Shown piece by piece: positions 1-46,425 of a DNA stretch of 46,425 nucleotides. The stretch is from Mollicutes bacterium. GTDB lineage: Bacteria; Bacillota_I; Bacilli_A; Izemoplasmatales; Izemoplasmataceae. Numbering within the stretch: position 1 is the first letter of the stretch; every line of letters starts with the position of its first letter. The DNA lies in assembly GCA_003559235.1 (NCBI GenBank), contig PWME01000211.1, forward strand, positions 1 to 46,425, read 5' to 3'. Both the position numbers and the translations under genes were made by a program. The notes under the pieces were generated by a model. The model had not been told where the DNA came from, did not search any database, and saw only the letters and a list, made by a program, of their open reading frames with translations.

Positions 1-620
1 GCTTCAAATGCGGCCAATGCATCCTGAACTGAACCGCTTGCTTGTAATGTCGCAATACCGCTTTGTACATATCTAGGATAGGCTTTTTTGCCCATTGACC
101 CAACAATTAATGTATCCGCACCAAGTGACATAAGGAAGCGACGGCAGGCGATTTTTTTCGCGCCTTGGTCTGGTTCAACGCGATCTTGACGCACTAAGCC
201 TTCATCATTAAAGATTGCACGAATAAACGCATCCGCTTCACCAAAACATTCCGCAATACGTCCTTCCTTAACCGCGACAACGACAACATGCTCTTGGCTC
301 AACGAACGACAACGGCACGCAGGGTGATCGGCTTCTTCAATCTTGTAAGCCCCACCTTCAACACGAATCGCAGCCCCCTCAACGAGTGCTTGGGCAATCA
401 TTTTACGCCCTTCTTTGTAAAGCCTTTGCACGGTGGTCCTTGCGACCCCCATTAACGATGCGGCTTCTTCTTGGTTTAAGCTTTTATAGTCAATGAGTCG
501 AATGCTTTCAAACATTTCCACTGACATCGTTTTAACTTCATTGGCGGGAACCCCTTTTACCCCAAAAAGATTGACATCGGGTTCACAACATACCCGAACG
601 GTTTTTCTTGGTCTAGCCAT
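1..620 (-). CDS. DUF134 (UPF0251) helix-turn-helix domain fused to a NifX/NifB-like cofactor-binding domain; the C-terminus lies outside the window
   Basis: Absent from the ORF track because it is truncated. ATG at 620-618 (minus strand), with GGAGGA 6 nt upstream (complement of 627-632). My translation is MARPRKTVRVCCEPDVNLFGVKGVP...SVEMFESIRLIDYKSLNQEEAASLMGVARTTVQRLYKEGRKMIAQALVEG, the classic DUF134 pattern. It continues VVVAVKEGRIAECFGEADAFIRAIF...LGADTLIVGSMG, which is typical of the NifX-like fold. Confidence 0.7.
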   Translation of the reverse strand, partial: MARPRKTVRVCCEPDVNLFGVKGVPANEVKTMSVEMFESIRLIDYKSLNQEEAASLMGVARTTVQRLYKEGRKMIAQALVEGAAIRVEGGAYKIEEADHPACRCRSLSQEHVVVVAVKEGRIAECFGEADAFIRAIFNDEGLVRQDRVEPDQGAKKIACRRFLMSLGADTLIVGSMGKKAYPRYVQSGIATLQASGSVQDALAAFE

Positions 621-670
621 ATATTTTCCTCCTATTATTGACATATGTCCTTAATCATTCTACCATAATT

Positions 671-1432
671 TCATGATTCGTCAAGTATTGTTTCAATGAA
701 TGCCACAACCGCACTTAACGTTTGTGCTTGTTGTTCAGAATGGCTGATGGTCGCCTCTCCATCACCCCGTTGAAATCCATAGTGTCCAAATTGCGCGTGA
801 TTGCCACCTTCAATACTTATGTGTTCAGCATGCGATGGCAACCGTTCACGCGCTGCTTCATAGGCTGCTTGGTCTAATACATCATCGTTTGTGGCGGTAA
901 TGCTTAAAACCGGCATCGATAAATCTTTTAAATCTTGATTTGACCCTGGATAAGCGGCCAAAAAGATTAACCCATCCATCAAATCATCATCCACCACAAA
1001 TCCTAAAGATGCCCCACCAAGGGAATGCCCTATGCCAATCCACGGCAAATCATCATCATAACTTTCTTTTAATGACGCAAATTCGCCTTGACCTAAAATT
1101 GCCAAGTTCAGTGGCATCTTCGGTACATAAACTGTAAAGCCTTCTTGCGCCAACAGATCCGCAAAGAGTAAATACGCTTCCGTTTCCACAAGCCCACCTT
1201 GATAAAAGACAATTTTCGCGCGCGGTATTTCTGCCTTAACCACAATATAGTTGCGGTGTTCTTCTACGTTTTCACTGTCTAACATGGCACGGGCGTCATC
1301 TGATGCACTGTTGGTTAAGATAGATAACGACACAATTACCACAATCATTAAGACAACCGTCACAAGAAATATTCTAAACGTCCAACGTTTTAACCGATTC
1401 ATCACGTCACCATTTTTCTTATTTGTGGACAT
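671..1432 (-). CDS. membrane-anchored alpha/beta hydrolase
   Basis: ORF 671..1585 carries a GHSLGG nucleophile elbow (GxSxG) and an N-terminal TM helix (WTFRIFLVTVVLMIVVIVSLSIL). The first 51 codons overlap the divergent gene at 1534 and look non-coding, so the start is more likely M52 (1432) or M62 (1402, weak GGTGA). The start is uncertain. Confidence 0.6.
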   Translation of the reverse strand: MSTNKKNGDVMNRLKRWTFRIFLVTVVLMIVVIVSLSILTNSASDDARAMLDSENVEEHRNYIVVKAEIPRAKIVFYQGGLVETEAYLLFADLLAQEGFTVYVPKMPLNLAILGQGEFASLKESYDDDLPWIGIGHSLGGASLGFVVDDDLMDGLIFLAAYPGSNQDLKDLSMPVLSITATNDDVLDQAAYEAARERLPSHAEHISIEGGNHAQFGHYGFQRGDGEATISHSEQQAQTLSAVVAFIETILDES

Positions 1433-1533
1433 TATACCAAAAAGATTTTTATGCTGCACGCAATTGACATTATTAATTTGCTTGCATACACTAAAGATGC
1501 AGTCTTTATAAACAAAACTACCAAAGGGGGATT

Positions 1534-2301
1534 GTGATGCGCTTAGAATGGTTTGAAATGATTGTAAAGCGTACCTATAAACCATGGCTTATTACGTTAC
1601 TCATAATGGCCTTATTTAAAGGCCTAATCTTTTCACTGTACAATACAACGTACGCTTCTAAACTCGACAATGCCATTGCCACGCTTCCGCGCGTGGTTGC
1701 TCAATCAATGGGATTCATCATTAACGATAATACCTTAGAAAGCTTTTTAATAACGTATTATTACAATGCATTATTTTTCATCGCCATGATTGTATTTTTC
1801 TTTATCGTTATGAAGGCATTGAACAAGGCACCCCTAACCATGCAACGCGGTGATTCACCGCACTTAGTCAATATCACAAAAACAAAAGCGCTAAGCATGA
1901 TTGGCATAACGATAGATTTCATGATCGTGTTAACCCTTTTGGGACTCCTTATGGGATCGCAGATACATCCAAGTGCATTTAACACAAGTCTCTATTTAAC
2001 AATAAATGTGAACGTCCTCATGGTATTAATCATCCTAGGGGCTTTATGTTTTGCATGCACTCAGATAAGCAAAACCATGACACTCGCCAATCTATCGTTC
2101 ATAACACTTCTTGTATTATGGTTTGGGTTTGTACGGCTATTAGAAACCACCATCAATGCAAAATATTTTGCACAATTTCGCCTTTTTGATTTATCGCAAA
2201 CCCTAACACCAACCCGCACAGCGTTCTTCTTCATCCTCTCGATAATGTTTTATGGCATCACGCTCATTAAAGCACGCCATGAAGCACCTAATACGTCTTA
2301 A
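1534..2301 (+). CDS. polytopic membrane protein, ABC-2-type permease-like
   Basis: 255-aa ORF with about 6 hydrophobic helices. GGGGGA lies upstream of the GTG/ATG start. No partner ATPase is adjacent, so the function is not assignable from sequence. Confidence 0.5.
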   Translation: MMRLEWFEMIVKRTYKPWLITLLIMALFKGLIFSLYNTTYASKLDNAIATLPRVVAQSMGFIINDNTLESFLITYYYNALFFIAMIVFFFIVMKALNKAPLTMQRGDSPHLVNITKTKALSMIGITIDFMIVLTLLGLLMGSQIHPSAFNTSLYLTINVNVLMVLIILGALCFACTQISKTMTLANLSFITLLVLWFGFVRLLETTINAKYFAQFRLFDLSQTLTPTRTAFFFILSIMFYGITLIKARHEAPNTS

Positions 2302-2331
2302 CGAAAAATTGACTTAGCAGGTAATCGTTGC

Positions 2332-2360
2332 TTGAAAACCGCGTCATCATACGTTATAAT
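2332..2360 (+). promoter_or_regulatory. sigma-A type promoter of the mgtE leader
   Basis: TTGAAA (2332-2337), 17-nt spacer, TATAAT (2355-2360). It sits about 15 nt upstream of the M-box. Confidence 0.55.
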
Positions 2361-2369
2361 GCACTATGG

Positions 2370-2527
2370 AGACACTGTTAGGTGAGGCTCCTGTATGAAT
2401 ACACGCCGCTACCGAGAAACGTCGAAAGACGCCAACCGGTTAACATGCACTGCCGGATTAAGGTTTTGCATAACGTGGCTATCACGTCATACAGTGCCAA
2501 AACTCAACGACGGGTCACACCTTTTTT
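2370..2527 (+). promoter_or_regulatory. M-box (ykoK leader) Mg2+ riboswitch aptamer
   Basis: GTTAGGTGAGGCTCCTGTATGAATACACGCCGCTACCGAGAAACGTCGAAAGACGCCAACCGGTTAAC...TAAGGTT...ATACAGTGCCAAAACTCAACGA matches the conserved M-box core as I remember it from B. subtilis mgtE (GUUAGGUGAGGCUCCUGUAU...GACGCUAAUGGGUCAAC...ACAGUGCUAAAGCUCUACGA). It lies upstream of mgtE. Confidence 0.88.
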
Positions 2528-2528
2528 G

Positions 2529-2552
2529 GATGGCCCGTGGCCATCTTTTTTT
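2529..2552 (+). terminator. intrinsic terminator (M-box expression platform)
   Basis: GATGGCC-CGT-GGCCATC hairpin (2529-2545) followed by a run of 7 T. Confidence 0.75.
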
Positions 2553-2706
2553 GGAGGAGGCGGTTGAATGATTCGAATACGTGAAAAAGATCCAGGCATT
2601 AAGCGCGTATGTGCCACGGTTTTTTTCATACACCGCCTTGAAAGTTTAGGCCATACGCGCTAACTTCCATTACATACCATTTAATCCCAATAAAGGAGGA
2701 ACCCCC

Positions 2707-4077
2707 ATGGATAAAGAACATGTTGCGACACTGAAATCATTGCGTCGCTTAATTGATACAAACCAAAAAGAAGCATTAAAAGATAAGATCAATAGTTTAG
2801 AAAATTATTTGCTTGCCGATATGATTGAACTTTTAGAACCAGAAAAACAAGTCGTTGTATTTCGTTTAATGGATAAAGATACCGCGCTTGATGTATTCGA
2901 ACATCTTGAGACAGAAATCCAACAAGATTTATTACAAAACTTTACCGATGAACGTGCCTTAGAGTTCTTCAAAGGCTTAGAACCCGATGATAGAGCCGCA
3001 TTAATGGATGAACTGCCAGCGAAAGTCGCAAAAAAACTCTTGCTTTCACTATCGAAGAAAGAAAAAGATTTAACCACCCTCGTCATGGGGTATAACGCTG
3101 GTACAGCGGGTCATATCATGACCCCAAAGTATATTTCCTTTAAACAAGGCACCACTGTACAAGACGCTTTAGATAAAATTAGAATGGTTGCTGATGAAGT
3201 TGAAACCATCTATCACTTGTATGTGACAGACCGGACACGCAAGCTTGAAGGCATGATTATGCTTAAAGATTTAATAACCGCTGAACCGGGTGCATTAATT
3301 GAAACCGTTATGGTTGAAAACCCACTGCATGCGGTTCACGATGTTAAAGACGAAGTCGTTGCGAAAATGTTGCAAGACTCTGACTTGCTCGCCATCCCGA
3401 TTGTTGATAAAGAACACCGTTTACTCGGTGTCGTCACCGTAGATGATGCGTTTGATGTATTGGAAGAAGACGCCATCGACCGTGAATTTACAACCGCTGG
3501 TTTTATCGACTTTGCCGGAAAAGAAATTGACCGTTCACGCGTTTTAACAACCGGAAAGTTATGGGAAATATGGCGTGTTCGCGTTCCCTTCCTCATTATC
3601 ACGTTGATTGGTGGTATGTTAGCGGGTGGGGTCATTAGTGGTTTTGAAGAAACCCTTGGTACATTCACCGTGCTCGCTTTCTTCATCCCAGTTGTCATGG
3701 ACTTGGGCGGGAATGTCGGTACCCAATCATCAACCATTTTCACCCGCGCAGTCGCACTGGGCCACATCGATTTTAAACGGTTTATTAAACAATGGTTAAA
3801 AGAAGTAACCGTAGGCGTCACGATGGGGCTAATGCTTGGTGTTGCTGGGGCGTTGATTGCTTTCATATGGCAAGGCGATATTCAGCTTTCGATTGTCATA
3901 TTCACGGCTTTGCTATTTACGATTACCATCGCCACAGCACTTGGTTTCATTGTCCCCTATCTCATGTTAAAAATCGGGGCGGATCAAGCGGCCGCAAGTG
4001 CGCCTTTCATCACGACTGTAAAAGACATTACCGGACTCTTTATTTTCTTCTTCTTAGCCTCAATCTTAATGCTTTAA
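2707..4077 (+). CDS. mgtE: magnesium transporter MgtE
   Basis: 456 aa with an MgtE N-domain, a CBS pair (IMTPKYISF...; LLAIPIVDKEHRLLGVVTVDDAFDVLEEDA) and a C-terminal 5-TM MgtE channel domain (PVVMDLGGNVGTQSS). AAGGAGG RBS. Preceded by the M-box. Confidence 0.95.
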   Translation: MDKEHVATLKSLRRLIDTNQKEALKDKINSLENYLLADMIELLEPEKQVVVFRLMDKDTALDVFEHLETEIQQDLLQNFTDERALEFFKGLEPDDRAALMDELPAKVAKKLLLSLSKKEKDLTTLVMGYNAGTAGHIMTPKYISFKQGTTVQDALDKIRMVADEVETIYHLYVTDRTRKLEGMIMLKDLITAEPGALIETVMVENPLHAVHDVKDEVVAKMLQDSDLLAIPIVDKEHRLLGVVTVDDAFDVLEEDAIDREFTTAGFIDFAGKEIDRSRVLTTGKLWEIWRVRVPFLIITLIGGMLAGGVISGFEETLGTFTVLAFFIPVVMDLGGNVGTQSSTIFTRAVALGHIDFKRFIKQWLKEVTVGVTMGLMLGVAGALIAFIWQGDIQLSIVIFTALLFTITIATALGFIVPYLMLKIGADQAAASAPFITTVKDITGLFIFFFLASILML

Positions 4078-4083
4078 AAAACA

Positions 4084-4109
4084 AAACGACCATCGCTGGT
4101 CGTTTTTTA
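4084..4109. terminator. bidirectional intrinsic terminator between convergent mgtE and the mhqD-like gene
   Basis: ACGACCA-TCGC-TGGTCGT hairpin flanked by an A-run and a T-run. Confidence 0.7.
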
Positions 4110-4709
4110 TTGGTGCTTCGCTATCCAAATCTTTAAGGTATCAACGGTTTCATGGGTTAACTGATGGCCACCATCAGACCATTGCAAAAACAATGAGGCA
4201 TTGGCACCTTCAAACCGTTCTTTTAACATCACCGTCTCTTGCTTTGGGGCGATGGTATCATTAATGCCAGCCGCTATAAACACATTTACCCCTACTAAGT
4301 TTTGACACGCTTTATCCTTATAAGGCGTCATCGGATGCAAAAGCACGGCATGCTGAAGTATATTACCATAATCATTTAGCAAGGCCGCAATAATATTCGC
4401 ACCATTAGAGTAGCCTATCGCAATGGCTTTTTCTAAGGAAAAGTCATAACGCTTTGCTTTTTCAATAAGCCACTCTTTTAAGTTTTTCGCCCGCATAGCA
4501 ACATCATCTTCATCAAAAACCCCAGGGGCAATCCGTTTAAAAAACCGGTTCATACCCCCTTCATTCACATCGCCACGCAATGATAAAATTGGTGCGTTTG
4601 GTAACACGGTTTTTGCGATGGGGATGAGATCGTATTCATTACCACCTGTCCCATGCAATAAAATCAACGTTGGGTAATTGTTGTTTCCTGATTCATACAC
4701 ATACTCCAT
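4107..4709 (-). CDS. mhqD: phospholipase/carboxylesterase-family hydrolase, MhqD (YodD)-like
   Basis: 200 aa. LILLHGTGGNEYDL...GMNRFFKRIAPGVFDEDD...IAIGYSNGANIIAALL...GGHQLT aligns closely along its whole length with B. subtilis MhqD as I recall it. Confidence 0.8.
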   Translation of the reverse strand: MEYVYESGNNNYPTLILLHGTGGNEYDLIPIAKTVLPNAPILSLRGDVNEGGMNRFFKRIAPGVFDEDDVAMRAKNLKEWLIEKAKRYDFSLEKAIAIGYSNGANIIAALLNDYGNILQHAVLLHPMTPYKDKACQNLVGVNVFIAAGINDTIAPKQETVMLKERFEGANASLFLQWSDGGHQLTHETVDTLKIWIAKHQ

Positions 4710-4715
4710 GAAACA

Positions 4716-5309
4716 TCACTCCGGTCTTTTTAAAGTAATCCGTTTACCTAACAACGCATAATCATTGCCAGACAAACGGCCAACAGGGTTTAATTTCATC
4801 ACATTAACGCGCCCATCAACCATAATCGATTGATCGACATAAATACGTTGAATCCTACCAATAATCATCGTGGTATCGTCAAAAGCCACCGTGCGCTCAA
4901 GCGCACATTCAAACCGCGCTTTGCTTTCTTTTATACCAGGCACACGGGTAGTGTCGCTGTCTACTAATGTGAACGCGGTTTGCGCCAGTTCGCTTTCATG
5001 ACGCTTTAAAGGTGCCGCAGTTTTATTCATGTCTTCCATCATCGCTTCATCGACCACATTAACCACGAACGCACCATGGTCTAAGATGTTTTTTGCGGTA
5101 TCTTTTAAAGACTGCAATCGATGGCCTAAGGCAATTGAAAGCCGCGGTGGTTCAGCACTTACGGCATTAAAATAGCTAAATGGTGCCACATTAATAACCG
5201 CATTCGGACCAAGACTACTCACCAAAGCAATGGGCCTAGGCACAACAAGCGATGTCATAAGATTATATACATCGCGCTTGCGCATTTTTTCTGGGTCATA
5301 GTGATTCAT
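4716..5309 (-). CDS. flavin reductase-like (FMN-binding split-barrel) protein
   Basis: 197 aa. VVPRPIALVSS...NVAPFSYFNAVSAEPP is the flavin-reductase-domain signature. A 4-nt overlap with the upstream dioxygenase gene indicates an operon. Confidence 0.75.
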   Translation of the reverse strand: MNHYDPEKMRKRDVYNLMTSLVVPRPIALVSSLGPNAVINVAPFSYFNAVSAEPPRLSIALGHRLQSLKDTAKNILDHGAFVVNVVDEAMMEDMNKTAAPLKRHESELAQTAFTLVDSDTTRVPGIKESKARFECALERTVAFDDTTMIIGRIQRIYVDQSIMVDGRVNVMKLNPVGRLSGNDYALLGKRITLKRPE

Positions 5310-6241
5310 GGTTTAACCTCGCGCACGCGAATCGCTGGCAACTGTTTTTCTAAATGCGACCGCAGGTGTTCGTGCTGTTTAGGCAGTTTTAATGCACACC
5401 CGAGTTCATCAATCGACTCATCAACCGTGAAGCCTGGTTCATCGGTCGCAATCTCAAACAATACGCCACCCGACTCACGAAAGTAAATTGAATAAAAATA
5501 ATCCCTGTCAATAAACGGGGTTACTCTAAACCCGTGATTGCGTGCAGCGCTGCGGAACCCTTCATGCGCGTCACTATGTTCTGCACGAAAGGCAATATGA
5601 TGGACCGTGCCAACACCCATTGCCCCAAACGATGGCGCTTTACTTACATCGATGGTGCTGCCTAAAGGACCAGCACTTTTAAACCGTTTTGTGCCGTTAT
5701 TACTCGATGCATATTCATAGCCTAATAAATCGGTTAAGACGATACTTGTCGCATCGGGGTGCGCTGAATAAAGTTCTGCACCGATAAAGCCCCTTATGGC
5801 TTCACGCGATGAAACCCCATTAAACGCATACGTATTGATTGGCATATTATCGCGTTCAATAAGCGCAAGTTTTAACCCGTGTGGATCAGTAAAAAACAGC
5901 GCCGTTTCATCAAACCATGTTTTGCGAGTTACCTTTACCCCAAAAGCATGCAAACGCTTTTCCCAAAAATCTGACGTATTGGGCGCAATCGCATAATAGG
6001 TTATCCCAACTTGACCGTTGCCGATAACGCCTTTTTGAGCGCCCGGCCACGGGAAAAAAGTAATCGCAGTACCAGGATCACCCTCTGCATTACCAAAATA
6101 TAAGTGATACGTTGTAGGATCATCAAAGTTTACCGTTTTTTTCAAAAACTTAAGCCCAAGAACACCCGCATAAAAATCCATATTTTCTTGTGGGTCATCC
6201 ACAATCGCGGTTATATGGTGAACTCCTTGTGTGATTGGCAT
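5306..6241 (-). CDS. ring-cleaving dioxygenase, glyoxalase/VOC family (MhqA/MhqE/MhqO-like)
   Basis: 311 aa. GVHHITAIVDDPQENMDFYAGVLGLKFLKKTVNFDDPTTYHLYFGN and a second VOC repeat (VHHIAFRAE) match the Mhq-type hydroquinone dioxygenases. Confidence 0.8.
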   Translation of the reverse strand: MPITQGVHHITAIVDDPQENMDFYAGVLGLKFLKKTVNFDDPTTYHLYFGNAEGDPGTAITFFPWPGAQKGVIGNGQVGITYYAIAPNTSDFWEKRLHAFGVKVTRKTWFDETALFFTDPHGLKLALIERDNMPINTYAFNGVSSREAIRGFIGAELYSAHPDATSIVLTDLLGYEYASSNNGTKRFKSAGPLGSTIDVSKAPSFGAMGVGTVHHIAFRAEHSDAHEGFRSAARNHGFRVTPFIDRDYFYSIYFRESGGVLFEIATDEPGFTVDESIDELGCALKLPKQHEHLRSHLEKQLPAIRVREVKP

Positions 6242-6313
6242 GATTATTCCTCCATCTCTTTACATCTATAGTATAGCAACAGATTACCTTACATAAAAAC
6301 AAGATGCACACAA

Positions 6314-6337
6314 AGAAAAAAGCGGCGAACCGCTTTT
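6314..6337 (-). terminator. intrinsic terminator
   Basis: On the minus strand, AGCGG-TTCG-CCGCT followed by TTTTT, directly after the stop of the EIIC-like gene. Confidence 0.65.
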
Positions 6338-7328
6338 AAACTTCAGCCAACCTTAAATCCCCAGCCCCAATCCAGCCACGCTTTCTAAATATGCCATCAA
6401 GCACCCAAACAAATGCAATCGGCAACACAAAATGAAGCAGTCCGATCCGCCATAAAACATCAAAGGTATTGCCCATCGCATCAAGCGTCGCAATTTGCCC
6501 TATCAATGCGCTCGTACCCATACCCGCGCCTGAATAGTGCGTTTCTAGGGTAAATAGTACGGTAGATAATGGGCCTAATACCAATGAAGCAATGATGGGG
6601 GGCAACCAAATAATAGGCTTCTTTAAGACATTTTTAAATTGAATCATTGACGTGCCAAACCCAATCGATAACACCGTTCCAATCGAATTATCTTTGCGCG
6701 ACATGACCGCAAAGCCAAGCATCTGCACAGCACCCCCAACAACCGCTGCACCCCCTGCAATACCAGAAAGTTGTATTGAAACCGCAATCGCAGCACTAGA
6801 AATAGGCGAGGTAAGCGCAATGCCCATCGTGACCGCAATAACCGCACCCATCAATAACGGGCGGTACGCGGTTGCGCTTTGAATGCCGTCTTCAATCCAT
6901 GTCATCACTTCCTCAACCGGTGGCGCAATAAGCAACGTAACTATGAGGGCTATAAACCCACTCACAAGTGGTATAAGGACAATATCAAGCGGCGTCTTTT
7001 TCACAAAGACTAACCGCAGCACACTGACTGCCGCAACACTCGTTATATACGCCACAACCGGATCATTGCCCGCTAAAGCCGTCGCAATACCACCAGCCAT
7101 CGCCCCCGCAATTAGCGGTAAACCAGTTAGTTTTACACTCCATGCAACCCCAAGGCCAATCCCAACACCCATTAACCCAATGAGTGCGTTTGATAAGTCT
7201 TGAATGGCATCAATGCCACTCAGTGTGGCAATTTGTCCAATAATGACCCCAATAATTAATGTTGAAAACAGCCCAAGGGCCATGCCGTTTAACGTAACCA
7301 CAAAAAAGCTTAATATGCGTTTTTTCAT
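6336..7328 (-). CDS. PTS EIIC-like (PTS_EIIC_2 type) polytopic membrane protein
   Basis: Gly/Ala-rich polytopic protein with LNGMALGLFSTLIIGVI near the N-terminus. Start moved to M23 (ATG 7328, AAGGGA upstream), because the first 22 codons (MLAFKRVWCDNRCDK...) look non-coding. No EIIA or EIIB gene is nearby. Confidence 0.55.
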   Translation of the reverse strand: MKKRILSFFVVTLNGMALGLFSTLIIGVIIGQIATLSGIDAIQDLSNALIGLMGVGIGLGVAWSVKLTGLPLIAGAMAGGIATALAGNDPVVAYITSVAAVSVLRLVFVKKTPLDIVLIPLVSGFIALIVTLLIAPPVEEVMTWIEDGIQSATAYRPLLMGAVIAVTMGIALTSPISSAAIAVSIQLSGIAGGAAVVGGAVQMLGFAVMSRKDNSIGTVLSIGFGTSMIQFKNVLKKPIIWLPPIIASLVLGPLSTVLFTLETHYSGAGMGTSALIGQIATLDAMGNTFDVLWRIGLLHFVLPIAFVWVLDGIFRKRGWIGAGDLRLAEV

Positions 7329-7414
7329 CTCATCGTGTCCCTTCAACGTTTTATCGCACCTATTGTCGCACCAAACCCTTTTGAAAGCAAGCAATACCCT
7401 TAACCATTTTCATT

Positions 7415-7443
7415 TTGTTTATACCCATGTTATAGGCTATAAT
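7415..7443 (+). promoter_or_regulatory. candidate promoter
   Basis: TTGTTT, 17-nt spacer, TATAAT (7438-7443), upstream of the TspO-like gene. Confidence 0.4.
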
Positions 7444-7471
7444 AAATTATCCCCTTAAAGGACGTGTGACC

Positions 7472-8224
7472 ATGTCAAAACCATTCGCATTGAAACTTTA
7501 CATTGCCTTTTTGACATTGTTTGTGATTGTCATGAACATCCTCGCCAACGCTATGCCGTTTTTTGGCAATACAACAGGAGAAATCTCTGCACGCTATGAG
7601 ACATTATTTACCCCTGCTGGCATCACTTTTTCGATATGGGGTGTTATTTATGCGTTAAGTGTCCTGTTTGCCTTACGCTTTTTTACCTATGATATTATGA
7701 CACACCGCACCATGTGCTTACGTATTGCAAAAGCGTATACAGGGCTATCTTTAGCGAATGTAGTGTGGTTATTCCTTTGGCATGCTGAGCTTATTATAGT
7801 ATCGTCTCTTGTTTTGTTTATTGCCTTAGCGTGTGCAATCTATTTGGCATTGCACTACCGTATGGCCAATACAATCGAAAGAACATTCTTTACCATCTAT
7901 GCAGCATGGTTAAGTGTTGCCGCTATCGCCAATGTGACAATAGTGATTGTCGCAAGCACTATTACTTTGCCCTTTTCACCCCTCCTATGGACCATTGCAG
8001 TTTTAATCATCGCATCGCTTATCAGTTTTCGCGCTTCAATTACATTAAAGTCTCAAGCCTTTACCGCTGTTATCCTGTGGGCGTTTTTTGGCATTGCCTT
8101 AAGGCACGCACCCCATGCCCCAAACCAAGAAACACCCTTATTTATTACCACTTTCTTGCTTATGGGTGTGCTGATTATTACACTCTTTTTACAACCAAAA
8201 GAAAAACCGGCTAAGACCGGTTAA
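7472..8224 (+). CDS. TspO/MBR-related tryptophan-rich membrane protein
   Basis: LANAMPFFGNTTGEISARYETLFTPAGITFSIWGVIY resembles the long TspO/MBR-family proteins of Gram-positive bacteria. About 7 TM helices. ATG 7472 sits 9 nt after AAAGGA and is preferred over GTG 7466. Confidence 0.5.
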   Translation: MSKPFALKLYIAFLTLFVIVMNILANAMPFFGNTTGEISARYETLFTPAGITFSIWGVIYALSVLFALRFFTYDIMTHRTMCLRIAKAYTGLSLANVVWLFLWHAELIIVSSLVLFIALACAIYLALHYRMANTIERTFFTIYAAWLSVAAIANVTIVIVASTITLPFSPLLWTIAVLIIASLISFRASITLKSQAFTAVILWAFFGIALRHAPHAPNQETPLFITTFLLMGVLIITLFLQPKEKPAKTG

Positions 8225-8751
8225 TCAATAGATTTTCCCATTTCAATGCGTACTTCACCGTTTTGAACATCATGATTTGAATACGCCATCAAATCAAACC
8301 CAATCACTTTATACCCACAGGCTTCATAAAACCGAATGGCATCTATGTTACACGACTGTGTCTCTAAAACAATCGCACGCGCCTTCAATGCTTTTGCACG
8401 ACTTTCTGCAAACGCCATTAACGCTTTACCGATGCCTTGATGACGAGATTTTGCATTCACGAGCAACTCCGTAATACGCACCCGCTTTGCATAGGCTAAA
8501 TAATCAATTTCTAACACTCCAACACGCTTTTCATCCAAAAAATACCCATACGCTTCTGGCGCCTCACAATGTGAAGCATACAATTGCCCTTCAAACGATT
8601 TATCAAGCAACGTAGGAAGCGGCTTTTTTATTAGGATAAAACGTAATTCATTCGCATCTTCTGAAATGTCAAATGCATAATGACTTCGAGTATAATAATG
8701 AAACGACAACACTTCGCCCGCGTGTTTATCTTTTGGCAACGCTTTAATCAT
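8221..8751 (-). CDS. GNAT-family N-acetyltransferase (streptothricin acetyltransferase SatA/YyaR-like)
   Basis: 176 aa. The acetyl-CoA motif is RHQGIGKALMAFAESRAKALKARAIVLETQSCNIDAIRFYEACGYKVIG. AAGGAG RBS. Confidence 0.7.
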   Translation of the reverse strand: MIKALPKDKHAGEVLSFHYYTRSHYAFDISEDANELRFILIKKPLPTLLDKSFEGQLYASHCEAPEAYGYFLDEKRVGVLEIDYLAYAKRVRITELLVNAKSRHQGIGKALMAFAESRAKALKARAIVLETQSCNIDAIRFYEACGYKVIGFDLMAYSNHDVQNGEVRIEMGKSID

Positions 8752-8813
8752 CGGTTTTCTCCTTTTTCAATAAGAAACCGGAGACTTGCAGAACGCCTCC
8801 GGTCATCTCATAT

Positions 8814-8984
8814 TTACTTTTTTTGTGTTGGTTTCTTTTTGGATTTGTCCGTTTCACCAAGCGGTTTTTTCATGTCTTCAAGCACATCTTTTTCAAGTTC
8901 CTTGGATTCACTTTGACTTTGATTATGCGAATAATGGTCTTTTTGATGTGACTTTTTTCCAAATAGCTTAAGCAACCATTTCAT
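8814..8984 (-). CDS. small hydrophilic Lys-rich protein (56 aa), unknown function
   Basis: Below the ORF-track cutoff. GAGGTGA lies 4 nt before the ATG (8984). Translation: MKWLLKLFGKKSHQKDHYSHNQSQSESKELEKDVLEDMKKPLGETDKSKKKPTQKK. It is followed by a CCGGAG...CTCCGG hairpin with a T-rich tail (about 8776-8806). Confidence 0.5.
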   Translation of the reverse strand: MKWLLKLFGKKSHQKDHYSHNQSQSESKELEKDVLEDMKKPLGETDKSKKKPTQKK

Positions 8985-9059
8985 TGTTTCACCTCGTCTA
9001 TCTTCTATTCAAGGTCATAATAACATAGGAAAAAAGCCAATGCAATGCTTTAACAAGGC

Positions 9060-9683
9060 TTAAGACGCTTCCATTTTTTGATGGATGGACTCAATAAGGT
9101 GCTTAAATCGCTTATACAAAATAAACGTTAAACCATATACAAGTACCGCAAGCAACACGTTAAAAGGAATTGAGGCAAACAGCGCAAAACGCCATAAATA
9201 ATTATCCTCTGTGATTCCAGGAATAATTTCAAGCATGTTCAAAAGCCCGCCAACATCGCCATCAAAATACAAATCAATATAAAAGGGAATAATAATGAAA
9301 TAATTCGATAGTGTTGCCACAACGACCCAAACGAACGCACCCGCAATAGAAGCTAGTAACGCGCCTTGTTTGGTGCGCAACTTCCGGTAAATTAAAGAAC
9401 TTGTCACAACCGTCGCAACCCCAATAATCAAATCCGCTAACTCACCCACAAAGGCCGTATGACTTGCGGGTAACTTAATAAGCGTTCGGATTACAACCAC
9501 CGCTGACCCGGCAACGGGTCCAAACATAAACCCACCAATCGCCGCAGGAACATTAGAGATTTGGACTTCTAAAAAGGCCGGAAAAATAAACGGCAAAGGA
9601 AATCGCACAAAGTAATAAAGTACCACCGATAAAGCTGATAAGTTCGCAATAACTGCAATTTGTAAGGTTTTGTTTTGTCGCAT
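9060..9683 (-). CDS. ribU: ECF-transporter S component for riboflavin (RibU/YpaA-like)
   Basis: 207 aa, 5-6 TM helices. ISNVPAAIGGFMFGPVAGSAVVVIRTLIKL resembles RibU. The gene is directly preceded by an FMN riboswitch. Confidence 0.8.
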   Translation of the reverse strand: MRQNKTLQIAVIANLSALSVVLYYFVRFPLPFIFPAFLEVQISNVPAAIGGFMFGPVAGSAVVVIRTLIKLPASHTAFVGELADLIIGVATVVTSSLIYRKLRTKQGALLASIAGAFVWVVVATLSNYFIIIPFYIDLYFDGDVGGLLNMLEIIPGITEDNYLWRFALFASIPFNVLLAVLVYGLTFILYKRFKHLIESIHQKMEAS

Positions 9684-9700
9684 GAAAATCGCTCCTTTGC

Positions 9701-9733
9701 AAATAAAAATACTCTTGAACGATCTTCAAGAGC
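9701..9733 (-). terminator. FMN-riboswitch expression-platform terminator
   Basis: On the minus strand, CTCTTGAA-GATCG-TTCAAGAG followed by a T-rich run (TATTTTTATTT), between the aptamer and the ribU RBS (AAGGAG). Confidence 0.7.
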
Positions 9734-9756
9734 ATACAAAAGAGACGGATAAACAC

Positions 9757-9864
9757 ATCTTCTCTCATCTAGACTATCACTATCGGTTTTGGAATTACAC
9801 CAAATCATGCGTAACGCTCGCGGACTATACCGCCGGTCGGGAATTGCGCCCTGCCCTGAAGATA
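9757..9864 (-). promoter_or_regulatory. FMN riboswitch (RFN element) aptamer
   Basis: Minus-strand read: TCTTCAGGGCAGGGCGCAATTCCCGACCGGCGGTATAGTCCGCGAGCG...GGTGTAATTCCAAAACCGATAGTGATAGTCTAGATGAGAGAAGA. It contains the invariant RFN blocks AGGGCAGGG.GAAATTCCCGACCGGCGGTA and CCGACAGTGAAAGTCTGGATG.GAGAAG. Confidence 0.9.
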
Positions 9865-9913
9865 TTCATTCATTTATATTACAACATGATTTTAGCATGT
9901 GAAACAATGAAAT

Positions 9914-11368
9914 TCAAGATATATTGGTTTTGACTCTCGCTTGGGGTGGCAACCATGCATAGCGTTCTAAGGCTGTTGATAGCTCATGGTCTTTAACGGT
10001 GAAGGTTTGACTTGAAGGCGCGCTAAATACCGTCGCCTGAACCGATGCGAGTTTACGCCACCGTTGCACGGGATTTTGCGTTATCGTTAGCGATTGAATA
10101 TGCGGTTTTTTCATAAACACCGTAGTTTTTGCGACAAGGCGAAATCGCAATGTCATTTGACTTTCGTCAATACATGATGCCGCTTCCTTATACCGTAAAA
10201 AGCCAAACGCTAAAGATAGTGGCCAAAGCACGAACCCCCACCAAAATGCGCTATTGATAAATCCTAGCGCAATCAGTGGTAAGAAAATCAACGAAGCCCT
10301 TATTAAATACCGTTTTTTTGCCCGTTTTGGTACCGATTCTAGATTACATTCGGTATGGTATTCAGACGCAAACGATGCAATAAAATCTTGAAAGGCATCC
10401 CGTTTAATAAACGGATGAATAACCGTTTGATGGTTACTCTCATAACCCCCAGCACCCGCCACTTCAAGAATCACACTGCCATACCCAAACGGTTGCCTCA
10501 GCAACCCTTCCACAAAACGAATGGCCTGAATACGGTCGCGCGCTAACGTCAGTTGTTTTTGAACCAAAAACCCGCGCGTAATATGAAGCTTTTCATCACT
10601 GATTTTTAACGTAAACCGTCCGTACTGAAGGACATACCGTACGGTTGAAAGAATCCATGATACGAACACTAACACTGCAACCACAAAAAAAATCGTTACG
10701 ATTGTGGCCGCAAAGAAAGAATCTCTGATTGCCGTAAACATCGTTTCAGGCAAAAAAATCCATAATTGAGACGCAACCGCCGCAATGACTGAAAAGACAA
10801 GTCCAATGCCACCTGAGGTTAATCCTGCAAGAAATAACGTTTGTTCATCAAGTTGAAACAACGTTTCAAACTGTGAGGCACCATCATAATCACTTTCTTC
10901 ATTGTCTAAAACCCCATCATAAAACGCTTGCTTTAAGTAATGGGCTTCTTCTTTCGGTACAGCTTTAATATTGAGTTCTGGTTCGCTAAACCCACCCGCT
11001 GTTTCAATATGAACACTTAACAACCCAAACATCCTTTGAATAATATTCGATTGAATATTAATGGTTTGAACACGGGCTCTAGTAATCGTGCGACGCTTTT
11101 TAATAAACACCCCAGAACGAATCTCTAAGGTATGCGCATCATACCGATAACGGAAAAAAATCCAACTAAGGATCCCTCCGATAAAACTCAGTCCAACCGC
11201 ACCCAATGAAAAGACATAAAAAAACGTCCCCATACCGTTGGCATCGCCACCAAATAACGCAATCAAAAAGATAATCAACAATGGCACAATAAACTCTTTT
11301 AACTGTTTAGCCACCCCAAAAAAGATCATGACCCAATGTTGGCGGCGATACTCAGACATCATCATCAC
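9914..11368 (-). CDS. ydbT: YdbT-like membrane protein with three bacterial PH (bPH_2/DUF304) domains
   Basis: 484 aa with alternating TM hairpins and PH-like modules (IQRMFGLLSVHIETAG; RQPFGYGSVILEVAG; QRWRKLASVQATV). It overlaps the ydbS-like gene, as in the B. subtilis ydbST pair. Confidence 0.75.
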   Translation of the reverse strand: MMMMSEYRRQHWVMIFFGVAKQLKEFIVPLLIIFLIALFGGDANGMGTFFYVFSLGAVGLSFIGGILSWIFFRYRYDAHTLEIRSGVFIKKRRTITRARVQTINIQSNIIQRMFGLLSVHIETAGGFSEPELNIKAVPKEEAHYLKQAFYDGVLDNEESDYDGASQFETLFQLDEQTLFLAGLTSGGIGLVFSVIAAVASQLWIFLPETMFTAIRDSFFAATIVTIFFVVAVLVFVSWILSTVRYVLQYGRFTLKISDEKLHITRGFLVQKQLTLARDRIQAIRFVEGLLRQPFGYGSVILEVAGAGGYESNHQTVIHPFIKRDAFQDFIASFASEYHTECNLESVPKRAKKRYLIRASLIFLPLIALGFINSAFWWGFVLWPLSLAFGFLRYKEAASCIDESQMTLRFRLVAKTTVFMKKPHIQSLTITQNPVQRWRKLASVQATVFSAPSSQTFTVKDHELSTALERYAWLPPQARVKTNIS

Positions 11369-11837
11369 TCGATTCAGTCAAAGCCGCAATCTGATCACGC
11401 AACGCGTGCGCCTTGTCATGACTCAGTGCTGGAATACGGTGTTCATTCCCTGCCGTTGCGACCACTAAAGACGCCAATTTATACAGCCTTAAAATGGGCC
11501 CGCGTTCTGTATCGACATGTTGAATGCGTGCCATTGGGATCAATGTTCTGCGGATAATAATAATGCCCCGCTGTATATCAATCGAACTTTCTTCTACGTT
11601 GTAGCCCCAATAAAGCATCTTAAGCGGTGGTGCAATGAAAATATGCCAAATACCTAAAAGGATTACTAAGCCACCCAACACGAAAAATGGCCATAAGGGC
11701 CACCCATCAAAGCGCCTTGATAATACAAAGTATCCAATCGGCAAGGATAACTCAAACACCCATGCCACAAGTCCACCTAAGCGCCACGCTTTAATCGCCC
11801 GCTTCGGCATTTTATGTGTCGGTCTATGTAATGCCAT
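11352..11837 (-). CDS. ydbS: YdbS-like PH-domain membrane protein
   Basis: TM hairpin plus a bPH_2 module (GPILRLYKLASLVVATAG). Start set to ATG 11837 (AAGGTGA 6 nt upstream) rather than 11873, which would overlap ispA. Confidence 0.7.
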   Translation of the reverse strand: MALHRPTHKMPKRAIKAWRLGGLVAWVFELSLPIGYFVLSRRFDGWPLWPFFVLGGLVILLGIWHIFIAPPLKMLYWGYNVEESSIDIQRGIIIIRRTLIPMARIQHVDTERGPILRLYKLASLVVATAGNEHRIPALSHDKAHALRDQIAALTESSDDDV

Positions 11838-11853
11838 TGATCTCACCTTTTCT

Positions 11854-12699
11854 TTATTGCTTACGATTTTCAATCGTCTTAATCAGTTGCATTAACACTT
11901 CATGACTACCATCAATGCATGCAAGGGTACGTCGCACGGTTTCAAATAACTCATTTGCTAGATTTTTTGCTTTATCTAAGCCTAACAACGTCACAACCGT
12001 TGATTTTTTATGCCTTGTGTCGGATAAACTCTTTCCCATTGATGTTTCAGAACTAGTCGCTTCTAATATATCATCTTGAACTTGGAATACCAACCCAAGT
12101 TTTTCACCAATGGTTTGCCAGTGTACTGCGTCTTTAGGGTTCACAATATGAGCCGCCGCAACAAGCGGCGCTTCTATTAATCGTGCGGTTTTATTACAAT
12201 GAATTTTTTCTAACGTATCATATGTGATATGTTTTCCTTCACTATCAAAATCAAGCCATTGCCCATAAACCATGCCCAAAGCACCCGCCGCGTGTGAAAA
12301 CACCTTAATAATTGCGACTTTTGCTTGATCATTCAGTGCATCTGTTTCACCAATCAAACGGAACGCATCGGTAAGCAACGCATCACCCGCCAAAATCGCG
12401 GTCGCTTCTCCAAATACTTTATGCACGGTTGGTTTTCCGCGCCTTAAATCATCATCATCCATCGCGGGTAAATCATCATGAATCAACGAATACGTATGAA
12501 TCATTTCAATCGATGCCGCAAGCTTCATGTAGGGCTCAATCGAATAACCATAATCTTCAAGCGCTGTTAAAAAAAGCCGTGGTCTTAACCGTTTACCACC
12601 GTGTAAAAGCGCGTGTTGAATCGCCGATTTCAACGCGCTATTTGGGAGTGTTTCACAATAGTTTTTTAATGTATTTTCAATCATCGTTAGATGATTCAT
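11854..12699 (-). CDS. ispA: (2E,6E)-farnesyl diphosphate synthase
   Basis: 281 aa. FARM is IHTYSLIHDDLPAMDDDDLRRGKPTVHKVFG and SARM is FQVQDDILE. Tyr at position -5 of the FARM is the short-chain (FPP) determinant known from the Geobacillus enzyme. Confidence 0.85.
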   Translation of the reverse strand: MNHLTMIENTLKNYCETLPNSALKSAIQHALLHGGKRLRPRLFLTALEDYGYSIEPYMKLAASIEMIHTYSLIHDDLPAMDDDDLRRGKPTVHKVFGEATAILAGDALLTDAFRLIGETDALNDQAKVAIIKVFSHAAGALGMVYGQWLDFDSEGKHITYDTLEKIHCNKTARLIEAPLVAAAHIVNPKDAVHWQTIGEKLGLVFQVQDDILEATSSETSMGKSLSDTRHKKSTVVTLLGLDKAKNLANELFETVRRTLACIDGSHEVLMQLIKTIENRKQ

Positions 12700-13232
12700 T
12701 TCACATCATCCTTATTAACAAACCTAGCGATTTTTTCAAAGGGCTTGCGCTTCTTTTCACGAACCGTATCATGCATTGCGTGCCCAATGCTTAATACAAT
12801 ATGAATTCTAGAGGTTTTAGGAATTCCCAAAACATCCTTTAACGTTCCTTCTTTAAACCACCCTATCAAACATGAAGCATACCCTTTTGCGGTCGCTGCA
12901 AGCGCTAAATGCGCACAAGCAATCCCAATATCAATGGCCGCATAGGGCTGTTTCTTAACCGCACCCAACACGCGTGCTGGCAGTTTTGTCGGCAACATCT
13001 CAACGACAATAAAAGCACTCGCTTGACGGTTAAACGATTGCGTCAGTGCTTTGGCTACTAGAGATTTTAGCGGGTCTTCATCGACAACATGAAACATCCA
13101 AGGTTGCCCATTGACCGCAGAAGGCGCAAGACGCGCCGCCTCAACAATCGCTTCTAAATCATCCCGGCTAACCGTGCCACCTTTAAACTGCCGACAACTT
13201 TGGCGTTCTTTAATCGCTGTGAATAGATCCAT
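12696..13232 (-). CDS. nitroreductase-family protein
   Basis: 178 aa. RQSCRQF...LEAIVEAARLAPSAVNGQPW is the nitroreductase N-terminal signature. 4-nt overlap with ispA. Confidence 0.75.
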   Translation of the reverse strand: MDLFTAIKERQSCRQFKGGTVSRDDLEAIVEAARLAPSAVNGQPWMFHVVDEDPLKSLVAKALTQSFNRQASAFIVVEMLPTKLPARVLGAVKKQPYAAIDIGIACAHLALAATAKGYASCLIGWFKEGTLKDVLGIPKTSRIHIVLSIGHAMHDTVREKKRKPFEKIARFVNKDDVK

Positions 13233-13660
13233 AGGCTCAACTCCAAATCCTGATAAAACCCAATATCGGTTATTAAAATATTACCACACAATTAAGCAAA
13301 TGTTTACCAATCTAACGAGAATACACATTAAGGCATCGAGGATAATGTTCGTTATAGTGTCGTCGCATTATAATGTGGTTTACTGATTGCTTCAGTTATT
13401 CAGACCAAGACCCATCGCTAAACAGTTTTTTTAACCGTTGATACACTGGTCTACCATCTCTGTCACCTGACACTTCTAAGACGAAAACACATGGATAATC
13501 CCTATTATGGTTTATGTTACACGGTAGACAGTTTTTCAGTAATCTGCTTAAAAAAGTCTGAATGCCAAAGGTTAAGTGAATCAACATCTTTTATAAAGGG
13601 CAATACATCCTTTTTAGCCATTGCGTAGTTAATCTTTATATCAGTATAATTGATAAAATC

Positions 13661-13702
13661 AAAAAAGAAGCATTAATCCAATTTTAGCGGATTAGATGCT
13701 TC
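13661..13702 (-). terminator. intrinsic terminator after the RumA-type gene
   Basis: On the minus strand, GAAGCATCTAATCC-loop-GGATTAATGCTTC (one bulge) followed by TTTTTT. Confidence 0.7.
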
Positions 13703-13727
13703 TAGTTCTATTGTATGAATAACTTTG

Positions 13728-15095
13728 TTAAGACGTTTTTAAGGTAAGCAGTGTGACGCTTTCAACGTGGCTTGTATGTGGAAACATATCAAACGGTGTG
13801 ATAGATTTTACGGTATAAAGTTTTCTTAAGCGTTCAATATCTTTTGCCAATGTACTCGGATTACAAGAAACATACACAAGTTTTTTAACCGGTTTTTTTA
13901 ACACTTGATCAATCAAACGTGCCCCTAACCCTGTTCTAGGTGGGTCAAACATCATCACATCAAACGTTTCTTTCGCTTCAAACAACGTTTTAATCGCCCT
14001 AGATGCATCATCACATAAGAAACGTACATGGTTAAATTGATTACGCTTTGCGTTTTCTTTCGCGCTGTCAATCGATGCTTGGGATGCATCAACCCCAACC
14101 ACACGTTTGAAGCGATTCGCAAAGGCTAATGCCATGGCACCACTACCTGTAAACATATCGCACAAACTTTCATCTGAGGTGTCAAATAACGTTTCGATGT
14201 GGGCAATCATCGCATGGGCTGCCTCTGGATTAATTTGATAAAAAGCTTTCGGTCCTAAAGCAACTTCAACATCACGAATCTTTTCCACAATATACTGTTT
14301 TCCTGCAACCACTTCAATGGAATCCCCAAAGACTTCATGATTTTTTGCGTCATGGCGAACACTCAGTGCCACACTAACAACATCGTCAATAGTGAGTAAC
14401 TTTTCCGCAAGCGGTTTTAACACCGTGCTTAAAATACTCACAACCAACGTCAATTGTACTTCATCCGTTGCACTGCTAATGCGGGCAACAATGTGCCTTA
14501 ATAACCCGCGCATGGTTTTTCCATCAAACGCACGAATTGATTGATCATTACATATCGCTAACGCTTTTTGAATCACGCGGTTTAACGTAGGGTGTTGGAC
14601 TGGGCAATCAGGAATGGAGAGTAAATCCATTGTGTTTTTCTTATAAAGCCCCGCAACGACGCCTTCTTTGGTTTGCATCACGGGCATTTGCGCTTTATGC
14701 CGATAGTGTTTTAAGGTATTAAGCGGGGTAAAGGATTGAAAAAGCGATTCGTCATCAACTTTGGGTGCATACCGATCAAACGCTTGCTTAAGTAAGTCTT
14801 CTTTTAAACGGAGTTGTTCATCATACGCGACGTGTTGCAGTTGACATCCACCACAAACCCCGTAGTACTTACAAAACGGCCGCGTTCGGTAATACGCGCG
14901 TTTTTTTATGCGAATCGTTTCACCGTAAGCGAAAGTTCGTTTTACATCGATAATCCGCACCACCACAACCTCTGGTGGCATAACACCATCCACAAACACG
15001 GCTTTGCGCTTATAAAAGCCAACCCCTTCACCGTTAATACCGATGGATTTAATCGTCAGTAATATTTCTTGGTCCTTTTCTAATTGAACATCCAT
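13728..15095 (-). CDS. 23S rRNA (uracil-C5)-methyltransferase, RumA/RlmCD family (paralog 1)
   Basis: 455 aa with an N-terminal TRAM domain, the Fe-S cysteine cluster CKYYGVCGGCQLQH, the SAM motif DMFTGSGAMAL, and C-terminal YVSCNPSTLAKD and FDMFPHTSHVE. Confidence 0.85.
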   Translation of the reverse strand: MDVQLEKDQEILLTIKSIGINGEGVGFYKRKAVFVDGVMPPEVVVVRIIDVKRTFAYGETIRIKKRAYYRTRPFCKYYGVCGGCQLQHVAYDEQLRLKEDLLKQAFDRYAPKVDDESLFQSFTPLNTLKHYRHKAQMPVMQTKEGVVAGLYKKNTMDLLSIPDCPVQHPTLNRVIQKALAICNDQSIRAFDGKTMRGLLRHIVARISSATDEVQLTLVVSILSTVLKPLAEKLLTIDDVVSVALSVRHDAKNHEVFGDSIEVVAGKQYIVEKIRDVEVALGPKAFYQINPEAAHAMIAHIETLFDTSDESLCDMFTGSGAMALAFANRFKRVVGVDASQASIDSAKENAKRNQFNHVRFLCDDASRAIKTLFEAKETFDVMMFDPPRTGLGARLIDQVLKKPVKKLVYVSCNPSTLAKDIERLRKLYTVKSITPFDMFPHTSHVESVTLLTLKTS

Positions 15096-15119
15096 TGTTG
15101 GCCCACTTTCCTTAATAAA

Positions 15120-15389
15120 CTACCACGTGTAATCTTCTGGATTAAACGCATACTCATCATCTTCAACCATCGTCGCTTTTTCAGGTGGCGATGTTGCTAG
15201 TGTTTTATCACGCACCCTTTGACGTACAAGGCGGTAAAGTTGCACAAGCGAAAAGACGAAAATAAAATAATAGACTGGACGCGTCATGAAACCACCTTCA
15301 GACCGAAGTTCAGAAACAATAAATATCCCGAGTCCTAAAATAACGCCCCATAACTTTGTACTTTGTTTAGATTCTTTGTTATTTTGCAT
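15120..15389 (-). CDS. small two-TM membrane protein (89 aa), unknown function
   Basis: Start set to ATG 15389 (GGAGGAGAAAT before the ATG). Two hydrophobic helices and an acidic C-terminal tail (MVEDDEYAFNPEDYTW). Confidence 0.5.
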   Translation of the reverse strand: MQNNKESKQSTKLWGVILGLGIFIVSELRSEGGFMTRPVYYFIFVFSLVQLYRLVRQRVRDKTLATSPPEKATMVEDDEYAFNPEDYTW

Positions 15390-15432
15390 ATTTCTCCTCC
15401 AAGTATCTACACTACCCATTATACACGCTTAT

Positions 15433-16626
15433 TTACGATGACACACCGTCTTCTTTTAATAATTTTTCTGAAAAGACATCAATTAATATGGCTCCTAAGG
15501 GTGCACTTAATAGTATGGATATGACCGCAAGTGCCAACATTTTTTCTCCCCCAGCAATCCCAAGCGTTAAAGGCAATCCGCCAATTGACGCTTGCACCGT
15601 TGCTTTGGGTAAAAACGCCATCACAAAAAATGTGCGTTCACGAAGCGAAAACATGCTTCTTTGCGTCACAAGCAACACAGCCAGTGAACGCACGATTAAC
15701 CCACTAAGCACAATAACAATACCAATCAACCCAACCTCTAAGGCAACCATTGGATCAACCGCGGCCCCTACCAACACAAATAAGAATACCTCCGCAATAA
15801 CCCACACTTTATCAAATTTTCTTGACAGCCTTTCACCAAGCGGCGGTTTCTTTTCAATCATCACAATCCCTAAAACCATGACCCCAAGCAGCGCCGCAAT
15901 CGCTAAAGTGCCTTCAAGCCAATCAGCCAAAGCGACCATGAAGATACTTGCCGATAAAAGCATAATCACTTTTTTTGAATCGCGTATTTTAAACCGGTTA
16001 AACAAAAACAACATGGCAAATCCAACCATCAAACCAAGGACAACCCCTAACAGAATGGAGAGCGGAATCGAAAAAATTTGTAATGCCACATTGATGCTTG
16101 TGGCCGTACTGATTCCCACAAACATCGAAAAGACTGTAATGGCGATCACATCATCCACACTCGCAGACGCTAAAATAACCGATGGCGCATGGTTTTTCTT
16201 CCCAACCCCTTTTTTCATCAAAGCGAGCATAGAAGGGACAATAACAGCCGGTGAGACCGCCGCAATCATAAACCCTGTCATTCCACCTTGCACAAAACTA
16301 AAGTCAAACAAAATAATAACCATCAAGGCCACGAAAAGGCCTTCAAAAACCACGGGCACTGTGCTCATAAACGCCGCTGGTTTACCAATCTTTTGTAAGG
16401 TTTTTCGGTTCAATCCAAGTCCTGCGCGCAATAACACAATAATAAGCGTAATACGCCGAATATCCGTTGAGATGGCAAGCATCGAATCGTCCAACCAATT
16501 TAACGCACTCGGACCAACCAAAATACCACCAATAAGCATCCCAACCAGTGGTGGCATCTTCACTCTCGATGCAAAAAAACCAAACAATAACCCAACCGCA
16601 ATAATAACCGCTACACTAATCATCAT
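15433..16626 (-). CDS. cation:proton antiporter (Na+/H+ exchanger family)
   Basis: About 397 aa with roughly 11-12 TM helices. The N-terminus VAVIIAVGLLFGFFASRVKMPPLVGMLIGGILVGPSALNWLD is typical of the CPA family. Start at ATG 16626 (GGAGG 8 nt upstream). Confidence 0.75.
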   Translation of the reverse strand: MMISVAVIIAVGLLFGFFASRVKMPPLVGMLIGGILVGPSALNWLDDSMLAISTDIRRITLIIVLLRAGLGLNRKTLQKIGKPAAFMSTVPVVFEGLFVALMVIILFDFSFVQGGMTGFMIAAVSPAVIVPSMLALMKKGVGKKNHAPSVILASASVDDVIAITVFSMFVGISTATSINVALQIFSIPLSILLGVVLGLMVGFAMLFLFNRFKIRDSKKVIMLLSASIFMVALADWLEGTLAIAALLGVMVLGIVMIEKKPPLGERLSRKFDKVWVIAEVFLFVLVGAAVDPMVALEVGLIGIVIVLSGLIVRSLAVLLVTQRSMFSLRERTFFVMAFLPKATVQASIGGLPLTLGIAGGEKMLALAVISILLSAPLGAILIDVFSEKLLKEDGVSS

Positions 16627-16641
16627 ACGAATCGCCTCCAA

Positions 16642-16684
16642 TAAAAAACGCCTGTTCACAACGAAAAACGTTGTAAACAGGCGT
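16642..16684 (-). terminator. strong intrinsic terminator / leader hairpin between heliorhodopsin and the antiporter
   Basis: On the minus strand, ACGCCTGTTTACAACG-TTTTT-CGTTGTGAACAGGCGT (16-bp stem, one mismatch) followed by TTTTTT, immediately ahead of the antiporter RBS. Confidence 0.75.
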
Positions 16685-16730
16685 CATCAGCACATGGCAG
16701 TTTCGGTGAACACCATCACCATCGCGTTCA

Positions 16731-16758
16731 ATTATACCATAATGATGGGGAGATACAA
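16731..16758 (-). promoter_or_regulatory. candidate extended -10 promoter upstream of the leader hairpin
   Basis: On the minus strand, TTGTAT, 16-nt spacer, TGgTATAAT (the -10 is the complement of 16731-16736). Confidence 0.45.
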
Positions 16759-16765
16759 GCGCTTT

Positions 16766-17557
16766 TTACGGTTGTAATGCACCAAAGAATACCAACCAAG
16801 CAAGAATCGATTTCGCCACAAGACTTAACACAATATACGTTCTTTCACCATACAGGTAGTCTTTCCATTTTCCAACCCGTAAATACTGTAAGATCATATT
16901 AACTGGGAATGTATTAAAGGCTACGAAGTACGTACCAACAATTGCCCATACAAACCATGGGACTTGGGATAAATCTGCAAGCCCAACCATGTACGTAATA
17001 ATGACAATCCATGGCGCAAGCCCGGCAATGGTTCCCCACACAAATGGTCCCCAATTGACTTCAGATTTTTCTTTGCCAGCGTTTAATTGTTCCATATCGA
17101 GACCAAACAAGTTCATCGCTGCATTCACAATAAAGATAAGAATCAATGAACCAATGTCGTATACGCCAAAGAGTGTTGCGATTAAGACGATCATAATCGA
17201 AGAACTGAGCGCATACTCAAACCAACGGAACTTATTGATGCCTTGTTTTAAGTCACGGTTATAAATATCGTTGGTCTTTTTCGGCAAACTAATTAAAAAG
17301 TGGGCACCTGCTGAGATAAACAAAAACGATGCGACCAAAATACCAAATGGTAGTTCAAACAAATCACTTCTACCTGGTACGAGCGTTTGTTCAACTGGGT
17401 CAAAATCTTGGAAATACTGTACAATCATCGGGGTAAATTCTGCCGCTTCACGAATCACGACAAACGCGAGTACAACCATTAAGATCCCTTGGATAAAATG
17501 GATCCCGCCCATGATAAGATTAAACTTTCTTAAACCTTTGAGTGTTCCTTCATTCAT
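16766..17557 (-). CDS. heliorhodopsin (retinal-binding 7-TM photoreceptor with inverted topology)
   Basis: 263 aa from ATG 17557 (AGGAGG 7 nt upstream). It aligns end to end with HeR 48C12 as I recall it: NKFRWFEYALSSSIMIVLIA vs NIFRWVEYSLSSSVMIVLIA (counterion Glu), and GERTYIVLSLVAKSILAWLVFFGAL vs GERAYIVLSLVAKSALAWQIFSGTL (Schiff-base Lys). The conserved His residues are present in GGIHFIQ and GAHFLIS. Confidence 0.88.
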   Translation of the reverse strand: MNEGTLKGLRKFNLIMGGIHFIQGILMVVLAFVVIREAAEFTPMIVQYFQDFDPVEQTLVPGRSDLFELPFGILVASFLFISAGAHFLISLPKKTNDIYNRDLKQGINKFRWFEYALSSSIMIVLIATLFGVYDIGSLILIFIVNAAMNLFGLDMEQLNAGKEKSEVNWGPFVWGTIAGLAPWIVIITYMVGLADLSQVPWFVWAIVGTYFVAFNTFPVNMILQYLRVGKWKDYLYGERTYIVLSLVAKSILAWLVFFGALQP

Positions 17558-17615
17558 GCTAAAGCCTCCTAAACGTTTTTTGGAAAATTCCATTATTATT
17601 TGACTGGTTACATTC

Positions 17616-17643
17616 ATTATACGTCTTTAAAGACAAATGTCAT
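17616..17643 (-). promoter_or_regulatory. candidate heliorhodopsin promoter with an embedded palindrome
   Basis: On the minus strand, ATGACA, 16-nt spacer, TATAAT. The spacer contains the perfect 12-bp palindrome GTCTTTAAAGAC (17623-17634). Confidence 0.45.
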
Positions 17644-17665
17644 TATGTGCACTTAAAAAAAAACA

Positions 17666-18493
17666 CTATCCCCTTGACCGGGACGTGTTTTTTGCGATGA
17701 ATCCACGCATTAATGTAAGCAGTTCTTGAGGCTTTTCAAAGATGGCCACATGGGCACATTCGGGTATAATCACAAACTCAGATTTCTCTATTGACCGGTG
17801 AATGGCTTCAGAAAACTTCACCGGCTTTAAAATGTCATCTGCACCACAAACAACGAGCGTTGGTGCTGTGATTTTTTCTAAATCATCAATCATGTCAACA
17901 TCATGCAAAAATGTCTCATAAAGCGTCACTTGACCACGGTAATATTCAAGAGGCAGCTGCTCCATCGCTTCAATGCGCTTTGCCATGTCGGCTTGATGGG
18001 CTTGAATGTAATCAGGATGATAAAGCGTTGCTTTCACGCCTTCAAAAAATCGTTCAGCATCTTCAGTTTTCGCAAGCATAATCCACAGTTCAATAAACCG
18101 TTTCAATTGTTCATCCACACTTGCGGCTGAATCAATCACCGTCAGTGAAGCAACACGCGCTTTATGTGTAATTGCCATCTTCATCGCGACTTCTCCACCA
18201 TAAGAAGTGCCAATCATATGGGCACGCTTAACCCCAACCGCATTCATAATCGCACACGCATCTAAAGCGTGTTTTTCAAATGTATAGGGGCCTTCTGGCT
18301 TATCAGAAAGTAACTGACCACGCATGTCGTAAAGAATAACGCGCACCCCCATGCGTTCAAATAACTGTGCATAGAGCGACCAACTCGTGTATGACGCCAT
18401 GACACCATTATGAAACATAACCGTTTCCAAAGCGTCTTTAGGGCCCTTCACTTCATACGCTAAATGTACACCATCACGATGAATCGTTTTCAT
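17666..18493 (-). CDS. alpha/beta-fold hydrolase
   Basis: 275 aa with HNGVMAS (oxyanion region), the GTSYGG nucleophile elbow, and a C-terminal CAHVAIFE catalytic His region. AGAGGAGA RBS lies inside the end of the upstream gene. Confidence 0.7.
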   Translation of the reverse strand: MKTIHRDGVHLAYEVKGPKDALETVMFHNGVMASYTSWSLYAQLFERMGVRVILYDMRGQLLSDKPEGPYTFEKHALDACAIMNAVGVKRAHMIGTSYGGEVAMKMAITHKARVASLTVIDSAASVDEQLKRFIELWIMLAKTEDAERFFEGVKATLYHPDYIQAHQADMAKRIEAMEQLPLEYYRGQVTLYETFLHDVDMIDDLEKITAPTLVVCGADDILKPVKFSEAIHRSIEKSEFVIIPECAHVAIFEKPQELLTLMRGFIAKNTSRSRG

Positions 18494-19847
18494 GGGATGT
18501 CTCCTCTTTAATCAATAAAGAAACTGATTCAATGTGGCTCGTTTGCGGAAACATATCAAACGGGGTAACCGCTTCGACATGGTACCCTTGCGCTTGTAAA
18601 TAATTTAGGTCTCGCGCAAGTGTACTCACATTACATGAAATATACACAATCCGCGCAATATTCATAGCAGTAACATGTTCTAAAAACGCCTGATCGCATC
18701 CTTTTCTTGGTGGATCGACAAATAACACATCAATGGCTTCATCGCTAATCCTTGGCATAATTTGGCTGGCTTCACCATGGTGAAAGACTACGTTTTCTAT
18801 CGCGTTCATCTTAGCATTTACACGCGCATTTTTAATCGCTTCTTTTTCAATGTCAAACGCAATTACTTTCCCAACATGGGGTGCAAGTGCCAGCGCAAGA
18901 GAGCCAATGCCTGTGTATGCATCCAACACTGTCATCGTATTATTAACGTTTGCATATTTAAGCGCTTGCTTGTATACCAACTGTGTTTGTACAGGGTTAA
19001 TTTGGAAAAACGACTTATGCGACATCGTATAGCGGTGTTGCATCAACGTATCTTCTAACACATCATCACCGTGTAAGACTTTCGCTTTACCGTTTAATAC
19101 CGCTGGATTTTCACCTGTATTCACATGATGCACAATGGTTTTAATCTTTGGATATTTTGTGATTAAACGTTCAACTAAGGCATCTTTATGGGGTAATTTT
19201 GACGATTTTGTTACAAGGACAAGCGTCATCGCTTCGTTTGAACGACTTTGCCGAATTGATACCCCACGAAACACCCCTTTATCCGAACGGCTGCTATAGA
19301 TTGGTATATCAAGGTCTGACATATTTGATTTAATGAAACGTATAATATCAGAAAACACTTTAGGAAATACATGGCAGCGTTTTAAGTTAACAATATCGCG
19401 GCTTTGCGGCTGATGCAATCCCGCCACAATCCTTCCCCCGCGCATACCAAAATGGATGAATGTCTTATTGCGGTAATAATAAGGATTATTCATCCCAACG
19501 GTTGGTTTGACCGTGGTCTCTATATGGCCAAGCTTTTTAAGGGTTGTTCTTGTGCGGTGTTCTTTAAAATTTAACTGCGTTTGATAATCCATATGCATCG
19601 TATTGCAGCCACCACACACTTCATAGTGCTCACAAATTGGAATTTTGCGGTAAGGTGACGCCTCGCGAATGTCTACCAATCTGCCAATGCCAAAATTGGC
19701 ATTCCGCTTGATCAGTTTTATTAACGCGCGTTCCCCTTTTAATGCATCCTTGACGAAAACAGGATAGCCATCAATTCGGCACACCCCGCGCGCATCATGG
19801 GTCAAATCTGTAAACACCACTTCATGATAAGTATTATTGTCAACCAT
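18474..19847 (-). CDS. 23S rRNA (uracil-C5)-methyltransferase, RumA family (paralog 2)
   Basis: 457 aa with a TRAM domain, CEHYEVCGGCNTMHM, DAYTGIGSLALAL, YISCNVSTLARD and FDMFPQTSHIE. Confidence 0.85.
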   Translation of the reverse strand: MVDNNTYHEVVFTDLTHDARGVCRIDGYPVFVKDALKGERALIKLIKRNANFGIGRLVDIREASPYRKIPICEHYEVCGGCNTMHMDYQTQLNFKEHRTRTTLKKLGHIETTVKPTVGMNNPYYYRNKTFIHFGMRGGRIVAGLHQPQSRDIVNLKRCHVFPKVFSDIIRFIKSNMSDLDIPIYSSRSDKGVFRGVSIRQSRSNEAMTLVLVTKSSKLPHKDALVERLITKYPKIKTIVHHVNTGENPAVLNGKAKVLHGDDVLEDTLMQHRYTMSHKSFFQINPVQTQLVYKQALKYANVNNTMTVLDAYTGIGSLALALAPHVGKVIAFDIEKEAIKNARVNAKMNAIENVVFHHGEASQIMPRISDEAIDVLFVDPPRKGCDQAFLEHVTAMNIARIVYISCNVSTLARDLNYLQAQGYHVEAVTPFDMFPQTSHIESVSLLIKEETSHENDSS

Positions 19848-19869
19848 GGTTCACCACGCCCTCAATCAG

Positions 19870-21060
19870 TCATTTAAATTTAAATGTTTTTGCCAAGCCA
19901 CCACAACTGGTTTCACGGTAATTTGCGGGCATATCTTTCCCCGTTTCAAACATCGTTTCAACCGCTGTATCAAAATCAATTTTTCGTGAATCACTTAAAA
20001 AATACGCCAAGCCACACGCATCAATCGCGCGCAATGCAGCGACCGCATTTCTTTCAATACACGGGATTTGTACATACCCTAAGATTGGGTCACACGTTAA
20101 GCCTAAGTGATGCTCAAGCGCAATCTCTGCCGCATACTCGATTTGATCAACCGTTAGTTTAAATAGCGCCGCATGCGCCGCAGCTGCCATCGCACACGCA
20201 CTCCCTACTTCCGCTTGACACCCAGCTTCAGCCCCACTTATCGATGCATTATGTTTAATGATATTACCGATAATACCTGCAGTCGCAATCGCATCAAGAA
20301 TCCGTTTTTCATCCATATTATGCCTTAAATGCATATAGCGAAGCACCGCAGGCATCGTCCCACTCGCACCACATGTAGGCGCTGTGACGACCGTACCACC
20401 ACTCGCATTCATCTCATTGACCGCAAAAGCAAATGCACTAACCATACGATTTTCATAAATTTCAGGCGGTTCATGTTTCATGGTTTTGGTATATAAATGG
20501 TGGGCTTTCCGTTCAACTTTTAACTCCCCAGGTAAAACCCCTTCTTCATGTAACCCTAACTCAATCGATGCAACCATCGTTTTATACACCATACGTAAAA
20601 AATCATCAATGCCCTCACCTTCAAATCGTCTAACATAATCAGCGAGTTTGATCCCTTCGCGTTTACAATACGCTTTAATCTCAGAAAACCGTTGGTGTGG
20701 ATAAATATGCGGTGTTTCTTCGTAAGTTTCACCTTCAAACCGAATCGTTCCGCCCCCAACGCTATAAACGCGTGCACGTGCAATCTCAGATTGATCTTTA
20801 TAGGCAATTAAATCCATTGTATTAGGATGTTCATCAATAAAATCGCTGCTAAATACAACATCGACATTACCCATCGTCTCTTTAATGACTTGATCGGTAA
20901 GATGACCTTTCCCCGTCAAGCTGAGCGAACCATACAAAACCACCTTATAGTGCTCGGCTCGGTGACGAGACATAAATATTTTACAGGCTTTCGCTGGTCC
21001 CATTGTATGTGAGCTTGATGGACCACGGCCGATTTTATAAAGTTCGCGAATCGTTTTCAT
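19870..21060 (-). CDS. sdaA: L-serine ammonia-lyase, iron-sulfur dependent, single-chain form
   Basis: 396 aa. The N-terminal [14 protein letters not shown] and TAPTCGASG cysteine motifs match Fe-S serine dehydratases. Confidence 0.8.
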
Positions 21061-21125
21061 AATGCCTCCACATAAAAATACTAGCTAAACACATTATACC
21101 ATATTTTATGCGGTTTTTCGGGGAC

Positions 21126-21164
21126 ATAAAAAAGCATCCATCCGGTTATATTCGGATGGATGCT
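21126..21164 (-). terminator. intrinsic terminator ending the micro-ORF operon
   Basis: On the minus strand, AGCATCCATCCG-AATATAAC-CGGATGGATGCT followed by TTTTTT. Confidence 0.75.
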
Positions 21165-21181
21165 ATAAAAGGGAGAAGTTA

Positions 21182-21541
21182 CTATTCAATGACAACGCGA
21201 ACGGTGTCGCCATCAGAACTCTTAATATTGACGAGTTCACCGATTTCGCCGGAATCAACTAAATCAAGAACGGCTTCAATGTCTACATCAAGACCTTCAA
21301 GGTCAACTTTTTTCCCAAAGTGCTTTGAGCCTTTAAGGAACGTTCTCGCAAAGAGCATCGGCACTTGGACATTGACAACATCGCCATCGTTGCTTTGAAT
21401 AAATATTTTGAGCGATTTACCGTTTTTTACTGCTGGCTTTGGCGCTTGTTTGGCGCGCAACGTGGCAAGGCGTTCTTCAGCCTCTTGTGCGGTAATTTCC
21501 TTATTTTCAAGTTGATTTAAGATTTCAAGTTTTTCTTTCAT
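21182..21541 (-). CDS. small soluble protein with a YvlB/LiaX-type (SHOCT-like) N-terminal helix; function unknown
   Basis: 119 aa from ATG 21541 (AAGGAG 8 nt upstream). MKEKLEILNQLENKEITAQEAEERLATL resembles the N-termini of YvlB and LiaX. The remainder (KIFIQSNDGDVVNVQVP...GELVNIKSSDGDTVRVVIE) looks like a beta-rich domain. There is no terminator between it and the micro-ORFs. Confidence 0.6.
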   Translation of the reverse strand: MKEKLEILNQLENKEITAQEAEERLATLRAKQAPKPAVKNGKSLKIFIQSNDGDVVNVQVPMLFARTFLKGSKHFGKKVDLEGLDVDIEAVLDLVDSGEIGELVNIKSSDGDTVRVVIE

Positions 21542-21610
21542 GATTTTGCGCTCCTTTATATTAGATTCCAATCGCCTTCATGACGTTGGTTATTGCTTTA
21601 ACAAGGGTGA

Positions 21611-21691
21611 TTATTTTTTACCTTTCATCGCATCACGTTTGGCTTTGTTTATTTCGTAATATTCGATAATGCTATATCCACTATGCATCAT
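21611..21691 (-). CDS. micro-ORF A (26 aa): MMHSGYSIIEYYEINKAKRDAMKGKK
   Basis: GGAGGGAATATCTC precedes ATGATG. TAA stop. One of four tandem paralogs. Below the ORF-track cutoff; translated by hand. Confidence 0.55.
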   Translation of the reverse strand: MMHSGYSIIEYYEINKAKRDAMKGKK

Positions 21692-21718
21692 GAGATATTC
21701 CCTCCTTGGTTTTTATGA

Positions 21719-21802
21719 TTAGTATTTTTTTGATTTTTGATCGGTTTGCTTTGCCTTAAAGCGTTCATATTCTTGAATGATTGTATATCCAGTGCCCATC
21801 AT
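21719..21802 (-). CDS. micro-ORF B (27 aa): MMGTGYTIIQEYERFKAKQTDQKSKKY
   Basis: GGAGGAACCAATC precedes ATGATG. Its start overlaps the TGA stop of micro-ORF C (ATGA). Confidence 0.55.
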   Translation of the reverse strand: MMGTGYTIIQEYERFKAKQTDQKSKKY

Positions 21803-21915
21803 GATTGGTTCCTCCTTCGTTTCAAGTTATTGTGATAATGTATCGTTTTTGTGGCTTGCGTTTTTATTTTTGTTGTTTCGTATTGTTGAATCATTGCATA
21901 TCCTGCACACATCAT
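21799..21915 (-). CDS. micro-ORF C (38 aa): MMCAGYAMIQQYETTKIKTQATKTIHYHNNLKRRRNQS
   Basis: GGGAGGTATGAATC precedes ATGATG. The tail reads through the RBS of micro-ORF B. Confidence 0.55.
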   Translation of the reverse strand: MMCAGYAMIQQYETTKIKTQATKTIHYHNNLKRRRNQS

Positions 21916-21943
21916 GATTCATACCTCCCGTTATTGTTAGATT

Positions 21944-22033
21944 TTATTTTGACCGTTGTTTATTTGGAAATTGTCGGTTTTTCGCTTTGTAGATTTCATA
22001 GTATTCCATTACTGCATACCCTGCACACATCAT
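21944..22033 (-). CDS. micro-ORF D (29 aa): MMCAGYAVMEYYEIYKAKNRQFPNKQRSK
   Basis: GGAGGGTATGATC precedes ATGATG. TAA stop. Confidence 0.55.
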   Translation of the reverse strand: MMCAGYAVMEYYEIYKAKNRQFPNKQRSK

Positions 22034-22035
22034 GA

Positions 22036-22188
22036 TCATACCCTCCATCTTTCATTTTTTACGTCGGGTTCAAAATTGAATGCGTCTTGATGTTTTGTTA
22101 AAGCGTCATCGTTTGGTCGATTGATGCATCGCTTGTAGCATCGGTTGACCTGGGTGTTTCTTGATAAAGTGTTTTGAATGTTTTTCAC
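22036..22188 (-). CDS. candidate first ORF of the operon (50 aa): (M)KNIQNTLSRNTQVNRCYKRCINRPNDDALTKHQDAFNFEPDVKNERWRV
   Basis: GTG start 9 nt after GGAGG (complement of 22198-22202). The TGA stop lies 2 nt before the ATG of micro-ORF D. The alternative ATG at 22195 is only 2 nt from the SD and gives an unrelated 29-aa frame. Confidence 0.35.
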   Translation of the reverse strand: MKNIQNTLSRNTQVNRCYKRCINRPNDDALTKHQDAFNFEPDVKNERWRV

Positions 22189-22244
22189 AATGCATCACCT
22201 CCGTATAATTTATTATGTAGTTAATTATTTAAACTAAATTATTG

Positions 22245-22260
22245 TTTTTATTAATTTTTT
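22245..22260. repeat. 16-nt direct repeat TTTTTATTAATTTTTT, copy 1 (in the transcribed leader)
   Basis: An identical 16-mer occurs at 22339-22354. The two copies bracket the promoter, 94 bp apart. Confidence 0.7.
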
Positions 22261-22286
22261 GATTAGTTTTTCTTAACTACGCTTTC

Positions 22287-22315
22287 ATTCTATATGATGT
22301 TTTCTACAATGTCAA
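22287..22315 (-). promoter_or_regulatory. near-consensus sigma-A promoter of the micro-ORF operon
   Basis: On the minus strand, TTGACA (complement of 22310-22315), exactly 17 nt, TAGAAT (complement of 22287-22292). Confidence 0.65.
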
Positions 22316-22338
22316 TAGAAAAGTTAAATTTTTTTATC

Positions 22339-22354
22339 TTTTTATTAATTTTTT
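22339..22354. repeat. 16-nt direct repeat TTTTTATTAATTTTTT, copy 2 (upstream of -35)
   Basis: Identical to 22245-22260. Confidence 0.7.
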
Positions 22355-22435
22355 TAATTTTTTGGTTTAATATATTGATTTATTTAGATTCATAGCATGA
22401 TATTTTTGCTTTGTATTCTTTATATAGCCATAAAA

Positions 22436-22465
22436 AAAGCACCCGCTTAAGCGAGTGCGCACATT
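22436..22465 (-). terminator. intrinsic terminator of the ABC-2 exporter operon
   Basis: On the minus strand, GCACTCGC-TTAA-GCGGGTGC followed by TTTTTTT. Confidence 0.75.
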
Positions 22466-22474
22466 TTCTTATGG

Positions 22475-23278
22475 CTATTTTTCTAATGTATTCACAAAGT
22501 GTCGATACGCGAGTGCTGTTAGTCCAATCATAAAGACTGCCCCAATTATCAAATACAAAATGGGTGGCAAGTTGTGTTCGTGGTCTAAAAGTTCTGCAGC
22601 CGTCATCAATCCTTTAACGGGCCAGAAGACTGGCACAATACCGAGTAAATACTGTTTGGCATCCTGCATGGTTTCAATCACGACAAGTGCTGGAATCAGT
22701 ATGATTATGCCTGAAAACTTCATATAGGCAAAGCCTTCTATTTTATTGTTCGCAAGGCTGGCCATGATTAATGCAAAAACCGGGGTAAAAAGTCCCGCAA
22801 CCAATGCATACACAAGAACCCAGGGAATCGTAAAGTTTTCAAAAAGATCAACCGTTCCAATCCCTGGTATGGTGAAAGTATACCCATCACCGCTTAACCA
22901 TTTTGTGCCCATAATAACCCAAAACGCTGCGTTAACCCCCAAGATATAGGCGTAGACGGTTTTAAACCGAATGTAGCCACTTAAAGACATCGGTGTCACC
23001 CTGATAGTATCAAGCGTATTTTCATCTTTATTATCAAGCAATAAGAACCCAAGTAAGGCAGCACTTACAAATGGGGCGATGCTTGCAAACAATATAATCA
23101 TGACAATACCAGCCACCATCGTGCCTTGTGTGTCACCCCCAAAACGATCCAGCAACATTGGTAAAAGAAAAGACCCAACAATAATGAGCATTAATGGATA
23201 AACAAGCATCACAATGGTCATGCTATCTCTAATGATATTCTTTAATTCATAACGAAATAATTTGAGTGCACGTTTCAT
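22475..23278 (-). CDS. ABC-2-type exporter permease (second of two)
   Basis: 267 aa with 6 TM helices. GAGGGA RBS. It follows the first permease with a 1-nt gap. Confidence 0.7.
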   Translation of the reverse strand: MKRALKLFRYELKNIIRDSMTIVMLVYPLMLIIVGSFLLPMLLDRFGGDTQGTMVAGIVMIILFASIAPFVSAALLGFLLLDNKDENTLDTIRVTPMSLSGYIRFKTVYAYILGVNAAFWVIMGTKWLSGDGYTFTIPGIGTVDLFENFTIPWVLVYALVAGLFTPVFALIMASLANNKIEGFAYMKFSGIIILIPALVVIETMQDAKQYLLGIVPVFWPVKGLMTAAELLDHEHNLPPILYLIIGAVFMIGLTALAYRHFVNTLEK

Positions 23279-23279
23279 A

Positions 23280-24002
23280 TTAATCCCTCACCGATGATAA
23301 CGCATATTTCGGTACAATAATCCATTTAAACATGATAACAATCAAGGCAAACAAATACATCGTTCCGACCACCAGCATCCATGCATCAACCGTTTCACCA
23401 AAACTAAAGTTTATCATGATGAAAGAAACGTGTGTTGGTGAAAAGAGGAAAATCCACTCAGCCGCATCTCCTAAAACTCCAAGCGCATAAAAAATGGTCG
23501 GAAACGCAAATAATAACATGTATAACCCAACCCCGGCAATCAAGCCATTGAAATCACGCGAATAAATAGAGAAGACAAAACCAATCGCCGTATGGACAAG
23601 CGTAATCACAATAACAAAGAAAACCAAAGGCACAAATTTGACCACCACATCAAACAAAATCGCCGCAAAAATTGCGATGAGTAATGCGGATTGTAATGCA
23701 ACATACACCGCTGTCACAAGCTTTGAAGCTAAAATAGCCCCAAACCCTGAAGGCGTAACCATTAAGGTTTTTAACGTGTTTTCCTGTTTTTCATAAAACA
23801 AACTCGCACCAATCCATATCATTGTCATTAAAGCCGTATCCACAAAAACGATTGTTGGAATAAAAGCACCGGCTTGTTCTTTACCAATTAAATAAATCAC
23901 CGCCAACCAAATGAGGGTTACCCCAAAACTAATTTGAATAATGTTATATTTTATAAGTCTGGTAAACTCTCCTTTTAATAATTTCAAAAAATTATCCATC
24001 AT
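23280..24002 (-). CDS. ABC-2-type exporter permease (first of two)
   Basis: 240 aa with 6 TM helices. The YEKQENTLKTLMVTP motif is typical of ABC-2 permeases. ATGA overlap with the ATPase gene. Confidence 0.7.
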   Translation of the reverse strand: MMDNFLKLLKGEFTRLIKYNIIQISFGVTLIWLAVIYLIGKEQAGAFIPTIVFVDTALMTMIWIGASLFYEKQENTLKTLMVTPSGFGAILASKLVTAVYVALQSALLIAIFAAILFDVVVKFVPLVFFVIVITLVHTAIGFVFSIYSRDFNGLIAGVGLYMLLFAFPTIFYALGVLGDAAEWIFLFSPTHVSFIMINFSFGETVDAWMLVVGTMYLFALIVIMFKWIIVPKYALSSVRD

Positions 24003-24856
24003 TGTTTTTCACCCGTCACTTTAATGAATATTTCATCCAGTGAGGTTTCACCACTATGCATGGTCTCTATGGTTTTTTCTTGGATCAAAGACAAGAAAGT
24101 TTCATCGTTACCAATCTCATCAAGATTAAAGACTTTACGTTCTGTACCACTATTTTCATAATACTCTACCGCTAGTTCTCTACGACCATACTTCAATTTA
24201 AGTGCGCGCGGGGTTGAAGTTTCCACAATCTCACCATCTTTAATAAACGCAACCCGGTCACACAACTCTTCAACATCATTCATTAAGTGCGTACTTAAAA
24301 AGACCGTTCCACCCGCTTCTTTAAATGCTTTAATCATATCTTTAATGATCCGCGCATTTTTCGGGTCAAGTCCATTAGTAACTTCATCCAAAAAGAGTAC
24401 TTTAGGGTCGTTTAACATTGCTCTTACAAAGTTAAGCCGCATTTTCATCCCCTTTGAATATTCACCAACGGGTCGGTCTTTATCTTCATAAAGGCCAACC
24501 TGTTTTAACAACGCATCCACATCGGCATTGCGTTGATAAAGCATTTTGAAAAATGCCATGTTCTCAGCCGCTGTTAACTTAGAAAAATGCACTGGCAACT
24601 CAAAACCAACCCCGATGGTCTCAAAGTATTCATTGCCATATTCATGCAAGTCTTTTCCTTTGTAGACAATGGAGCCTTCATAATCTTTAAACAGTCGTGT
24701 CAAAATCTTTTGAGTCGTTGATTTTCCTGCCCCACTGGGTCCAAGCAATCCAAAGACTTCACCCTTTTGCACAGAGAAACTAATGCCACGCACCGCTTCA
24801 ATCGCGCTTTTACGGTACTTAAACCGCAAGTCTTTCACTTCAAAGAGTTTTTCCAT
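23999..24856 (-). CDS. ABC transporter ATP-binding protein (ABC-2 exporter subfamily)
   Basis: 285 aa. Walker A is GPSGAGKST, the signature-like motif is YSKGMKMRL, and Walker B is VLFLDEVTNGLD. GGAGGG RBS. Confidence 0.85.
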   Translation of the reverse strand: MEKLFEVKDLRFKYRKSAIEAVRGISFSVQKGEVFGLLGPSGAGKSTTQKILTRLFKDYEGSIVYKGKDLHEYGNEYFETIGVGFELPVHFSKLTAAENMAFFKMLYQRNADVDALLKQVGLYEDKDRPVGEYSKGMKMRLNFVRAMLNDPKVLFLDEVTNGLDPKNARIIKDMIKAFKEAGGTVFLSTHLMNDVEELCDRVAFIKDGEIVETSTPRALKLKYGRRELAVEYYENSGTERKVFNLDEIGNDETFLSLIQEKTIETMHSGETSLDEIFIKVTGEKQ

Positions 24857-24930
24857 TGTACCCTCCGTTTAATGCGTCTTCATTATGTATTATGGCATAC
24901 CTTCTAAAAGTCCACAAGAAAAAGCGCCGG

Positions 24931-26895
24931 TTAAGACGCCTTTAATTCTAAAATTAAGTCGCGTAATTCCGCTGCTTTTTCAAAATCTAAATTGCTGGCA
25001 GCTTTGCGCATGTCTTTTTCTAAATCTTTAATCAAATCAGCTTTTTCAGCCTTGCTTAATTCAGATAATTCTTTTGCCTTCGCTTCATCAACCGCTTCAA
25101 GTTTTACGCGAATCGAATCACGCACATCTTTTTTGATTGTCATGGGTTCAATATTATATTTTTCATTGTGCGCTTGTTGGATGGCGCGTCTCCGGTTGGT
25201 CTCATCAATTGCACGTTGCATGCCATCCGTTATCTTATCAGCGTATAGACGCACGTGTCCATCTTTATTGCGTGCGGCTCTCCCAATCGTTTGAATCAGA
25301 CTGCGTGAAGAGCGTAAGAACCCTTCTTTATCGGCATCAAGAATGGCGATAAACGACACTTCAGGTAAATCAAGCCCTTCTCTTAACAAGTTGATCCCTA
25401 CAAGTACATCGTAAACCCCTAAGCGTAAATCTCGAATAATCTCAATGCGCTCTAAGGACGTAATTTCTGAATGTAAGTAAGCGACCTTAATGCCCAACTC
25501 CTTTAAGTAACTGGTTAAATCTTCACTCATTTTAATCGTCAATGTCGTAATAAGTGTGCGTTCATCACGGGCGTTGCGTCGCATAATCTCTTCAACAATA
25601 TCATCGATTTGCCCTTCTTTAGGGTATACTTCTACCCGCGGATCAAGCAATCCTGTTGGGCGAATGATTTGTTCGACAACATCGGTTGTGCGCGAAAGTT
25701 CATAGTCGCCTGGGGTTGCACTAACATAAACCACTTGATGGATCTTTTCATTGAATTCATCAAAGTTTAACGGTCTATTGTCGAGTGCACTTGGTAAGCG
25801 AAACCCATAATCAACGAGCGTTTGTTTACGGGCGCGGTCACCATTATACATGCCGCGCACTTGCGGCAATGTAACGTGAGATTCATCCACAATCAATAGA
25901 AAGTCATCACCAAAAAAGTCCATTAAGGTCGCGGGGGTTTCTCCCGCTTCACGGAGTGATAAATGGCGCGAATAATTTTCAACGCCTTTACATGTTCCAA
26001 TTTCTTTAAGCATTTCAATGTCGTAATTGGTGCGTTGGCGCAAACGCTCTGCTTCAACCAGCTTGCCTTCTTCCTTAAAGACATCCAAACGTTCTTTAAG
26101 TTCTTGTTCAATGCGTTTAATTCCTTGATCGAGCTTTTCTTTATCGGTGACGAACTGTGTCGCTGGAAATAACGTAATGACTGTATATTCTTGAATGATC
26201 TCACCACTCACCACATCAAAACTGCGAATGCGTTCAATTTCATCGTCAAAAAACTCAACACGAATGGCGTGGTCTTTTTGATAAGTCGGTAAGATTTCTA
26301 CCGTGTCGCCTTTCACGCGAAAAGAGCCCCGGTCAAAATCGATTTCATTGCGCATAAAAAGCATATCGACTAAGCGATTAATCATGACATCGCGGTCAAG
26401 CGTATCACCAACGCGCAAAGTTAACGTCGCTTTTTTATAATCATCAGGGTCACCGATTCCATAAATGCATGACACACTCGCAACGACTATGGTATCGTTA
26501 CGTTCTAACAATGACGCGGTTGCACTGTGACGCATTTCATCGATTTCATCATTGGTTTGCGCGTCTTTTTCAATGTATAAATCGCGAGCAGGGACGTACG
26601 CTTCAGGTTGATAATAATCGTAGTATGATATAAAGTATTCAACCCGGTTTTCCGGAAAAAACGCTTTGAACTCTGAATAAAGTTGTCCCGCCAAGGTCTT
26701 ATTATGGGCAAGCACAAGCACAGGCTTATTAAGCCCGGTAATGACATTGCTCATGGTAAAGGTTTTTCCAGTTCCTGTAGCACCAAGCAAGACTTGTTCT
26801 TTTTTGTTGGCATGAATGTTTTCAATAATCTTTGCGATGGCGGCCGCTTGATCACCTTTTGGTTCAAAGGCCGTATTCAGTTTATAAATTCCCAT
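24931..26895 (-). CDS. uvrB: excinuclease ABC subunit B
   Basis: 654 aa. [21 protein letters not shown], the helicase motifs and the C-terminal UVR domain ([11 protein letters not shown]) are all present. Confidence 0.97.
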
Positions 26896-26960
26896 GTTAT
26901 CACCGTTATCATTGTATCACAAAGCGTACGGTATGATACAATGAATGATGGAGGATGCGT

Positions 26961-28586
26961 ATGGTTATTTATGTAGCGATTGACACGAAATATATCCACG
27001 TGAATCACGCGGTGAACTTGTTACAAGCGAATACATCAAGACCTTCAATAACGTTGACCTTTACGATTCATGATCCCCTTGAAACGATTTTCAAATCAAT
27101 CATGAACCATGACCCTGACGCCGTCGGTTTTTCCGTATACATGTGGAATGTGGAGGCAGTTTTAACCCTCACAAAATGGTTAAAAGGGCGTGGTAAACTC
27201 GTTATTCTCGGTGGACCAGAAGTGTCTTATGATGCAACGCATTTTTTAACTGTGAGCGATGCCGATGTTATTGTGAAAGGTGAAGCGGAAGCCGTGATTA
27301 ATAAGGTACTCGATTACCTTATCGACAAAACCCCTTTGGGTGCTTATGGGGTTGCTTATAAAAAAGGCACAAAGATTATTGATGGCACCACGGCGTGTGT
27401 TGAAAACTTAGCTACCATCAAACAACCCGTCTTTACCAAAACAATGCAAAGAGAAGCAGCGCATCAAGTGCACTATATCGAAGCATCAAGAGGGTGTCCT
27501 TACCAATGCAGTTTTTGTTTATCATCATTAGAAAAAGGGGTTCGGTTTTTCCCCGTTGAAACCATCACAAACACAATGGATACCCTCATTGAAAACGGCG
27601 CAAAAACCATTAAGTTTCTTGACCGAACTTTTAACGCAAACCCAAAAACGTTAGCCATCATTAAACATATTATTGACCACTACCATTTACATGATGCTGT
27701 CTTTCAGTTTGAAATAACCGGAGAAACCTTAGACCCCGCAATTATCGCGTTTATACACAAACATGCACCAAAGGAATTGTTTCGGTTTGAAATTGGTATT
27801 CAGTCTACGCACCCATTAACCAATAAACTAACCCAGCGCGCCCCAACCTCAAATGCATTACTCAATACCATTAAAACCATCATCGACACCAACATCATCG
27901 ATGTGCATCTCGATTTGATTGCCGGGTTACCAAAAGAAGATTTGACGCGCTTTAAAGAAAGTTTTAACACCGTTGCGGCATTAAAACCACCAGAACTACA
28001 ACTCGGTTTTCTAAAAATGTTGCGAGGCACAAAAATTCGCAATGAAGCCAACCGCTTCAAGTATCGCTTCAATCCTTCACCGCCTTATGAAATCATTGAA
28101 AATGATGTCTTAACGAAAGACGATATTGCAAGAATAAAGTCTGTAGAAATTGTTTTAAACCGTTTCCATAATCGCGGATTATTTGGCCAACATGTCCTCG
28201 ATGCAGCGGTAGATTATGGCAATCCTTTTGACTTTTTTGAAAAACTTTCAGAAACCTTAAAAAACCAAGGCATTTCAACCTTACGCTATCAACTAAAAAC
28301 GTTATACAGCGTCTTCGAACAATTCTTGGCTGAGCTCAATATGCTTGAATCGCGGTGTGATGCTTTACGCTATACGTATTTAACGCGCGCCAAAACCAAA
28401 CCACCACCCTATTTCCCACTCATCAAAGATAAAACCGTAAAATACCAAGTCTATAAAGCCATGCATGCGCGTTATGGTGTATCTGTGGATACTTTGTTTA
28501 AACACGCAATTCTTACCAAACGACAAGATGGTTCACTGCTTGCTGTACTTTATCAAAATCATCAAGCAGTGCCTTATCGTCTATGA
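26961..28586 (+). CDS. B12-binding-domain radical SAM protein with a C-terminal DUF4080-like region
   Basis: The N-terminal cobalamin-binding-like Rossmann region precedes SRGCPYQCSFC (CxxxCxxC). ATG 26961 (GGAGG 6 nt upstream) is preferred over 26955. Confidence 0.75.
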   Translation: MVIYVAIDTKYIHVNHAVNLLQANTSRPSITLTFTIHDPLETIFKSIMNHDPDAVGFSVYMWNVEAVLTLTKWLKGRGKLVILGGPEVSYDATHFLTVSDADVIVKGEAEAVINKVLDYLIDKTPLGAYGVAYKKGTKIIDGTTACVENLATIKQPVFTKTMQREAAHQVHYIEASRGCPYQCSFCLSSLEKGVRFFPVETITNTMDTLIENGAKTIKFLDRTFNANPKTLAIIKHIIDHYHLHDAVFQFEITGETLDPAIIAFIHKHAPKELFRFEIGIQSTHPLTNKLTQRAPTSNALLNTIKTIIDTNIIDVHLDLIAGLPKEDLTRFKESFNTVAALKPPELQLGFLKMLRGTKIRNEANRFKYRFNPSPPYEIIENDVLTKDDIARIKSVEIVLNRFHNRGLFGQHVLDAAVDYGNPFDFFEKLSETLKNQGISTLRYQLKTLYSVFEQFLAELNMLESRCDALRYTYLTRAKTKPPPYFPLIKDKTVKYQVYKAMHARYGVSVDTLFKHAILTKRQDGSLLAVLYQNHQAVPYRL

Positions 28587-28623
28587 AAAATACGATTCCA
28601 ACTGGGGAATCGTATTTTACTAT

Positions 28624-30117
28624 TTAAGGTTGAACGGGCACATTTTGCGATTTATCGCCATTCGATGTGCGCATCTCTAAACGGTCTAAGATAAAGGATA
28701 AATCATTGTTGTGGTAATCAATATCACCATTGCTTGTACGGAGTGAAACATCACGCGTGTAAACGTCATCTAAAGCAATTTTGCCATTTGATGTTCTCGC
28801 AACCAATGTTTCACCGTTTTTCGCTTCTTCATTGAGATTCTCGATGATAATTGAACCGTTGCTTGTTGTAAGGTTGACATCAATCGCTTTTCCATTTAAT
28901 AATTCAATCGCGCCATTGCTTGTTTCCATAGTAAGTGATGGTGTTTCAAACGATTCAGCGGTTAACTTACCATTGGTGCTTTTTACATCAATAGTCTCTG
29001 CAATGACTTCTTCTATGGTGACAGTACCGTTGGAAGTTTGGAGATCAATGGTGGCAACGTCTAACCCATTAAGTTGAATAGAACCATTCGTGGTCTCGAT
29101 GTTAATATCATCCAATAAGAGGTTATCTGGTACTTCAATGACAACTTCTGGCAGTTGAAATGAACCAAAAATGTTGAAGAAGAAAAATCTTTCGTATGTA
29201 TTTTCAAAGCGAATCGTTTGGGTACTTTCATCATAGTCAAGCTCTAGTGGGGTATCCTCTCGTTCTTCAGAGCGAACGATTAACATGTTGGTTGAGGTGC
29301 TGATGATTCGCACCCGGCCAATTTCTAGTGCGCCTTCAATCGACCATGTTTCACCATCGTTAATCGCATCACTCATATCATAATCATAAACATAGGTTTC
29401 AATATCCATGCGTTCGTTAAACCCAGGCAAAGCACCAATGCGCACAATAGAAACAACACTACCGAGTACCAAAAACACAAGCGCAAGTAATGTCGCAATA
29501 CTTCTTGCTCGTTGCAATGATGGTGTTTTTCTAACGAGTTCATAAAAGCGTAAACGACGGATGGAACGATAAATATGGCGTGGGTTACCGATTTTGAAAA
29601 CTTCTGCATGCCAACGCACCAACCAGGCGATAAAGCCAATAAAAACATCATAGAGCGCTAACACCAAAAGCAACCATAAAAACGCCAACCCAAGTCCGCC
29701 AAGAAACGGTAAAACCCCAATACCAGCGTCGAAAGAGAAGTTCGCTAACAGTCGCGTTACGTATGTGAGTAATCCACCAGCAAGCGCAACCGTGAGACCA
29801 CTTAATGCCCCAACAATAATCGCAACAAGGAAAATATCAAAAAGAATAATACCAATAATACTGCCAACACCAGATTCCTTTTTTTCCACTTTTTGCGCTG
29901 CCAATAAACGGTTTGAATCAAACCCGTACTCTTCTAATACATGTCTGGCAATTTGTTTTGGGGATTCGAGTTCATCAATAATCTCCGCTTCGGTTTTTCC
30001 TTCATAGCGAACACCCGTATTAAATCGTTCTTCATAAAATGATAAGATTTCTTTACGTTCTTCTTCGTTTAAAACGTCTAAATAGTGTGCTAATCTTTCC
30101 AAAAATTGCTTTTTCAT
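28624..30117 (-). CDS. DUF1700 membrane protein fused to a DUF4097 beta-helix repeat domain
   Basis: The N-terminus MKKQFLERLAHYLDVLNEEERKEILSFYEERF is DUF1700. A central TM block follows, then a C-terminus with about 8 repeats of roughly 20 aa carrying (T/S)(S/T)NG(S/T/K/A/D)(I/V/L). Start at ATG 30117 (GAGGAG 8 nt upstream). Confidence 0.7.
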   Translation of the reverse strand: MKKQFLERLAHYLDVLNEEERKEILSFYEERFNTGVRYEGKTEAEIIDELESPKQIARHVLEEYGFDSNRLLAAQKVEKKESGVGSIIGIILFDIFLVAIIVGALSGLTVALAGGLLTYVTRLLANFSFDAGIGVLPFLGGLGLAFLWLLLVLALYDVFIGFIAWLVRWHAEVFKIGNPRHIYRSIRRLRFYELVRKTPSLQRARSIATLLALVFLVLGSVVSIVRIGALPGFNERMDIETYVYDYDMSDAINDGETWSIEGALEIGRVRIISTSTNMLIVRSEEREDTPLELDYDESTQTIRFENTYERFFFFNIFGSFQLPEVVIEVPDNLLLDDINIETTNGSIQLNGLDVATIDLQTSNGTVTIEEVIAETIDVKSTNGKLTAESFETPSLTMETSNGAIELLNGKAIDVNLTTSNGSIIIENLNEEAKNGETLVARTSNGKIALDDVYTRDVSLRTSNGDIDYHNNDLSFILDRLEMRTSNGDKSQNVPVQP

Positions 30118-30122
30118 TATTC

Positions 30123-30431
30123 TCACTCCTCAATAAATCTTTCAACGCGTTTCACAAAGGATTGCCATGAAGCGCGTAAAGTTTGTAATTGTTTAACCCC
30201 TGCATCAGTTATCGTGAAATATTTCCTTGGAGGACCATCAGGTGAGTCCTGTAACGTTGTATCCAATAACCCCTGTTTAACCATTTTTCTTAAGATTGGG
30301 TAAATGGTACTTTCACTTATGCCTAAGGCATCGTTGATAAGACGATAGATATTATAGCCGTAATTATCTTCGTGTTCTAAGGTGCCCAAAACACATAAAT
30401 CAAGCACGCCTTTTTTAAGTTGTATATCCAT
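30123..30431 (-). CDS. PadR-family transcriptional regulator
   Basis: 102 aa. LDLCVLGTLEHEDNYGYNIYRLI...STIYPILRKMVKQGLL is a PadR winged helix. Confidence 0.85.
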   Translation of the reverse strand: MDIQLKKGVLDLCVLGTLEHEDNYGYNIYRLINDALGISESTIYPILRKMVKQGLLDTTLQDSPDGPPRKYFTITDAGVKQLQTLRASWQSFVKRVERFIEE

Positions 30432-30512
30432 ACGATCACCTCAATTATATAATGTATAGTACCATACAGTGTATAAGTTGTAAAGGGTTTTTGTCAAAAA
30501 TTTTAAATCTAT

Positions 30513-30537
30513 TAAAAAGCCCCCTATAAAGGGGCTT
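30513..30537 (-). terminator. intrinsic terminator after pyk
   Basis: On the minus strand, AGCCCC-TTTATA-GGGGCT followed by TTTTT. Confidence 0.7.
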
Positions 30538-31966
30538 AGTCGATGTCTAGTATGCGTAAACTATTGGTTTTCGTTCCGATTGGGAACCCACCTGTAATCA
30601 CAACGCGGTCACCAGAGTTCACCAATCCAGTCTCTTTAATATAATCAATGGATGCTTGTACCAACGCTTCTGTATCAGTTGAAAAATCAAACTTAATGGC
30701 GTTAATACAACTGTTTAATGCCAAACTTCTTGCCAGTGTTGCGGTTGGCACAAGGGCTAACACCATTGTGTTTGGTCTAAATTTTGATAATAAACGTGCC
30801 GTATTACCACTCATCGTTGGGGCGACAACCAAATTGGCTTGTCCTTGTAAAACCGTATGGGCAACACTCATCGCTATATTGCTTGCAATATCTTTTTGCT
30901 TTGCATTTTTTGAAGCCCGGACAATAAAATCATTCCGTCTAATTTCTTTTTCCATGCGTTTGGCAATGCTTTGCATAACCTCAACACTTTCAATAGGGTA
31001 CTGCCCAATCGCGCTCTCACCCGAAAGCATAATTGCATCCGCACCATCTAAAATTGCGTTGGCAACATCGCTAACTTCAGCACGGGTTGGCCGCGGACTG
31101 TCTTGCATCGATTCAAGCATTTGTGTCGCGGTTATGCTCACTTTGCCTTTTTGGTGACACATTTCGATAATATTTTTTTGAATGACAGGCACTTCTTCAG
31201 GCGGCACTTCAACCCCTAAATCCCCGCGCGCAATCATAACCCCATCTGCAACATCGGTTATTTCACCAAGGTTATTAACGCCTTCTTGGTTTTCTATTTT
31301 GGCAATAATTCGAATATCCGTTGCACAGTGTTTTTCAAGTAACTCGCGGATTGCTAAAACATCTTCTTTACGCCTAACAAACGATGCCGCGATAAAATCC
31401 ACCTTATGTTCACAACCCCATTTGATGTCTGCATCATCTTTTTCTGAAATAAAATCAAGGTTAAGCTTTACACCTGGTACATTAATGCCACGGCGGTCTT
31501 TCATCGTATGGTTTCCAAGCGAAATTGTTCGAATCGTTTTCGTTTTCTCCTCAATGGCTTCAACGCGTAAAATAAGGTACCCATCATCCACAATCAAGTT
31601 CGTTCCAATTTCAATGTCTTTATACAGTTCTGGATACGTCACACTAAAGCGTTCATGATTGCCAAGGATTTGGTTCATATGAATGGTAATGGCATCGCCA
31701 CGTTTAACCGTTGCTTTACCACCTTCAAATCCATGGGTTCTTATTTCTGGTCCCTTCGTATCCAAAAGCGAAGCCACATGAGTACCAAGTTCTTCGTTTA
31801 ATTCTTTTAACGTATTTAACCGTTGTAGATGATCATCATAAGAAGAATGCGAAAAGTTCATACGCATAACATCCATGCCCGCTAAAACAAGCTTTTTCAT
31901 CATCTTTTTACTCTCGGTTGCCGGTCCAATTGTACACACGATTTTCGTTTGATTGAATGGGATCAT
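30536..31966 (-). CDS. pyk: pyruvate kinase
   Basis: TKIVCTIGPAT, MNFSHS, LLDTKGPEIR and MIARGDLGVE are present. Start at ATG 31966 (GGAGGAAACA before the ATG) rather than 31993. Confidence 0.95.
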   Translation of the reverse strand: MIPFNQTKIVCTIGPATESKKMMKKLVLAGMDVMRMNFSHSSYDDHLQRLNTLKELNEELGTHVASLLDTKGPEIRTHGFEGGKATVKRGDAITIHMNQILGNHERFSVTYPELYKDIEIGTNLIVDDGYLILRVEAIEEKTKTIRTISLGNHTMKDRRGINVPGVKLNLDFISEKDDADIKWGCEHKVDFIAASFVRRKEDVLAIRELLEKHCATDIRIIAKIENQEGVNNLGEITDVADGVMIARGDLGVEVPPEEVPVIQKNIIEMCHQKGKVSITATQMLESMQDSPRPTRAEVSDVANAILDGADAIMLSGESAIGQYPIESVEVMQSIAKRMEKEIRRNDFIVRASKNAKQKDIASNIAMSVAHTVLQGQANLVVAPTMSGNTARLLSKFRPNTMVLALVPTATLARSLALNSCINAIKFDFSTDTEALVQASIDYIKETGLVNSGDRVVITGGFPIGTKTNSLRILDID

Positions 31967-32029
31967 TGTTTCCTCCGTAAATTGAGTTGCCATGACAATG
32001 GCTTTAAATCATTATAGCATGTTAAAGCG

Positions 32030-35017
32030 TTAGACAAAAGGGGCGACCGTTTCAAGAACCATCTGCAATTGCCCATTTTTTTCAGTTAAACGGCCTTTAA
32101 ATTGATAAACGGTTCCTTCTTCAATAGCGTTTTGAATGCCTTGATATGCACGCGGAAAAACGACTGCGTCAAGCGTACTAATGCGATCCTCAAGCGTGAA
32201 AAACGCCATCGCATCGCCTTTTTTGGTTGTAATGGCTTTATGTCTTCCTAAGCTTGCGGCAACTGTTACGTAACGCTCTAACATCGTTTTATCGATTGTT
32301 GAGGGTGTCACCATGCGTGCTTTTTTAATGTATGATTCATACGGCTTTAAAGGATCATAGGAGAGCGCAATCCCTATAACGTCTTTTTCATACTGCAAAA
32401 GCATGGTTTCATCAAATTCGTCTTGTACATTATGCACAAAATCATCTTGACGACCATGATAATCAATATAATGTTGGACACCTGGCAAATCATCAATCAA
32501 TGTTTTCCTATTGATTTTAAAGCAATCACAAGCACCCGCTTTAATGAGCGATTCATACGCCCGTTTATTTAACACACTGCGCGTCCGCGCCACAAAATCC
32601 ACAAACGATGTAAACACTTGTTTACCACGTGCTTGAACCAAGCCTTTGGCAAGGTTCGACCCGAGGTTTTTAATCCCTGAAAGCGGATAGACTAATGTTT
32701 TGTCTTTGAGCACAAAACGTGTTGTACTGATATTAACATTAGGCCCTTCTACACGTATATTACTTGCGGCGGCTTCGCGCACATACGTTTTAATAAGATT
32801 TTCATTATGCAAGGCATTTTGCATCAATACAGCGATGAAATACGCTGGATAATGCGCCTTTAAATACGCCATCCAATACGCAACAAGCGCGTATGCAACA
32901 CTATGGCTTTTATTGAAACCATAATCCGCAAACGTCACAATGTAATCATAGATTTTATTGGCGCGCGCTTCATCGCGATTCGCATGAATTGCTTTTTTCA
33001 CAAATCGATCGCGTTCTTTTTCAAGCGTTGCGGCATCTTTTTTACTGACCGCACGCCGTAATAAATCGGCTTCTTCTAATGAATAATGCGCAAACGTTGA
33101 TGCGATGGCCATGATTTGTTCTTGATATAACAAAATGCCTTCAGTAGGTTCTAATATACTTTGGATGGATGGATCTAATGGGGTGATGCGTTGCTTTTTG
33201 TGACGTCTTTTTAAATAATCATCAATGCTTTGCATTGGACCCGGTCTAAACAATGCCAAAATCGTAACAATATCATCAAATTCGCGAATTTGCATATCCT
33301 TGACAAGTGCACGCATGCCTTGTGATTCAAGCTGAAAGATCCCAGTTGTCGACTGTTCACGTAGTAATGCAAATGTTTTTTTATCTTGTAATGGTACTTT
33401 GAACATGTCTAAACGATTGCCTTGGTTTTGTTCGATAAGGTCCAATACCTCTTCAATCATGGTTAAGTTTTTAAGCCCTAAGAAATCAATTTTTAGCAAG
33501 CCTAAGGCTTCTAAATCATGCTGTTCAAATTGCGTTTGATGGTGGTCATGTAAACCTGGTTGAATGGCGGTATACTCTGTAATATCACGGTCCGATAAAA
33601 TAATCCCTGCCGCATGGGTTGAAACGTGCTTTGGCAACCCTTCAAGACGTTTTGCAACATGCAACCAAGTATTAACATCTTCATGTTGTGCCATGCGATT
33701 TTGCACATCTAAATTTTCACTAATCATGGCTTCTACAGAATCATAATCCGCGATTTTGCGCATTACTTCTTCAAGCACCGATGGTGAAACATTAAAGTGT
33801 CTTGCACTTTCTCTTAACGCACTTTTCCTCAAAAATGTTCCAAAGGTACATATTTGACTAACATAAGGTTTCCCGTAACGTTTCACGACATACTCAATCA
33901 TTTTAGGACGTGCATGATCAGGAAAATCGATGTCAATATCGGGCATTGTCTTGCGGGCTTTGTTTAAGAATCGTTCAAACAGTAACCCAAACGCAATGGG
34001 GTCGACGTGTGTAATGCCAAGCGCATAAGCCACTAAACTCCCCGGTGCACTCCCGCGCCCTGGTCCAACGAGCATCTCAGCACTCCGTGCGAAACGTAGG
34101 CAATCGTAAACGATTAAAAAATAATCTTCATAGCCAAGTTCGTGTATTGTATTCAGTTCATACGCCAAACGTTCACGATACTTTTTCGCATCAACAGACT
34201 TTCCTTTAAGCCGTTTTTCTAACCCTTTTTTTGCAAGGGCTACCAAGTAATCACGGGTCTTAAGCCCATGCGTATCTTGATACGATGGTAAAGACGCTTC
34301 ATGAAATGATACATCAATCGTATGGTTTGCAATAAACTGATTTAGTGCCTTTTGATCTTCATCACTCAGTTTATGAAAATACGATGGATGTTTAATGGCT
34401 ATATCAATGGTATTTTTTAACCATTGACGCTGATGTTCAAAAATTGCCGATAATGTCTCAAAAACATCTCGATCTTCTTCGTGTTGAATGAGTACGTAAT
34501 CAATCGGAACGGTTGATATACCGTGATCAACGAAAGGATACGCTTCGTGTTTCCCAAACATAACATCATGAAAGGTTTGCTTAACCTCATGTATGATAGA
34601 TTTAAGTCGCGCACAATCATCTTTGGCTTGAAAAACATCCCCTGCATGCGGCATCAATACAAACGTTAGATTATCCGCATAAGGTTTTGCGAGGGAGAAA
34701 GGTAAAATTGCATTAAAACTTTGTAAACTGGCAAGTTTCAGTAGATTTTTATACCCTTTTCCATTTTGTGCGTACGCAACCCCATGCAACACGCCAATTT
34801 CAAACAGCCCTTCAAAACGTAACTGTAACCCGATGACAGGGGATAAATCATGCTTTTTTGCGCCGACTATAAATTTATAAGCGGCATGCATTTTTGTGTC
34901 AGTTAATACAACGGTTGATTGATGGTTTTTTTTCGCCATGTCAAAGAGTACCTCAATGGTAATATTAGAACCACTGAAGCTATAGGCTGTTTCCGTAAAT
35001 AAGCTCGCAAAACGCAT
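32030..35017 (-). CDS. dnaE: DNA polymerase III alpha subunit, DnaE type
   Basis: 995 aa with an N-terminal PHP domain, the palm motifs GPGRGSAPGSLVAYALGITHVDP and PDIDIDF, FGFNKSHS, and a C-terminal OB fold. Confidence 0.95.
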   Translation of the reverse strand: MRFASLFTETAYSFSGSNITIEVLFDMAKKNHQSTVVLTDTKMHAAYKFIVGAKKHDLSPVIGLQLRFEGLFEIGVLHGVAYAQNGKGYKNLLKLASLQSFNAILPFSLAKPYADNLTFVLMPHAGDVFQAKDDCARLKSIIHEVKQTFHDVMFGKHEAYPFVDHGISTVPIDYVLIQHEEDRDVFETLSAIFEHQRQWLKNTIDIAIKHPSYFHKLSDEDQKALNQFIANHTIDVSFHEASLPSYQDTHGLKTRDYLVALAKKGLEKRLKGKSVDAKKYRERLAYELNTIHELGYEDYFLIVYDCLRFARSAEMLVGPGRGSAPGSLVAYALGITHVDPIAFGLLFERFLNKARKTMPDIDIDFPDHARPKMIEYVVKRYGKPYVSQICTFGTFLRKSALRESARHFNVSPSVLEEVMRKIADYDSVEAMISENLDVQNRMAQHEDVNTWLHVAKRLEGLPKHVSTHAAGIILSDRDITEYTAIQPGLHDHHQTQFEQHDLEALGLLKIDFLGLKNLTMIEEVLDLIEQNQGNRLDMFKVPLQDKKTFALLREQSTTGIFQLESQGMRALVKDMQIREFDDIVTILALFRPGPMQSIDDYLKRRHKKQRITPLDPSIQSILEPTEGILLYQEQIMAIASTFAHYSLEEADLLRRAVSKKDAATLEKERDRFVKKAIHANRDEARANKIYDYIVTFADYGFNKSHSVAYALVAYWMAYLKAHYPAYFIAVLMQNALHNENLIKTYVREAAASNIRVEGPNVNISTTRFVLKDKTLVYPLSGIKNLGSNLAKGLVQARGKQVFTSFVDFVARTRSVLNKRAYESLIKAGACDCFKINRKTLIDDLPGVQHYIDYHGRQDDFVHNVQDEFDETMLLQYEKDVIGIALSYDPLKPYESYIKKARMVTPSTIDKTMLERYVTVAASLGRHKAITTKKGDAMAFFTLEDRISTLDAVVFPRAYQGIQNAIEEGTVYQFKGRLTEKNGQLQMVLETVAPFV

Positions 35018-35077
35018 CCAATCACCGCCTTATCAAATCCATTGTATCATGATTTTTTCAACCCTTAACCAACAATC

Positions 35078-35105
35078 AAAAAAAGAAGCGCTGACTAAGC
35101 GCCTC
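35078..35105 (-). terminator. intrinsic terminator
   Basis: On the minus strand, GAGGCGCT-TAGTC-AGCGCTTC followed by TTTTTTT. Confidence 0.65.
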
Positions 35106-36380
35106 TTAAGTTTTACGTTTTCGATGTCGTAAGTAAAGCGTTGCGCCGCTTACGAGTGCCGTCGCAAGCACCCCGATTTCTACAGCCAAAAGCGCTTGAT
35201 TATGCGTATTTTCAATAGAGGGTTCCAATATTTCAAAATGGATGACTTCAGTATATCCATTCACCCCTTCAATACGCAATGTATAATGCCCAACCTCTTC
35301 AACGCTAATGCCTGATTCAACGAATCGATTGTTTAAATACCCGTTGCCTTGAAATGTTATCGTGCGCGCTTCATCATAACTTCTTCCGTCATAAACACCT
35401 TCTATGTTTCCAGTAATGGTAAAGCGAACTTGGTGAACATAATTATTGTCTCCTTCGATGCTTAACGTATGATATCCAGGTGTATCTATGCGGGTGCCTG
35501 AAACATATAAATCATGGTTCAAAAACGCTAACCCATCACTGTACTCAATGCGGACAGGGTCCGCGGTCTTCATACCATCTGAAACCCCTGAAACAGTAGG
35601 GTGCACGGTAAAACGATACGTATAATCTTCATACTCGAAAACATAATGCCCAGGATAATCAATCGATATTTGGTTAACCACCGAAACGCCGCCAAGCAAT
35701 CCCGCGCCCACAAATTCAGCGTTCACGTGACCTTCATAATCCGCATGGTTTGAAATGCCATAAACAATGCCACGCTCATAAAGGTTCAGTGACGCATCGA
35801 TTGCACTGTGCGCTTCACTTTGGTAAGACGCCGCAAAATATACTTTATCTTCTTAAATGCGCGCAGTCTTAATATAGGCTTCCATATCGAGTGTATGCGC
35901 AACCGCCATGGCATCATCTAGCGTTATCAAGGTATGCCCAATTGTTTCATACCCTGCTTGCGTGACAATATTGCGGTTAATTTTATAGACCGCTGTCCCT
36001 GCCAAATCATACACATCTTTCATTTCAGAAAGGGAATCATACTGCAAAGTTTGTGTGTGTAACACGTCACCTGTATCGCTTATTACCACATAAAATGCAT
36101 CGTAAAACTGTTCGCTACTATTGTCGCTTACAAACCCATACGCAACATAATGCTCACCATCAACCACAACATCATTCACATAAAATTTGATGTCATCACA
36201 CCCAAGTGTCACTGTAAACGTATGTTTTCCATCTGCACTTAACAAGGCATGGCCTTCAGCATCTCGCGAATACTCAAATGTAGTATGCGCGGTTTCAAAT
36301 GTTTGGTCGCGAAACGCCATCACATCATTTTGAACCATAAATCCAATCATAAGACAACATAAAAAAGCAATGATTTTCAT
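35106..36380 (-). pseudogene. secreted/membrane-anchored surface protein interrupted by a single in-frame TAA (35853-35855)
   Basis: ORFs 35853..36395 and 35106..35726 are in the same frame, and the 42 codons between them are open (EDKVYFAASYQSEAHSAIDASLNLYERGIVYGISNHADYEGH). There is an N-terminal signal-like helix (MKIIAFLCCLMIGFMV, ATG 36380 after GAGGAGG) and a C-terminal TM helix with an RHRKRKT tail. Alternatively these are two genes, with an unconvincing GTG start at 35726. Confidence 0.5.
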
Positions 36381-36439
36381 CGTATACCTCCTCAACTGAA
36401 TAATACGATATTCATTGCTTTTTGCTTTTTAATATTTTT

Positions 36440-37624
36440 TTAACCGATTAAGCGCACTGTGTCACGCGCAATCATAACTTCTTCATTCGTTGGCACCAAC
36501 AACAACTTAACCTTAGAATCCTTGCTCGATAAATCGGTTTCAACACCGCGTGCTTTATTAGCTTCTTCATCAAGTGCTGCATCGAGTGATCTAAGTCTTT
36601 CAACAATCAGTTTACGTGTTTCAGGCGCGTTTTCTCCAACCCCTGCCGTAAAGGCTATCGCATCAACGCCGCCCATTGTCATGATATAAGCACCAATATA
36701 ATCTGCAATCATTTTCACTTGCTTTTTAATCGCTAACAAACTTTTTTCATCACCTTTACCAGCGGCATCCCATAAATCACGAGAATCGCTAGAAATACGA
36801 CTAATGCCTAAGTATCCTGAGCTTTTGTTTAAGTCATTCATGACTTGCTGGACGGTCTTATTTTCTTTCGTCGAAATAAACTCTACAATCGCAGGGTCAA
36901 TATCCCCACTACGTGTTCCCATTGAAATGCCAGCAAGTGGCGTAAAGCCCATGGACGTATCAACGCTCTTACCACCATCAACCGCACAAATACTGGCGCC
37001 ATTGCCGATGTGAAGTACAATCGTCTTCAGAGTTTTTACATCGCGTCCCAACATATCCGCAACTTTTTGCGATACATATTTATGACTCGTACCATGAAAA
37101 CCATACTTGCGAACACCATATTTTTCATACCATTCATACGGGGTAGAATATATATACGCATCTTCTTCCATCGTTTGATGGAACGCGGTATCAAACACCG
37201 CAACATTCGGCTTGTTTGGCAACGCTTTTTGAAAGGCACGAATTCCCGTTAAATTCGCAGGGTTGTGCAGTGGTGCGAGATCACTCACCGACTCAATGGC
37301 TTCGGCAACTGTTTCATCAATGACCACAGAATCACTGAAGTGCTCACCACCGTGAACCACGCGGTGACCAACCCCTTCAATCTCATCAATCGATTCAACA
37401 ATACTTAAATCAACCAATTGCTTTAACAATAAATCAACCGCATGGGTATGATCAGGAATATCAACCGTATCAGAATGTTTTTCACCGTTCAATTTAATGG
37501 TGAAAACCGCATTCGGTAACCCAATGCGCTCGATGACACCACTCGCAACAACCTTCTCTTCAGGCATCGTGAGCAGTTGAAATTTCAGTGAAGAACTTCC
37601 GGCGTTTACAGCAATAATTTTCAT
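36440..37624 (-). CDS. ackA: acetate kinase
   Basis: 394 aa with MKIIAVNAGSSSLKFQL, HRVVHGG and FHGTSH. Confidence 0.95.
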   Translation of the reverse strand: MKIIAVNAGSSSLKFQLLTMPEEKVVASGVIERIGLPNAVFTIKLNGEKHSDTVDIPDHTHAVDLLLKQLVDLSIVESIDEIEGVGHRVVHGGEHFSDSVVIDETVAEAIESVSDLAPLHNPANLTGIRAFQKALPNKPNVAVFDTAFHQTMEEDAYIYSTPYEWYEKYGVRKYGFHGTSHKYVSQKVADMLGRDVKTLKTIVLHIGNGASICAVDGGKSVDTSMGFTPLAGISMGTRSGDIDPAIVEFISTKENKTVQQVMNDLNKSSGYLGISRISSDSRDLWDAAGKGDEKSLLAIKKQVKMIADYIGAYIMTMGGVDAIAFTAGVGENAPETRKLIVERLRSLDAALDEEANKARGVETDLSSKDSKVKLLLVPTNEEVMIARDTVRLIG

Positions 37625-38565
37625 TGTACATCTCCTTCTTTCTTAGCAAACCATTTTTCTAATTTTATCAGCGCCGCATTGAACGCCGCTTTGTCGGAAA
37701 AAGCTGGTAAATCAGCGAGTAAAAACGATGGTAATTGTTCATTATCATATTGTTTGCGTCGCATTAAAAAGATACTTTTTGGATGATTCTTAAAAAGACT
37801 CTCATGCAATTTGATTAACCCAAATGGCATCGCAAACTCATTAAGATTTTTCTTAAACGCATCCGCGTGTGGTTGGTCGAAAAAATCATTTTCAATAACC
37901 GCAAGCATCATACCACCCTTTTTGAGTGATTGGATGTGACGAATGATGGTGTGGTAGGGCAAATAAATATCGCGTTCATCCACTTTAGCAGGAGGAAAAT
38001 CTGTGACAATCACATCCACTTCAGGTGCAGTAAATGTCATGGTATCTTGTAAAATTACTTGTCCATCGATGTTTAAACTATCGAGCATATTGCGGGCGGT
38101 TGTACACATCGCTGGGTCATCATCAACCCCTAAAACACGAAATGCTTGAGAAACATGGTTATGAATCGTCGCAAGAAGATTGCTCGTACCAATCAACGGG
38201 TCAAACACCAAACTATTTGCTTCAACCCCTATTTTATTCATCAAGTACGCCATAAACATCCCAATGGTATCAGGCGTCATTTGTGCATTTGTAATCCGCA
38301 TTGATTTAAACGCTTCAAGCAAAGCGGTGCGAAACGCTTTCCGCATCGCTTCGGCGGGAAAGGTCACTTCCGATACCTCGCCTTTAAGTTTTGCGAGTGT
38401 GGCATCGTCATACGACAACGCTTCATCATGTACTGTATCATCAAGTAAATAAGCAACCGCAGCATTCACCGCTTGCAAGGGCGGGCATAGAGATTCTTCA
38501 ACAATATGCGCTTGCGCACGATGAATATAATCATGCAACAACGCGATAGATTGGGCTTCATTCAT
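37621..38565 (-). CDS. class I SAM-dependent methyltransferase, YtxK-like
   Basis: 314 aa with SAM motif I VFDPLIGTSNLL. It sits immediately upstream of ackA with a 4-nt overlap, as ytxK-ackA does in B. subtilis. Confidence 0.65.
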   Translation of the reverse strand: MNEAQSIALLHDYIHRAQAHIVEESLCPPLQAVNAAVAYLLDDTVHDEALSYDDATLAKLKGEVSEVTFPAEAMRKAFRTALLEAFKSMRITNAQMTPDTIGMFMAYLMNKIGVEANSLVFDPLIGTSNLLATIHNHVSQAFRVLGVDDDPAMCTTARNMLDSLNIDGQVILQDTMTFTAPEVDVIVTDFPPAKVDERDIYLPYHTIIRHIQSLKKGGMMLAVIENDFFDQPHADAFKKNLNEFAMPFGLIKLHESLFKNHPKSIFLMRRKQYDNEQLPSFLLADLPAFSDKAAFNAALIKLEKWFAKKEGDVQ

Positions 38566-38677
38566 ACTATCACCAACAAAGAGTATAATAACACGAAGGA
38601 CGCATTTTGTCTATGCATTTTGCCACGTCAAAGCGTCTAATCAAGCGTTTTCAACCAAAGCTTATAAGCGCTTATAA

Positions 38678-38706
38678 TTGCATAAGCGTATCCCCTTTGG
38701 TATGAT
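38678..38706 (+). promoter_or_regulatory. candidate promoter of yidD
   Basis: TTGCAT, 17-nt spacer, TATGAT. Confidence 0.45.
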
Positions 38707-38726
38707 AATATCATGGAGGTATAACG

Positions 38727-38966
38727 ATGAAAAAACTTGCCCTTAAACTAATTGATTTATACCGTAAAAGCACGAAGAATACAAGGCCTACTTGTCGTTA
38801 CCATCCTTCATGTAGCGCGTACGCAAAAGAAGCGTATGAAACAAGAAATTTTTTCGTAGCCAGTTTTTTAACCGCTTGGCGTATTCTGCGCTGCAATCCT
38901 TTGTCAAAAGGTGGCTACGACCCTGTCCCAAAGCCTAAAATTAAATCCCAAAAGGATGCCGATTAA
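38727..38966 (+). CDS. yidD: membrane protein insertion efficiency factor YidD
   Basis: 79 aa. [15 protein letters not shown]...[17 protein letters not shown] is the YidD signature. GGAGG RBS. Confidence 0.9.
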
Positions 38967-39041
38967 TCCTTCATGCTATGCTTGTGTTTCCCCTTATATT
39001 TGATACAATGAATTAAACCTAATGCGAAAGGACGTGAGCTT

Positions 39042-40208
39042 ATGCCACAAAAAAAATTGTTTACTTCAGAGTCTGTGACTGAAGGACATCCCGATAAAAT
39101 ATGTGATCAAATTTCAGACGCCATATTGGATGCTATTTTGACTGACGACCCTAAAGCGCGTGTCGCTTGTGAAACTGCCGTTACCACTGGGCTCGTTTTA
39201 GTCATGGGAGAAATTTCTACTAAAACCTACGTTGATATTCAAAAAATCGTCCGAGATACTGTATCTGAAATCGGGTACACAAGAGGCAAATATGGGTTCG
39301 ATGCAGAAAACATGGGCGTTTTAGTCGCCATTGATGAACAATCAAGGGAAATTGCTGATGGCGTTAACCCTACCAAATCAAAAGATCTTGGGGCGGGTGA
39401 CCAAGGTGTTATGTTTGGTTATGCGACCAACGAAACCCCTTCATACATGCCGTTAACCATCACCTTAGCCCATCAACTTGCAAGACGGTTAAGCGCGGTT
39501 CGAAAATCAAAAATTATTCCCTATTTAAGACCCGATGGAAAAACCCAAGTGACCGTTGAATTCAATCAAGACGGTTCTCCAAAGCGCATTGATACCATTG
39601 TTGTATCGACTCAACACGCCCGCAACATCAAGCAAACGCAAATTCATGAAGACATTAGAAAACATGTCATTGACCACGTCATCGATGCAAGCATGATTGA
39701 TGATGACACAACTATCCACATTAACCCAACCGGCTCTTTTGTGGTTGGTGGGCCCCACGGTGATGCCGGTTTAACAGGTCGTAAAATTATCGTGGATACC
39801 TATGGTGGGGCAGCCCGTCATGGTGGGGGTGCTTTTAGTGGTAAAGACCCTACAAAAGTTGATCGCTCAGCATCATACGCTGCGCGGTATGTTGCGAAGA
39901 ACGTTGTGGCGGCGAAACTCGCTGACCGCTGTGAAATCCAAATTTCATACGCCATTGGCGTTGCCAAACCAACGAGTGTGCACGTCGATACGTTTAATAC
40001 CGCCCATGTGCCTGAACATAAGATTGAAGATGCCATTAATCATGTCTTTGATTTGCGACCCCAAGCAATCATTGAAACATTATATTTAGAGCGACCGATA
40101 TACAAACAAACCGCTGCATATGGACACTTTGGAAGAGATGACCTCGATTTGCCTTGGGAAAAACTTGATCGCGTTGATGCCTTGAAGAAAACCATAAAAC
40201 AATTATAA
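39042..40208 (+). CDS. metK: S-adenosylmethionine synthase
   Basis: 388 aa with [47 protein letters not shown] and [16 protein letters not shown]. Confidence 0.97.
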
Positions 40209-40250
40209 AAAAGTGCCGCATCCTGCAAATTTGTAGGGCGCGGCATTTTT
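40209..40250. terminator. bidirectional terminator between metK and the Fe-ADH gene
   Basis: TGCCGC...GCGGCA outer stem with an inner CCTGCAAA/TTTGTAGG pairing, flanked by an A-run and a T-run. Confidence 0.6.
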
Positions 40251-40254
40251 TAAA

Positions 40255-41457
40255 TCACTGCATAATACTTTCAATAATCATGCGCATGGTGTTTTTATCT
40301 AAAAATGTTGGTACTGGGTACTGTGGGTGTGCCTCTTTAAAGGCATCGTCAATCATCGCATCGATTTGATTGGCGTCAATGCAATCAACCGTTGCGGGTA
40401 AGTTTAATGCATCGCGCAATGCTTCAATCGCTTCAATAAAATGTTGCGCGTTGGCTTTTTCATCGGACTCTACCTTTTCAAGGTTTAATGCTTGTGCCAG
40501 TTCACTAAGCGGTTTATAAACACGCTTCCCATAGGCTTTAAGTACTGGCACTAAGAGCGCTGCATTCGCTTCACCATGCGGAATGCCAAACCGTGCACCA
40601 AGCGTGTGCGCAATGGCATGCACATACCCAACATAGGTGCGGGTAAACGCACAGCCTGCTTTGTACGATGCTTTTAACATCCCTTCTCGCGCAGCACTAT
40701 CATTACCATCTTTTAGCGTCGTTTCTAAATAATCAAATACACCACGCACAGCATCTAGTGCCCACTGGCGTGTTTTTTTCGTGGTTGTTTTTGATATATA
40801 TGATTCAACCGCATGCGTGAGTGCATCCATGCCACTCGCTGCACTGACGCGTGGTGGTAATGTTTTAATAAGATTTGGGTCTAAAACCGCAACATCAGGC
40901 ATTAATACCAAATCATTAATCGCATACTTCACATGCCTTTTTTTGTCGTGAAGCACAGCCGCAATGGTCGCTTCACTGCCGCTTCCAGCGGTGGTTGGTA
41001 CAGCGAATAGTGGCGGACGTTTCTTTCGTACCTTTAATAAACCACGCATCTTGAATAAAGCGCGTTTAGGACGTGCAATTTGAGCAGCACACGCCTTGGC
41101 AGCGTCGATTGCAGACCCACCACCAATACCGATAATGCCTTCACACATATTTTCTTCATACAGTGTTTTCGCCTGCATAACATCTTCTTCAGTCGGTTCT
41201 TTACTGATGCCATCATAAATAACGGTTGAAAGTTCAAGTGCTTTGCAGGCTTTTAAAAACCCATCCAATAAATTGTATTGCATAACCGCTAAATCACACA
41301 CAATAAGTACCTTAGATACTTGGTGCAAGCGCACAAAAGTCGGCAACTTTTCGATTGCACCTTCGCCTTCAATTAACGACGGCTCTCGCCAAGGTAATAA
41401 CTTTGAAACGACAAATAAAAATCGTTGAACGGCTCGATAATAAAGTTTTTTCATCAT
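40255..41457 (-). CDS. iron-containing (group III) alcohol dehydrogenase
   Basis: 400 aa with GIGGGSAIDAAK, VPTTAGSGSE and a His-rich metal site (HAVESY...HAIAH...PHG). Confidence 0.8.
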   Translation of the reverse strand: MMKKLYYRAVQRFLFVVSKLLPWREPSLIEGEGAIEKLPTFVRLHQVSKVLIVCDLAVMQYNLLDGFLKACKALELSTVIYDGISKEPTEEDVMQAKTLYEENMCEGIIGIGGGSAIDAAKACAAQIARPKRALFKMRGLLKVRKKRPPLFAVPTTAGSGSEATIAAVLHDKKRHVKYAINDLVLMPDVAVLDPNLIKTLPPRVSAASGMDALTHAVESYISKTTTKKTRQWALDAVRGVFDYLETTLKDGNDSAAREGMLKASYKAGCAFTRTYVGYVHAIAHTLGARFGIPHGEANAALLVPVLKAYGKRVYKPLSELAQALNLEKVESDEKANAQHFIEAIEALRDALNLPATVDCIDANQIDAMIDDAFKEAHPQYPVPTFLDKNTMRMIIESIMQ

Positions 41458-41463
41458 AAATCC

Positions 41464-42312
41464 TTATGAATTTGTCATGTATAAGACCCCGATGGTTCCG
41501 GCGCCACAATGCGAAGAAATCACACAACCTGCTTCTGTCTCATAAATATTTTTAATGCCTAAATGGGCTAACTGTTCACGAATAAAATCCACATGCTCAT
41601 GGGCCTCTGAATGGGTGATCATCACAAAATCGGTATCGATATTGCCTTCATCTTTTAAAACGTCATTCAATAAAATCTTAATCCCATTGCGCAATTTTCC
41701 ACGCGGCTTTTTACCAATGGTCATTTCACCATCCACAACCCGAATGATGGGATGCACTTTAAGCATCGTCCCAACAAAAGCACTGATTGCTTTTAACCGA
41801 CCACCTTTGTGTAAATACTCTAACGTATCAATAATAAAACGGGTACGAACACGCGTCCTTAGGGTTTCAAGTGCATCCACAATTTCTTTTGCGGACATGC
41901 CTTCATCACGCATTTTAACTGCTTTTAAAACCAAAAGCCCTGATCCTGAGGATAAGTTTTCTGAGTCAACCAAATGGATTTTGTCAGAATCAATGGCATT
42001 TTTTGCGATGGTCGCGTTTTGTAAGGTTGCGGAAAACTTTTGACCAATACCGGTATAAATGATTTCATAGCCTTCTTCTAAGTGCCGTTCAAAAACCTCT
42101 TGAAACATCGCTGGCGATGCCGCCGATGTTTTTGGAATCATGTTAGTATCGGCAACTTTTTTATACATTGCCTCTGTATTCAAATCGATGCCATCTTGAT
42201 AAGACGACTCCCCAAAATTGACAAAAAGTGGTACCACTTCAATTTCATGGTATTTTATCAAATCTTCGGTTAAATCACACGTACTGTCAGTTATAATTTT
42301 GATTTGCGACAT
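41464..42312 (-). CDS. DegV-family fatty-acid-binding protein
   Basis: 282 aa with IKIITDSTCDL, PKTSAASP and a typical DegV length. Confidence 0.85.
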   Translation of the reverse strand: MSQIKIITDSTCDLTEDLIKYHEIEVVPLFVNFGESSYQDGIDLNTEAMYKKVADTNMIPKTSAASPAMFQEVFERHLEEGYEIIYTGIGQKFSATLQNATIAKNAIDSDKIHLVDSENLSSGSGLLVLKAVKMRDEGMSAKEIVDALETLRTRVRTRFIIDTLEYLHKGGRLKAISAFVGTMLKVHPIIRVVDGEMTIGKKPRGKLRNGIKILLNDVLKDEGNIDTDFVMITHSEAHEHVDFIREQLAHLGIKNIYETEAGCVISSHCGAGTIGVLYMTNS

Positions 42313-42391
42313 AGACGCCTCCTACCTTTTATATCGCAATTATACCAACAATCACCTTGTGGCGCAATGCATGGTTCTTCCAATAAGACAA

Positions 42392-42414
42392 AATAAAAAC
42401 CGGCAAGCCGGTTA
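42392..42414 (-). terminator. intrinsic terminator
   Basis: On the minus strand, AACCGG-CTTG-CCGGTT followed by TTTATTTT. Confidence 0.6.
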
Positions 42415-42418
42415 ATAA

Positions 42419-42835
42419 TCATTCAAGTGTATACGTTAAGCGATGCGGTTCTGATTTAGAAGCACTTTTAAATCCCGCGTGTTTCATATAGTCAGCCGAT
42501 GATGCATCCACATCCGCTGTAATGGTTTTAACCCCACCTTGACGGCACATAGCAATAAAGCCTTTTAAAATCGATTTAACAACGGTTGCGATGCGTAATG
42601 AGGTATCAATAAAAAGTCCTTGCAATGCGATGGTATCATCACTATGCAACACCGCATAGAGTAGCCCGCCAACGCGTGAGCCCTTGCGTACTGTATAAAG
42701 CAACGCATCCTCATCAACCTCAGCACTTTTAAATAAAGGCATACTTTTTTCATTTTTTAGTTCATATAAATCCAACGCCATAATTGCATCATAATCGCTA
42801 ACTTCATAAGGAACTAAAGCTATTAAATCACTCAT
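42419..42835 (-). CDS. hypothetical protein, possibly a GNAT-like fold
   Basis: 138-aa ORF with a terminator. The assignment rests only on a weak acetyltransferase-like pattern (VGGLLYAV...ALQGLFID...). The function is not established. Confidence 0.4.
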   Translation of the reverse strand: MSDLIALVPYEVSDYDAIMALDLYELKNEKSMPLFKSAEVDEDALLYTVRKGSRVGGLLYAVLHSDDTIALQGLFIDTSLRIATVVKSILKGFIAMCRQGGVKTITADVDASSADYMKHAGFKSASKSEPHRLTYTLE

Positions 42836-42905
42836 GATAACCCTTCTTTACGCATTATTTCCAAGCGCTATTGTAGCACAACACCCTAACCAATGCAAAC
42901 CTTGT

Positions 42906-43562
42906 TTAAGTCTGTTTTTTCCCAAAAATCATCGTCGCAACCGACTTGCCAAGCACATGGATCGAATCGGCTTTTTTTACATGAATTAAACCGTTGAGTG
43001 TATCCTTATCTATGATAATAAGCTCATCTCCAAGCGATAATCCTCGTTCATATAAATGCGCAAGCAACGGTTTATGATCAAGCACACGCTGAATCATGAA
43101 GCGTTGACCTACAGGAGCATCGTATAAATGCCCATCTGCACGCGGCGCCATTTCACCCAATTGATTGGGAATTGGATTGCCGTGATTACAATACTTAGGT
43201 TCGCCAAGATACGTGTAAAGTTTTTCTAATACTAGGGGTGAAGTCGCATGTTCAAGCTGTTCGGCTTCCTCATGGAGTTCATCCCAACGCAAGTGCAGTT
43301 TTTCTGACAAGAATACTTCCCACACGCGGTGCACGCGTATCATCCTTACCGCTTCTTTTAATCCTGCATCCGTTAATGTGACACCTTTATAAGGCATAAA
43401 CGCTAACAACCCTTTATCTTGAATACGGCGTACCATTTCATTGACACTTTGTACGGTATAACCAAACCGTTCGGCAAGTTCAGACAACTTAACCGGTTGG
43501 CTTAAATTGCCACCACTCATCTCATAAATCATTTTTAAATAATCTTCTTCAGCTGGGTTCAT
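42906..43562 (-). CDS. DtxR/MntR-family metal-dependent repressor with a C-terminal FeoA/SH3-like domain
   Basis: EDYLKMIYEM...VKLSELAERFGYTVQSVNEMVRRIQDKGLL...LTDAGLKEAVRMIRVHRVWEVFL...EAEQLEH. Start at ATG 43562 (GGAGGAGG 6 nt upstream), not 43613. Confidence 0.85.
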   Translation of the reverse strand: MNPAEEDYLKMIYEMSGGNLSQPVKLSELAERFGYTVQSVNEMVRRIQDKGLLAFMPYKGVTLTDAGLKEAVRMIRVHRVWEVFLSEKLHLRWDELHEEAEQLEHATSPLVLEKLYTYLGEPKYCNHGNPIPNQLGEMAPRADGHLYDAPVGQRFMIQRVLDHKPLLAHLYERGLSLGDELIIIDKDTLNGLIHVKKADSIHVLGKSVATMIFGKKQT

Positions 43563-43563
43563 G

Positions 43564-44667
43564 TTATGCCTCCTCCATCCAATAAAACGTTTGAACAACC
43601 GATCGACCTTCATCTTGTAAACTTAGTAAATCATTATGAACAGCCACAAACTTTTTTCGTTTCGCTAATAAATATATCTTTTCAAAGGTTTGCCGTTTCC
43701 ACTTTAAATGTTTATGAACTGAATCATAAGCCAATTCATCTTTACTTTCCGCCGTTTTTTCATGGTTTTGAATATGTACCAACAAACTTGCAATCATAAT
43801 CTGACGGCGCTTTTTAGCGGTCTGGATTAAAGCGCCAATAATACCTTTGGGCGCAAACAGTAACACCAGCAAAAATACCGCAAGTGACGTCGATGCAATC
43901 GTACCTGAAATGGTGACATCAAACACTCTCGCCAGCAGTGTACCAAGTATACTATTTACAGTCGCAATGGCTAAAGTTAACACAATTGTCGCAAACAATG
44001 TTTTGGTAAAAAACCGCGCGGTAATCGGGGGGCCAATCATTAGCGCAATAACCAAAATCGCGCCGACCGCATTAAAGGCGGCAACGGCAGTTAAGGAAAC
44101 GAGTGTCATCATGGCATAATGGATGAGCGAAGGCATCAGTCCAAGTACACTCGCAAGTGCCGCATCAAAACTCGTTAACTTAATCTCTTTATAAAACACC
44201 GCAATAAACACACTGTTTAATAACAAAACAAGCGCCATAACCACAAGCGAAGTAGGCATGCTAATACCTAAGAATGTCACCCTCTCAAAAATGGCGAACT
44301 CCAAATTTCCTAATAACACCATATCAATATCCAAATGTACATTTCTAAATCGCGTGTTGATAATGATTACTGCAATGGCAAACAATAAGGTGAATACAAC
44401 CCCAATTGATGCATCTTCTTTCACGCGTTTTGTCTTAATTAATGCCTCAATTAAATACACGGTGACAACACCACTCATGGTCGCACCAACAAAAAGCAAA
44501 GGAGAATTTAAATCAAGCGTAATCATAAACGATAGTACAATCCCTAACAATACTGTATGCGATATGGCATCAGTAAGCATCGATAGACGTCTTAAAACCA
44601 AAAATACACCGACAAGCGACGTTGACAGCGATGTCAATATCGCGATAAACAAAATTTCGACATTCAT
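43564..44667 (-). CDS. metal (Mn/Zn/Fe) ABC-3-family importer permease with a C-terminal extension of about 85 aa
   Basis: 367 aa. The ABC-3 core is LRRLSMLTDAISHTVLLGIV. ATGA overlap with the preceding permease gene. Confidence 0.8.
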   Translation of the reverse strand: MNVEILFIAILTSLSTSLVGVFLVLRRLSMLTDAISHTVLLGIVLSFMITLDLNSPLLFVGATMSGVVTVYLIEALIKTKRVKEDASIGVVFTLLFAIAVIIINTRFRNVHLDIDMVLLGNLEFAIFERVTFLGISMPTSLVVMALVLLLNSVFIAVFYKEIKLTSFDAALASVLGLMPSLIHYAMMTLVSLTAVAAFNAVGAILVIALMIGPPITARFFTKTLFATIVLTLAIATVNSILGTLLARVFDVTISGTIASTSLAVFLLVLLFAPKGIIGALIQTAKKRRQIMIASLLVHIQNHEKTAESKDELAYDSVHKHLKWKRQTFEKIYLLAKRKKFVAVHNDLLSLQDEGRSVVQTFYWMEEA

Positions 44668-45707
44668 GAGGCATCCGCCCCCATCAATGTTTTCACGATG
44701 TGACGCCCTTTATCAGTCAAAGCATACCCTTCTTCTGTTTTTACCAGTAAGCGGTGCTTTTCGTAACGTTCACACACATCCTCATCACACGCTAAAGCAT
44801 TGTTTTCATACAAATGAATAAGCGCGCGATACTTTATAATCCGTTTTCTAAAGCGCACCCGTTCAACCATCTGTCGCATTAGACCACGCGTTGGTGAAAA
44901 TACCAACAGTGTGATGACAATCATACCAAGCACAACCGTAATCACAGGACCGCTTGGTAAATTTGCGCGAGACGCACTGATTAAAGTCCCAAGAAAACCA
45001 CTGAAAGCACCAATCATCATCGCAATCACGACGTTGCCAGAAAAACGATTTGAAAGTTGACGCGCCGCAACACTCGGCGCAATAATAAGCGCACTCATCA
45101 AAATAACACCAACCAGTCGAATGCCAATCACCACAATAATTACCGTCAAAACACTCAAAAGTGCACTGGCAAATCTTTCTGATAACCCAAGGGAACGATA
45201 AAACGCCGCATCAAATATGTAAAGTTTTAACATTTTAAAAAACAAAATAATCACGACCCCAACACCAAACGCAATCAAGGCAATCATCATAACATCAGCC
45301 CTTAGCATCGTTGCGGCTTGTCCTAAAATAAACCGCGATAAACCCGCTTGTGAAGCCGCGCCCGTTTTTTGAATTTGGCTTAATAGCACCTGTCCAAATC
45401 CAAAAAAGCCTGATAAAAGTAACGCCATGGACGCATCAAACTTAATACGCGTAAACCGCTTAATGACATTGAGTAAAAACATTGCAAAAAACGCACTGAT
45501 CGCTGCACCAAGCAATAACATACTTAATGAACGAATTTGCGTAATAATATAAGCCAAAGCAATACCTGGCAACGCGGCATGCGAAAGTGCATCGCCAATA
45601 AGCGCTTGGCGACGCAATGTTAAAAACGTCCCAAGCGCACCAGCGACAGCACCTAAAATCGCGGTTCCTACCATAACCGTTATTAACGTATAACTCCAAT
45701 CAAACAT
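44664..45707 (-). CDS. metal ABC-3-family importer permease with a C-terminal extension of about 70 aa
   Basis: LRRQALIGDALSHAALPGIALAY core. The ATG at 45707 overlaps the ATPase stop. The track start at 45722 is a TTG. Confidence 0.8.
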   Translation of the reverse strand: MFDWSYTLITVMVGTAILGAVAGALGTFLTLRRQALIGDALSHAALPGIALAYIITQIRSLSMLLLGAAISAFFAMFLLNVIKRFTRIKFDASMALLLSGFFGFGQVLLSQIQKTGAASQAGLSRFILGQAATMLRADVMMIALIAFGVGVVIILFFKMLKLYIFDAAFYRSLGLSERFASALLSVLTVIIVVIGIRLVGVILMSALIIAPSVAARQLSNRFSGNVVIAMMIGAFSGFLGTLISASRANLPSGPVITVVLGMIVITLLVFSPTRGLMRQMVERVRFRKRIIKYRALIHLYENNALACDEDVCERYEKHRLLVKTEEGYALTDKGRHIVKTLMGADAS

Positions 45708-46425
45708 CAAAATCCCGCTCAATCGACATTAGCGTGTCTGCTTGATACGTTTTGCGAATATTTGATTCAGTAAACACGTGATCGGTAGGCCCGTGGGCAA
45801 TCACTTTAATGTTTAGTAAAGTTACCCAATCAAAATACTGTGACACCGTATTTAAATCATGATGTACCACCACAACCGTTTTGCGTTTTGCCTTTAACGA
45901 TTTAAGCAGTTTAACAATCGCGCGTTCTGTTTTAACATCAACCCCTTGAAAGGGTTCATCCATGAAGTAAAGATCAGCATCTTGTACGAGGGCGCGGGCT
46001 AAAAACACACGTTGTTGTTGGCCACCAGAAAGCTCAGAAATTTGACGGTTTTTAAAGTCTAACATATCAACTTGCTTAAGCGCCTCAATCGCCAAAGCGC
46101 GGTCTTTTTTGCTTGGTCTTTTAACCCAACCGATGTGACCGTATCTACCCATTAAAACCACATCAAAAACCGTTGTAGGAAAATCCCAATCAACACTCCC
46201 TTTTTGTGGTACATAAGCGATAGACTTATGCACTTTCCGGTAAGGTTTACCCGAAAAATCCACTTCACCCGTTAACGGCTTAACAAGATTTAACGCCGCT
46301 TTAACCAGCGTGGTTTTACCCGCCCCATTCGGTCCAACAATTCCGAGCAATATGCCACGCGGAATGCTCAAATCAACATCCCACAATACGGGTTGTTTGT
46401 CATAAGCAACGGTTAAATCTTCTAC
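45700..46425 (-). CDS. metal ABC importer ATP-binding protein; the N-terminus lies outside the window
   Basis: The frame stays open to the window edge (VEDLTVAYDKQPVLWDVDLSIPRG...). GPNGAGKTT, LSGGQQQRV and LYFMDEPFQGVD are present. Confidence 0.9.
   Translation of the reverse strand, partial: VEDLTVAYDKQPVLWDVDLSIPRGILLGIVGPNGAGKTTLVKAALNLVKPLTGEVDFSGKPYRKVHKSIAYVPQKGSVDWDFPTTVFDVVLMGRYGHIGWVKRPSKKDRALAIEALKQVDMLDFKNRQISELSGGQQQRVFLARALVQDADLYFMDEPFQGVDVKTERAIVKLLKSLKAKRKTVVVVHHDLNTVSQYFDWVTLLNIKVIAHGPTDHVFTESNIRKTYQADTLMSIERDFDV

Follow-up and report, generated by a model that had tools for sequence, protein, structure and literature searches.

What can the neighbours of a heliorhodopsin gene say about the function of its product? 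The question is raised by a heliorhodopsin (HeR) gene in the 46,425-nucleotide stretch of DNA analysed here (the window), which lies between an α/β hydrolase gene and the gene for a cation/H+ antiporter (Table 1). The initial annotation of the window held this genomic context to be informative. We arrive at a different reading, to which we assign a probability of about 0.8: the open reading frame encodes a bona fide heliorhodopsin of a subfamily of approximately 263 residues found in Bacillota, Izemoplasmatales and Anaerolineae, which would form its own transcription unit, bind retinal and act on a partner encoded elsewhere, and the adjacent antiporter would be switched by fluoride.

Table 1. 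Features of the heliorhodopsin locus in window coordinates, with the evidence for each
Feature	Position	Strand	Evidence
Farnesyl-diphosphate synthase (IspA type)	11854..12699	-	NF045485 303.1 bits (cut-off 275); CrtE model 227.7 (cut-off 460)
RlmD/RumA paralogue 1	13728..15095	-	TIGR00479 380.5 bits; syntenic in L002
Small predicted membrane protein, 89 aa, downstream of antiporter	15120..15389	-	ORF call
Na+/H+ (CPA-type) exchanger, 397 aa, GGAGG ribosome-binding site	15433..16626	-	PF00999 130.8 bits
Riboswitch expression platform (predicted), 17-bp terminator hairpin and T-run	16641..16685	-	MFE -53 kcal/mol, z -4.96
Fluoride riboswitch aptamer (RF01734, crcB motif)	16671..16729	-	48.1 bits (gathering 34), E 2.2e-10, model 1-64/64
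Predicted riboswitch-antiporter promoter, TTGTAT, 16 nt, TGgTATAAT (extended -10)	16731..16758	-	Sequence reading
HeR coding sequence, 263 aa (H20, S82, H86, E114, S245, K249)	16766..17557	-	Profiles, alignment, model
Shine-Dalgarno sequence of HeR, AGGAGG	17565..17570	-	Sequence reading; identical in L081, L084
Predicted HeR promoter, ATGACA, 16 nt, TATAAT (11/12, sigma-70-like)	17616..17643	-	Consensus scan
Intrinsic-terminator-like hairpin (A-tract, stem, 9 T) at hydrolase 3' end	17658..17693	-	MFE and centroid folds
Alpha/beta hydrolase (Abhydrolase_1), 275 aa	17666..18493	-	Pfam/NCBIfam profiles
RlmD/RumA paralogue 2 (TRAM and U5 methyltransferase)	18474..19847	-	TIGR00479 390.9 bits; syntenic in L002, L038

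The identity of the protein is secure. It matches the Pfam Heliorhodopsin family PF18761 with 323.6 bits (cut-off 26.7) across profile positions 1-242 of 242, and the NCBIfam equivalog NF038020 ('heliorhodopsin HeR') with 300.2 bits (cut-off 100). A phmmer search of the PDB with the same sequence returned TaHeR (6is6; E = 7.7e-54) and 48C12 (6su3; E = 4.9e-45). The start codon was placed at ATG 17557, with a strong Shine–Dalgarno sequence 7 nt before it; a longer start at ATG 17617 (283 residues) was rejected as it falls inside the -10 TATAAT of the predicted promoter. An identical protein is encoded on ten metagenomic contigs (from SRR32456876, SRR32456881, SRR32456906 and ERZ27266011), on which independent gene calls also give 263 residues.

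The residues expected of a heliorhodopsin are all in place. In an HMMER alignment to 48C12, H20 corresponds to H23, S82 to S76, H86 to H80, E114 to E107, S245 to S237 and K249 to K241, and all six are invariant across the 81 subfamily sequences. K249 occupies the position of the retinal Schiff-base lysine in helix G (K238 in TaHeR) and E114 that of the single glutamate counterion in helix C. The initial annotation had called a full-length heliorhodopsin of 263 residues with the lysine in SLVAKS, the glutamate in RWFEYALSSS and both conserved histidines, and had proposed a profile search and an alignment to 48C12 and TaHeR as the check; the scores and alignments bear out this assignment, the two motifs reading more fully as VLSLVAKSIL and FRWFEYALSSS.

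The AlphaFold2 model of the protein (pLDDT 87.2, pTM 0.82, from an alignment of 34 rows) agrees with this assignment. Foldseek gave TM-scores of 0.85/0.89 to 6is6 and 0.83/0.85 to 6su3, against only about 0.45-0.63 for type-1 rhodopsins. The modelled fold is one of seven helices, as in the solved heliorhodopsin structures, with a long β-hairpin in the AB loop (strands at residues 44-53 and 58-68). Lysine and arginine are unevenly distributed, with 11 in the N-terminal, BC, DE and FG segments and one in the AB, CD, EF and C-terminal segments. By the positive-inside rule, this distribution would fit the inverted membrane topology of heliorhodopsins, with a cytoplasmic N-terminus.

The gene has an upstream region of its own. 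The hydrolase gene overlaps the preceding RumA paralogue by 20 nt and so probably belongs to a RumA operon. A terminator-like hairpin, the stem of which is kept in L081 and L084, marks the 3' end of the hydrolase gene and is followed by the predicted HeR promoter, both hexamers of which are retained in the strain variants with a spacer of 17 nt. The promoter scan yielded 10 sites against 11.5 expected in shuffled sequence, that is, no excess, and it is their position, quality and conservation, not statistics, that support the promoter calls. The HeR gene appears to be monocistronic, insulated from the RumA–hydrolase unit by the predicted terminator and promoter.

Downstream of the gene, the sequence carries a complete fluoride riboswitch. 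The start of the antiporter at 16626 is supported by independent gene calls of 397 residues. Fifteen nucleotides (16671..16685) belong both to the 3' end of the aptamer and to the 5' arm of the terminator hairpin, such that the fluoride-bound aptamer would sequester this arm, allow read-through and turn the antiporter on. The region between the HeR and antiporter genes is identical at 160 of 161 nt between strains whose HeR coding sequences differ at 28 positions; the sole difference changes an A-U pair of the terminator to G-U. The riboswitch promoter is identical in L081 and L084, and its pattern (TTG..., spacer, TGnTAnAAT) is kept in the syntenic loci L002 and L052, as is the layout of aptamer, terminator and antiporter. 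Homologous aptamers precede orthologous antiporters in L002, L052, L062, L068, L003 and L085. With its own riboswitch, promoter and terminator between it and the HeR gene, the antiporter is, as read from these elements, a gene of the fluoride regulon under riboswitch control. Among the gene classes linked to fluoride riboswitches, Na+/H+ antiporters rank second in frequency (PMC11139923), and the presence of this one is thus explained without reference to heliorhodopsin. As no terminator was found after the HeR stop codon and before the aptamer, it is probably the riboswitch terminator that ends HeR transcripts, which would continue into the antiporter only with fluoride; coupling of this kind would be incidental and not functional.

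Riboswitch and terminator mapping shows the locus as three predicted, independent transcription units: RumA–hydrolase, HeR and riboswitch–antiporter. The initial annotation had described the neighbours correctly, namely the hydrolase upstream, the antiporter and a tiny membrane protein downstream and a RumA paralogue on either side of the block, but had overlooked the fluoride riboswitch. The tiny protein has no family match in profile searches and no homologue in the 80 related loci. The view that this context informs on function did not hold up: with the antiporter separately controlled by fluoride and the hydrolase not a conserved neighbour, and set apart by a predicted terminator and promoter, the flanking genes say little about what the heliorhodopsin does.

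To place the locus among its relatives, 80 related HeR loci were compared (81 with the window). A riboswitch–antiporter unit lies within 10 kb of the HeR gene in six of the 81 and is immediately adjacent in five. The unit is downstream on the same strand in the window, L002 and L052; L062 and L068 have it in divergent orientation, and L003 has it nearby. These loci fall in three separate clades of a neighbour-joining HeR tree. Each of the five antiporters found near HeR in the 80 related loci has its own aptamer. A custom covariance model (R1) and a loose regular expression each recovered, in 1.27 Mb, only the six aptamers confirmed by Rfam, a count that divergent aptamers may have escaped; R1 is mostly a sequence model because its RNAalifold consensus structure is not the true aptamer fold. 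A search of metagenome contigs starting from the antiporter gave one locus, L085 (38% identity), with an aptamer and no HeR gene, a single case being too few to give the frequency with which relatives of the antiporter lie beside HeR.

The recurrence of the pair in six of 81 loci is a weak lead, and it is one ground for supposing that heliorhodopsin and the fluoride-switched antiporter work together, either with HeR modulating antiport or pH homeostasis in the light or with HeR transcripts feeding the riboswitch, so that the two signals are integrated. The three arrangements in three clades speak for such a pairing, as does the place of Na_H_Exchanger among the top adjacent families (four of 149 genes), and the stretch from HeR stop codon to aptamer, in which no terminator was found, makes read-through into the antiporter physically possible. 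Fluoride riboswitches are expected at roughly one per genome, and six in 1.27 Mb exceed this. There is also a precedent for regulation of a membrane transporter by a heliorhodopsin, that of OcHeR with an ABC transporter (PMC11109279). Against this, the antiporter always comes with its own conserved promoter and riboswitch, the pairing is absent from 75 of the 81 loci, including L038 within the window's own clade, and L085 shows that the unit exists without HeR, as a standard module of the fluoride regulon (PMC11139923). The independent events are few and many families were implicitly tested, which leaves the recurrence statistically insecure, and the word 'antiporter' does not occur in either of the two published surveys of HeR neighbours that were text-searched. 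We regard a functional pair as distinctly unlikely; if true, it would be a new class of heliorhodopsin partner. Partnership with the upstream hydrolase is the least probable of the alternatives weighed here, even though α/β hydrolases are one of the ten frequent operon partners of HeR listed by Cho et al. (2024) (PMC11109279) and only 108 nt separate the two neighbouring genes, which share a strand. The T-run hairpin and separate promoter predicted between them place the pair outside the single-promoter criterion of that survey, and the likely membership of the hydrolase in the RumA operon points the same way. No homologue of the hydrolase was found within 10 kb of HeR in the 80 related loci. 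Its place upstream of HeR varies in content, the closest relatives having ArsR or DUF554 there, and the top 25 Pfam families among the 149 adjacent genes include no α/β-hydrolase family. The HeRs of the published hydrolase group, moreover, have a different and longer N-terminus. Assignment of the window HeR to the hydrolase-operon group of Cho et al. was rejected on the predicted terminator and promoter and on the absence of recurrence.

Family searches of 43 ORFs in the 46-kb window found no Blh/BCD, lycopene cyclase, phytoene synthase or desaturase, or photolyase, in agreement with the earlier statement that blh and crtIBY are missing from the window. The nearby prenyl synthase, with a tyrosine five residues before the first DDxxD motif and a CrtE score below cut-off, is by its profile scores and motif of the FPP type, as first annotated, and not the GGPP synthase CrtE. 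Genomes with heliorhodopsin as their only rhodopsin are described as lacking de novo retinal synthesis, the full pathway being present in one of 381 (Bulzu et al., preprint 10.1101/2021.02.01.429150). The absence of retinal genes is therefore the known norm for such genomes, and a 46-kb window cannot settle the matter for the whole genome. The earlier inference of a chromophore either scavenged or encoded elsewhere holds, but comes close to being trivial. With no pathway genes nearby, the apoprotein would bind all-trans retinal that is imported or made from an exogenous precursor.

The heliorhodopsin itself is ordinary. Its subfamily is very populous (6004 matches), NCBI already lists close relatives as 'heliorhodopsin HeR', and one characterised homologue is 71% identical. 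Elsewhere in the window, UvrB, the ABC ATPase and serine dehydratase are 68-79% identical to, and syntenic with, those of the 'Mollicutes bacterium' MAG L002. The HeR gene is under strong purifying selection: all 28 nucleotide differences from the strain variants L081-83 are synonymous. This count was used in place of the NG86 dN/dS ratio against more distant relatives, which was dropped because dS is saturated (dN 0.10-0.24).

As to what the protein does, the most likely theme, by analogy, is defence against light damage, for example by boosting a class II CPD photolyase. This would follow from its 71% identity to TfHeR of Trichococcus flocculiformis (PMC9769723; NZ_FOQC01000073.1, our L029) and from the place of photolyase as the commonest HeR neighbour in the subfamily (16 of 80 loci). 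Photolyase also leads the Pfam census of the 149 adjacent genes, followed by tocopherol-cyclase-like, SDR, MsrB, DUF2238, Na_H_Exchanger and MsrA families. The published account of TfHeR presents it as a regulatory helper to photolyase, not as an ion transporter (PMC9769723). Its cytoplasmic residues implicated in photolyase binding keep their charge in the window HeR (E97 to D, R162 to K and K227 to R); these positions vary alike in photolyase-linked and unlinked loci, and using them to predict a photolyase partner was rejected as non-discriminating. No photolyase (PF00875) was found among the scanned ORFs of the window or in the syntenic loci L001, L002, L038 and L052. With no known HeR partner in the window or in these four closest loci, the partner is assigned by analogy only. 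In the mechanism that we propose, light would isomerise the chromophore to give a long-lived photointermediate, and the cytoplasmic loops would in turn modulate a partner, soluble or in the membrane, whose gene lies elsewhere in the genome.

Two further readings would replace this regulatory role altogether. The protein might itself transport ions, driven or gated by light, like the viral proton transporter V2HeR3, and not be a regulatory sensor; the sequence alone would be compatible with transport. H20, H86 and E114 are, however, the same as in 48C12 and TaHeR, which are not known to pump. Proton transport has been reported for V2HeR3 (PMC12873467); the closest characterised relative of the window HeR, TfHeR, which aligns with it without a gap, is nevertheless described as a photolyase helper (PMC9769723), and we consider a transporter very improbable. 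Still less probable is that the gene is a relic or orphan opsin with no light function, in an anaerobe that lives in the dark and lacks retinal. The MAGs of its relatives derive from sediments and anaerobic reactors, habitats of uncertain light exposure, and the window holds no retinal pathway genes; both observations would suit such a relic. What argues against it is the wholly synonymous strain variation, the invariance of the chromophore-site residues in 81 sequences at about 70% identity, and a predicted promoter, ribosome-binding site and reading frame that are all intact. A retinal-binding regulator with a partner elsewhere remains the preferred reading.

The main use of the locus is negative and methodological, and it carries little weight as a discovery. 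It should not count as evidence for a link of heliorhodopsin with either the antiporter or the hydrolase, and it shows that arguments from HeR gene neighbours need riboswitch and terminator annotation. Should the recurrence beside the antiporter survive a genome-wide, phylogeny-corrected test, a further class of HeR partner would be suggested.

The riboswitch resembles other RF01734 antiporter systems in its full aptamer, terminator-type platform and typical target gene. The element as such is unremarkable; its one peculiarity is that it lies directly behind a HeR gene that lacks its own terminator, an arrangement that recurs in a few relatives. The heliorhodopsin is 39-42% identical over its full length to TaHeR (6is6, 7u55) and 48C12 (6su3, 6uh3), with TM-scores of 0.82-0.89, the same AB β-hairpin and the same Schiff-base, counterion and histidine positions. 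These two proteins belong to a different phylum or domain; M221 of the window HeR agrees with TaHeR, the equivalent in 48C12 being Q213, and most alignment gaps arise from a slightly longer AB loop region. TfHeR is closer, being of the same subfamily, with the same 263-residue length and the same set of two histidines, glutamate, lysine and two serines; the ground state of TfHeR was followed at 544 nm. Its host is a lactic acid bacterium of the Carnobacteriaceae, whereas that of the window is 'Mollicutes'/Izemoplasmatales-like, and in contrast to TfHeR the window HeR has no photolyase, DUF2238, HIT or Cdd1 gene within the 46 kb. AbHeR, which is linked to glutamine synthetase (PMC9529153), and OcHeR, linked to the OmrDE ABC transporter (PMC11109279), are actinobacterial members of the same family and share operons with their partners, whereas the window HeR is apparently monocistronic. 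The window has no glutamine synthetase gene, and its ABC transporter genes (22475..24856) lie about 5 kb from HeR, past four other genes. The presumed logic is nonetheless the same for AbHeR, OcHeR and the window HeR, in that a partner would be modulated, on activation by light, through the cytoplasmic face of the protein.

The 263-residue product of the heliorhodopsin (HeR) gene matches PF18761 across the whole profile (323.6 bits; cut-off 26.7) and the NCBIfam equivalog 'heliorhodopsin HeR' (300.2 bits; cut-off 100). Its top PDB sequence matches are the structurally solved HeRs TaHeR (6is6; E = 7.7e-54) and 48C12 (6su3; E = 4.9e-45). The profile search and the alignments to these two proteins both agree with the initial annotation of a full-length HeR with its Schiff-base Lys, counterion Glu and two His residues: H20, H86, E114 and K249 align with H23, H80, E107 and K241 of 48C12 (native numbering), and the Schiff-base-cavity serines S82 and S245 with S76 and S237. 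These six residues are unchanged in 81 of 81 subfamily sequences (the window and 80 related loci). An AlphaFold2 model built from an alignment of 34 sequences (pLDDT 87.2, pTM 0.82) shows a seven-helix fold with a beta-hairpin spanning residues 44-68; Foldseek aligns it with 6is6 (TM 0.85/0.89) and 6su3 (TM 0.83/0.85), compared with TM values of roughly 0.45-0.63 for type-1 rhodopsins. Lys and Arg residues number 11 on the N-terminal-side loops versus one on the other side, a distribution compatible with the inverted HeR topology.

The HeR ORF has two possible starts, 17557 (263 residues) and 17617 (283 residues). The former lies 7 nt from a Shine-Dalgarno AGGAGG and is the start also chosen by independent gene prediction on ten metagenomic contigs that encode the same protein, while the latter falls within the TATAAT box of the predicted HeR promoter. 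In three metagenomic strain variants (L081-L083) the 792-nt coding sequence departs from that of the window at 28 sites, every one of them synonymous, since the encoded protein is the same. Comparison with less close relatives gives dN values of 0.10-0.24 with saturated dS. The gene is intact and, judged from these comparisons, under strong purifying selection; both observations oppose its interpretation as a relic.

The hydrolase gene upstream of HeR overlaps RumA-2, one of two RlmD/RumA paralogues, by 20 nt and ends in a hairpin with a T-run. A promoter matching the sigma-70 consensus at 11 of 12 positions follows, and HeR therefore looks monocistronic, with a predicted promoter of its own. 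The promoter scan overall was not enriched over shuffled sequence, and the promoters and terminators described here are predictions. The hairpin and both promoter hexamers are kept between strains; the T-run varies from 7 to 9 T between the window and L081/L084 (metagenomic variants), in both of which the promoter spacer is 17 nt. HeR itself lacks a terminator; transcripts of the gene therefore probably end at the riboswitch terminator downstream.

This riboswitch, a fluoride aptamer missed in the initial annotation, occupies part of the 139 nt that separate the stop codon of HeR from the start codon of the antiporter. Directly 5' of it are TTGTAT, a 16-nt spacer and TGgTATAAT, a predicted extended -10 promoter; directly 3' is a GC-rich hairpin with a T-run, the 5' arm of which shares 15 nt with the 3' end of the aptamer. 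GGAGG and the antiporter ATG follow, and independent gene calls use the same start. On this reading of the sequence, the element is a textbook fluoride transcriptional ON-switch. The order of HeR stop, -35 box, TGnTAnAAT, aptamer, terminator and ribosome-binding site is common to the syntenic loci L002 and L052. Between strains whose HeR coding sequences differ at 28 sites, the riboswitch region has one difference in 161 nt, which changes a terminator A-U pair to G-U. Among gene classes associated with fluoride riboswitches, Na+/H+ antiporters rank second in frequency (PMC11139923), and the antiporter is therefore fully explained without HeR. HeR thus has an unrelated RumA-hydrolase operon on one side and, on the other, a fluoride-gated antiporter unit that is independent of it. 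We assign a probability of about 0.8 to the HeR identity together with this three-unit layout.

Functional coupling of HeR with the fluoride-switched antiporter was considered as an alternative. Six of 81 loci (the window and the best 80 of 570 relatives) have a riboswitch-antiporter unit near HeR, directly adjacent to it in five; the six units show three differing arrangements, and their HeRs occupy three separate places of a neighbour-joining tree. About one fluoride riboswitch is expected per genome, and the recurrence is more than this would predict. However, the independent events are few, the tree is poorly resolved (the sequences are all ~70% identical) and many gene families were implicitly tested. 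Furthermore, the unit is missing from L038, a member of the same clade as the window, and also exists without HeR (L085, found via the antiporter). We regard such coupling as very improbable and retain the layout of separate units.

The wider neighbourhood was assessed in a genome-contig scan that gave 570 confirmed relatives, of which the best 80 loci were used with flanks of up to 10 kb per side. The nearest of them, at 83% identity, is from a sediment MAG labelled 'Mollicutes bacterium'; the others share ~70% identity and belong to Izemoplasmatales, Acholeplasmatales, Bacilli, Clostridia and Anaerolineae. Among these 80, tblastn with the window proteins found real synteny only in L002, L038, L052 and L001, in the order UvrB, ABC transporter, SHOCT, serine dehydratase, RumA-2 and HeR, with the riboswitch-antiporter unit and RumA-1 in some loci. 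Within this clade RumA-2 and HeR are separated by a variable slot, and a hydrolase homologue was found near HeR in none of the 80 loci. By unbiased clustering and Pfam, DNA photolyase is the commonest neighbour (16/80), followed by a tocopherol-cyclase-like protein, SDRs and DUF2238. The 149 directly adjacent genes (position ±1) include photolyase (7), Tocopherol_cycl (6), SDR (5), MsrB/SelR (4), DUF2238 (4), Na_H_Exchanger (4), MsrA/PMSR (3) and Mn-catalase (2), with no alpha/beta-hydrolase family among the top 25. Oxidative-damage repair genes (MsrB, MsrA and Mn-catalase) recur directly beside HeR, together with photolyase, which agrees with the photoprotection proposal of Bulzu et al. The tocopherol-cyclase-like protein (~320 residues; PF14249, E = 2.7e-20; no NCBIfam name) follows HeR directly and in the same orientation in six loci, with photolyase upstream in four (L011, L043, L051 and L077), and may be an uncharacterized recurrent HeR neighbour. 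The genomic context had been taken to be informative. The main new information is that the hydrolase and antiporter of the window are very probably not partners of HeR: the units are predicted to be separate, the hydrolase does not recur and the antiporter has its own riboswitch.

Pfam and NCBIfam bear out the remaining gene assignments, including the FPP type of the prenyl synthase. The window also encodes DnaE, pyruvate kinase, acetate kinase, MetK, UvrB and transporters. Retinal-synthesis genes had been described as absent, and among 43 non-overlapping window ORFs searched against Pfam none matched Blh/BCD, lycopene cyclase, phytoene synthase/desaturase or photolyase. A GTDB survey found a full de novo retinal pathway in one of 381 HeR-only genomes and concluded that retinal is exogenous or converted from beta-carotene or retinol (Bulzu et al., preprint 10.1101/2021.02.01.429150). 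The absence of pathway genes from 46 kb is thus as expected. Separately, a membrane ORF 9 kb from HeR matches TspO/MBR weakly (E = 0.0019, below cut-off); six Trichococcus/Carnobacteriaceae loci (L026, L034, L035, L042, L044, L066) and two Christensenellaceae loci have homologues of 31-34% identity no more than ~7 kb from HeR.

Features of the window and of related HeR loci (L numbers)
Feature	Location	Strand	Detail
Abhydrolase_5 gene	671..1585	minus	
Putative ORF	1534..2301	plus	255 aa; no Pfam match; just upstream of M-box; overlaps 5' end of Abhydrolase_5 gene by ~50 nt
M-box riboswitch	2367..2522	plus	136.4 bits; ahead of MgtE
MgtE	2707..4077		
Membrane ORF	7466..8224	plus	252 aa
ECF-transporter S component	9060..9683		presumably riboflavin uptake
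FMN riboswitch	9753..9867	minus	108.9 bits; 5' of S component
RumA-1	13728..15095	minus	RumA paralogues bracket HeR block
Na_H_Exchanger antiporter	15433..16626	minus	Pfam; start ATG 16626; 397 aa
Riboswitch terminator hairpin	16641..16685		17 bp
Fluoride aptamer	16671..16729	minus	Rfam, 48.1 bits (gathering score 34)
HeR	16766..17557	minus	
HeR promoter (predicted)	17616..17643		ATGACA, 16 nt, TATAAT
Stretch compared between strains (hydrolase T-run)	17648..17658		
Hydrolase hairpin	17658..17693		A-tract, nine T
Alpha/beta hydrolase	17666..18493		Pfam; RumA-2/HeR slot
RumA-2	18474..19847	minus	
AT-rich region	21572..22474		~900 bp; GC ~0.36-0.375; between SHOCT-like gene and ABC-2 permease; short ORFs only, no family assignment; no Rfam match at E <= 0.1
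Small protein			near HeR; no family assignment
FPP-type prenyl synthase			NF045485 303 bits (cut-off 275); CrtE model 228 (cut-off 460)
Riboswitch units	16641..16758 (window)	minus	
	L002:10818-10892; L052:5100-5172; L062:9811-9896; L068:9785-9869; L003:6551-6633		
	L085:1520-1608		without HeR
Slot: ArsR-type HTH	L002:9437-9853	opposite	
Slot: DUF554	L038:9150-9905; L052:3457-4170		
Tocopherol-cyclase-like	L011:10838-11812; L017:1984-2946; L043:10835-11800; L051:10836-11807; L067:10812-11765; L077:10838-11812		

In the window HeR, K249 would bind scavenged all-trans retinal and E114 would act as the counterion; on illumination the protein could enter a long-lived state and modulate a partner encoded elsewhere. 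Because photolyase, Msr and catalase form a theme among the neighbours, the role in this subfamily most plausibly belongs to protection from light damage. Alpha/beta hydrolases are among ten HeR operon-partner classes defined by one shared promoter (Cho et al., 2024; PMC11109279). The window HeR was not placed in that hydrolase group, as a single shared promoter is not predicted and its N-terminus differs from those of the group. Of the characterized HeRs, that of Trichococcus flocculiformis (TfHeR; locus L029) is the nearest; it associates with a class II CPD photolyase, raising DNA repair about three-fold, with E97, R162 and K227 implicated in binding (PMC9769723). Neither the window nor the four syntenic loci nearest to it contain a photolyase. 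The three positions vary alike in photolyase-linked and unlinked loci and so have no predictive value. A specific photolyase-helper role for the window HeR is doubtful; the protein is 71% identical to TfHeR in a gapless alignment and has D97, K162 and R227, with the charges kept.

Follow-up and report, generated by a model that had tools for sequence, protein, structure and literature searches.

The window analyzed here, a 46,425-nucleotide stretch of DNA from a Mollicutes bacterium of the Izemoplasmatales, carries on its minus strand four short tandem reading frames (D, C, B, and A) ahead of a gene for a 119-aa protein. This layout raises the question of whether the four frames are peptide genes at all and, if they are, to which family they belong and with which neighboring gene product they act.

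Architecture of the operon

All elements of the unit lie on the minus strand, in the order promoter, 50-aa GTG-initiated ORF, D, C, B, A, 119-aa SHOCT-like gene, and terminator. An earlier note on this DNA had described the array as an operon, in agreement with the one promoter, the one end terminator, and the zero terminators within the unit; the prediction that the GTG ORF, the four micro-ORFs, and the SHOCT-like gene share one operon and one mRNA is supported by these signals. The sigma-70-type promoter, TTGACA-17-TAGAAT, which the earlier note had also read, lies at 22287 to 22315 and matches 11 of 12 consensus positions, with a perfect TTGACA retained in all 18 of the 18 locus regions compared. 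The intrinsic terminator, which had been placed at 21126 to 21164 and only after the 119-aa gene, is indeed found there as a 12-bp perfect stem followed by TTTTTAT (21133 to 21164).

The sequence around the promoter is itself conserved. Upstream of the −35 box lies an A/T-rich region (22316 to 22385) with repeated (A)TTAAT elements (repeat family D2), which is strongly conserved among close relatives and which, together with the leader, forms a 46-nt direct repeat, 103 nt apart; an A/T-rich stretch with ATTAAT repeats occupies this position across the 18 locus regions compared. The transcribed leader (GAAAGCGTAGTTAAGAAAAACTAATCAAAAAATTAATAAAAAC..., 22217 to 22286), defined from a cross-locus consensus, has hairpin arms GTAGTTAA (22273 to 22280) and TTAACTAC (22217 to 22224), with a fold z score of −2.0, and its motif occurs in one copy per locus in 18 loci, at this promoter alone. 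Between A and the SHOCT-like gene, a fold of positions 21530 to 21615 contains a small hairpin, CCAACG-N9-CGATTGG (21568 to 21589), which is not a terminator because it lacks a T-run; its stem is retained as CCAACG...CGTTGG in the related locus L091.

The first ORF of the operon (22036 to 22188), correctly described before as a 50-codon GTG-initiated frame containing CYKRC, has the Shine-Dalgarno (SD) ribosome-binding site ACGGAGGTG and the core QVNRCYKRCINRP, and had zero family matches in Pfam and NCBIfam. Its L091 orthologue has a 13-codon core with 4 differences, all synonymous and at third positions. Its stop codon lies 2 nt ahead of the start of D, so that close coupling extends to this pair of frames as well.

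The four micro-ORFs and their peptides

Micro-ORF D (21944 to 22033) encodes 29 aa, MMCAGYAVMEYYEIYKAKNRQFPNKQRSK, with GGAGG 8 nt upstream, and its L091 orthologue reads MMNTGYAMVEYYEIYKAKHKEFPKKQRTK. Micro-ORF C (21799 to 21915) encodes 38 aa, and its stop overlaps the start of B (ATGA), in line with the translational coupling proposed for this pair; the tail of C reads through the SD of B, and this extension is lineage specific, since the L091 counterpart stops earlier. Micro-ORFs B (21719 to 21802; 27 aa, MMGTGYTIIQEYERFKAKQTDQKSKKY) and A (21611 to 21691; 26 aa, MMHSGYSIIEYYEINKAKRDAMKGKK) complete the array, and a variant of A with the change Y11H (P0016) occurs in relatives.

The peptide sequences quoted by the earlier note agree exactly with the ORF translations, and its spacing of 110 to 118 bp corresponds to start-to-start distances of 111, 113, and 118 nt. 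Each copy has its own GGAGG, found 8 to 9 nt before each ATGATG (7 to 9 nt had been given), and the 52-nt repeat core is 65 to 79% identical among D, C, B, and A, supporting the view that the four ORFs are paralogous. The string described as invariant needs correction: it had been given as ATCATGATG, and the actual string is TCATGATG, with CTCATGATG in copy A.

The peptides share an N-terminal core of 18 residues, rich in Met and Tyr and mildly acidic, with the pattern MMxxGYxx[I/M]xxYExxKxK, which in the window is followed by a variable basic tail; across genomes, the pattern reduces to [I/M]xxY[E/Q]xxKx[K/D] plus a basic tail. The tails are cationic, with net charges of +1 to +6 (+3 to +6 for the window peptides). 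The family is strongly hydrophilic and weakly amphipathic (GRAVY [mean hydropathy], −0.9 to −1.5; hydrophobic moment, 0.15 to 0.46), and the four window peptides fall within these limits (GRAVY, −0.95 to −1.30; maximum hydrophobic moment, 0.33 to 0.38).

Evidence that the micro-ORFs are coding

The earlier note had argued that the peptides, not the RNA, are conserved, and open frames with ribosome-binding sites across species, codon-position bias, and the lack of an RNA structure signal all bear this out. The synonymous codon differences that it quoted (GGG/GGA, TAT/TAC, AAA/AAG, GCG/GCA/GCC, and ATT/ATC) can all be read in the sequence. In 114 paralogue or orthologue pairs, differences at the first, second, and third codon positions numbered 403, 218, and 577, respectively, a three-base periodicity that favors the third position, and two near-identical L091 copies differ exclusively at synonymous sites. 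Y12 (29 of 31 copies), E13 (23 of 31), and K16 (29 of 31) are the sole residues conserved family-wide. Conservation is highest within the N terminus of the ORFs rather than in the spacers, and repeat units gain no folding stability over shuffled controls (z, −0.08 to −0.58). Rfam covariance models run on the window gave no match at the micro-ORFs; the matches that they did give were M-box, FMN, and fluoride riboswitches in other parts of it. A structured-RNA reading was rejected, given the lack of both excess folding energy and an Rfam match.

As far as a comparison of sequences can demonstrate it, then, the micro-ORFs are genuine, individually translated micro-protein genes. The predicted family is under clear purifying selection, and its expression signals (promoter and SDs) are strong.

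A micro-protein family with no assigned function

Neither Pfam (E ≤ 10) nor NCBIfam assigned the four peptides to a family, including the phenol-soluble modulin (PSM), delta-lysin, and bacteriocin families. A profile of the four peptides, scanned against 1.84 billion representative proteins, returned 4 matches, all close relatives of the window peptides, and a 60-peptide profile returned six, all unnamed micro-ORFs of the single type described below. Only micro-ORF C of the four window peptides is contained in a 15-billion-protein collection, and none of the relatives found has a functional name. PADLOC matched no defense model among the operon proteins, giving only a generic ABC-ATPase similarity, and a phage or defense origin was rejected on the grounds that no PADLOC model applies and viral contigs lack the module. 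Literature searches on SHOCT together with small ORFs, and on Izemoplasma together with small proteins, turned up nothing on such peptides. The earlier note's statement that no known family fits is therefore upheld by Pfam, NCBIfam, PADLOC, the profile scan, and the literature, and the predicted peptides are a new micro-protein family with no assigned function. The literature on DUF2089 and on Liberiplasma provides no more than context for the array.

Distribution and copy number of the arrays

Orthologous arrays of 3 to 6 copies, each copy open and with an SD, occur in about 10 Izemoplasmatales and Acholeplasmatales genomes (the window, L091/L092, L001/L011, L003/L013, L004/L012, L006/L016, L015/L099, and L010/L017), whose carriers form a group of wall-less soda-lake bacteria. 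The earlier note had named a lack of homologous frames in relatives as an argument against its idea; frames, starts, and SDs are instead kept there while nucleotides change. A regular expression combining the motif with an SD, applied to both strands of the window and 90 loci, matched only ORFs directly 5′ of a SHOCT-like gene, one stray excepted. Copy number varies between close relatives: in L006 and L007 the SHOCT-like proteins are identical, yet one array is a single 95-nt unit longer than the other. Cores from the same genome share 58% identity on average, compared with 30% for cores from separate lineages. As read from these alignments, the arrays are shown to be lineage-specific tandem expansions of a small gene that is predicted to be cotranscribed with the downstream SHOCT-like gene.

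In a second SHOCT-like clade (about 25 loci), a DUF2089 regulator gene is followed by a single SD-preceded micro-ORF of 34 to 45 aa and then by the SHOCT-like gene. The similarity of these single-type micro-ORFs to the array type is below significance (hhalign E = 0.087), leaving homology unproven, and the SHOCT-like tree separates the two types of loci into distinct clades, so that one or the other association between micro-ORFs and SHOCT-like genes could be coincidental. The leader consensus GAAGKTGTARTYAAGRAAATTAAT..AAAATTAATAAAATYAAT is common to both types.

The SHOCT-like partner and the gene neighborhood

The last gene of the operon (21182 to 21541) encodes 119 aa, with a predicted SHOCT-like two-helix module and a small beta-hairpin/helix domain according to Pfam and AF2. 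The earlier note had called this protein YvlB/LiaX-like, a label of which one part stands, namely, the N-terminal two-helix module; the protein has no Toastrack/DUF4097 domain. Its match to Pfam PF22746 (23.5 bits) is under the cutoff of 27, and most of its homologues carry a precomputed PF22746 match. AF2 with 105 sequences gave a pLDDT of 69.8, with about 90 for the two N-terminal helices (48.7 overall in an earlier run). No solved relative was found by Foldseek against the PDB or by a PDB sequence search, both of which were uninformative. Among 2,507 homologues (E ≤ 1e-5), most hypothetical or unnamed, zero carry a functional name. With hhalign E values of 0.14 to 0.96, an origin of the micro-ORFs as duplicated pieces of the SHOCT-like N terminus, DUF2089, or the TM-SHOCT protein was rejected.

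Every array lies directly 5′ of a SHOCT-like gene, and the two stay joined despite changed downstream genes in L010/L017 (CDP-OH-P transferase, RecA, and RNase Y) and in L042. The operon and its immediate neighbors comprise ABC-2, SHOCT-like, sdaA, and trmA genes. The ABC-2-type transporter is encoded upstream on the same strand (22475 to 24856; ATPase, 23999 to 24856; permeases, 23280 to 24002 and 22475 to 23278). Its operon is set apart from the micro-ORF unit by an intrinsic terminator (22439 to 22458; 8-bp stem with 6 GC pairs and a T-run) that is kept in L091, L092, and L095, and in most relatives it is accompanied by its own TetR gene. An ABC-2 permease gene is present upstream at every array-type locus with visible upstream sequence. 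The co-occurrence of flanking genes that the earlier note had proposed to score thus holds without exception for the SHOCT-like gene; the exporter is found alongside where upstream sequence is visible, albeit in a separate operon. On the evidence of gene order, the inference that the constant partner of the arrays is the downstream SHOCT-like gene, not the ABC-2 exporter, is robust. The reverse does not apply: the majority of the SHOCT-like loci classified here are without a micro-ORF, and the partner therefore does not need the peptides.

Possible functions of the peptides

The reading that we favor, at a probability of about 40%, is that the peptides are micro-proteins, abundant in the cytoplasm, that work together with the SHOCT-like protein. 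They would stay inside the cell, either in the cytoplasm or on the inner side of the membrane, and would bind the SHOCT-like protein as ligands or form part of it as subunits; the module of this protein may belong to the DUF2089/Lia/Psp-like membrane-associated signaling in which the literature places it. The passages on DUF2089 and SHOCT in one preprint (bioRxiv 10.1101/2020.09.24.301986) treat SHOCT-like domains and DUF2089 as predicted membrane-proximal signaling parts, and those passages contain no mention of micro-ORFs. Copy number, which is strain variable at 3 to 6, would set the peptide dose relative to the SHOCT-like partner.

One parallel to the operon is offered by the DUF2089/SHOCT-like/Toastrack neighborhoods (Lia/Psp-like membrane stress signaling contexts), to which the two-helix module predicted in the 119-aa protein points. 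In related genomes, the operon consists of a SHOCT-like-TM protein gene, a ZnR-HTH-SHOCT-like DUF2089 gene, in some cases a micro-ORF, and, last, a SHOCT-like protein gene. Window-type and DUF2089-carrying loci alike have the same promoter and leader element, TTGACA-17-TAnnnT followed by GAAGKTGTARTYAAGRAA...ATTAAT repeats. In contrast, neither the DUF2089 nor the TM-SHOCT gene survives in the window operon, and no Toastrack domain is encoded in it. DUF2089 is absent across the 46-kb window and present in relatives with a single micro-ORF or none, and a HAAS-Toastrack gene stands separately, 7 kb from the window operon.

A serious rival, though one that we consider unlikely, is export: the peptides, made without a leader, would leave through the adjacent ABC-2 transporter as PSM-like or leaderless-bacteriocin-like molecules or as signals, with the SHOCT-like protein in immunity or sensing. 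The layout recalls the psm-alpha and delta-toxin genes, in that one transcript carries tandem paralogous micro-ORFs of 20 to 30 codons with their own SDs and no signal or leader, genes for an ABC-2-class transporter lie in the vicinity (Pmt exports PSMs), and, as in delta-toxin, an acidic or neutral N-terminal half precedes a Lys-rich C-terminal end. It also recalls the tandem, highly similar leaderless class II bacteriocin genes of enterocin L50/DD14, aureocin A70, thucin A, and bawcin; the thucin A cluster has three tandem structural genes with a DUF2089 protein and ABC genes (PMC9484092), and the EntDD14 and bawcin clusters likewise encode small DUF2089-family (HTH) proteins, along with ABC transporter genes (PMC7332713 and PMC10707071), which is reminiscent of the single-type relatives, where a micro-ORF adjoins a DUF2089 gene. 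The presence of ABC-2 upstream of the arrays even where downstream genes differ fits export equally well. The arrays also change rapidly, undergo concerted evolution, and differ in copy number, traits often seen in antagonistic or signaling peptides, and the tails are cationic.

The composition of the peptides, however, speaks against a membrane-active role and counts against this reading. PSM-alpha1, PSM-alpha3, and delta-toxin have GRAVY values of +0.15 to +0.96 and moments of 0.53 to 0.66, and the range for PSMs, delta-toxin, aureocin A70, enterocin L50A, and lacticin Q together is +0.15 to +0.96 with moments of 0.41 to 0.66, so that the earlier judgment that the window peptides (GRAVY near −1) are much more polar is in agreement with both measures. 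Leaderless bacteriocins are hydrophobic, cationic, Trp-rich peptides of 30 to 53 aa, whereas array-type peptides are polar and have 22 to 38 aa (26 to 38 in the window). There is no sequence match to PSMs and no similarity to the bacteriocins, nor do Pfam and NCBIfam give a bacteriocin or PSM match. The ABC operon, closed off by a terminator of its own, stands as a separate unit and is generic: its ATPase scores 94.9 bits against the PmtA model (cutoff, 350) and is thus not a PmtA equivalog, its best match is the DrrA subfamily, also below cutoff, and its permeases have no NCBIfam match. Single-type loci are without a transporter in the operon, and PSM loci are without a SHOCT-like cytoplasmic partner. 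Apart from the ABC-2 exporter in its separate operon, no gene for a small membrane protein, bPH2, HlyD/ABC-FtsX, or DUF2089-HTH protein lies beside the array, and bPH2 and HlyD genes, like DUF2089, are missing from the whole window. The DUF2089 protein of the bacteriocin clusters, for its part, matched only an HTH model, at 29.7 bits against a threshold of 33.4.

Somewhat less probable still is a reading in which the peptides would form a new hydrophilic leaderless class of wall-less bacteria, exported by ABC-2 or retained, and would act as natural ligands of SHOCT-like proteins in a Lia-like peptide-sensing membrane circuit, with copy number tuning the dose.

It is improbable that the micro-ORFs are cis-acting uORFs whose translation itself tunes the stability or translation of the SHOCT-like cistron by coupling or ribosome stalling. 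Their place is always 5′ of the SHOCT-like gene on a common mRNA, the cistrons are tightly coupled at the 50-aa ORF/D and C/B junctions, and the minimum-free-energy fold of the spacer pairs CCCU after the stop of A with part of the SHOCT-like SD. However, this pairing involves 4 bp in a spacer fold with a z score of −0.55 versus shuffles and is not kept in L091, the SHOCT-like gene has a good SD of its own, and the unit has no terminator/antiterminator pair, no internal terminator, and no runs of regulatory codons. Moreover, 3 to 6 copies with consensus SDs and conservation at the amino acid level would be unexpected for a simple coupling device.

We regard it as highly improbable that the peptides are RiPP (ribosomally synthesized, posttranslationally modified peptide) precursors whose Tyr, Cys, Glu, or Lys residues are altered by a distantly encoded enzyme, an idea that the earlier note had raised in the form of RiPP substrates with Cys3, Tyr6, and Tyr12. 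The conserved Tyr-Glu..Lys core and a candidate B12-binding radical SAM/DUF4080 gene about 5 kb away (26955 to 28586), divergent from uvrB and with this synteny kept in L180, could be cited in its favor. Against it, the operon contains no maturase, protease, or RiPP recognition element (RRE) gene at the loci inspected, uvrB and the ABC operon stand between the radical SAM gene and the array, position 3 varies among C, G, H, and N, Tyr6 is conserved within the window's own lineage alone, and peptides of 22 to 29 aa are probably too short for a leader plus a core. Just as remote is the notion that the repeats are noncoding DNA or RNA (protein-binding sites or structured RNA) with incidental frames, for although the units are direct repeats of 111 to 118 nt in an A/T-rich region with conserved noncoding elements, frames, starts, and SDs persist in about 10 diverged genomes, and the periodicity of substitutions, the conservation peak inside the ORFs, and the folding and Rfam results all point the other way.

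Implications for SHOCT-like proteins and small peptides

Proteins of <40 aa mostly escape annotation, and the present arrays show that the psm-alpha-like layout of tandem leaderless micro-ORFs exists beyond hydrophobic toxins. If the peptides do prove to be ligands of the SHOCT-like protein, they would provide a first functional handle on a widespread SHOCT-like/DUF2089 module with >2,500 homologues; since the partner comes from a large family of no known function, the peptides may serve as an experimental entry point. The cultured Liberiplasma polymorphum C05PYG (locus L014) has SD-bearing micro-ORFs in the array position, whose homology to the arrays is unproven, and its locus is therefore open to experiment.

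Organization of the operon

The tandem micro-ORF operon reported in the earlier note was confirmed, and its description stood throughout except for one detail: the invariant string of the peptides is TCATGATG, not ATCATGATG. All of its features lie on the minus strand. An ABC-2 transporter operon, with an ATPase gene (23999-24856) and permease genes (23280-24002 and 22475-23278), is closed by a terminator at 22458-22439 and followed by an A/T-rich stretch that leads to a TTGACA-17-TAGAAT promoter (22315-22287; 11/12 positions), the top promoter match of the region. The first cistron is a 50-aa GTG-initiated ORF containing CYKRC (22036-22188), whose stop codon lies 2 nt ahead of the start of micro-ORF D (21944-22033, 29 aa). 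Micro-ORFs C (21799-21915, 38 aa) and B (21719-21802, 27 aa), which overlap in the sequence ATGA, come next, and then A (21611-21691, 26 aa) and, as the last cistron, the gene for a 119-aa SHOCT-like protein (21182-21541), ahead of a terminator with a 12-bp stem (21164-21133). No terminator was found inside this unit, and a single transcript would carry the 50-aa ORF, D, C, B, A, and the SHOCT-like gene in that order. The four micro-ORF units form a series of direct repeats at intervals of 111, 113, and 118 nt, with GGAGG 8 to 9 nt ahead of ATGATG in each and with residues M1, M2, G5, Y6, Y12, E13, K16, and K18 invariant in peptides A to D.

Coding constraint and family assignment

The nearest relatives are homologous loci L092 to L095 and L098, from the species of the window or one very close to it, and L091, whose SHOCT-like protein is 86% identical to that of the window. 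In all of these, each of the four micro-ORFs keeps its frame, start codon, and ribosome-binding site. The eight invariant residues are retained in L091 while variable ones have changed, and two of its micro-ORF copies differ by synonymous changes only. Among 114 paralogue and orthologue pairs from four lineages, differences at codon positions 1, 2, and 3 numbered 403, 218, and 577, respectively; because the pairs are not independent, the pattern of this bias counts and a P value does not. Neither the four repeat units nor the spacer folds more stably than shuffled controls (z = -0.08 to -0.58), and the Rfam search gave no match at the array, its three hits in the window being unrelated riboswitches elsewhere. 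It is thus hard to believe that the units are noncoding repeats. The 50-aa ORF, which matched no family in Pfam or NCBIfam, is also constrained at the peptide level and appears to encode a real small protein: the four differences between the window and L091 in its QVNRCYKRCINRP core are all third-position and synonymous. Its C-terminal ERWRV codons serve also as the ribosome-binding site of D.

The peptides are a real, previously undescribed micro-protein family. They have no match in Pfam, NCBIfam, or PADLOC, and no account of micro-ORFs of this kind turned up in literature searches. A profile of the four peptides retrieved only four matches, all close relatives, from 1.84 billion representative proteins, and a 60-peptide profile retrieved six unnamed single-type ORFs (37 to 38 aa; described below). 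The micro-ORF/SHOCT-like module was not found in viral contigs. The partner protein has 2,507 homologues, none functionally named and most hypothetical or unnamed, and no solved relative in a PDB sequence search. Its AF2 model, of moderate quality (pLDDT 69.8, pTM 0.38), has two confident N-terminal helices and then three beta-hairpin/helix units, with no Foldseek match.

Array-type loci and copy number change

Homologues of the 119-aa protein place the window among uncultured Izemoplasmatales/Acholeplasmatales (Mycoplasmatota), and many of their genomes come from soda-lake or hypersaline samples. At syntenic loci the gene order is uvrB-(TetR)-ABC-2-gap-SHOCT-like-sdaA-trmA, with 3 to 6 micro-ORFs with ribosome-binding sites in a gap of 740 to 1,200 nt. 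The peptides vary by lineage (e.g., MNTEMMMTYQTAKTKLMTNKRNRKY, MNEAMIRTYEKIKADQAVRKNR, MCCYEMMIAYEAAKCKEAMYKDNEKR..., and MMSNANAALQATYDRIKAKLNEQ...) around a common core, [I/M]xxY[E/Q]xxKx[K/D] followed by a basic tail, in which Y is kept in 29, E in 23, and K in 29 of 31 copies. When this motif with a Shine-Dalgarno sequence was sought by regular expression in the window and 90 loci, matches fell only in ORFs immediately 5' of the SHOCT-like gene, bar one stray. Locus L006 and loci L007 and L016 encode an identical SHOCT-like protein (P0011) but differ at the strain level by one 95-nt micro-ORF unit, with three versus four MNEAMIRTYE(K/R)IKAD-type copies, and mean identity between copies is 58% within a genome versus 30% across lineages; the arrays therefore expand, contract, and homogenize. 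Most relatives have a TetR regulator gene ahead of the ABC-2 operon (e.g., L001 119-739 and L180 6119-6739); this gene is absent from the window and L092, and the window has a 74-nt gap between uvrB and the ABC ATPase gene (24857-24930).

Single-type loci and a shared control region

In most Izemoplasmatales/Acholeplasmataceae, the SHOCT-like gene closes a different operon, behind genes for a SHOCT-like transmembrane (TM) protein of ~117 aa, a paralogue of the 119-aa protein, and for a DUF2089 protein (Zn-ribbon, HTH, and SHOCT-like parts). About 25 loci within one coherent clade have one 34- to 45-aa ORF with GGAGG (e.g., MYDMELLFKEICCRANERKLLIEELDDKRRYIKNLKK) in a gap of 136 to 233 nt before the SHOCT-like gene, while other SHOCT-like clades have gaps of <50 nt without a micro-ORF. 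Array and single-ORF loci fall in separate clades of a neighbor-joining tree of SHOCT-like proteins, and profile-profile comparison of their peptides was not significant (E = 0.087); therefore, the micro-ORF association is either ancient and was lost in places or has two separate origins. At L018, the micro-ORF has beside it a 42-aa ORF (2708-2836), likewise with a ribosome-binding site, that partially duplicates the preceding DUF2089 gene at its C-terminal, SHOCT-like end, which shows that small duplications arise readily in this intergenic region.

All locus types have the same promoter and leader, highly conserved despite great divergence of the genomes: a perfect TTGACA, a 17-nt spacer, TAnnnT, and GAAGKTGTARTYAAGRAAATTAAT..AAAATTAATAAAATYAAT after it. 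Palindromic ATTAAT hexamers recur to either side of the promoter, and the ATTAAT/GTTGTAATCAAG leader is conserved. The element lies at 22217-22385 (minus strand) in the window and occurs also in L004, L006, L012, L014 to L018, L020, L100, L126 to L128, L140, and others; in 18 loci the core leader motif is found once per locus, at this promoter only. The element looks like an operator array, with DUF2089 possibly its binder, and it also accounts for the spurious "KINKIN" ORFs that in many loci begin at the -35 box. The window has this control region and no DUF2089 gene; its lineage has therefore kept the former and lost the TM-SHOCT and DUF2089 genes.

The cultured Liberiplasma polymorphum C05PYG (L014) has micro-ORFs with ribosome-binding sites at the same position, far more diverged (e.g., MNEMFGTLFNQFVQSEKESLRKEEKQNLRK), which are candidate homologues of the window family and make the locus open to experiment. 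A gene for a 464-aa multipass membrane protein (L014 776-2170, minus strand), which looks like a MATE-type transporter, is inserted there and separates the micro-ORF region from the gene for the ABC-2 permease.

Possible functions of the peptides

The SHOCT-like gene is the sole gene constantly linked to the micro-ORFs, even where downstream neighbors differ. We infer, with a probability of about 0.4, that the peptides are abundant intracellular micro-proteins that would act together with the SHOCT-like protein, probably by binding it, and that the number of array copies would set their dose. One preprint treats SHOCT-like and DUF2089 parts as predicted membrane-proximal signaling modules (bioRxiv 10.1101/2020.09.24.301986).

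Export of the peptides as leaderless products is unlikely, although the likeness of layout to psm-alpha and leaderless bacteriocin operons is real. Every array with visible upstream sequence is preceded by an ABC-2 transporter, DUF2089-family proteins are annotated in the enterocin DD14, bawcin, and thucin A clusters (PMC7332713, PMC10707071, PMC9484092), of which that of thucin A has three structural genes in tandem (PMC9484092), and an ORF of the enterocin L50 cluster scores 29.7 bits against the DUF2089-HTH model (under the 33.4 cut-off), which together lend the analogy some weight. However, the ABC-2 operon is a separate, generic unit, and single-type loci have an operon without a transporter. 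The peptides are also strongly hydrophilic (GRAVY, -0.9 to -1.5) and have little amphipathic character (moment, 0.15 to 0.46), whereas PSMs, delta-toxin, aureocin A70, enterocin L50A, and lacticin Q, in the sequences that we take to be theirs, range from +0.15 to +0.96 and from 0.41 to 0.66. The operon shows a variant form of the tandem leaderless micro-ORF layout already known, with a different peptide chemistry and genetic partner.

It is rather improbable that the micro-ORFs are uORFs acting in cis, as terminator and fold scans found no attenuator-like structure. A role as RiPP precursors is scarcely credible: there is no maturase in the operon, although a B12-binding radical SAM/DUF4080 gene with conserved synteny lies 5 kb away.

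Neighboring features

That radical SAM gene (26955-28586, plus strand) is divergent from uvrB, as it is also in the DLM2.Bin112 genome (L180 2308-3957). About 7 kb from the operon, a gene at 28624-30126 (minus strand) encodes a HAAS and Toastrack (DUF4097) protein, of the membrane stress signaling kind discussed beside SHOCT-like domains; a 102-aa ORF upstream of it (30123-30431) is possibly its PadR-like partner. Two paralogous TRAM and tRNA(U5)-methyltransferase genes (18474-19847 and 13728-15095, both minus strand) lie <6 kb apart. The riboswitches of the window include an M-box (Mg2+) element (2367-2522, plus strand) and an FMN element (9753-9867, minus strand), both well over the Rfam gathering score, and a fluoride riboswitch (16671-16729, minus strand) directly 5' of a Na+/H+ exchanger family gene (15433-16659, minus strand) rather than crcB or ClC-F. 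A heliorhodopsin gene (16766-17617, minus strand; Pfam E = 1e-96) is present in this wall-less bacterium and also adjoins the locus in L006, L007, and L092.
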